Source: a virus | Lineage: Duplodnaviria; Heunggongvirae; Uroviricota; Caudoviricetes | Virus record (IMG/VR): IMGVR_UViG_3300012075_000001 | Location: 1-15,803 of that record | Length of the DNA: 15,803 nucleotides | Reading direction: 5' to 3' (one strand) | Shown: piece by piece, positions 1-15,803 of the stretch | Position numbering within the stretch: the stretch's first letter is position 1 | Layout of the letters: every line of letters begins with the position of its first letter | Made by a program: the position numbers and the translations under genes | The notes under the pieces: model-generated | Database searches by the model: none | What the model was told of the DNA's origin: nothing | What the model saw: the letters and a program-made list of their open reading frames with translations, nothing else

Positions 1-1
1 A

Positions 2-256
2 GAGAACCGTAAACCGTTCTTATCTGGTCATCGTAAATTTTTATTCAATTTACAAGAGACGCAAAGTCCAATCGAAGTGACTTTGGTTAACGGTCAAACC
101 TATACGGGAACTATTCGAACTTCAGATGAAGAGACTATCTCGCTCGAATCTCGAAACGAAAACAGCGATAGCTACACTGTGCGAGTGATTTTTAAACATA
201 ATTTGGTAATGTTCTCACCGATTAACACGGTAACAACTGCGCCAAGACCAAGCTAA
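2..256 (+). CDS. Hfq/Sm(LSm)-fold RNA-chaperone-like protein, 5'-truncated by the window edge (absent from the ORF track)
   Basis: Manual translation of frame 2: ENRKPFLSGHRKFLFNLQETQSPIEVTLVNGQTYTGTIRTSDEETISLESRNENSDSYTVRVIFKHNLVMFSPINTVTTAPRPS*. It has an Sm1-like FL..L......V.LVNG....G.I...D...I.L and an Sm2-like IFKH, parallel to E. coli Hfq [36 protein letters not shown]...VYKHAISTVVP. Stop TAA at 254-256. Confidence 0.75.
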   Translation, partial: ENRKPFLSGHRKFLFNLQETQSPIEVTLVNGQTYTGTIRTSDEETISLESRNENSDSYTVRVIFKHNLVMFSPINTVTTAPRPS

Positions 257-265
257 GGTGTAACC

Positions 266-1663
266 ATGTCAGATCAAAGTACTGCGGCGGCTCAGCCCGC
301 CACAGCACAGCAGCCCGTCACAGATCAATTCGAGTTTGATGATGCGTTTCAATTGAAAATTGCTGCAATGTCATTGCGTGATAGTGAGTTTTTAAGACGC
401 TCAGCTCTAATGCTGAAGCCTGAATTTTTCGTTAATGAAGGTTTGGGCCAATTAGTAGCGATAGCATTAAATCACTTTCAGAAATACAACTGCGCTCCTG
501 ACAATGCCTCTTTGATCGCTCAGCTGAAAGACAGAATTGCCAATCGTTCTATTCGTAAAGAATTAGTCCCTATGGTTGTTCAAGCTGCTAAAGATGTTCA
601 ATTAGCAGATTTGTCCAACCGTCAATTTGTAGAAGAGAAGCTTGTCGACTTTTCTCGAACCTTTGCAATGAAAACAGCAATTTTAAAATCTGTTGATTTG
701 CTGAATAAGGGCAAGGTTGAAGCCATTCACTCTGTGATTGAAGAGGCCCTTGCGGTCGGCATCAATGAAGACGGCGCGGGTTATGACTTCTTTGCTACAG
801 ACCGCATTCAACAACGTACTGTTGAGCGTGTAGAGAAGGTTAGTGGCGTACTTCCTCCACAAGGTATATCAACGGGCGATGCTCGTTTGGATGGTCTTTT
901 GTATCATCGAGGGTGGGGACGTAAAGAGCTTTATGCGTTTTTAGGTGGGCCAAAGTCAGGTAAGACAACCGCCTTGATTCATTTTGGTCGCATCGCTTCG
1001 TGGTTAGGTTTTAACGTTCTTTACGCAACGTTAGAAGTAGGCGCAAAAATCATTGCAGACCGTTTTGACGCATCGCTTACAGATACCATGATGAAAGAGC
1101 TAGGCGTAAAGGCAACTGACGTTGCGCAGCAAATTCAAAAAATTGCACAAGAAGCGGGTCAATTGCGTATTCACGAATATGCATCCGGGACACTGACGGG
1201 CAATCAATTACGAAATCTCATCCAGTCTTATAAGCGCTCAGCTCATAACCCTGACGGGACGGTCAGACCGCCAATTACGTTTGATTTAATCATCGTCGAT
1301 TACGCAGACATTATGGCGCCTAACTACCGGACAAATGACACGATTGAAAACTCAAAGCAAATTTGGGTGGATCTTCGTGCAATTGCTTTTGAGGAAAATG
1401 CCGCAGTTCTTACCGCCACACAATCAAACCGTGATGGTAGTAAGCAAACAGTAGCTAAAGCCGAACACGTCGCTGACGACTTTAACAAAGTGCGTATCGT
1501 GGATTTGCTGATCTCAATTAACAAAACCGAAGAAGAGCGACAAAGCGGTGAAGCTCGCTTGTATTTTGCTGCATCCCGTAACCAAGAATCGGGTTTTACC
1601 ATCGTTGTTAAACAAGATCTGGCTCGAATGAAATTCATCGAGAGAGTTCTAAGGGTTGATTAA
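266..1663 (+). CDS. dnaB: DnaB-family (SF4) replicative DNA helicase
   Basis: Walker A GGPKSGKT, H1a-like YATLE, Walker B IIVDYAD, H3 TATQSNR, C-terminal SRN arginine-finger-like motif. AAGGTG RBS overlaps the upstream stop codon. Confidence 0.93.
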   Translation: MSDQSTAAAQPATAQQPVTDQFEFDDAFQLKIAAMSLRDSEFLRRSALMLKPEFFVNEGLGQLVAIALNHFQKYNCAPDNASLIAQLKDRIANRSIRKELVPMVVQAAKDVQLADLSNRQFVEEKLVDFSRTFAMKTAILKSVDLLNKGKVEAIHSVIEEALAVGINEDGAGYDFFATDRIQQRTVERVEKVSGVLPPQGISTGDARLDGLLYHRGWGRKELYAFLGGPKSGKTTALIHFGRIASWLGFNVLYATLEVGAKIIADRFDASLTDTMMKELGVKATDVAQQIQKIAQEAGQLRIHEYASGTLTGNQLRNLIQSYKRSAHNPDGTVRPPITFDLIIVDYADIMAPNYRTNDTIENSKQIWVDLRAIAFEENAAVLTATQSNRDGSKQTVAKAEHVADDFNKVRIVDLLISINKTEEERQSGEARLYFAASRNQESGFTIVVKQDLARMKFIERVLRVD

Positions 1664-1768
1664 ATGAAAAAGTCTCAAAAGCTCACTGACATTTGGCTCA
1701 CGTTTGTAAAAGTAATGCTTGGCATTGCTGTCGTTTCAGGGGTTTTACACCTGTTCTTCGAGCTGTAA
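1664..1768 (+). CDS. 34-aa single-pass membrane peptide (absent from the ORF track)
   Basis: ATG directly follows the helicase TAA. Translation MKKSQKLTDIWLTFVKVMLGIAVVSGVLHLFFEL*: basic N-terminus followed by a hydrophobic segment. Ends just before a terminator. Confidence 0.6.
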   Translation: MKKSQKLTDIWLTFVKVMLGIAVVSGVLHLFFEL

Positions 1769-1779
1769 GAAACATTGCC

Positions 1780-1808
1780 AAATAGGGGTTCAAGTAACCC
1801 CTATTTTT
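1780..1808 (+). terminator. Intrinsic terminator between the helicase unit and the primase
   Basis: Perfect 11-bp stem AAATAGGGGTT (1780-1790) / AACCCCTATTT (1796-1806), 5-nt loop, T-run at 1804-1808. Confidence 0.75.
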
Positions 1809-1851
1809 ATTCAATAAAATTTATCTCGTGCAATTTCTAAGGGTGAAAACA

Positions 1852-2964
1852 ATGAGCCAGCCGTCAAAAGAAGATTTTGGCGAAATCCTCGACCACATTG
1901 ATATTGAGTATTGGTTGAATCGTGAAGGCATTGAGTACAAGGTAACTCGCGGTCGTAACGGTGTGCAGCTGAACTTGAAAGAATGTCCTGTTTGCGGCAA
2001 CGCGAGTTGGAAGGTCTACATTGGGGCCGTGACTGGTTTGGGCAACTGCTTTCATGGTGACTGTGAAGCTAAATTTTCTAAATGGTCATTCATTAAAGCT
2101 GAGCTAGGCAATCTTTCTAATAAGGAAGTTGCTGAACACGTAAAAGCGGTGGCTAATGAGCAAGGCTGGCAGCCAAAGCGAAAACCAACAGATGTGCAGC
2201 GTCCAAAATTGGGCGACTTACATTTTCCTCAATCGCATGAACTTCCCATTCGAGGAAGAGATGGAAAGTTGCATAACCTGAAGTATTTAGCTGATCGAGG
2301 CATCAGTATTGAAACAGTTAAGGCTTTTGGTTTGCGGTTCTGTCAGCAAGGTTCTTTTTCTTATATCGATACCTTTGGACAAAAGAAGCGCCAAAGCTTT
2401 GATAACAGAATCATTATTCCAGTAAGAAATTTAAACGGAAAGTTGGTTTCATATCAGGGTCGAGACATAACAGGCTTAGCGGACAAGAAATACCTTTTCC
2501 CTTCAGGTTATGCGTCTACAGCGGCATTTCTTTACAACGGAAATAACGCCTATGGGTGCGTAGACATTGCTATGGGTGAAGGTGCATTTGACGTCATGGC
2601 TATATATCAAGCCTTTGCTGAAGACGACGCGCTTTGCAATGTCGGTGTAGTTGGCTCGTTCGGTAAACACGTTTCATACAACGGTGAAGAGACTCAATTT
2701 GCAGAACTGTTAAAGCTCAAAGAAGCTGGCATGCAACGTTTGACATTCATGTGGGATGGAGAGCGACAAGCAATACAAGACGCAATCGAAGCGGCTCTAA
2801 TGGTTCGTAAATGCGGAATCATCGTTCGAATAGCAATCCTCCCTCCTGGTAAAGACCCTAACGAAATTCCACCCGAAATGGTGCGCTCACTTTATAGATC
2901 GGCAATTGTCGTAAATGAAATGACCGCAGTAACTCTCAAACTCCAATATGGTGTCAAAAAATGA
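1852..2964 (+). CDS. dnaG: DnaG-type DNA primase (zinc finger, RNAP-like domain, Toprim)
   Basis: CPVC...CFHGDC zinc-binding motif; RIIIPVRNLNGKLVSYQGR and KYL; Toprim EGAFD, WDGE and LPPGKDPNE. Start moved from the track's GTG 1828 to ATG 1852, which has an AAGGGTG RBS. Confidence 0.92.
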   Translation: MSQPSKEDFGEILDHIDIEYWLNREGIEYKVTRGRNGVQLNLKECPVCGNASWKVYIGAVTGLGNCFHGDCEAKFSKWSFIKAELGNLSNKEVAEHVKAVANEQGWQPKRKPTDVQRPKLGDLHFPQSHELPIRGRDGKLHNLKYLADRGISIETVKAFGLRFCQQGSFSYIDTFGQKKRQSFDNRIIIPVRNLNGKLVSYQGRDITGLADKKYLFPSGYASTAAFLYNGNNAYGCVDIAMGEGAFDVMAIYQAFAEDDALCNVGVVGSFGKHVSYNGEETQFAELLKLKEAGMQRLTFMWDGERQAIQDAIEAALMVRKCGIIVRIAILPPGKDPNEIPPEMVRSLYRSAIVVNEMTAVTLKLQYGVKK

Positions 2965-3317
2965 TGAATAAATTTTTAAATCTTTTTGCAAGAAAGACTT
3001 CAGATATTTCTGTTAATGGCAATGTCATTCGAGGACGCAGCGTAGTTATCAATGATAACGGCGTTTTTGTTGACGGAAAGCAATTTCAAGGTCTTTCGCC
3101 AAATATTGAAGTGGTTGTGAATGGCGATTGCGATAAGGTTTCTTCTGCAAGCGGCGACGTTACAGTTGAGGGAAATGTTGGCGAATTAAGCACAGCTTCG
3201 GGCGATGTGGCATGCGGAGATGTTACTGGTGATATCAGCACTGCATCAGGCGATGTTAAAGGGCGAGTTATTAAGGGCAATGTAAAAACTCTGTCTGGCG
3301 ACATCAGAACAAAGTAG
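2961..3317 (+). CDS. Small beta-solenoid repeat protein (DUF4097/putative-adhesin-like SGD repeats)
   Basis: Four tandem repeats SSASGDVTV / STASGDVAC / STASGDVKG / KTLSGDIRT in a Val/Gly/Asn-rich sequence. ATGA overlap with the primase stop. Confidence 0.7.
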   Translation: MMNKFLNLFARKTSDISVNGNVIRGRSVVINDNGVFVDGKQFQGLSPNIEVVVNGDCDKVSSASGDVTVEGNVGELSTASGDVACGDVTGDISTASGDVKGRVIKGNVKTLSGDIRTK

Positions 3318-3326
3318 GATCAAACA

Positions 3327-3842
3327 ATGACTATTAATATTGAAGTGGTTGAATACCTTGTTTCTGACTCAAGCTCTGGCGGCAAAGATTACATGCTTGT
3401 TCATGCGTATAACGTTCAAACTGGCGCGGGTTGGGTTAAGGCTTGCTATGGAAAGTTGGAAGGATCGTTTCAGATCGCGACTCATGTTTTTAGAAACGGC
3501 CAAGAAGCGAGTGACCATCTTTTAAAAAAAATCAAAGAGAAAAAACTCAAGGGATATAAACCAAAAAATCCCGAGAGCCATAAATTGTCTAGTTCAATAT
3601 TTGGAAAAATCAGAGATTTTAGCGTTGGCGAAATAGTATATAGAAAAGAACGTTTCCTTGAAATTAATGCCAATCAAACGACAAAGGCGACATTGAGCCA
3701 GTTTCTAAGTGGGCCAGAGCTTGATTTGTTATTTGAAATTATGGATGACGAGAACACGCCTGTATTCGCCAAAGCCTCCGCAGACTCAGAAGCAAAACGT
3801 ATCCAAGAAAGCTACGGCTCAAGATGGGGAGCTTGGTCATGA
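3327..3842 (+). CDS. WGR-domain-like protein
   Basis: N-terminal pattern KDY.......V...YGK.......F.....A.......K.KEK..KGY resembles WGR domains, with YGK in place of WGR. Ends in RWGAWS. AGGA RBS upstream. Confidence 0.6.
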   Translation: MTINIEVVEYLVSDSSSGGKDYMLVHAYNVQTGAGWVKACYGKLEGSFQIATHVFRNGQEASDHLLKKIKEKKLKGYKPKNPESHKLSSSIFGKIRDFSVGEIVYRKERFLEINANQTTKATLSQFLSGPELDLLFEIMDDENTPVFAKASADSEAKRIQESYGSRWGAWS

Positions 3843-4261
3843 TCAAGCTTAAAACTGGCAGTTCATACATGAGCCATAATTTTTCCACAACAAGATCTAT
3901 TCACCTTGTTAGCGTAGATGATGACCCTCAAAAATGTGTGGTTTTTGATTTTATTACCGTGCAGAAAGCAAATGGCAAACTCAAGATTACAGACAATAGT
4001 TTTGTATGTCGCATTGACGAGGGGATAAATCACCTTGCGCTTGAGGTGGAAAAATTAGGAAAGGACGAAAAATTTGCAGGCTCTAAACCAGTTCAGTTCG
4101 GACTATCCGCATTCAAAAACAACTCAATGATTTCAACTGAGGACATTGTTCAACGGATTGGTAAGTTTTTGACTGAAGCAAAGATAAGAAACTTGGTGTC
4201 AAAAGCGAGTGCCAGATATGAAACGGAAGGCAAGAAGTTAGTTTGGGGGAGTTGGAGTTAA
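3839..4261 (+). CDS. Hypothetical protein with C-terminal WGSWS motif
   Basis: ATG 3839 makes an ATGA overlap with the previous stop and has GGAG upstream, so it is preferred over the track's start at 3824. Ends in VWGSWS. Confidence 0.7.
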   Translation: MIKLKTGSSYMSHNFSTTRSIHLVSVDDDPQKCVVFDFITVQKANGKLKITDNSFVCRIDEGINHLALEVEKLGKDEKFAGSKPVQFGLSAFKNNSMISTEDIVQRIGKFLTEAKIRNLVSKASARYETEGKKLVWGSWS

Positions 4262-4347
4262 TGCAGGCAATCACATCTAGTTCATTTAAACCCCAAGTCG
4301 CTAACTCTAAAATGAGCTTAACGAAACAAGCAAAGAGTAATAAATGA
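4261..4347 (+). CDS. Possible 28-aa translational-coupling micro-ORF
   Basis: MQAITSSSFKPQVANSKMSLTKQAKSNK*. It starts in a TAATG overlap with the upstream stop and ends in an ATGA overlap with the start at 4344, filling the gap exactly. Confidence 0.4.
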   Translation: MQAITSSSFKPQVANSKMSLTKQAKSNK

Positions 4348-4943
4348 AAAATCGTATAGAAACAGTGCCTTTTGTGGATACAGCGATTTATCCCATTGAG
4401 GCTTCAGCGCAGGGCGGGAACGCTTATTATCTTGAGCATTGCGGCGCTTCAGGGTATCGACCAGCTTATGCCTCGTGTTTAAACCGCATACGCGAGATAG
4501 AAGAAGGTAAATCACTTCCATCTGTAGAGTATGGTTGCTCTGCTGCGATATGCAATAACGTTTGTCAGGCATTGACCATGCATCAAGAAGAGAAGCGTAA
4601 AGGTGTGGCGATTTACTACATCAACCGAGTTAAGATGCGCCAAAATACACGTTACAACGCAGCTCAGTACGGTATTAAAATTTCTGAAATTGCGATTAAA
4701 AACGATATCAAAAAGCCGTCTGTAAAACCCGTTGAACCATCTAATCCGTTTGAAGTTGGCAGCATAGCTGATGCAATCAACAGCCGAGTTGCAAAGGAAT
4801 ATCAAGAGGAAAATAAACAATCCGCTTTAAATTCCAGCGATAAACCTTTATCATCACAAACAGATCAGTCAGTACTGACTGTTAGTAAAGGGATGTCATT
4901 AATAGATATTGCAAAAGCAAAGCGACAACTATCAAACGCTTAA
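4344..4943 (+). CDS. Hypothetical protein, Cys-containing N-terminal domain and low-complexity C-terminal tail
   Basis: 199-aa ORF co-directional with its neighbours. Five Cys in HCG...SCL...GCSAAICNNVC. Confidence 0.75.
   Translation: MKNRIETVPFVDTAIYPIEASAQGGNAYYLEHCGASGYRPAYASCLNRIREIEEGKSLPSVEYGCSAAICNNVCQALTMHQEEKRKGVAIYYINRVKMRQNTRYNAAQYGIKISEIAIKNDIKKPSVKPVEPSNPFEVGSIADAINSRVAKEYQEENKQSALNSSDKPLSSQTDQSVLTVSKGMSLIDIAKAKRQLSNA
4863..4884. promoter_or_regulatory. Operator palindrome copy 1 (inside the coding sequence)
   Basis: GATCAGTCAG-TA-CTGACTGTTA, containing the perfect 16-bp palindrome CAGTCAGTACTGACTG (4866-4881). Lies 79 bp upstream of ORF 4964. Confidence 0.6.
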
Positions 4944-4963
4944 TTAATAAATAAAGGTAATTT

Positions 4964-5221
4964 ATGGCTGATTTATCTAACTGTATTAGTCGCCATGTTG
5001 CTGAGGTTAAGCGAATAACAGGCGTCAAGCAAGAAGACATTATCAATGCACTCAAAAGCGTTATAGGCGATGAGTTGGGAATGTTTGCAGCAATAAACCA
5101 TTTAGACGATGCGCAAATCGCAGCAATCGTTGCTGATTTGGCAAAAGGTGTTGAGTTGATAGCTCAGCAGAAAGTTTCAAGCGTAGAGCGCATTAAGCGT
5201 GATTACATGGCCCGTTTCTGA
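4964..5221 (+). CDS. Hypothetical helical protein (85 aa)
   Basis: AAGGT RBS upstream, co-directional, immediately precedes the ligase. Confidence 0.7.
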   Translation: MADLSNCISRHVAEVKRITGVKQEDIINALKSVIGDELGMFAAINHLDDAQIAAIVADLAKGVELIAQQKVSSVERIKRDYMARF

Positions 5222-5249
5222 CGGGTCGTTCTAAAATTTGGAGTAACAA

Positions 5250-6653
5250 ATGGCAACTTTGGAGCCAGTTTTAACGCAAACGTTTAACAGTGACCTTGCA
5301 TGTCAGGCGCTTAATGAAATAGCTGAAGAAAGTTCTAAAAATAAAAAATTGGAAATGGTGAGCCACTATATAAGCAATCCTTTGTTTAAAGAGGTTTGTT
5401 CGCTTGCTTACAACCCATTCCGTATTTTTGGTGTGCTTCCTGAAAAAGACGCGAAGGGCACTGGCGAATTGTGGTTTGATGAAGCAGACACCTTAGAAAT
5501 CATATACGCATTAGAAAAGCGTGAGCTTACAGGTAATGCGGCACGTGAAGCGATTCGTTGTCAGTTGGCCCAATTGAGCGAAAAGTCAGGCGATCTATTT
5601 ATTCGAATTTTGCGTAAAGACTTACGCGCGGGCTTTAGTGAATCAACAATCAACAAAGCGTGCAAAGGCTTAATTCCTGAATTTCCTTATCAACGTTGTT
5701 CTTTGCCCAAAGATGCAAAATTTGACACGTGGACATGGGACAAGGGCGTTTTCTCACAAGAGAAGGCAGATGGAATGTACGCGAACGGCAATAAGGTCAT
5801 CGGTGAGTCGCTTTCATTCGTTTCGCGTCAAGGCTCACAATTCCCTATGGAAGAGTTCCAAGCCATCATAGAAGAAGCGGAGTTGTTACTTCAACCTAAC
5901 TTCCAGTATCACGGTGAACTTCTAGTTGAGCGTGACGGCGTAGAGCTTCCACGTGAGATCGGCAACGGCATTCTTAATAGCGTTCTGAAGGGCGGTAAGT
6001 TTGGTGAAAATGAGCGACCGATTTACAAAGTGTGGGATCTTATCCCGTTAGAAGCCATTGTGCCAAAGGGCGTGTTTAAAGCGCCGTACGCAAATCGTTT
6101 CCGCACATTATTCAACATGGTGAAGGCTGGCAATAATATTCGCATCATTGAGACGCGCATTGTAAATAGCCTAAGCGATGCATATAAGCACTGTGAAGAA
6201 CTTCTCCTAAAAGGGAAGGAGGGAACAGTCATCAAAAATTCAACAGCAATCTGGAAGGACAGCACAAGCAAAGAGCAAATCAAATTAAAGCTTGAGGCTG
6301 ACTGTGAGTTAGAAGTTGTTGCTATCAATGAAGGCAAGACTGGCTCGAAAAATGAAGGGCGGGCAGGGGCGTTAAATTGTAAATCTGCATGTGGTCAATT
6401 AATTGTAGACGTTGCCATTAAGAATGAAAAATTACGTGATGAAGTGGATGCAAACCCTAATGACTGGATTGGTCGCATCATTACGGTACGTTCAAACTCA
6501 GTTTTAAAACCTTCTGCTAGTAGCTCTAATTATTCGCTGTTCTTGCCGCGTATGGTTGAAGCTTGCTATCGCTTAGATAAAACAGTTGCAGACGACTTAG
6601 CACGCATTTATGAGCAGTTCGATAACGCTATTAAAAACGTACAGGTAGGTTAA
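5250..6653 (+). CDS. ATP-dependent DNA ligase, T4 gp30 type
   Basis: Motif I EKADG (adenylated Lys), HGEL, WDLIP, motif IV EGTVIK, motif V KLK, OB-fold with SLFLPR. GGAG RBS. Confidence 0.95.
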   Translation: MATLEPVLTQTFNSDLACQALNEIAEESSKNKKLEMVSHYISNPLFKEVCSLAYNPFRIFGVLPEKDAKGTGELWFDEADTLEIIYALEKRELTGNAAREAIRCQLAQLSEKSGDLFIRILRKDLRAGFSESTINKACKGLIPEFPYQRCSLPKDAKFDTWTWDKGVFSQEKADGMYANGNKVIGESLSFVSRQGSQFPMEEFQAIIEEAELLLQPNFQYHGELLVERDGVELPREIGNGILNSVLKGGKFGENERPIYKVWDLIPLEAIVPKGVFKAPYANRFRTLFNMVKAGNNIRIIETRIVNSLSDAYKHCEELLLKGKEGTVIKNSTAIWKDSTSKEQIKLKLEADCELEVVAINEGKTGSKNEGRAGALNCKSACGQLIVDVAIKNEKLRDEVDANPNDWIGRIITVRSNSVLKPSASSSNYSLFLPRMVEACYRLDKTVADDLARIYEQFDNAIKNVQVG

Positions 6654-6658
6654 TAACA

Positions 6659-7060
6659 ATGGGAAAAATACAAGGGAAACACAAATCTGCTTTGGCGGTA
6701 GTTCTAACTGCAGTATTGGCAGCAGCGGGAATTGCAACTTTTGCACCTTCTACACATGCAGCGGTTGCGGCTCGTTCTTCTTCGGTATCTTCAGCGCGTT
6801 CTGTTTCGGTTTCGCGACCTTCGACAATTCGCTCAGTTTCAACAACGCCAGTGCGAACAAGCTATCGACCTACAGTTAGCAAACCTAAGCCAGCTGTGAC
6901 AAAACCTACAACGCCAGCCCGTACTTCGTATGTGAGTAGTTCAGCCAAAAAAAAGAAGATTACATCTTCCGGCCCTGAATACGATTATTACGAGTTTGAT
7001 GATTGTAAGCCTTACTCAAGCATTACCTTCAATGGCTGGAAATGCCTAGATCGCGACTAA
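6659..7060 (+). CDS. Secreted or periplasmic Ser/Thr/Pro-rich protein
   Basis: Basic N-terminus, hydrophobic ALAVVLTAVLAAAGIATF, THA-A cleavage-like site, long S/T/P/R/K low-complexity region, acidic-aromatic C-terminus with two Cys. Confidence 0.7.
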   Translation: MGKIQGKHKSALAVVLTAVLAAAGIATFAPSTHAAVAARSSSVSSARSVSVSRPSTIRSVSTTPVRTSYRPTVSKPKPAVTKPTTPARTSYVSSSAKKKKITSSGPEYDYYEFDDCKPYSSITFNGWKCLDRD

Positions 7061-7071
7061 AGGATAAAAAT

Positions 7072-7695
7072 ATGATTTTAGTAATTTCAGGAAAAACGTG
7101 CGCTGGCAAATCAACTCTAGCCAATCACTTGATTCAAAATTGTGGTTTTGGCCGTATTGTAACCTGCACAACGCGACAACCGCGTGAAGGCGAAAAGAAC
7201 GGTGTTCACTACCACTTTCTAACGCAAGAGCAGTTCAAGAATGCCATCGATAAGGATGAGTTCATTGAGTTTAATATGCATGGCGGTGCAATGTACGGAG
7301 TGCGTAAAAAAGAAATCATTCAAGCAATGGATGCGCCGTTTGATTCGCTTGTGGTAATTGAGCCTGTAGGTCGTCGTAAGCTCACGAAATACCTTAAAGG
7401 CAATGAAATGCGCTATCTGTCTATTTACTTGGACATAAGCCCAAGCATACAGGCAGAGCGCTTTATGAACCGCATTCAAGCGGCTAAAGCCAGCGAACTT
7501 ACTGATCTCACAGATCGTATGACATCAATGCTTGAAGTTGAACAAGGCTGGTTAAGAGAGTCTACAACGGACGGCTCTTGTGACATGGTGTTTTCATCAT
7601 TTAACAATGTATCTGACTTAAAACATGTTTCAGATACAGTTATGACGCATGTTAAAAAGGCGCTTGAAAATATGGGAAAAGCTAAGGCAGTTTAA
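7072..7695 (+). CDS. Guanylate-kinase-like nucleoside monophosphate kinase
   Basis: P-loop GKTCAGKST; guanylate-kinase signature TTRQPREGEKNGVHYHF...EF...I....FIE...H...YG. Start moved to ATG 7072 (AAGGA RBS) from the track's 7042. Confidence 0.88.
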   Translation: MILVISGKTCAGKSTLANHLIQNCGFGRIVTCTTRQPREGEKNGVHYHFLTQEQFKNAIDKDEFIEFNMHGGAMYGVRKKEIIQAMDAPFDSLVVIEPVGRRKLTKYLKGNEMRYLSIYLDISPSIQAERFMNRIQAAKASELTDLTDRMTSMLEVEQGWLRESTTDGSCDMVFSSFNNVSDLKHVSDTVMTHVKKALENMGKAKAV

Positions 7696-7745
7696 TTAGC
7701 CTAAGTAAAAAGTTCCAAGTTTATCAGCACTCTCTATCTATACTT

Positions 7746-7773
7746 AACTCCATGTAGGCACATGGAGTTTTTT
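7746..7773 (+). promoter_or_regulatory. Terminator-like hairpin that sequesters the RBS of ORF 7775
   Basis: Perfect 10-bp stem AACTCCATGT (7746-7755) / ACATGGAGTT (7760-7769), loop AGGC, then a T-run to 7773. GGAG (7764-7767) sits in the 3' arm, 7 nt before ATG 7775. Confidence 0.65.
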
Positions 7774-7774
7774 C

Positions 7775-8389
7775 ATGCTTTTAAAAGATGTACCAGGCGT
7801 TTTGCCAAGACTAGAAAATTCATTAATTTCAAAAACAGATATGTGGACTTCAGATGTAGATAGCGTCATTCCAGCACAATTTTTGGCATTCAGAACACTC
7901 ATAAAATCTGATTTTCCTGAAGTGGATATTGATCGAGATATTAATTATCTTGTGCGTCAGGTACAGTTTGCAGAGCTTGAAAACGTTTTAACGTCACCTT
8001 TGAGAAATTATATTGAACCTTGCGACGCTCACATGCTTATGAGTGAATTAAAAGAAGGTTTGCAAAAACTTGATCAGACTTATCAGCACGCTTTCTTATT
8101 TGGTATGGAAATCGGTTATTCGGCATTTCAAATCGAAAACATGTCATACCAACAAGCTATTAGAGGATGCCCTAAGTCAGCGCTGGCAACGAGTATTATT
8201 AATTCATTGGTGCCGAGTTCACGGACAATAAATGCCTTCTGGAAAGTAGAAGATGGCCAACATGTCCGATTAGATGATCTTGAGTCTGAAATTTACCGCG
8301 CTTTTGGTAAAACATGGCGTGAGTTGTTATCCGGGTACTCGCGATTAATTGCGGACGAAATTGACGTTGATTTTGTAATGTATCTATAG
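7775..8389 (+). CDS. Hypothetical protein, possibly a degenerate tyrosine-recombinase-like fold
   Basis: 204-aa ORF with GGAG RBS. The segment YQHAFLFGMEIGYSAFQIENMSY mimics the box I pattern of tyrosine recombinases but lacks the catalytic Arg. The fold call is weak. Confidence 0.7.
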   Translation: MLLKDVPGVLPRLENSLISKTDMWTSDVDSVIPAQFLAFRTLIKSDFPEVDIDRDINYLVRQVQFAELENVLTSPLRNYIEPCDAHMLMSELKEGLQKLDQTYQHAFLFGMEIGYSAFQIENMSYQQAIRGCPKSALATSIINSLVPSSRTINAFWKVEDGQHVRLDDLESEIYRAFGKTWRELLSGYSRLIADEIDVDFVMYL

Positions 8390-8446
8390 CAATCGGCTAA
8401 AAAGTGCTAGAAATAGATCTGAGATAATGAGCTTACGGTAACCCAA

Positions 8447-8809
8447 ATGCTGCAAATCAGATTGGACGTTCTAGCTGCGGCCCGTCAGTTGGTAACGGCT
8501 TACGGGCTAGTATTTAAGGCTGAGTATTCACTTATTCAAAATCATGTAGATGGCGGCATCTTAGTTGAAATAAGCGCTAAGACTCCACTTACTACCTCGC
8601 CGATTGTTCATATTAGATATGAGCGAGAAGGCACCAATATTACTGTCAAATTGCCTATGGCTTATCATGACATAACTGGCTCATATTCTGACGATTACAA
8701 ATTCTTTTCAGAATGGGTTAATCGCCTATTTAATGAAGATGAATTTGTTAGAGCAAATAAAGAGTTCTGGATTAAAAAAGGTCGAATTGATGGCAATAAG
8801 TTGTTTTAG
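8447..8809 (+). CDS. Hypothetical protein (120 aa)
   Basis: Co-directional ORF, last before the bidirectional terminator. A possible extended -10 (TGaGATAAT, 8420-8428) lies upstream. No clear RBS. Confidence 0.6.
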   Translation: MLQIRLDVLAAARQLVTAYGLVFKAEYSLIQNHVDGGILVEISAKTPLTTSPIVHIRYEREGTNITVKLPMAYHDITGSYSDDYKFFSEWVNRLFNEDEFVRANKEFWIKKGRIDGNKLF

Positions 8810-8881
8810 TATTAACTTAATCACATAAATGCTTTAAAATATTAAACTTAAATTAATAATTCATTCTGCGTTTGAAAGTTT

Positions 8882-8918
8882 AAAAGGCCCTGCATTGTTC
8901 AGGGCCTTTATTTTTTTT
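8882..8918. terminator. Bidirectional intrinsic terminator between convergent units
   Basis: 10-bp stem AAAGGCCCTG (8883-8892) / CAGGGCCTTT (8900-8909), 7-nt loop, T8 at 8911-8918 on the + strand and an A-run on the left. Confidence 0.85.
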
Positions 8919-9330
8919 AGACTTTATAACCCATTTTTTTGAGGGTTTTTTCTGTGCTTTCCATTAACGCTTTAGTCACGATTTGAGTCATGTCGACTTT
9001 CTTAGGACTGCTTAGCTGTTCGATCGCAACAATAAACTTGAGTCTTAAAAACAATTCAGCGGGTAAGTTTGCTGAAAATTTTTGAGTAGCAATCATCAAC
9101 TCCTCTTCTGACATTGTTGTTCTTTGGCGCCACGGTGCAACGTCATTTAAAAAGTTAGTCGCTTCAGCTGCTTTTTGCTGAACTTCAACCACTTCCTCTT
9201 CCACTTCAACGGCTTTTGGTGCTTGAGTTTGAGGCTGAGCTGCTACAGGTGCAGAGTTCAAAATTGCTTCTTTAGCGTCGTTATTGCGAGGTGTACGCGT
9301 AGGCAATGGTGCGTTCTTATCGTTTGCCAT
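8917..9330 (-). CDS. Type Ib partition centromere-binding protein (ParG/omega-like, C-terminal ribbon-helix-helix)
   Basis: Overlaps the parA stop. Disordered Ala/Pro/Glu-rich N-terminus; C-terminal QKFSANLPAELFLRLK...MTQIVTKAL fits a strand-helix-helix pattern. Start moved to ATG 9330 (GAGGAG upstream). Confidence 0.75.
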   Translation of the reverse strand: MANDKNAPLPTRTPRNNDAKEAILNSAPVAAQPQTQAPKAVEVEEEVVEVQQKAAEATNFLNDVAPWRQRTTMSEEELMIATQKFSANLPAELFLRLKFIVAIEQLSSPKKVDMTQIVTKALMESTEKTLKKMGYKV

Positions 9331-9994
9331 TTTCAATAATCTCCTCAAGTAACTGTTCAAATTCTTTGATTGCAATGCGGTTGTTTACGTCTACTTCCAT
9401 TTCGGTAATGCCGATGTTGTTTCGATAAGCACGGCTATATGGCATGCGTAAACGCATAATGGTTTGTAAACGTGGGGCTTCATTCTCGATAGCTTCAAGG
9501 GCCTTTAATGTGTCGCGTAGATCAACCGAGTTGTCTGCCGCAGGCGCTTGAGTAATTACTGGATGTACTACGATTGGCTTTTCGTTAGAAGGCAAACGCA
9601 CTTCTTCGTTAATTAAATCAACCAGATCCAACAGCGTATAAAGACCTTTGAGATCTTGAGCTCCAACTTTTAAAGGGGCAACAATTACATCAGCCGCCAA
9701 TAAAGCCGAACGCATTTCAGCCGAGTCATATCCGGGAGTGTCAATTACAACGTACTCGTATTCCTCGTTTAGACGACGAGCTTCTTCTTCAATATTTCCA
9801 GTTAAATGAAAGAATTTACCGTTTTCTACTTCGTTTTCGGCTTCTCTTGCTTGGCTCCATTCGAAAGAGCCTTTGTTAGCATCTAGGTCAATACCGATAA
9901 CAGTGTTACCTTTTTGGTGCAGCGCGGCCACGGTAGATGTGGCTAGAGTTGTTTTGCTCACGCCGCCTTTTGTATTGGCGTACACGATAATCAT
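9317..9994 (-). CDS. parA: Type Ib ParA (ParF-like) partition ATPase
   Basis: Deviant Walker A KGGVSKTT at the extreme N-terminus (no N-terminal HTH), IDLDAN, Walker B VVIDTPG, AADVIVAP. Start moved to ATG 9994 (AAGGAA RBS), giving 225 aa. Confidence 0.92.
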   Translation of the reverse strand: MIIVYANTKGGVSKTTLATSTVAALHQKGNTVIGIDLDANKGSFEWSQAREAENEVENGKFFHLTGNIEEEARRLNEEYEYVVIDTPGYDSAEMRSALLAADVIVAPLKVGAQDLKGLYTLLDLVDLINEEVRLPSNEKPIVVHPVITQAPAADNSVDLRDTLKALEAIENEAPRLQTIMRLRMPYSRAYRNNIGITEMEVDVNNRIAIKEFEQLLEEIIENGKR

Positions 9995-10017
9995 CAAAAT
10001 TTCCTTAGTTAAGTTGG

Positions 10018-10088
10018 CATAAACGCCTATAAAACAGAAACATTCTAGTAAACAGAACAGGCGTTGTAAACTAGACGCACTAGAAAAC
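10018..10088. repeat. Four imperfect ~18-bp direct repeats; candidate centromere/par operator
   Basis: cataaacgcctataaaac / agaaacattctagtaaac / agaacaggcgttgtaaac / tagacgcactagaaaac. The terminal AAAC ends at 10035, 10053, 10071 and 10088 (spacing 18, 18, 17), between the par promoter and the parA RBS. Confidence 0.5.
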
Positions 10089-10098
10089 AAGACCATTT

Positions 10099-10128
10099 GT
10101 TATAAAGTTCATGTACTGTATTTGTAAA
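10099..10128 (-). promoter_or_regulatory. Sigma70-type promoter of the par operon
   Basis: On the - strand: -35 TTTACA (10128-10123) or TTACAA (10127-10122), 18- or 17-bp spacer, -10 TATAAC (10104-10099). Confidence 0.6.
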
Positions 10129-10141
10129 ACACCATTAGATC

Positions 10142-10195
10142 ATATTACCGTATTACCATACGCCCATACACACACATGATATTACGGTAATACGG
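10142..10195. repeat. Two palindromic TATTAC-N-GTA(A/T)TA boxes forming both a direct and an inverted repeat
   Basis: ATATTACCGTATTACC (10142-10157) and ATATTACGGTAATACG (10179-10194) match at 13/16. CCGTATTACC (10148-10157) and GGTAATACGG (10186-10195) are a perfect 10-bp inverted repeat. Confidence 0.6.
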
Positions 10196-10783
10196 CTAGT
10201 CGTTAAGTTTCTCGGCAATACTGCGAAGTAACTCAGGGTCGGATGCAAAGTACTTTTGAGTTGTAAGGATTGAGCTGTGGCCCATAAGTTGTTGAATAGA
10301 GTAGATATCCCCGCCCTTTCGTATTAAACGCGTTGCAAATGAACGTCTTCCTGAATGGCTGGTTGCGTGAATGCCTGCTTTTTTATAGCAGTTATTTATC
10401 ATCGTACACATGGTGTTTGGAGAGAATGGACCACCCTTCTGAGATAAAAATAATGGCGCATTGGGGTCTTTGGGTCGTTCCTTTTTTATGTATTCTTCGA
10501 TTAAATCTCTTGCAATTGGATTGACTAAAAAGACTTCCCGATACTTATTGCCTTTCGTAATTTTGCCAAGTAATCGGACAATATCTTTTAGTTTATCCTT
10601 TCTAATGTCATACACATCACCAACGGTCAACATTGATAATTCTTTGGCTCGCAAACCTAGAAAATGAGAAAAATACAAAACACATTTGTTTCTTAATGCA
10701 TTGACGCCCTTTTGAGTGGCCAATGTTACTTCTAAATCATCTTCCGAGATATACGGGGCCTTTCCGGTTGTTGTTCTTGCCAT
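10196..10783 (-). CDS. Short tyrosine recombinase/resolvase (catalytic domain only, FimB-like size)
   Basis: Full catalytic set: GLRAKE (R), KGNK (K), HSGRRS (HxxR), MGHS (H), TQKY (Y). About 195 aa from ATG 10783; the track's TTG 10819 has no RBS and overlaps the repeat site. Confidence 0.92.
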   Translation of the reverse strand: MARTTTGKAPYISEDDLEVTLATQKGVNALRNKCVLYFSHFLGLRAKELSMLTVGDVYDIRKDKLKDIVRLLGKITKGNKYREVFLVNPIARDLIEEYIKKERPKDPNAPLFLSQKGGPFSPNTMCTMINNCYKKAGIHATSHSGRRSFATRLIRKGGDIYSIQQLMGHSSILTTQKYFASDPELLRSIAEKLND

Positions 10784-10800
10784 AAGTAGACCAAATAATT

Positions 10801-10900
10801 TTTTATTACATTTTTCCAAAATGGAAAAGGATAAGAAAATAGTCTACCACAGGCTGAAAAATAAAAAATGTAATAAAAGATACATTTTATTATATTTTTT
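10801..10900. repeat. Candidate recombinase binding/crossover site: 16-6-16 inverted repeat plus a third arm copy
   Basis: AAAAAATGTAATAAAA (10863-10878) - GATACA - TTTTATTATATTTTTT (10885-10900), one mismatch between arms. TTTTATTACATTTTT (10801-10815) is an exact reverse complement of 10864-10878. Confidence 0.65.
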
Positions 10901-10917
10901 CTGGACGAAGCAATCAA
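10889..10917 (-). promoter_or_regulatory. Sigma70 promoter of the recombinase
   Basis: On the - strand: TTGATT (10917-10912), 17 bp, TATAAT (10894-10889). The -10 lies inside one arm of the inverted repeat. Confidence 0.7.
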
Positions 10918-11079
10918 AGTGCGTCATCATCTGACGTAGACAGATCTTTATATTCAAAGGGGTATTTTCGACTATGGATTTAATTGGTAAGCTATGCTTA
11001 ACTTGATTGTGTAACGTTTTCAAGTTTCGAAAAGTAAGAGGAAGTGAATATGGATATAGATTGCCAAATGATTGAAAAC

Positions 11080-11111
11080 AAAAAAATAATGCCCGACTAT
11101 AAGCGGGCATT
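11080..11111 (-). terminator. Intrinsic terminator of the repressor gene
   Basis: 8-bp stem AATGCCCG (11088-11095) / CGGGCATT (11104-11111), followed on the - strand by A and T7 (11086-11080); 34 bp after the repressor stop. Confidence 0.8.
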
Positions 11112-11145
11112 TAATGAGAGAGCAAATATTGGGCTAGGCGCTGTT

Positions 11146-11613
11146 TTACAGGTCGTTTTTGCCCAAGTATGCATTTTCTTTTTGGGACTCCATTTCATCA
11201 CGATGCTTGATCGTTTCTGCTTCCATTTCCTTAGCAAGCTCAACAAACTTATCATGCGTATCACCGTACAGATTAGGGTCTTCCTTAGTCGTACTGCGAA
11301 GCACTTTAATGATGTTAACCTCGTTTGGTGTTAAAGGGGTTTGGTTAGTGATACTTTCAATCACATCGATTAAATCAGGCATGTATTCAGTTAGAACGCG
11401 CACAAGAAAGCGAGTAGGGTTTTCGCCTAGAGCCAAAGCAGTCGGCTTGATCTTATCAATAGGCAAGCGAGTTTCGCCGCTCTTGATCATTGATAGTACG
11501 TTAGGACGTTTGAAGCCAATTTCCTCAGCAATCTCACGCTGGCTCTTTGGAGAATTATCGATCAGGTCGGTGAGAAATTCTGCCACAGTCATATTGTTGC
11601 GATTTTTGGCCAT
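11146..11613 (-). CDS. XRE/Cro-CI-family HTH transcriptional repressor
   Basis: N-terminal HTH SQREIAEEIGFKRPNVLSMIKSGETRLP...ALALG. No peptidase S24 domain visible. Start moved to ATG 11613 (GGAG 6 nt upstream). Confidence 0.88.
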   Translation of the reverse strand: MAKNRNNMTVAEFLTDLIDNSPKSQREIAEEIGFKRPNVLSMIKSGETRLPIDKIKPTALALGENPTRFLVRVLTEYMPDLIDVIESITNQTPLTPNEVNIIKVLRSTTKEDPNLYGDTHDKFVELAKEMEAETIKHRDEMESQKENAYLGKNDL

Positions 11614-11695
11614 TTGCCTCTCCAAATACAGAGTTAAATTTTTCCTATGATGAGTTGCAATTCAGTTTGTAATAATCCAGAACATGAGATTCTAT

Positions 11696-11717
11696 ATTTA
11701 CTCAGAACTGACTGATT
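11696..11717. promoter_or_regulatory. Operator palindrome copy 2 (repressor leader)
   Basis: ATTTACTCAG-AA-CTGACTGATT, just downstream of a minus-strand TATAAT at 11738-11733. Confidence 0.65.
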
Positions 11718-11766
11718 TTGAATTACAGCACTATTATAGGTGGTGGGGGACTAATTTTATAGAAAA

Positions 11767-11788
11767 AATCAGTCACTCGTGAATTATA
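11767..11788. promoter_or_regulatory. Operator palindrome copy 3 (repressor promoter region)
   Basis: AATCAGTCAC-TC-GTGAATTATA, overlapping a second minus-strand TATAAT at 11788-11783. Confidence 0.6.
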
Positions 11789-11924
11789 TACGCCCAAGTT
11801 TACAAACTAGAGGCCGCGAATGCAAAGCGTATTCGATTGATTGGGCTAATTTTTTCCAGATTTTTTGTTATTTTTTTTATTCAAAAATAGGAAAAAACTA
11901 ATTTTTGGCAGTGCTAGAAACTCC

Positions 11925-12012
11925 AAAATTAACATTTTAAAATTAACTGTTTATATAATCTGCATAAATTTTAACAGGTTATATAAACTTAACTTAACTT
12001 ACAAAACTTAAC
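11925..12012. repeat. AT-rich repeat cluster (TTAAC family)
   Basis: TTAACTGTTTATATAA (11943-11958) and TTAACAGGTTATATAA (11971-11986) match at 14/16, 28 bp apart. AAAATTAAC occurs twice (11925, 11939); AACTT occurs three times in tandem (11986-12000). A plus-strand TATAAT lies at 11954-11959. Confidence 0.5.
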
Positions 12013-12051
12013 GAACGAAATGTTTTGTAATTATCAAATGAGGAGAAATGA

Positions 12052-12105
12052 ATGAATACATACAACAACTGGCTTATAAATGTTCAAACAGTCACTTCTG
12101 ACTGA
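12052..12105 (+). CDS. Possible 17-aa leader peptide
   Basis: Strong GAGGAG (12040-12045) 6 nt before ATG 12052. Translation MNTYNNWLINVQTVTSD*; the stop lies inside operator copy 4. Confidence 0.3.
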   Translation: MNTYNNWLINVQTVTSD

Positions 12106-12107
12106 TT
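12086..12107. promoter_or_regulatory. Operator palindrome copy 4
   Basis: AAACAGTCAC-TT-CTGACTGATT, upstream of a plus-strand TATAAT (12137-12142) that precedes ORF 12216. Confidence 0.7.
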
Positions 12108-12215
12108 TTATTAAAAGCTTTTGATCGAACCGTAACTATAATATACGGGGCTGAAATGATGAGACGTATATTAATAGCCTCTTCAAAATCTTTATAAATC
12201 AGAATGGTGATATAA

Positions 12216-12416
12216 ATGACTGTGACATTGAATGAACAATTCCAAAGTGTAGATTTGGACGAACTTGCTGAACTTTTAGAAAAAACGGAAGGTAGTCAAA
12301 CCTTATTAGATGACGGCTTCTATACCGTGAAACGCTATAACCATCTGAATTTCGGTGCAATTGAGGTAGTTAATACCTGTGCGCCTACAAGTATAGTGCG
12401 CGTGGTAAATCCATAA
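12216..12416 (+). CDS. Small acidic hypothetical protein (66 aa)
   Basis: GGTG RBS upstream. First gene of the rightward unit, divergent from the repressor. Confidence 0.7.
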   Translation: MTVTLNEQFQSVDLDELAELLEKTEGSQTLLDDGFYTVKRYNHLNFGAIEVVNTCAPTSIVRVVNP

Positions 12417-12444
12417 TTTTTATAAGAATATCTTTTCCGCTGTT

Positions 12445-12492
12445 AGCAAGAATGAGGCGGTTATAAAGTCGCCCTCTTGCTTAAGCTTTTTT
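12445..12492 (+). terminator. Possible terminator/attenuator between ORF 12216 and the cobT-like gene
   Basis: Interrupted stem AGCAAGA (12445-12451) / TCTTGCT (12475-12481) with an inner GGCGG/TCGCC pairing, followed after a few bases by T6. Confidence 0.35.
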
Positions 12493-12508
12493 AAGCCTCA
12501 CAAACCTC

Positions 12509-12537
12509 TATACACTCCACTTCTAAAAAGTCATAAT
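12509..12537 (+). promoter_or_regulatory. Possible sigma70 promoter of the cobT-like gene
   Basis: TATACA (12509-12514), 17 bp, CATAAT (12532-12537). Operator copy 5 lies immediately downstream of the predicted start site. Confidence 0.45.
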
Positions 12538-12549
12538 ACGGTCATTAAT

Positions 12550-12571
12550 AATCAGTCAGTACTGATTGAAT
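12550..12571. promoter_or_regulatory. Operator palindrome copy 5
   Basis: AATCAGTCAG-TA-CTGATTGAAT, 16 bp before the cobT-like ATG. Shares an exact 19-mer (12547-12565) with copy 6 (14625-14643). Confidence 0.75.
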
Positions 12572-12587
12572 TTGATAAGGGTCGTAT

Positions 12588-14591
12588 ATGAATAACCGTA
12601 TTGCAAATTTGCGCAAAGCTATAGTAGCTATTACTAATGCACTCATCGAGAAAAAAATTGAAGTAACTCAAATAGGTATGGACGCCTATGTGAGATCGAA
12701 TAGTGAAGGTATTCCCGTTGCTGTAAACCTTCCTTACCTTCCTGATAATGCATCTGAAGAACTCATTCAAGCAATTCAAGGATTCTTAGATCATGAGGTT
12801 GGGCACATTCTTTTTTCTGACTTCAAAGCATTAGCTATTCGCAACCCGATGTTAAAGGGCTTAACAAACATATTAGAAGATGCCCGTATTGAAAAATGTA
12901 TGGCTCAACGCTTCAAGGGTTCAGGTTCTAACCTTGACCATACGGCACATTTCTTTTTGGAGGAAATGATTACTCCAAAATTTAAAGAAGTAATGGCCCA
13001 GCCTGACGTAGATGAAACAAAGGTGATGGGCATCTTGGCAACACCTTATCTTCGTAGCCTTTCAGGTCAATCGACTTTTGAGTTTTATATGCGCGACAAG
13101 ATGCATTTGTTGCCAAACATACACGCGGCTATCAAACACCTTGCACCGCCGCTGCAAGCAATGCAGTCGTCAAAGGACGCGGTTCGCTTAGCTAAAGAAA
13201 TCTATGAAGCTTTAAAAAATCCAGAAGAGGAAAAACAGGACAATCAAGACCAGGAGAACGAAGATTGTGAGCAACAAGGGAATGGACAATCTGACGACGA
13301 GCAAGAACAGCAAGATGGCTCAAGCGGCGGAGGCTCTGAAGGCGATGGTGAGTCTGATGGTGCCGGAGACTCTTCAGGTGATGCTGAGGGCAAAGAGAGT
13401 CAAGGAAAGGGCGGTAAAGGCAACAAACCTCAAGATGCAGACGATAATGCCGAATCAGACGATAAAGGTGAACGCCACAAAAATAAGTCTGACAAATCGA
13501 ATGGTACGAGCGACCGTGATGCAGGCGACGAGTCTGGCGACGGCGACGCTCAGAAAGGGGAAGAAAAGAAGGATGTAAATCACAAGCTCAACCTTGATGC
13601 AGATTCTATTCTAGGAGAAATCGACAAAGAGTCTGCAAATGACTTTGACTCGGCATTTGCGGTTCAGCTAAGTAATGAAGCCAAAGATTTTGCATGCGAT
13701 GCGCCTTATCTTGTGTACACGAATAAACACGATGAGATCGAAACGCTAAGTGTCGGACGCGGCTTTAAACAATCGTTTATGGACGAATTAGACACGGCAA
13801 CTAAGCAAGTTACAGGTACGATCCAAAAAGACCTTGAGCGTCTTATGGCTGCTAGATCTGCTGCTGTTTGGGAGAATGGATTACGACGCGGCAAAATCAA
13901 TCAAGCCTCCCTTTCTCGACTTGCCATCAAAGATGAACGAATTTTCCGTCGCAAGCAGGAAAACCGCTCGAAAGATGTCGCAGTGACTTTACTGATTGAC
14001 TGCTCTGGCTCAATGAGGGGTAAGCGTATTCACACAGCCGCACAAGCTTCTTATGCTATGTCTAGCGTGTTAGATCGGATCAATATTGTTCATGAAGTAA
14101 TTGGGTTTACTACCAAGCACGGCGAAGAACATAACAAAAACGCACGTAGCTTTAATCACAACGGGAAGGAAGTTTACTATTCGCGAATGGAAGGTCTGTA
14201 CATGCCAATTATCAAAGGGTTTACAGAACGATTGACGCTTGATAACCGCAACCGTTTTGCATGGCTTCCTCACGCTACTTTCTTCAATACGAATGTTGAT
14301 GGTGAATGTCTTCAAATTGCAGCCCAGCGCCTTAGTCAGCGTAAAGAGGCGCGTAAAATCATTATGGTTTTAAGTGATGGTAATCCTAATGGTCATGGCC
14401 CAACTCCAACATTGAACAAACACCTCAAAGCAACCGTTGCTGACCTAACACGTTCAGGATTTGAAGTTATCGGAATTGGTATCGATACCGACTCTGTAAA
14501 ACAATTCTATCCTAAAAATGTCGCATTAAAATCTGTGGCAGACTTACCGCATACAGTGATTGGTGAGCTTCGCGCCCTATTACTCAAGTAA
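12588..14591 (+). CDS. CobT-like protein: N-terminal HExxH peptidase-like domain, acidic Gly-rich linker, C-terminal vWA
   Basis: DHEVGH followed by NILEDARIE; D/E/G/S/K/Q low-complexity linker; MIDAS LIDCSGSM, GFTT, VLSDG. Adjacent to a MoxR/CobS ATPase. Confidence 0.88.
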   Translation: MNNRIANLRKAIVAITNALIEKKIEVTQIGMDAYVRSNSEGIPVAVNLPYLPDNASEELIQAIQGFLDHEVGHILFSDFKALAIRNPMLKGLTNILEDARIEKCMAQRFKGSGSNLDHTAHFFLEEMITPKFKEVMAQPDVDETKVMGILATPYLRSLSGQSTFEFYMRDKMHLLPNIHAAIKHLAPPLQAMQSSKDAVRLAKEIYEALKNPEEEKQDNQDQENEDCEQQGNGQSDDEQEQQDGSSGGGSEGDGESDGAGDSSGDAEGKESQGKGGKGNKPQDADDNAESDDKGERHKNKSDKSNGTSDRDAGDESGDGDAQKGEEKKDVNHKLNLDADSILGEIDKESANDFDSAFAVQLSNEAKDFACDAPYLVYTNKHDEIETLSVGRGFKQSFMDELDTATKQVTGTIQKDLERLMAARSAAVWENGLRRGKINQASLSRLAIKDERIFRRKQENRSKDVAVTLLIDCSGSMRGKRIHTAAQASYAMSSVLDRINIVHEVIGFTTKHGEEHNKNARSFNHNGKEVYYSRMEGLYMPIIKGFTERLTLDNRNRFAWLPHATFFNTNVDGECLQIAAQRLSQRKEARKIIMVLSDGNPNGHGPTPTLNKHLKATVADLTRSGFEVIGIGIDTDSVKQFYPKNVALKSVADLPHTVIGELRALLLK

Positions 14592-14627
14592 ACAATGGCA
14601 AAGATAGTCAGTTGGGGTTATTTAAAT

Positions 14628-14649
14628 AATCAGTCAGTACTGACTATCT
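14628..14649. promoter_or_regulatory. Operator palindrome copy 6
   Basis: AATCAGTCAG-TA-CTGACTATCT in the cobT-cobS intergenic region, 81 bp upstream of the ATPase start. Confidence 0.75.
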
Positions 14650-14730
14650 TTTCCTGAGAGTTATTAGTATTATTTACGCATATTCTAAAGACAGTAATTA
14701 GTCTAGTTTTATCTTTGTGAGATTTACAAA

Positions 14731-15803
14731 ATGTCAGTAACAGCAAACGAAACAATCACATGTATGCTTTGTAAAGGGCAAGCACACTCAATTGCACATC
14801 ATCTTAAAAGTGATCACCCAACGGTGACTATTGAGCAATATAAAAGTCAGTATCCACAAGCGCCAATTTATTCTCCTGCGATGATTGAGCGCGCCAAAAT
14901 CAAAGAAGCAGAAAAGAAAAAGGCTCAACAAGAGCAAGCGCAATCAGCGGCTCCCGTAAGCAGTGCTGTCATTTCAAAGCCGGGTTCTTTCGCGCCAAAA
15001 GACACAGTTGTTGCCCGTAAATTGCACGAACTTTTCAACATTCAAGGCCCTGAAGGTAAAAATGCTCAAGGTGAAGCTTTAAATGTAACTTGTATTGAAA
15101 ACTCTTCTTCGCCAGATATGGTGCCTGAAGTAAACGATACTTACGTTTATGAGCCTGAAATTCTGAAAAACGTTTTGATTGCGCTTGAATTGAATATCCC
15201 TTTCTATGTTTTTGGACACAAAGGTACTGGTAAAACTGAACTCATCGATCAAGTTGCTGCTCGTACTGGTCGTCCAATTGTGCGTATTCAACATACAGCA
15301 AACACTGAAGAGGCTCATATTGTCGGTCAATGGACAGTTACTAACGGTACGATGACTTTCCAGCTTGGGCCATTAGCTTTAGCGATGAAATACGGTTGGA
15401 TTTATTTAGCAGACGAATATGACTTTGCTCAACCAAGTGTATTGTCAGTTTATCAAGCTGTGATGGAAGGTAAGCCGCTTAACATCAAAGAGGCTGATAT
15501 CGACAACCGCATCATCAAACCTCATCCAAATTTCCGTTTCTGCGCTACTGGTAACACGAACGGCACGGGTGATGAGTCAGGCTTGTATTCAGGCACAACA
15601 ATTCAAAACAGCGCAAACTACGACCGTTTCGGCATCGTGATGGAAAAACATTACATGTCTAAACAAGATGAGATTGCCGCTATCGTTCGCCACACTCAGG
15701 TTGACCCTGAAGATGCGAAAAACCTTGTCGAATTTGCCACCAAAGTGCGTGCTGCTTATAGCAATAAAGAAGTAAGCGACACTATCTCTCTTCGTTCATT
15801 GAT
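14731..15803 (+). CDS. CobS/MoxR-family AAA+ ATPase with N-terminal C2H2 zinc finger, 3'-truncated (absent from the ORF track)
   Basis: Manual translation from ATG 14731, open to the window end: MSVTANETITCMLCKGQAHSIAHHLKSDH...; Walker A GHKGTGKT, Walker B YLADEYD, sensor I ATGNT, arginine finger NYDRF, sensor II ISLRSL. Confidence 0.92.
   Translation, partial: MSVTANETITCMLCKGQAHSIAHHLKSDHPTVTIEQYKSQYPQAPIYSPAMIERAKIKEAEKKKAQQEQAQSAAPVSSAVISKPGSFAPKDTVVARKLHELFNIQGPEGKNAQGEALNVTCIENSSSPDMVPEVNDTYVYEPEILKNVLIALELNIPFYVFGHKGTGKTELIDQVAARTGRPIVRIQHTANTEEAHIVGQWTVTNGTMTFQLGPLALAMKYGWIYLADEYDFAQPSVLSVYQAVMEGKPLNIKEADIDNRIIKPHPNFRFCATGNTNGTGDESGLYSGTTIQNSANYDRFGIVMEKHYMSKQDEIAAIVRHTQVDPEDAKNLVEFATKVRAAYSNKEVSDTISLRSL

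Follow-up and report, generated by a model that had tools for sequence, protein, structure and literature searches.

Gene content and arrangement of the locus

The window analysed here, the first 15,803 nucleotides of virus record IMGVR_UViG_3300012075_000001, opens inside a small gene whose product, P0001, resembles the RNA chaperone Hfq, and continues with genes for a replicative helicase and a primase (Table 1). From base 2, frame 2 contains no stop before the TAA at 254-256, and its translation of 84 residues includes the Sm1-like stretch, ESRNENSDSY and IFKH. An earlier, sequence-only reading of this DNA had described an unannotated frame-2 ORF with Sm1-like and Sm2-like motifs; the 84 residues that it quoted were reproduced, and their match to the Pfam Hfq model (E 1.1e-7, 31.8 bits, gathering score 27) is far beyond chance. 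In the 109,742-bp record, the final 123 bases are a copy of the initial 123 bases, as in a circular assembly, and P0001 spans the circular junction of this 109.7-kb record. The missing 5' end of the ORF in the window is thus due solely to the point at which the record was cut. Extension in the 5' direction, as had been proposed, places the start codon, an ATG (MIQGW...), at G000:109345 (= L002:1226), beyond the window, and gives a full product of 176 aa. The refuting case named by the same reading, that the ORF might be the tail of an unrelated larger protein, held as to size, whereas the extra 100 residues consist of a helix and a disordered linker and hold no unrelated domain. P0001 is a real gene, all parts of which are under purifying selection, with dN/dS values of 0.12 for the whole gene, 0.045 for the N-terminal helix, 0.10 for the linker and 0.13 for the Sm core, as compared to 0.036 for the helicase.

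Table 1. Features of the Hfq-like gene and its neighbours, in window coordinates.
Feature	Position	Strand	Evidence or remark
Hfq-like gene (P0001), 3' part (codons 93-176 and stop)	1..256	+	ORF translation, circular junction, dN/dS
Sm/Hfq core G101-P165: alpha1 (102-112), then five beta strands (115-165)	26..220	+	AF2, Foldseek, Pfam, family profile
Family-specific 'GH' motif G101-H102; H102 aligned with Hfq Q8	26..31	+	G in 64/64, H in 62/64 non-redundant members
Elongated beta3-beta4 loop ESRNENSDSY, 6-residue insertion relative to solved Hfq	146..175	+	Profile alignments
Sm2 motif F156-K157-H158 (= Hfq Y55-K56-H57), proximal-pore site	191..199	+	F 59/64, K 64/64, H 56/64
Stop/RBS junction: TAA 254-256, Shine-Dalgarno AAGGTG 255-260, helicase ATG 266-268	254..268	+	Sequence
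DnaB-like replicative helicase, 465 aa, invariable downstream neighbour	266..1663	+	Pfam DnaB_C; >900 homologues
DnaG-type primase, 378 aa, third cistron of the unit	1828..2964	+	Pfam DNAG_N and Toprim_2; conserved downstream in relatives
Palindromic promoter/operator box AGTCAGTACTGACT, next copy	4867..4880	.	Marks probable end of transcription unit

As the sequence-only reading had noticed, the stop codon of P0001 overlaps the Shine-Dalgarno sequence of the helicase, which lies 5 nt from the helicase ATG. Just upstream of P0001 we found a promoter (TTTAAA-18-TATACT) with a copy of the palindrome AGTCAGTACTGACT within its spacer (G000:109296-109309, beyond the window), and the same kind of palindromic box lies upstream of the gene in five divergent relatives. 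No terminator was found between the Hfq-like gene and the helicase. The Hfq-like gene heads the helicase-primase operon, which is driven by this palindrome-bearing promoter.

To follow the arrangement, IMG/VR loci were selected by helicase similarity alone (50-92% identity). An Hfq-like ORF (E 1e-18 to 3e-32) ends at the helicase start in 79 of 79 such loci, a figure that may owe as much to common descent as to functional coupling, as these loci belong to a single viral clade in which gene order is strongly conserved. The gap at this junction lies between -8 and +12 nt in nine loci and reaches 36 nt in the two pABTJ2-type loci; tight or overlapping gene junctions are common among phage genomes generally. 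The Hfq-like gene keeps a single slot even in relatives of about 25% identity, the gene order of the AB-group loci (see below) being RepM, up246, Hfq-like gene, helicase and primase, and up246, the Hfq-like gene and the helicase occurred together in all of eight diverse loci. The up246 product has a confident, all-helical and new fold, for which no function could be assigned from Pfam, atlas or PDB fold matches, with AFDB structural matches only to uncharacterised clusters. It is conserved more widely than the Hfq-like gene, as far as SSU5, and is a second uncharacterised partner to which the locus points. The element also encodes a gp32-type SSB and no recognisable DnaC-type helicase loader. 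A complex prediction of the helicase with the Hfq-like protein, run without controls, gave a score of 0.00 with a partner pLDDT of 32-48, and speaks neither for nor against binding.

Fold of P0001 and residues at the Hfq surfaces

Full-length P0001 scores 29.3 bits against the Pfam Hfq model PF17209, marginally above the gathering score of 27, while the orthologue of the pABTJ2 type (21.1) and gp117 of phage Nickie (23.4) fall under this cut-off. The AF2 model comprises a helix at residues 102-112 and strands at 115-120, 125-133, 137-143, 150-156 and 160-165, with a pLDDT of 91-97. In a Foldseek search of the PDB, the best 50 matches were all bacterial Hfq, with TM scores by target of up to 0.90, and the best structural matches of the core had values of 0.8-0.9 at an rmsd of 0.8-2 Å. 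A profile built from the family matched B. subtilis Hfq at E 4.2e-9 and T. maritima Hfq at E 4e-8. Pfam, AF2, Foldseek and the family profile thus all agree with the Hfq/Sm-fold protein that the sequence-only reading had proposed, and, judged by these profiles and models, the C-terminal core of P0001 is a divergent Hfq-type Sm fold. Assembly into a hexameric ring is suggested by the conservation of (F/Y)KH and of residues in beta4 and beta5 only. The elongated loop between the two motifs, likewise pointed out before, is an insertion of 6 residues between beta3 and beta4 relative to the Hfq proteins of B. subtilis, T. maritima, Listeria and S. aureus in profile alignments, and its length varies across the family. 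In the AF2 model, the N-terminal part is predicted to be a helix (about residues 7-26) followed by a disordered linker of ~75 residues. The helix is conserved among relatives, the linker ends as a basic arm in most of them, and the P0001 sequence contains no cysteine.

Hfq counts as the textbook example of an sRNA matchmaker. Its basic rim (R16, R17 and R19) is needed for sRNA-mRNA annealing, its distal face (Y25, I30, K31 and neighbours) is an A-rich RNA site that binds A-rich motifs of mRNA, and its proximal site binds U-rich RNA 3' ends. We counted the residues at these sites in 64 non-redundant family members, using the E. coli numbering. At the proximal site, the equivalent of K56 is kept in 64/64 members and that of H57 in 56/64, the Y55 position is occupied by F or Y in 62/64, and His takes the place of Q8 in 62/64. 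The position of F42 holds Tyr, Phe or Trp in 50/64 members and Glu in P0001 and its own subgroup. In the U-binding pocket of P0001, K157 and H158 are hence accompanied by His for Q8 and Glu for F42, and with this Glu the proximal site, too, is altered in the subgroup of the window. Against the replication role proposed below, the kept proximal site, corresponding to the U-rich RNA 3'-end site of Hfq, suits an RNA role equally well.

The rim arginines correspond to Q110, E111 and Q113 in P0001 (E/Q, A/T and G in the family consensus), and distal Y25, I30 and K31 correspond to T119, Q124 and T125 (E/T, E/D and V/T in the family), the distal-face positions being variable and non-aromatic across the family. 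G34 and D40 of the fold core are invariant. The net charge of the Sm core has a family median of -1 and is -2 in P0001, and that of the N-terminal part has a median of +4. Identity is 21-27% to gamma-proteobacterial Hfq and 21-31% to bacterial Hfq overall, and the thresholds of the NCBIfam equivalog models TIGR02383 (24.6 vs 61.7 bits) and NF001602 (18.8 vs 95 bits) were missed. The sequence-only reading had noted that RNA-contacting positions differ from those of Hfq. In the alignment this holds at several sites, although the example of FKH in place of YKH is ordinary, as Listeria Hfq also has FKH. A family that lacks the rim and distal sites throughout, and whose Sm core is neutral to acidic, is unlikely to carry out canonical two-RNA matchmaking. 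By its aligned residues, P0001 is not a canonical Hfq and has at most one of the three RNA-binding surfaces left, namely the partly altered proximal one.

Occurrence of the gene among phages and phage-plasmids

The orthologous region occurs on 151 Acinetobacter plasmids (94-134 kb; also given as about 105-113 kb). Within or beside the window are genes for a Rep3 initiator, a ParA and a tyrosine recombinase, all in keeping with the phage-plasmid nature that had been assumed from the sequence. The element belongs to the AB group, Acinetobacter phage-plasmids of about 110 kb (Pfeifer et al. 2021, PMC7969092), and not to the SSU5 group. The earlier label 'SSU5-like' is therefore to be dropped: there is no DNA match to SSU5, the helicase is 37.6% identical to that of SSU5 (about 38% for SSU5 and pJN2-26), and neither genome carries an Hfq-like gene. 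P0001 in the window is a fresh sequence variant of the AB-group orthologues and is alike in kind. Among the latter, RefSeq lists WP_000614153.1 (P0003; 76-81% identity) as 'RNA chaperone Hfq' and WP_000005905.1 (about 38%) as 'hypothetical protein'; 77%-identical copies on 27 Acinetobacter plasmids bear the former label. The description of the gene as unannotated is hence true of the IMG/VR record and not of RefSeq. The matching PHROG families, phrog_19781 and phrog_5258, are labelled 'unknown function'. Automatic annotation thus spreads the name 'RNA chaperone Hfq' onto plasmids of clinical Acinetobacter baumannii, where it is misleading and overstates function.

An exhaustive search returned only 26 representatives at E<=0.001, with no canonical Hfq among them, and a locus search with P0001 alone recovered close relatives only. 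Neither the N-terminal 136 aa nor the distant member P0007 had a tblastn match among 50,697 phage records, and a scan of genome contigs gave no match with P0003 and only an Oxalobacter contig with an Acinetobacter helicase. Synteny combined with profile comparison was the sole means of detecting gp117 of the virulent Pseudomonas phage Nickie, an Hfq-like protein in the same slot (hhalign 95.5%, E 1.5e-8), the gene of which overlaps the helicase gene by 8 nt. As a virulent phage keeps this copy, the Hfq-like gene is not tied to plasmid carriage. It is also present in metagenomic phages of widely differing GC content, and the Hfq-like/helicase arrangement occurs throughout a large, mostly uncultured clade of phages and phage-plasmids of about 105-112 kb. 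For a 69-aa ORF in the same slot of Stenotrophomonas phage BUCTxx99, membership in the family could not be established, the hhalign probability being 0.7%. The long multi-Sm matches P0004, P0018, P0022 and P0023 gave no fusion clue, as they carry HEAT repeats or unrelated domains and no replication domain. Literature searches found no paper combining Acinetobacter, phage-plasmid and Hfq and none on 'phage Hfq' or 'viral Hfq', and Hfq is not mentioned in the pABTJ2 paper or in the phage-plasmid census (PMC7969092).

The module of up246, helicase and primase extends beyond the range of the Hfq-like gene. In SSU5, pJN2-26, RHEph10 and B1VFA, the helicase is 37-45% identical, up246 is detected by hmmsearch at 1e-28 to 1e-36, and the two genes are spaced by 60-118 nt, with no Hfq-like gene anywhere in these four genomes. 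The helicase thus does not need an Hfq-like partner, and, as the module of SSU5 and of Rhizobium phages of the RHEph10 type lacks the Hfq-like gene, the latter is a lineage-specific addition and not an indispensable loader.

Proposed role and comparison with known systems

With at most a single RNA surface kept and a constant place before the helicase, P0001 more likely serves DNA replication than host small-RNA regulation. We propose that P0001 would form a ring, as Hfq does, that binds single-stranded nucleic acid only via its proximal pore (His for Q8, together with K56/H57) and its flexible N-terminal arms, without the basic rim and distal face that Hfq uses to pair sRNA with mRNA. Made alongside the helicase and primase, it would join them in replicating the element itself, for instance by keeping ssDNA or RNA primers in place while the primosome assembles, and would be an accessory, probably added by one lineage to an older up246-helicase-primase module, in place of an indispensable loader or a global RNA chaperone. 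Considered in all its parts, this is a tentative proposal that falls somewhat short of being probable. The sequence-only reading had offered three functions, namely rewiring or poisoning of host sRNA regulation, chaperoning of the element's own antisense RNAs and action at its replication machinery, and the last of these fits best. A more specific version, in which the Sm/Hfq hexamer is a structural part of the primosome that docks coaxially on the DnaB-type helicase and primase or passes single-stranded nucleic acid to them, with convergent counterparts in archaeal plasmids, we consider rather unlikely; if true, the Sm superfamily would gain a new branch, one for DNA replication. Substitution for SSB was ruled out by the element's own gp32-type SSB, and the idea of a mediator for gp32-coated DNA was left unsupported, as a gp32-type SSB was present in 5/5 genomes compared, with or without the Hfq-like gene.

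An alternative that deserves weight, doubtful as it is, holds that P0001 is the element's own RNA-binding regulator, which would bind the element's transcripts, for instance the leader of its own operon or the element's non-coding RNAs, at leaders or U-rich 3' ends and control their stability or translation, its place in the operon serving timing only. The Hfq fold, the conserved proximal K56/H57 and the aromatic residue at position 42 in 50/64 members are consistent with this, E. coli Hfq autoregulates its own translation, and the dispensability of the gene in the SSU5 and RHEph10 lineages is more in line with a regulator than with a core part of the replisome. Nonetheless, two-RNA matchmaking is unlikely for a neutral to acidic Sm core devoid of rim and distal sites, the subgroup of the window carries Glu at the F42 position, and the strict adjacency to the helicase (79/79) is left unexplained. 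A role outside both replication and RNA regulation, such as that of an early anti-defence protein, is improbable. The gene does stand at the start of an early-type operon and its presence is lineage-specific, yet anti-defence genes are usually variable and mobile, while this gene is under purifying selection in one fixed slot across relatives to about 25% identity, and P0001 has no defence-related match in Pfam, NCBIfam or PHROGs.

Interference with the host Hfq network, whether by poisoned mixed hexamers with Acinetobacter Hfq or by sequestration of host sRNAs, is the rewiring that had been suggested from the sequence, and we regard it as very improbable. Identity to gamma-proteobacterial Hfq is only 21-27%, the equivalog models fail, the surfaces for sRNA bodies and A-rich mRNA motifs are missing, and the gene is kept in a Pseudomonas phage (Nickie) and in metagenomic phages whose hosts' Hfq differ, always in a fixed operon position with the helicase; against this stand the fold shared with Hfq and the known existence of extra Hfq copies on mobile elements, such as pXO1. 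Hardly credible is a second, functionally equivalent Hfq copy carried as cargo. The PGAP label 'RNA chaperone Hfq' on WP_000614153.1 and its relatives and the Pfam Hfq score above gathering would suggest one, but the equivalog models fail by a wide margin, the arginine patch of the rim and the distal site are absent, a 100-residue N-terminal extension takes the place of the Hfq C-terminal tail, the 26 representatives at E<=0.001 include 0 canonical Hfq, and the gene belongs to the core of a replication operon and is not variable cargo.

Returning to the proposed replication accessory, P0001 shares with bacterial Hfq alpha1 and five strands, the invariant G34 and D40 and the conserved (F/Y)-K-H, and differs in the missing rim and distal residues, the longer loop, the neutral-acidic core, the N-terminal extension and the setting in a phage replication operon. 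Departure from the canonical RNA-site residues is shared with cyanobacterial Hfq (Ssr3341, PDB 3HFO), the second-best PDB sequence match of P0001 (E 0.093; NCBIfam NF047718, E 0.007). These matches are below any significance cut-off, and the likeness is thus one of functional analogy only. Synechocystis Hfq, which is pilus-related, functions through its docking to the secretion ATPase PilB1 (PMC4390875). Unlike P0001, cyanobacterial Hfq is chromosomal and has no N-terminal extension.

Phage helicase loaders can be encoded upstream of the helicase, as is the case for SPP1 G39P, the gene of which lies before G40P, and for lambda P. The SPP1 G38P-G39P-G40P array resembles the present locus in having a small gene 5' of a DnaB-type helicase and a gene of roughly 250 aa before it, whereas P0001 resembles no known loader in sequence or fold. 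As the SSU5 and RHEph10 helicases are homologous and yet have no Hfq-like gene, P0001 is not an obligatory loader.

An independent parallel in arrangement is archaeal. The Thermococcus and Methanocaldococcus plasmids pP12-1, pCIR10, pIRI48 and pMETVU01 encode ZnF-Hfq-like proteins, the genes of which adjoin a helicase gene in one transcription unit, and a replication role was speculated upon by the authors (Krupovic et al. 2013, PMC3543421). These proteins share with P0001 the mobile element, an N-terminal extension, an Hfq-like domain at the C-terminus and adjacency to a helicase, and differ in being archaeal, in being encoded downstream of the helicase and in having a C2H2 Zn finger where P0001 has a Cys-free helix and a disordered linker. 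The helicase family of those plasmids probably also differs from that of the neighbour of P0001. If a P0001 ring does work with the helicase or primase, phage DNA replication would have a further, new accessory factor and the Sm fold a new task, with these archaeal plasmids as the convergent parallel.

A divergent Hfq-fold protein encoded across the record junction

Frame 2 of the window has no stop between base 2 and the TAA at 254-256, and translation gives the same 84 residues as in the sequence-only reading. The window makes up the first 15.8 kb of a 109,742-bp IMG/VR virus record. The final 123 bases of this record are identical to its initial 123 (window 1-123 corresponds to G000:109620-109742, where G000 is the whole record), and this direct terminal repeat is the assembly overlap of a circular molecule. 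As the repeat cuts through the Hfq-like gene, each end of the record shows only half of it. Reading the ORF across the junction (locus L002) leads to an ATG at L002:1226 (G000:109345), such that the ORF first noticed corresponds to only the C-terminal half of the full gene, which encodes a 176-residue protein, P0001. This protein is present letter for letter in a large protein collection and has the same N-terminus, MIQGW, as its relatives. The entire ORF is under purifying selection, as judged against a 77%-identical orthologue: dN/dS is 0.045 in the N-terminal helix, 0.10 in the linker and 0.13 in the Sm core, compared with 0.036 in the helicase. These values are approximate, as dS is near saturation in the linker.

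The Pfam Hfq model (PF17209; gathering score 27) matches the fragment with 31.8 bits and the full protein with 29.3 bits. In an AlphaFold2 model based on 24 members of the family, a helix (residues 102-112) leads into five strands (115-165), at a pLDDT of 91-97, and the best 50 Foldseek matches in the PDB are all bacterial Hfq chains (TM-score by target up to 0.90, rmsd 0.8-2 Å). The family profile also matches the Hfq of B. subtilis (E 4.2e-9) and of T. maritima (E 4.3e-8), and in a language-model atlas P0001 falls among Hfq/Hfq_1 clusters. The Hfq/Sm-like assignment made from sequence was thus borne out, albeit for a divergent protein, and the elongated loop noted at that time corresponds in the family profile alignment to a 6-residue insertion between beta3 and beta4. 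The other 100 residues comprise a helix at about 7-26 (pLDDT about 86) and a low-confidence linker. The gene is thus real and under selection, and its product, P0001, is a divergent protein with the Hfq fold and an N-terminal extension. Weak matches were also seen in two metagenomic proteins, P0018 and P0023 (703 and 727 aa), which have an unusual architecture of several tandem Sm/Hfq-like repeats and then HEAT repeats and are unrelated to the replication module.

Full-length orthologues with 77% identity are found on 27 Acinetobacter plasmids, where RefSeq labels them 'RNA chaperone Hfq', while a 143-aa form with 38% identity, labeled 'hypothetical protein', is found on 124 further plasmids of the pABTJ2 type (about 111 kb). 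Both plasmid types present the same gene order, namely RepM (Rep3), the roughly 245-aa up246 (the gene just upstream of the Hfq-like gene), the Hfq-like gene, the DnaB-like helicase and the primase. They are the two subgroups within the 'AB' group of phage-plasmids, which is specific to Acinetobacter and has been distantly linked to phage Nickie (Pfeifer et al. 2021, PMC7969092). Neither that study nor the pABTJ2 paper mentions Hfq or the helicase, PHROGs places both forms in families of unknown function, and our literature search turned up no account of an Hfq from a phage or phage-plasmid. Elsewhere in the window lie genes for a WGR protein, an ATP-dependent ligase, a guanylate-kinase-like protein, ParA, a tyrosine recombinase, and CobT- and CobS-like proteins. 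In one pABTJ2-type element (GCA_033031145.1 contig, L022:2145-2665), the Rep3 initiator was called as 137 aa of Rep3_N and 33 aa of Rep3_C, which suggests a frameshifted or disrupted rep gene.

Synteny with the helicase and the predicted operon

The position directly upstream of the helicase, pointed out in the sequence-only reading, holds across a large phage and phage-plasmid clade, in which the Hfq-like gene is strictly syntenic with the helicase. In all eight examined metagenomic loci with members of about 30% identity, up246, the Hfq-like gene and the helicase are kept together in otherwise different backbones. As a less circular test, 80 viral loci were fetched by helicase alignment only (50-92% identity). 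Of these, 79 have enough upstream DNA, and in all 79 an ORF that matches the Sm profile (E 1e-18 to 3e-32) runs up to the helicase start. The Hfq-like stop and the start of the helicase are -8 to +12 nt apart in nine loci, while the two pABTJ2-type loci have 36 nt between them. Here, as had been claimed, the stop overlaps the helicase ribosome-binding site, since TAA 254-256 lies within the Shine-Dalgarno AAGGTG (255-260) ahead of the ATG at 266. A virulent Pseudomonas phage, Nickie, also has a family member, gp117 (89 aa; hhalign 95.5%, E 1.5e-8; 3.8e-10 when the whole genome was searched with the profile), whose gene overlaps that of the helicase by 8 nt; the Hfq-like gene is thus not tied to a plasmid lifestyle. 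In Stenotrophomonas phage BUCTxx99 (L024:3174-3383), the same slot, after an up246 homologue, holds a 69-aa ORF with an 8-nt overlap with the helicase start and an Sm1-like stretch. With an hhalign probability of 0.7%, this ORF could not be placed in the family; either it has diverged very far or a non-homologous gene may have taken the slot. An intein-type insertion (PF14890) is present in the DnaB-like helicase of a related phage, P0049 (772 aa), which is 67% identical over half its length.

A perfect 14-bp palindrome, AGTCAGTACTGACT, ends about 35 nt before the Hfq-like start codon, in the spacer of a promoter-like element, TTTAAA-18-TATACT. The genome contains 9 perfect and 12 one-mismatch copies (0.04 expected per window). 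Five divergent relatives have related boxes (AGTCA-N4-TGACT+TATACT) ahead of the Hfq-like gene; the presence of such boxes in distant, even GC-rich, relatives points to a putative clade-wide promoter/operator type. As no terminator was found between the Hfq-like gene and the helicase and the next box lies at window 4867, the predicted unit comprises the Hfq-like gene, helicase, primase and four small genes, with the Hfq-like gene as first cistron of this predicted helicase-primase operon. The 118-aa ORF after the primase contains repeated 'S(A/T)ASGDV' motifs and has no match in a Pfam search; it could be a beta-helix or bactofilin-like repeat protein within the operon. Two overlapping ORFs follow, of 171 aa (with a weak WGR domain) and 145 aa, both ending in W-G-(A/S)-W-S; they may be paralogues, or may have an interaction peptide at the C-terminus in common. 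In distant relatives, too, the primase is followed by a WGR protein.

Features of the replication locus and residues of the Hfq-like family (E. coli Hfq numbering)
Feature	Position	Description
up246 gene	L002:418-1158 (G000:108537-109277), outside the window	246 aa; phrog_2500, unknown function
AGTCAGTACTGACT palindrome	G000:109296-109309
Further AGTCAGTACTGACT-type boxes	window 4867-4880, 12554-12567, 14632-14645, others	typically fused to TATACT
118-aa ORF	window 2961-3317
171-aa ORF	window 3327-3842
145-aa ORF	window 3824-4261
gp32-type SSB gene	G000:22327-22896	T4 type, PF08804, 79.8 bits
Fold core	G34, D40	invariant in family
Proximal	K56	64/64
Proximal	H57	56/64
Proximal	Y55	F or Y, 62/64
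Proximal	Q8	His, 62/64, within invariant Gly-His motif
Proximal	F42	aromatic 50/64; Glu in P0001 and its Acinetobacter relatives
Rim	R16/R17/R19	Q/E/Q in P0001; E/Q, A/T, G family-wide
Distal	Y25/I30/K31	T/Q/T in P0001; family-wide variable, non-aromatic

Helicases of the same lineage, with 37-45% identity, also occur in SSU5, Klebsiella pJN2-26, Rhizobium RHEph10 and B1VFA, where only 60-118 nt separate the helicase gene from the up246 homologue ahead of it (hmmsearch 1e-28 to 1e-36). No Hfq-like gene could be detected anywhere in these four genomes, indicating a lineage-specific insertion at the up246/helicase junction, or loss elsewhere. The 'SSU5-like' affiliation proposed from sequence accordingly did not hold, as the SSU5 and pJN2-26 genomes lack a detectable Hfq-like gene and have the helicase lineage in common only at that identity.

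Binding surfaces and possible role

For the site survey, 64 non-redundant members were mapped to E. coli Hfq via profile alignment. Based on these residues, the family appears to have kept one of the three RNA-binding surfaces of Hfq and has lost the rim and distal surfaces, which argues against sRNA-mRNA matchmaking. The Sm core is neutral to acidic (family median net charge -1; P0001, -2). Most members have a basic N-terminal part (median +4), which is variable and in which a K/R/P-rich arm often lies directly before the Gly-His motif. By inspection, 25/42 unique proteins share a motif in the N-terminal helix, [D/E]xxRxxQxxx[G/A]R, which is absent from the short forms (88-111 aa).

That P0001 is a second copy of Hfq is improbable, despite its fold, given that the rim and distal surfaces are gone and that it fails the NCBI Hfq equivalog models (24.6 vs 61.7 bits; 18.8 vs 95). 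An exhaustive search of 1.84 billion representatives gave only 26 relatives at E<=0.001, with no canonical Hfq among them. Poisoning of the host Hfq is likewise improbable. The main rival, with a real though lesser chance of being correct, is that P0001 serves as an element-specific RNA regulator. We tentatively favor, while giving it somewhat less than an even chance, a ring with one face that would bind single-stranded nucleic acid, and which would assist the replication machinery of the element itself as an accessory.

Narrower replication roles were also considered. An indispensable loader for this helicase type is ruled out by the four homologous modules without an Hfq-like gene. The more widely conserved candidate for helicase loader or initiator is up246, which precedes the Hfq-like gene in 40/42 non-redundant loci and also lies beside the helicase in SSU5, pJN2-26, RHEph10, B1VFA, Nickie and BUCTxx99. 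Its AlphaFold2 model is a confident all-helical fold (pLDDT 90) that matches nothing in the PDB, and its matches in the AFDB are limited to uncharacterised clusters. No canonical SSB, DnaC/IstB-type loader or family-A polymerase was detected in the element, which encodes a gp32-type SSB. As this SSB is common to SSU5, pJN2-26, RHEph10, B1VFA and Nickie, relatives both with and without the Hfq-like gene, a gp32-specific mediator role is unsupported.

Two precedents are known. Plasmid proteins of Thermococcus and Methanocaldococcus, whose genes adjoin helicase genes within one transcription unit, combine an N-terminal Zn finger with a C-terminal Hfq-like domain (Krupovic et al. 2013, PMC3543421), and the Hfq of Synechocystis works through binding the secretion ATPase PilB1 (PMC4390875). 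In both cases, Hfq-fold rings work beyond the sRNA paradigm, together with replication modules or motor ATPases.

Follow-up and report, generated by a model that had tools for sequence, protein, structure and literature searches.

In phage-plasmid P1, the repressor C1 binds its operator as a monomer, and the late promoters, those of the Lpa activator, have a −10 box and an inverted repeat just upstream that replaces the −35 element. P1 carries 22 C1 operators; the operator sequence, ATTGCTCTAATAAATTT, is a 17-mer without symmetry (PMC8546580). Repressors of the mycobacteriophage L5 type end elongation at numerous sites, and these stoperators are asymmetric and are read by a monomer using two domains (PMC9283540). 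Among plasmid repressors, Rco of the Bacillus plasmid pLS20 has a p53-like tetramerisation domain (PMC9986798).

The AB group of Acinetobacter phage-plasmids shows similarities with the SSU5 supercommunity (PMC7969092), and one plasmid, pABTJ2, was stated to be without a repressor (PMC4411360). We found no paper describing dispersed repressor operators or lysogeny maintenance in these phage-plasmids, and the motif string reported below was not found in the literature. Dispersed-operator repression is a known design that has so far been without description for this widespread plasmid family.

Here we analyzed a window of 15,803 nucleotides (the whole stretch of DNA under study), the whole 109,742-bp genome and its relatives. 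A 22-bp palindrome recurs in the window, and it is probably the operator of the element's own XRE-type repressor (155 aa), by which almost the whole set of viral genes would be silenced. The preliminary description of the window had pictured dispersed, P1-style operators of a dimeric and autoregulated repressor, with the XRE protein as the likeliest binder, and this picture is supported by the conservation of the sites, by the co-variation of recognition helix and operator, and by the predicted dimer. That the XRE protein is the binder, and that its binding means repression, we infer.

Palindrome copies in the window

Re-reading of the sequence recovered all six palindromes of the preliminary description, with coordinates and letters correct. 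The putative operator copies and the features of the XRE locus are as follows.

4863 to 4884, plus strand: operator copy 1, GATCAGTCAGTACTGACTGTTA; weight-matrix score 32.7
11146 to 11613, minus strand: XRE-family helix-turn-helix protein, 155 aa, the proposed repressor (PHROG, AlphaFold2, Foldseek)
11696 to 11717, minus strand: operator copy 2, XRE-proximal; the minus strand reads AATCAGTCAGTTCTGAGTAAAT, with one core mismatch
11733 to 11738, minus strand: low-confidence candidate −10 box TATAAT of the XRE promoter (sequence and consensus scan)
11767 to 11788, minus strand: operator copy 3, weak; the minus strand reads TATAATTCACGAGTGACTGATT; weight-matrix score 15.1
12086 to 12107, plus strand: operator copy 4, AAACAGTCACTTCTGACTGATT (weight matrix; conserved in the NZ_CP026705.1 comparison)
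12550 to 12571, plus strand: operator copy 5, AATCAGTCAGTACTGATTGAAT (weight matrix)
14628 to 14649, plus strand: operator copy 6, AATCAGTCAGTACTGACTATCT (weight matrix; NZ_CP026705.1 comparison)

Five copies fit the proposed 22-mer consensus, AATCAGTCAG-N2-CTGACTGATT, with 2–3 mismatches (chance expectation 0.01; five or more such matches in 0 of 200 shuffles), but the copy at 11767–11788 departs from it at 5 positions. Copies 5 and 6 have the exact 19-mer AATAATCAGTCAGTACTGA in common, five of the six copies are intergenic, and copies precede ORF 12216, the cobT-like gene, the cobS-like gene and the ligase unit, all as had been reported. The intragenic one, copy 1, lies in the 3′ end of ORF 4344–4943, about 80 nt upstream of an 85-aa ORF and the ligase unit; it is kept in NZ_CP026705.1, and L020, a distant relative, has a site at the corresponding intragenic position.

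The two XRE-proximal copies have their centres 71 bp apart, and one TATAAT (11738–11733, minus strand) lies between them, in line with the earlier observation of such boxes here. Copy 2 lies 83–104 nt before the XRE ATG, on the downstream side of the candidate XRE −10 box, and its right half doubles as the −35-like CTGACT of a candidate rightward promoter; this imperfect site is also present in A. baumannii relatives. Copy 3 scores below the shuffle maximum of 21.7, its 14-bp minus-strand core, ATTCA-CGAG-TGACT, has one mismatch, and the same place is occupied in A. baumannii relatives. An alternative candidate for the XRE promoter is TTCACG-18-TAAAAT at 11783–11754.

Copy 4 lies 108 nt upstream of a conserved 66-aa ORF (12216–12416), which is divergent from XRE and in a cro-like position; this ORF matched no family in Pfam or PHROGs and gave a weak ribbon-helix-helix structural lead. 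Copy 5 ends 16 nt before the cobT-like ATG (12588), in the leader and downstream of a candidate promoter, TATACA-17-CATAAT (12509–12537), and many distant relatives have an orthologous site about 500–700 nt on the far side of the XRE gene. Copy 6 follows the cobT-like stop codon (14591) and precedes the cobS-like start (14731), with its right end fused to a −10-like TATCTT at 14645–14650; at the same junction pJN2-26, Cyrano and NZ_CP016299.1 carry a lineage-specific dyad.

Sites across the genome and in relatives

When the whole replicon was scanned with a weight matrix, the motif proved to be enriched between genes: 29 sites in the 109,742-bp genome scored above the best of 30 shuffles, 28 of them in the 10% of the DNA that is non-coding (p = 5e-27). 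The best 22-bp consensus was AATCAGTCAGTACTGACTGATT, with the core AGTCA-N4-TGACT, which occurs 24 times in the whole genome. Shuffles were used as the control for motif counts instead of the reversed pattern, which is not an independent control: a CAGTCAGT repeat within the site matches it (24 control hits). Sites precede replication, nucleotide-metabolism, structural (head and tail) and lysis genes as well as the XRE gene, and none was found in the genome before parA, int, the toxin-antitoxin pair or repB. What had been proposed from the window thus stands as a probable repressor regulon but is larger than stated, with about 29 sites and with structural and lysis genes included. A search of the genome for tRNA genes found none, and Megablast of the sequence against a phage collection gave no match.

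A. baumannii plasmids of 105–114 kb come closest to the element, and IS26-flanked aph(3′)-Ia and mph(E)-msr(E) are present in NZ_CP026705.1, a closely related A. baumannii plasmid. Cyrano, pJN2-26, L020 and NZ_CP016299.1 share the syntenic arrangement of the genes for XRE, the cobT-like and cobS-like proteins, integrase, ligase and dnaE. The element had been called SSU5-like; it is allied to the SSU5 supercommunity but belongs to the Acinetobacter AB group of phage-plasmids and is not SSU5 itself. In NZ_CP026705.1 we found 29 of 29 sites at orthologous positions, and identity was 98.6% in the half-site columns, about 88% in the flanks and 72–83% at central positions 6–7, which supports reading the sites as conserved footprints.

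The XRE protein

Residues 1–77 of the XRE protein are predicted to form a five-helix helix-turn-helix (HTH) domain, whose recognition helix spans about residues 38–45 (NVLSMIKS), and residues 80–152 a helical dimerisation domain. The protein matched PHROG 8 "transcriptional regulator" (E 2.8e-9), stayed below the Pfam cut-offs for HTH_19 (19 bits; cut-off 30.2) and HTH_3 (17.8 bits; cut-off 23), and 40 of the 66 members of its family matched HTH_3 at E up to 0.01; it is a divergent member of the XRE/Cro-CI type of HTH regulators. The alignment-based AlphaFold2 model reached pLDDT 95 (single-sequence fold, 53), and its Foldseek matches were HigA, 434 Cro, P22 c2 and DdrO; alignments of about 61–64 residues gave rmsd 1.7–2.0 to 434 Cro, P22 c2 and C.AhdI. 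A symmetric dimer is predicted: the homodimer scored 0.65 against 0.00 for the best control, at least 91% of contacts agreed among three runs, and the partner pLDDT was 81. In the calibration, 20 of the 30 proteins solved as same-chain pairs came up to this mark, as did 1 of 23 solved as single chains; these counts are only approximate for XRE since a custom alignment was supplied. As the preliminary description had noted, an autocleavage domain is absent; Pfam found no S24 peptidase in the protein or its family, and the C-terminal half is all-helical.

The XRE gene has sites in its putative promoter region, as have many of its homologues: among 78 non-redundant loci of XRE homologues, 16 have their own site upstream (at most one mismatch, within 300 nt), compared with 0.64 expected. 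The orthologue in the E. coli phage-plasmid Cyrano, CYRAN_45, is listed as a putative master repressor, and its transcription in lysogens is 10-fold above the prophage background (PMC9928086).

Promoter geometry

Site centres lie at about −18.5 in a TATACT class of promoters and at about −41.5 in the TTGCAT-17-TATCAT class of G001 and G002, and further sites end within 5–20 nt of start codons. The −35 elements are weak at many sites, and a subset shows a fixed arrangement of palindrome plus −10. A consensus promoter scan of 11500–12700 found promoter-like sites no commoner than in shuffles, and the promoter predictions here are weak. Judged from the sequence, the variable position of the sites relative to promoter elements favours repression over activation.

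It is unlikely that the palindrome is instead an activator site in phage promoters, either P1 Lpa-like or class II at −41.5, bound by XRE or another protein, or that its binder is bifunctional like lambda CI. Such a role would fit the exact fusion AGTCAGTACTGACTATACT common to five copies with weak −35 elements, the peak of −10-like hexamers at core position 14, and the one class of sites in G001 and G002 that abuts TTGCAT-17-TATCAT and so places the dyad at the classical class II position; in NZ_CP016299.1, too, AATAAT comes after almost every site, and a conserved −35 was not seen there. However, activators require fixed geometry, and within one genome the position of the sites relative to −10, −35 and start codons is not fixed. 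Those that end just before an ATG leave no room for a downstream promoter, early replication genes carry sites besides the late genes, and the XRE orthologue is expressed in lysogeny, when the lytic genes are silent.

Recognition helix and operator across lineages

In G000, NZ_CP026705.1, G001 and G002, AGTCA-N4-TGACT far outnumbers every other 5-N4-5 dyad, and ten other, divergent phage genomes of about 105–112 kb whose XRE helix reads KPN[VIM][IL][ST]M have 10–26 copies each, where some 0.1 per genome would be expected by chance (estimated as 4^-10 per position). In each of seven genomes with other XRE helix types there were 0–3 copies, and the four of these examined further have different dispersed dyads on the same overall plan. 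The dyad is ATAGGTAAGTACTTACCTAT (type GGTAA-GTAC-TTACC) in pJN2-26 and Cyrano, TAGGTA-N6-TACCTA in G006, and ATATT-AGTAAGCGCTTACT-AATAAT (type AGTAA-GCGC-TTACT) in NZ_CP016299.1 from A. baumannii; simple enumeration gave no clearly dispersed dyad in G004 and G005, which have the AHNNISM helix type. In core proteins, NZ_CP016299.1 and G001 show about the same divergence from the 109,742-bp genome, and of the two only NZ_CP016299.1, the one with the changed recognition helix, has a changed operator. This co-variation is confounded by shared ancestry, and the motif could be tracked just as well by a different phage protein that evolves fast.

It seems quite improbable, nevertheless, that the operators are real and read by another phage-encoded DNA-binding protein, with XRE regulating something narrower. 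The link from XRE to the sites is drawn from sequence comparison, and the genome does encode a 113-aa sigma-r4/D5-like HTH regulator (59114–59452), a sigma-70-family factor (15961–16644) and ParB-like proteins. But no homologue of the 113-aa protein could be detected in pJN2-26 or in two genomes that do have the motif, G001 and G002, and a scan of ten small conserved proteins gave, as its only other DNA-binding-type matches, a ParB N-terminal domain and a sub-threshold sigma. Dyads with a 4-bp spacer are not what sigma factors recognise, and we rejected the phage sigma factor as the reader of the motif: the 5-N4-5 architecture and its symmetric changes between lineages point to a dimer rather than to −35/−10 elements. 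The XRE gene, on the other hand, is present in every lineage compared, has a site of its own, and encodes a recognition helix that tracks the operator class.

The half-site letters are the same in every copy, and deviations are uncompensated single mismatches, which suggests that recognition is sequence-specific rather than structure-specific. Around the symmetric core, the upstream flank is better conserved than its mirror, both in the 109,742-bp genome (50/57 vs 30/57, p = 7e-5) and in G001 (45/51 vs 22/51, p = 2e-6). There is very little chance that the palindrome acts, in the manner of repetitive extragenic palindromes, as an RNA hairpin for processing, stability or termination. The consensus 22-mer folds at −9.7 kcal/mol, the sites are intergenic with a flank asymmetry that follows the direction of transcription, and the consensus scan found site 12086 terminator-like; however, the actual copies fold weakly (−3 to −6.6 kcal/mol), letters and not pairing are kept, conservation of ATC in the left flank does not extend to the GAT with which it would pair, and sites also lie upstream of divergent genes, so that they are not transcribed in one sense. 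A general attenuator layer made of hairpins after several sites was rejected as well, downstream structure not being enriched (p = 0.44). Binding by a host transcription factor is hardly credible, for nothing specific speaks for it beyond the fact that many phages borrow host regulators, whereas the AGTCA dyad is common to phages of G+C 0.43 to 0.59 and two related A. baumannii phage-plasmids have different dyads, AGTCA-N4-TGACT and AGTAA-GCGC-TTACT; because both operator types occur in A. baumannii, the reader evidently comes from the element.

Discussion

In the repression system that we propose, the XRE protein would bind as a symmetric dimer via its N-terminal HTH domains, and its helical C-terminal domain would keep the dimer together. 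About 29 operators would occupy nearly all intergenic gaps before lytic genes (replication, nucleotide metabolism, head, tail and lysis). Some may cover promoter elements, either the −35/−10 spacer or the start site, and at those in short leaders or tight gene junctions the bound dimer could be a roadblock. A single protein would then silence the entire lytic programme while the element is in its plasmid (lysogenic) state, with parA, int, toxin-antitoxin and repB site-free, and the two sites bracketing XRE's own promoter would lead to autoregulation. Because the XRE protein is without an autocleavage domain, induction would need another factor, for example an antirepressor.

The SSU5/AB superfamily counts more than 1000 sequenced plasmids, including the Klebsiella pKpn-type, Salmonella pHCM2/SSU5-type, Yersinia pestis pMT1-type and Acinetobacter AB-type. 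We consider it possible, as a tentative extension, that a conserved family of XRE-type repressors reading a mutable dyad, (N)GTNN-N4-NNAC(N), provides this whole superfamily with its master immunity system. If so, matched helix/operator pairs would define heteroimmune groups able to coexist in one host species, and the same dimer would be both promoter occluder and stoperator-like roadblock. Phage-plasmids of the superfamily occur frequently in clinical Acinetobacter, Klebsiella, Escherichia, Salmonella and Yersinia, some with resistance genes. A defined repressor-operator pair would explain the silencing and induction of these elements and predict mutual immunity between them, and several such pairs would supply orthogonal sets for testing how XRE recognition helices read DNA.

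Among solved structures, the best sequence relative of XRE is 8bny (Rco; E 3.9e-5, residues 8–76). Rco and the small XRE-fold repressors (434 Cro/CI, P22 c2, HigA, DdrO) likewise have an N-terminal five-helix XRE domain, an HTH plus a C-terminal oligomerisation part, and dyad operators, but their operators are clustered at one or two promoters whereas ours are dispersed genome-wide, and unlike in Rco the C-terminal helical domain here is without a clear solved counterpart. The AGTCAGTACTGACTATACT class resembles the Lpa promoters of P1; in contrast to these, the geometry here is non-uniform, early genes have sites, and the orthologue of the candidate binder is expressed in lysogeny.

The closest analogues are P1 C1 and the L5 stoperators, and the XRE protein is in neither family. 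With L5 and the cluster A repressor gp71 the element shares about 30 sites genome-wide in short intergenic gaps, and several sites are apparently placed where only an elongation block makes sense; the flank asymmetry around the symmetric core may amount to an orientation relative to transcription, as seen with L5. It differs in having a dyad and a predicted dimer instead of an asymmetric site and a monomer, and a profile search of solved structures found no relationship of XRE to L5-type repressors. Like P1, it is a plasmid prophage with one repressor, itself without an autocleavage domain as C1 is, and with operators scattered over ~100 kb (about 29 over 109.7 kb, against 22 in P1, which bears out the P1-like dispersal first proposed) and no single clustered switch. 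Unlike P1, it combines a 22-bp dyad and a predicted dimer in place of the asymmetric 17-mer, the HTH has the XRE fold and matched no C1 family in Pfam or PHROGs, and the sites also directly precede structural and lysis genes.

Results

All six palindromes that the preliminary description had reported were found in the window (4863, 11696, 11767, 12086, 12550 and 14628), and the 19-mer common to copies 5 and 6 is exact. Five of them match the 22-mer with two or three mismatches (0.01 matches expected; none of 200 shuffles gave five), while the sixth, at 11767, departs from it at five positions. On the minus strand the core of this sixth site, ATTCA-CGAG-TGACT, has a single mismatch, and the A. 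baumannii relatives have the site at the equivalent position. The element itself is a 109,742-bp record with direct terminal repeats at its ends, the window being its first 15.8 kb, and its nearest public relatives are A. baumannii plasmids of 105-114 kb with ~78% nucleotide identity in the region tested. These relatives are assigned to the 'AB' phage-plasmid group, for which similarities with the SSU5 supercommunity have been described (PMC7969092). The gene blocks of the window are as follows.

Plus strand: Hfq-like protein (2-256; Pfam Hfq, E 1.1e-7) just 5' of a DnaB-like helicase, then primase, ATP-dependent ligase and guanylate kinase
Minus strand: maintenance block of ParA, a small tyrosine recombinase and the XRE gene (11146-11613)
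Plus strand, after the maintenance block: 66-aa ORF, cobT-like gene and cobS-like gene

The regulon proposed from these six copies extends over the whole replicon. The genome has 24 copies of the core AGTCA-N4-TGACT, and the weight-matrix scan that had been suggested as a check gave 29 sites scoring higher than anything in 30 shuffled genomes. The non-coding part, taken as everything not covered by an ORF of at least 55 aa, makes up 10% of the genome and contains 28 of these 29 sites (binomial p = 5e-27). When the genes 3' of the sites were named by position and by the relative's annotation, sites were found in front of the helicase-primase and ligase units, cobT, cobS, SSB, SbcCD and ribonucleotide reductase, and further ones precede thyX-dut, the capsid and tail genes, the terminase-portal junction, holin-endolysin and XRE itself. 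The site preceding the Hfq-like/DnaB-like unit is at the other end of the record (109296). Among the 29 sites of the whole genome, none stands in front of parA, the recombinase, the doc-type toxin-antitoxin pair or repB. The tail region contains a single ORF of 4102 aa (92282-104590 of the record); the annotation of the close A. baumannii plasmid NZ_CP026705.1 names the orthologue a phage tail protein. That plasmid also carries an IS26-bounded insert with aph(3')-Ia and mph(E)-msr(E) (17544-24159), which adjoins the ribonucleotide reductase alpha-subunit gene.

All 29 sites are present at orthologous positions in NZ_CP026705.1. In the half-site columns 286 of 290 cells are identical between the two genomes (98.6%), whereas flanking intergenic DNA is ~88% and the central positions 6-7 are 72-83% identical; this concentration of substitutions in the central spacer is the pattern expected of a dimer contacting two half-sites. 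The copies inside one genome use the same letters throughout, their deviations are single uncompensated mismatches, and the predicted RNA folding of real copies is weak (-3 to -6.6 kcal/mol). The constant letters and uncompensated mismatches argue for sequence recognition and against an RNA or DNA hairpin. The flanks are asymmetric in a way that appears to track transcription, with upstream ATC in 50/57 cells vs the downstream mirror GAT in 30/57 (p = 7e-5); the pattern recurs in G001, a distantly related phage genome with most genes on the other strand, where ATA is found in 45/51 vs 22/51 (p = 2e-6). In our reading, the downstream half overlaps -10 boxes, -35 boxes and ribosome-binding sites and is hence free to drift. 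A subset of the G001 sites (e.g. 104022, 74976, 75762 and 4679) lies inside a larger inverted repeat (GTCAGGATA...TATCCTGAC); good sigma-70-type promoters (TTGCAT-17-TATCAT) come after these sites, so that the dyad is at -41.5.

Terminator-like hairpins with U-runs were seen directly 3' of several operator/-10 fusions (33063, 36504, 38515, 79675 and 83368 of the record), and at 38515 there is no same-strand gene upstream to terminate. These hairpins may be leader attenuators; structure 3' of the sites overall is not enriched (p = 0.44).

The proposed reader, XRE, matches PHROG 8 (E 2.8e-9) with Pfam matches below the cut-off, and is a divergent HTH regulator. Its predicted fold, from an alignment of 66 homologues, has a pLDDT of 95 and consists of a five-helix XRE domain and a helical C-terminal domain; Foldseek matched the model to HigA, 434 Cro, P22 c2, C-proteins and DdrO, and the closest solved sequence relative is the pLS20 repressor Rco (PMC9986798). 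A homodimer was predicted with a score of 0.65 (best control 0.00; runs agreeing on at least 91% of contacts; partner pLDDT 81), the predicted interface being the C-terminal domain. In calibration, 20 of 30 proteins whose solved form is a pair of one chain attained this score, as did 1 of 23 whose solved form is a single chain; these counts are only approximate here because XRE was run with an alignment of our own. An exhaustive HMMER search gave 1223 hits for the family, and tblastn located it on 1008 plasmids (Klebsiella 343, Escherichia 230, Acinetobacter 154, Enterobacter 92, Yersinia 63, Salmonella 49); viral and metagenomic contigs of 100-112 kb that encode it are also numerous. XRE is syntenic with cobT, cobS and the integrase in the E. 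coli phage-plasmid Cyrano, the Klebsiella phage pJN2-26 and a distant 103-kb contig.

Across genomes the operator class follows the recognition helix of XRE. In the four genomes tested (the window's record, NZ_CP026705.1, G001 and G002) no other 5-N4-5 dyad is nearly as common as AGTCA-N4-TGACT. This dyad occurs 10-26 times each in NZ_CP026705.1 and in the related phage genomes G001, G002, G003, G007, G008, G009, G010 and G012, where about 0.1 per genome would be expected by our own estimate; a tenth genome, the distant relative L020, has 4 copies in the 20 kb examined. The G+C content of these genomes ranges from 0.43 to 0.59 and their XRE proteins, the close A. baumannii relative excepted, are 36-50% identical overall, with the helix form KPN[VIM][IL][ST]M[IL]K kept throughout. 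Genomes with other helix types have 0-3 copies of AGTCA-N4-TGACT, and four of them carry other dispersed dyads on the same plan. In pJN2-26 and Cyrano (helix N[PA]N[IN]LSLIK) the dyad is ATAGGTAAGTACTTACCTAT, with 15 and 7 copies, among them sites at the XRE promoter of each and at the cobT-cobS junction. G006, another related phage genome (helix AHNNISMLK), has ~20 copies of TAGGTA-N6-TACCTA. NZ_CP016299.1, a pABTJ2-sized A. baumannii phage-plasmid whose XRE (helix NQNMVSFIVRGK, with a turn one residue shorter) is 32% identical to that of the window, has ~28 dispersed copies of ATATT-AGTAAGCGCTTACT-AATAAT and no AGTCA-N4-TGACT site in the whole record. When aligned on the dyad, the operator classes differ at symmetric positions in both half-sites.

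NZ_CP016299.1 and G001 are similarly diverged from the window's record in core proteins (DnaB, 57 vs 54%; TerL, 75 vs 77%; MCP, 72 vs 66%), but the operator changed only in NZ_CP016299.1, where the recognition helix changed. Within A. baumannii, NZ_CP016299.1 would represent a second type of immunity. The claim that XRE binds the operators gains comparative support from this co-variation of helix and operator and from the enrichment of sites in front of XRE homologues (see below); the results are correlative, because shared ancestry ties the helix to the operator.

If XRE is the reader, its action is probably repression. The Cyrano orthologue CYRAN_45, listed as a putative master repressor, is transcribed in lysogens 10-fold above prophage background, and ciprofloxacin induces Cyrano 39-fold (PMC9928086). 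The lysogenic expression of this orthologue counts in favour of repression, as do the site-free maintenance genes and the location of the XRE gene among them, diverging from the first lytic unit. An activating or dual function of the dyad would agree with the often weak -35 elements and with the class combining a fixed palindrome with a -10 box, which resembles P1 late promoters. The dyad, however, has no fixed position relative to promoter elements: at five to seven sites the core runs into a -10 box (TGACTATACT) and has its centre near -18.5, in G001 and G002 one site class abuts TTGCAT-17-TATCAT with the dyad centre near -41.5, and several sites stop 5-20 nt before a start codon, in intervals with no room for a downstream promoter (e.g. 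the 39-nt terminase-portal junction). Such variety is tolerated by repressors but not by activators. We consider an activating or dual function unlikely. The silencing proposed for lytic replication genes is favoured by site placement, the Cyrano expression and the dyad geometry, and its scope would be wider, taking in structural and lysis genes. The junction sites suggest a possible roadblock action like that of mycobacteriophage L5 stoperators (PMC9283540).

Other candidate readers were considered.

59114-59452 of the record: second HTH protein, 113 aa, Sigma70_r4_2/HTH_24-like; PHROG 323 'transcriptional regulator, D5-like'
15961-16644 of the record: sigma-70-family factor, 227 aa, ~160 nt beyond the window and immediately following the cobS-like gene

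The 113-aa protein has no detectable homologue in G001, G002 or pJN2-26, and ten other small conserved proteins have no HTH in Pfam, one of them having a ParB N-terminal domain. The 227-aa protein matches PHROG 351 'RNA polymerase sigma factor' (E 1.3e-6; Pfam Sigma70_r2 below threshold), and in NZ_CP016299.1 the orthologous gene carries the annotation sigma-70 family sigma factor; as reader it is ruled out, since a 5-N4-5 dyad is not read by a sigma factor. Its promoters could add another tier of regulation. The presence of both operator classes in A. baumannii excludes a host factor.

Three sites lie between XRE and the 66-aa ORF.

11738-11733, minus strand: candidate XRE -10 box (TATAAT); the start would be ~10 nt before the strong site
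11717-11696: strong XRE-proximal site, with a weak site upstream (centres 71 bp apart)
Rightward candidate promoter, with a CTGACT half-site as its candidate -35
12216-12416, plus strand: conserved 66-aa ORF in a cro-like position, divergent from XRE; also in Cyrano, pJN2-26, L020 and NZ_CP016299.1

These promoter calls are weak, as promoter-like sites in the switch region were no commoner than in shuffles. The 66-aa ORF has no Pfam match; it belongs to PHROG 8838 (unknown function), and structural comparison pointed only weakly to a ribbon-helix-helix protein. The ~250 bp (11830-12085) that separate the XRE promoter region from site 12086 are very A+T-rich and contain only a doubtful 48-aa ORF. 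Among 78 non-redundant XRE-homologue loci, 16 carry a site in the 300 nt upstream of the gene when one mismatch is allowed (0.64 expected); all 16 have one mismatch and none is perfect, like in the window. The autoregulation that had been proposed is consistent with the sites at the window's own XRE gene and this enrichment, and we infer that XRE would control its own expression.

Discussion

We found no paper describing the motif or an operator for these elements, and pABTJ2 itself is described in its paper as lacking a repressor (PMC4411360). Dispersed operators are known from two other systems. P1 C1, which belongs to another protein family, has 22 dispersed operators that are asymmetric 17-mers (PMC8546580), and L5 gp71 acts as a monomer reading an asymmetric site at ~30 oriented stoperators (PMC9283540). 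Here, in contrast, a predicted XRE-fold dimer of neither the C1 nor the gp71 family would read a dyad. The system of the window appears to resemble P1 C1 and L5 gp71 in principle; it is a member of neither family.

What the first reader, a model, noticed from the sequence alone, without database searches (positions are those of the whole stretch)
10196..10917. Minimal tyrosine recombinase with a loxP/dif-like site overlapping its own promoter
Seen: 16-bp arms around an asymmetric 6-bp spacer (GATACA), a third exact 15-bp arm copy about 60 bp closer to the gene, a small TTTTCCA-AAA-TGGAAAA inverted repeat (10812-10828) between them, and the -10 of a TTGATT-17-TATAAT promoter inside one arm. The enzyme keeps all catalytic residues but has only about 195 aa and no N-terminal core-binding domain. 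Established: tyrosine recombinases act on inverted arms flanking 6-8-bp spacers (dif 11-6-11, loxP 13-8-13), and plasmid resolvases often autorepress from their res site. Inference: this is the element's Cre/lox equivalent, for multimer resolution or circularisation of the injected genome, with built-in autoregulation and a possible accessory subsite. It could be a new compact recombination tool.
Basis: partly seen in the sequence, partly recalled or inferred. Interest (0 to 1): 0.7.

Follow-up and report, generated by a model that had tools for sequence, protein, structure and literature searches.

The report
Minimal recombinase with its own lox-like site
An Acinetobacter phage-plasmid carries a half-size DNA recombinase whose own 13-6-13 palindromic target sits just upstream of its gene; the pair most likely keeps the plasmid in single copies, and it belongs to a large, untested family with several natural target specificities.

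Summary
The window is the first 15.8 kb of a circular 109.7-kb Acinetobacter phage-plasmid of the AB group (pABTJ2/ZW85p2-like).

- **Enzyme.** Gene 10783..10196 (minus strand) encodes a 195-aa tyrosine recombinase made of the catalytic domain alone. All catalytic residues are invariant across the family.
- **Site.** 79 nt upstream lies a 16-6-16 inverted repeat. It is the only such repeat in the replicon, and its arms occur nowhere else except as a third half-site 14 nt before the start codon.
- **New evidence.** The enzyme belongs to a family of about 190-200-aa recombinases. In most members with at least 48% identity, the gene is preceded by an AAATG-NNNN-AAAA / 6 bp / TTTT-NNNN-CATTT site. 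The four central bases differ between lineages (six classes) and are always matched on both arms.
- **Copy number and context.** Six host genomes were searched, each for its own arm class. Five hold one full site and the sixth two, on separate contigs. The gene is usually followed by parA.

The repeat is therefore the enzyme's own site. Multimer resolution with self-repression is the best reading, but it is inferred. Nothing supports circularisation of injected DNA.

This is a new variant of a known kind. This scan flagged the same family on other DNA before.

The parts
10196..10783 (-). int: 195-aa tyrosine recombinase made of the catalytic domain only (P0001)
   Evidence: PF00589 E=2.9e-27 over residues 13-183 and phrog_216. 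R45, E48, K77, H143, R146, H169 and Y178 are invariant in alignment A2. The AlphaFold model (pLDDT 82) matches only the C-terminal halves of XerA, XerH and Cre.
10885..10900 (-). Core site, gene-distal arm (AAAAAATATAATAAAA on the gene strand); it contains the -10 box
   Evidence: Invariant in three AB lineages while the flank beside it diverges.
10879..10884 (-). 6-bp asymmetric spacer (TGTATC on the gene strand), the presumed strand-exchange region
   Evidence: The spacer is 6 bp in all 17 canonical sites; that length was set by the search pattern, but an unconstrained search (spacers 3-9) gave the same register. Its sequence varies between lineages: GGCTTC, TGCATC, TATATC and others.
10863..10878 (-). 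Core site, gene-proximal arm (TTTTATTACATTTTTT on the gene strand)
10798..10816 (-). Third half-site, in the same orientation as the distal arm, ending 14 nt before the ATG; candidate accessory or regulatory binding site
   Evidence: Equivalent lineage-specific half-sites lie 1-47 nt before the start codon in L003, L007, L123, L126, L132 and L122.
10889..10917 (-). Predicted sigma-70 promoter TTGATT-17-TATAAT, with the predicted transcription start inside the spacer
   Evidence: 10 of 12 matches. The TATAAT box exists only because of the single arm mismatch (A instead of G). That mismatch is conserved in the AB lineages and in the Acinetobacter sp. A47 relative.
10812..10828 (.). Small repeat TTTTCCA-AAA-TGGAAAA overlapping the third half-site; function unknown
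   Evidence: Only a 5-bp TTTCC/GGAAA version is kept in relatives.
9317..10096 (-). parA (type Ib ParA/MipZ-like ATPase), directly downstream of int
   Evidence: A ParA-type gene neighbours int in 9 of 10 family loci tested.
8917..9375 (-). Small gene after parA (phrog_4064); presumed partition adaptor
   Evidence: Presumed from its position after parA; similar small genes (102-153 aa) follow the parA-like gene in nine of the loci listed. No family assignment.
11088..11111 (-). Intrinsic terminator of the upstream HTH regulator gene; it separates that gene from the int promoter

Best explanation
The 16-6-16 repeat at 10863-10900 is the recombination core site of the 195-aa recombinase encoded just downstream.

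Proposed mechanism:
1. Two enzyme molecules bind the two arms. The outer AAATG and the inner A-tract are common to the family, and arm positions 6-9 set the specificity.
2. Two such sites on a plasmid dimer pair up, and strands are exchanged across the 6-bp asymmetric spacer.
3. This converts multimers of the circular phage-plasmid into monomers, which the adjacent ParA-ParB system can then segregate.
4. In this lineage the distal arm holds the -10 box and the predicted transcription start falls in the spacer. Bound enzyme should therefore shut off its own promoter.
5. The extra half-site 14 nt before the ATG would bind a further enzyme molecule. That could reinforce repression and/or act as an accessory site favouring resolution, as the DR motifs do for TnpI on the Tn4430 IRS.

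Shown here: the anatomy of the site, its uniqueness, the matched changes on both arms, the single copy per replicon, the intact catalytic residues, the catalytic-domain-only fold and the parAB synteny.
Inferred: binding, catalysis, resolution and repression.
For: 1. It is the only 13-6-13 repeat in 109.7 kb and is not expected by chance. The arms occur nowhere else in the replicon.
2. In 26 of 43 distinct upstream regions, and in nearly all with at least 48% protein identity, a site of form AAATG-NNNN-AAAA/6/TTTT-NNNN-CATTT lies 38-196 nt upstream of the gene.
3. These give 17 distinct sites in 6 arm classes. Arm positions 6-9 take 2-4 different bases, and the two arms match in 17 of 17 sites. 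Hosts range from Acinetobacter to Rhodoferax.
4. Copy number: the TAAT-class site occurs once in host G001 and is absent from G002 and G003. The CCCT-class site occurs once each in G002, G003, G073 and G202 and twice, on separate contigs, in G156.
5. In 201 Acinetobacter species genomes, near-matches to the site were no more frequent than matches to the reversed control pattern.
6. The catalytic R, K, H-x-x-R, H and Y residues are invariant, and the fold is that of the XerA/XerH/Cre catalytic domain.
7. The int-parA-small gene order is conserved.
8. The terminator-promoter-site-gene layout and the conserved arm mismatch that creates TATAAT.
9. Precedent: the TnpI/IRS system has a core repeat plus accessory same-protein motifs beside it (PMC2847244). 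Phage-plasmids are expected to carry dimer-resolving recombinases, as P1 carries Cre (PMC7969092).
Against: - No recombination product, dimer or hybrid site was observed. No expression or binding data exist.
- All known catalytic-domain-only tyrosine recombinases (FimB/FimE type) are invertases that need host factors (my own knowledge, not checked here). Autonomous Cre-like activity is therefore not assured.
- Overlap of site and promoter is not universal in the family. In some members the site lies 140-196 nt upstream and the third half-site is absent.
- About a third of the more distant members show no canonical site.
- The matched arm changes prove a symmetric binding site, not catalysis at it.
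Confidence: 0.6

Rival explanations
1. Operator only. The protein acts mainly as a sequence-specific repressor of its own (and perhaps the par) transcription, the repeat is just its operator, and no biologically relevant recombination takes place.
For: The -10 box lies inside one arm and a further half-site lies next to the start codon. One site per replicon fits an operator equally well. Matched arm changes are expected for any dimeric DNA binder.
Against: All six catalytic residues are invariant down to 56% identity, which argues for selection on catalysis. The fixed 6-bp spacer with variable, asymmetric sequence is the hallmark of a strand-exchange region. In many members the site lies far from any obvious promoter.
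Confidence: 0.13
2. Fusion and exchange site. The main outcome is recombination between different replicons that carry the same arms, so the core site is a hinge for swapping modules or forming cointegrates.
For: In the A. baumannii AB lineages the near-identical segment (at least 99%) starts exactly at the proximal arm. The spacer and everything to its left belong to one of two left-flank types that are about 50% identical to each other. All four left-by-right combinations exist. The same CCCT-class arms are shared by many plasmids with different spacers.
Against: The same pattern can come from homologous recombination within the conserved 657-bp linker between diversifying immunity and partition modules. 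The other boundary, at int nucleotide ~560, has no site. No cointegrate was seen. This reading is compatible with, rather than opposed to, a resolution function.
Confidence: 0.12
3. A plasmid dif (pdif)-like site used by the host XerC/XerD enzymes, with the small recombinase unrelated to it.
For: The spacer TGTATC resembles the dif central region TGTATA, and the AT-rich arms match a XerD half-site at about 7-8 of 11 positions. This comparison is from my own memory of the consensus and was not run as a computed test.
Against: The arms are symmetric, whereas XerC and XerD half-sites differ. The arm sequence changes with the small recombinase's lineage (CCCT, TCTG and other classes) and then loses all likeness to dif. 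The site always sits upstream of this gene.
Confidence: 0.03
4. A FimB/FimE-like inversion switch that flips the 48-bp segment between the proximal arm and the inverted third copy, or a distant segment.
For: The enzyme has FimB/FimE size and architecture and gives a weak full-length NCBIfam match to tyrosine-type DNA invertases (47 bits). The proximal arm and the third copy are inverted repeats (I1).
Against: The third copy is a lone half-site. A 48-bp segment is very short for synapsis. No second full site exists in the replicon. All relatives show a single orientation. The score is far below the invertase family cut-off of 221 bits.
Confidence: 0.03
5. A structural hairpin: a transcription terminator or attenuator, or a stem in the 5' untranslated RNA, with no protein partner.
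For: The repeat is followed by a run of T. The CCCT-class sites look like terminators. The proximal arm and the third copy could pair in the RNA.
Against: A proper terminator lies 190 nt upstream. The stem is purely A/T. The outer AAATG and inner AAAA are conserved as sequence, not merely as base pairs. The predicted 5'-UTR fold does not use the arm/third-copy pairing, and its z-score is only -2.2.
Confidence: 0.02

Closest known systems
Cre/loxP of phage-plasmid P1
   Same: A phage-plasmid-encoded tyrosine recombinase with a simple palindromic site (13-bp arms, asymmetric spacer) near its own gene and one site per replicon. Cre resolves plasmid multimers (PMC7969092). The catalytic-domain folds align.
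   Different: The solved Cre chains are about 310-330 residues and align with the model only over their catalytic part. From my own knowledge, Cre is 343 aa with an N-terminal core-binding domain that clamps the DNA. The enzyme here has 195 aa and none. The spacer is 6 bp, not 8. Sequence identity is only about 17%. The site here overlaps the promoter and has an extra half-site.
TnpI / IRS of Tn4430 (and Tn5401)
   Same: A core inverted repeat with cleavage positions 6 bp apart, plus extra directly oriented motifs for the same recombinase beside the core. These motifs give resolution selectivity and need no host factors (PMC2847244). The third half-site here has the same layout.
   Different: The IRS has two accessory motifs and a 4-bp gap between its arms. 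Here there is one accessory half-site (two in L003 and L123). From my own knowledge, TnpI is a two-domain enzyme and resolves transposition cointegrates rather than plasmid dimers. Homology to TnpI was not tested.
FimB/FimE-type tyrosine DNA invertases
   Same: About 200 aa, catalytic domain only. A weak full-length profile match (NF007370, E=1.8e-12).
   Different: The score of 47 bits is far below the 221-bit cut-off. The catalytic domain is closer to the Xer proteins (XerA 103 bits, XerC 95 bits). From my own knowledge, the Fim enzymes invert a segment between two separated 9-bp repeats with help from IHF and Lrp. Here there is one palindromic site and no invertible segment.
Single-recombinase Xer systems (XerS/difSL, XerH/difH, archaeal XerA)
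   Same: The closest sequence and structure matches are XerA 5hxy (TM-score 0.76 over the query) and XerH. From my own knowledge, these use one recombinase on a near-palindromic site, and in XerS and XerH the site is genetically linked to the gene. Their role is dimer resolution.
   Different: Those enzymes are chromosomal and have two domains (PDB chains of 268-363 residues). From my own knowledge they depend on FtsK. All NCBIfam Xer cut-offs are missed by a wide margin.

Membership tests
Tyrosine recombinase superfamily (Pfam PF00589) | Catalytic R-K-H-R-H/W pentad plus the tyrosine nucleophile | tested here: met
   R45, K77, H143, R146, H169 and Y178 are invariant in 14 family members. PF00589 scores 96 bits against a cut-off of 27.1.
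Tyrosine recombinase superfamily (Pfam PF00589) | Catalytic-domain fold | tested here: met
   AlphaFold model with pLDDT 82.4. Foldseek probability 1.00 to XerA, XerH, IntI4, Cre and lambda Int catalytic domains.
Simple two-domain tyrosine recombinases (Xer, Cre; CB + CAT domains) | N-terminal core-binding domain of about 100 aa | tested here: not met
   The alignment to XerA, XerC and XerD profiles starts at profile positions 98-116. The model has only about 13 unstructured residues before the catalytic domain. The upstream 88-aa ORF has no family hit and carries a frame-breaking indel in relatives. No relative of 343 aa or more was found.
XerC / XerD / XerA / XerS equivalogs (NCBIfam) | Score above the curated family cut-off | tested here: not met
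   103, 95, 87 and 42 bits against cut-offs of 220, 335, 330 and 267.
FimB/FimE tyrosine-type DNA invertases | Score above the curated cut-off (NF007370, NF007371) | tested here: not met
   47 and 31 bits against cut-offs of 221 and 222.
FimB/FimE tyrosine-type DNA invertases | Two inverted core sites flanking an invertible segment | tested here: not met
   Only one full site in the replicon. All relatives show the same orientation.
Plasmid or phage multimer-resolution systems (Cre/loxP-like) | One cognate site per replicon, next to the recombinase gene | tested here: met
   The site lies upstream of the gene in 26 loci.
Plasmid or phage multimer-resolution systems (Cre/loxP-like) | Recombinase-dependent conversion of dimers to monomers | not testable with these tools
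   Needs a two-site reporter or a plasmid multimer assay.
TnpI/IRS-type self-controlled resolution sites | Accessory motifs bound by the same recombinase beside the core | tested here: inconclusive
   A lineage-specific extra half-site is present in 7 lineages and absent in others. Binding is untested.

The most novel reading that the evidence does not exclude
These ~190-aa catalytic-domain-only enzymes might carry out complete Cre-like recombination on a 32-bp 13-6-13 site without a core-binding domain or host factors. Nature would then already supply at least six mutually exclusive arm specificities, set by arm positions 6-9 (TAAT, CCCT, TCTG, TCCG, TAGT, and TCCT with A at position 5). That would be a ready-made set of very small orthogonal recombinases. 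It would also show that the DNA clamp formed by the N-terminal domain is dispensable for synapsis and strand exchange.
Probability: 0.3. Interest if true: 0.7.

Novelty: new variant of a known kind. Interest (0 to 1): 0.5.

Why it matters
1. **Maintenance of a clinical plasmid group.** It gives the AB-group phage-plasmids a concrete candidate multimer-resolution module (site-int-parA-parB). About 155 Acinetobacter plasmid records in PLSDB, nearly all A. baumannii, match this region. Neither the pABTJ2 paper nor the AB-group section of the phage-plasmid survey mentions the recombinase or its site.
2. **Mechanism.** The solved tyrosine recombinases that the model matches best (XerA, XerH, Cre) are two-domain enzymes. 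Their clamp-like grip on the DNA is from my own knowledge. A family that keeps every catalytic residue but has no second domain, paired with a plain lox-like site, raises the question of how synapsis and specificity are achieved. The conserved N-terminal GKAPY tail and the A-tracts beside the spacer are candidates.
3. **Tools.** The lineage-specific arm classes, matched on both arms, are a natural specificity series that could be tested directly. They would be attractive as compact orthogonal recombinases if the enzymes work alone.

Tried and rejected
- **Homodimer prediction** (complex prediction, two copies with alignment A2): no verdict. It is not used as evidence either way.
- **Near-identical phage records**: none returned.
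- **Literature**: the pABTJ2 paper does not mention an integrase or recombinase. The AB-group section of the phage-plasmid survey does not discuss the recombinase. A search for the arm motifs in full texts returned only unrelated primers.
- **RNA-structure reading of the third copy**: the predicted fold does not pair the proximal arm with the third copy. The stem it does predict (GUAGAC/GUCUAC) is not conserved in relatives.
- **Split gene**: the 88-aa ORF at 10844-11110 (minus strand) was rejected as a separate N-terminal domain. It has no family hit, overlaps the terminator and the site, and has a frame-breaking indel in relatives.
- **Weak arm-like pair at genome 65509-65567**: this is a terminator region, not a site.
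- **Chromosomal attB**: the full-site pattern in 201 Acinetobacter species genomes gave only the phage-plasmid's own copy, plus 2 two-mismatch hits against 3 for the reversed control.
- **Mosaic boundary at the core site**: suggestive of site-specific exchange, but not distinguishable from homologous recombination in the conserved linker, so it is not counted as proof.

Full report
**Context.** The window is bases 1-15803 of a 109,742-bp contig whose ends overlap by 123 bp, so the molecule is circular. It is held as a virus record.

Its genes include a DnaB helicase, primase, ligase, guanylate kinase, ParA and CobT/CobS-like proteins. The DNA is 78-81% identical to about 155 Acinetobacter (nearly all A. 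baumannii) plasmids of 105-114 kb, such as pA230-2 and ZW85p2. These are the 'AB' phage-plasmid group of Pfeifer et al. (PMC7969092).

On the minus strand the local gene order is:
- HTH regulator, 11625..11146
- intrinsic terminator, 11111..11088
- 300 bp of non-coding DNA
- int, 10783..10196
- a repeat-rich gap
- parA, 10096..9317
- a small phrog_4064 gene, 9375..8917

**Observation.**
- Arms at 10863-10878 and 10885-10900 (16 nt, one mismatch) flank a 6-bp spacer, TGTATC on the gene strand.
- A third copy at 10798-10816 has the orientation of the distal arm and ends 14 nt before the ATG.
- A small TTTTCCA-AAA-TGGAAAA repeat lies at 10812-10828.
- The TTGATT-17-TATAAT promoter has its -10 box inside the distal arm.

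The repeat is the only 13-6-13 repeat (at most 1 mismatch) in the whole replicon. Only 1 of 20 Markov-simulated genomes had any. The arm sequence occurs nowhere else in the 110 kb.

**The enzyme.** The protein (P0001) has 195 aa, and PF00589 is its only domain.
- NCBIfam aligns it to the C-terminal halves of XerA, XerC and XerD (87-103 bits). It aligns weakly but over its full length to FimB/FimE-type invertases (47 bits). Every score is far below the curated cut-off.
- The AlphaFold model (pLDDT 82) is a catalytic domain preceded by about 13 disordered residues. Its best structural matches are XerA, XerH, IntI4 and Cre, and only their catalytic parts align.
- The protein belongs to a family of 282 database clusters at E below 1e-5. 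The 120 best are 184-238 aa long. They come mostly from Acinetobacter plasmids, but also from Sulfurirhabdus, Acidovorax, Rhodoferax and Methylococcaceae.
- No relative of 343 aa or more was found.
- R45, E48, K77, H143, R146, H169 and Y178 are invariant.

The short form is therefore a stable, selected architecture and not a truncation. Catalysis is under selection.

**The decisive comparison.** I collected 142 loci that encode relatives and examined the DNA upstream of each short-form gene.
- In 26 of 43 distinct upstream regions, and in nearly all with at least 48% protein identity, a site of form AAATG-NNNN-AAAA / 6 bp / TTTT-NNNN-CATTT lies 38-196 nt before the start codon.
- The 17 distinct sites fall into six arm classes. 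At positions 6-9 these read TAAT, CCCT, TCTG, TCCG, TAGT and TCCT (the last with A at position 5).
- At positions 6-9 each column takes 2-4 different bases, and the two arms match in 17 of 17 sites. The outer AAT and the inner AAAA never vary.
- The selection rule allowed up to 2 mismatches, so part of this matching follows from how the sites were chosen. Even so, six fully compensated classes with zero breaks at the variable positions go well beyond that.
- The spacer is 6 bp in every canonical site. That length was set by the search pattern, but an unconstrained search (spacers 3-9) gave the same register. Spacer sequence varies, is asymmetric, and is biased (T at position 1, A-T at positions 4-5) in a fixed orientation relative to the gene.
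- More distant members (37-47% identity) often lack this exact form. Some carry related AAATG-type repeats.

**Copy number.** Six host genomes were searched, each for its own arm class. Five hold one full site and the sixth two, on separate contigs. In 201 Acinetobacter species genomes the TAAT-class pattern gave only the phage-plasmid's own copy, plus two 2-mismatch hits against three hits for the reversed control. No chromosomal partner site and no second site for inversion were found in the genomes searched.

**Synteny.** In 9 of 10 family loci examined, int is adjacent to a ParA-type ATPase gene. In eight of these parA lies directly downstream on the same strand; in one it is adjacent on the opposite strand. 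A gene of 102-153 aa usually follows. Site-int-parA-parB is therefore a conserved plasmid-stability cassette.

**Third half-site.** A lineage-specific extra copy of the arm lies 1-47 nt before the start codon in the AB lineages, L003, L007, L123, L126 and, more weakly, L122 and L132. It always has the orientation of the distal arm. L003 and L123 carry a fourth, inverted copy. Other members have none.

This recalls the DR1/DR2 accessory motifs of the Tn4430 IRS. Those motifs bind extra TnpI molecules beside the IR1-IR2 core and impose resolution selectivity (PMC2847244). An RNA-pairing explanation is not favoured.

**Promoter.** The terminator-promoter-site-gene layout is coherent. The single arm mismatch (A in the distal arm, G in the proximal arm) is exactly what turns TGTAAT into TATAAT. 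It is conserved in all AB lineages and in the 72%-identical A47 relative. The -35 box is not conserved, and other arm classes lack an obvious overlapping promoter. Self-repression is therefore a reasonable inference for this lineage only.

**Mosaic structure.** Among the A. baumannii lineages, about 657 bp running from the proximal arm to int nucleotide ~560 are at least 99% identical. The DNA to the left (distal flank plus spacer) and to the right (int 3' end and parA) falls into two types each, about 50% identical to one another. All four combinations exist, and the spacer type travels with the left flank.

The left boundary lies inside the core site, as expected for a crossover there. Homologous recombination within the conserved linker would give a similar picture, so I treat this as suggestive only.

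**Reading.** The repeat is the recombinase's own site; that part I hold at about 0.85. The most likely function is multimer resolution of the plasmid prophage, with self-repression and an accessory half-site (0.6).

Rivals:
- operator only (0.13)
- inter-replicon exchange hinge (0.12, not exclusive of the main reading)
- host Xer site (0.03)
- Fim-like inversion (0.03)
- plain hairpin (0.02)

Nothing supports circularisation of injected DNA.

**Novelty.** The kind of system is known: a plasmid or phage tyrosine recombinase with an adjacent core site, as in Cre/loxP, TnpI/IRS and XerS/difSL. The variant is new in two respects. The enzyme lacks the core-binding domain, which is otherwise known only from FimB/FimE-type invertases. 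The family also offers a natural series of compensated arm specificities.

I found no description of the enzyme or the site in the literature available to me.

Earlier notes of this scan flagged the same family on other DNA. One follow-up (e1-1684510) proposed the upstream 13-6-13 palindrome as the true target, and the comparative test here bears that out.

Noticed in passing
window 10143-10195: Between the int stop codon and parA lies an inverted pair, CCGTATTACC (10148-10157) and GGTAATACGG (10186-10195), plus a 13-bp palindrome TATTACGGTAATA (10180-10192). A near-copy, TATTATCGTAATA, lies at genome position 62470-62482. This is a likely par operator or centromere-like site, unrelated to the recombinase arms.
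   Followed up: partly
window 11000-11026: The block AACTTGA-N13-TCAAGTT is nearly invariant in three AB lineages while the DNA around it diverges. It lies between the HTH regulator's terminator and the int promoter and is a candidate operator for another regulator.
   Followed up: no
window 11036-11334 (+): A strong Shine-Dalgarno sequence plus ATG at 11050 on the + strand. The same position in ZW85p2 has GGAGGAGCT-ATG. The ORF is 94 aa here and 29 aa there, and it runs antisense into the HTH gene. It is a doubtful small gene or a divergent leader.
   Followed up: partly
window 10196-10900 and loci L001, L002, L102, L116: About 657 bp, from the core-site proximal arm to int nucleotide ~560, are at least 99% identical among A. 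baumannii phage-plasmid lineages whose left (HTH regulator) and right (int 3' end and parA) flanks are only about 50% identical. All four flank combinations occur, and the spacer type follows the left flank.
   Followed up: yes
window 11088-11111: The HTH gene's terminator, AATGCCCG-N8-CGGGCATT, resembles the outer half of the CCCT-class arms (AATGCCC...GGGCATT) used by related recombinases. ZW85p2 lacks the AAT/ATT ends, so this is probably chance.
   Followed up: partly
P0001 residues 5-17 and residue 127: The N-terminal tail (G-K-A-P-Y/F ... L) is conserved but predicted to be disordered. Residue 127 is T in the TAAT arm class and R or K in the other classes. Both are candidate DNA-contact or specificity elements. 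The residue-127 pattern is confounded by phylogeny.
   Followed up: partly
window 10784-10797: There is no recognisable Shine-Dalgarno sequence before the int ATG here or in several relatives, where the third half-site occupies that space. This suggests low or regulated translation.
   Followed up: no
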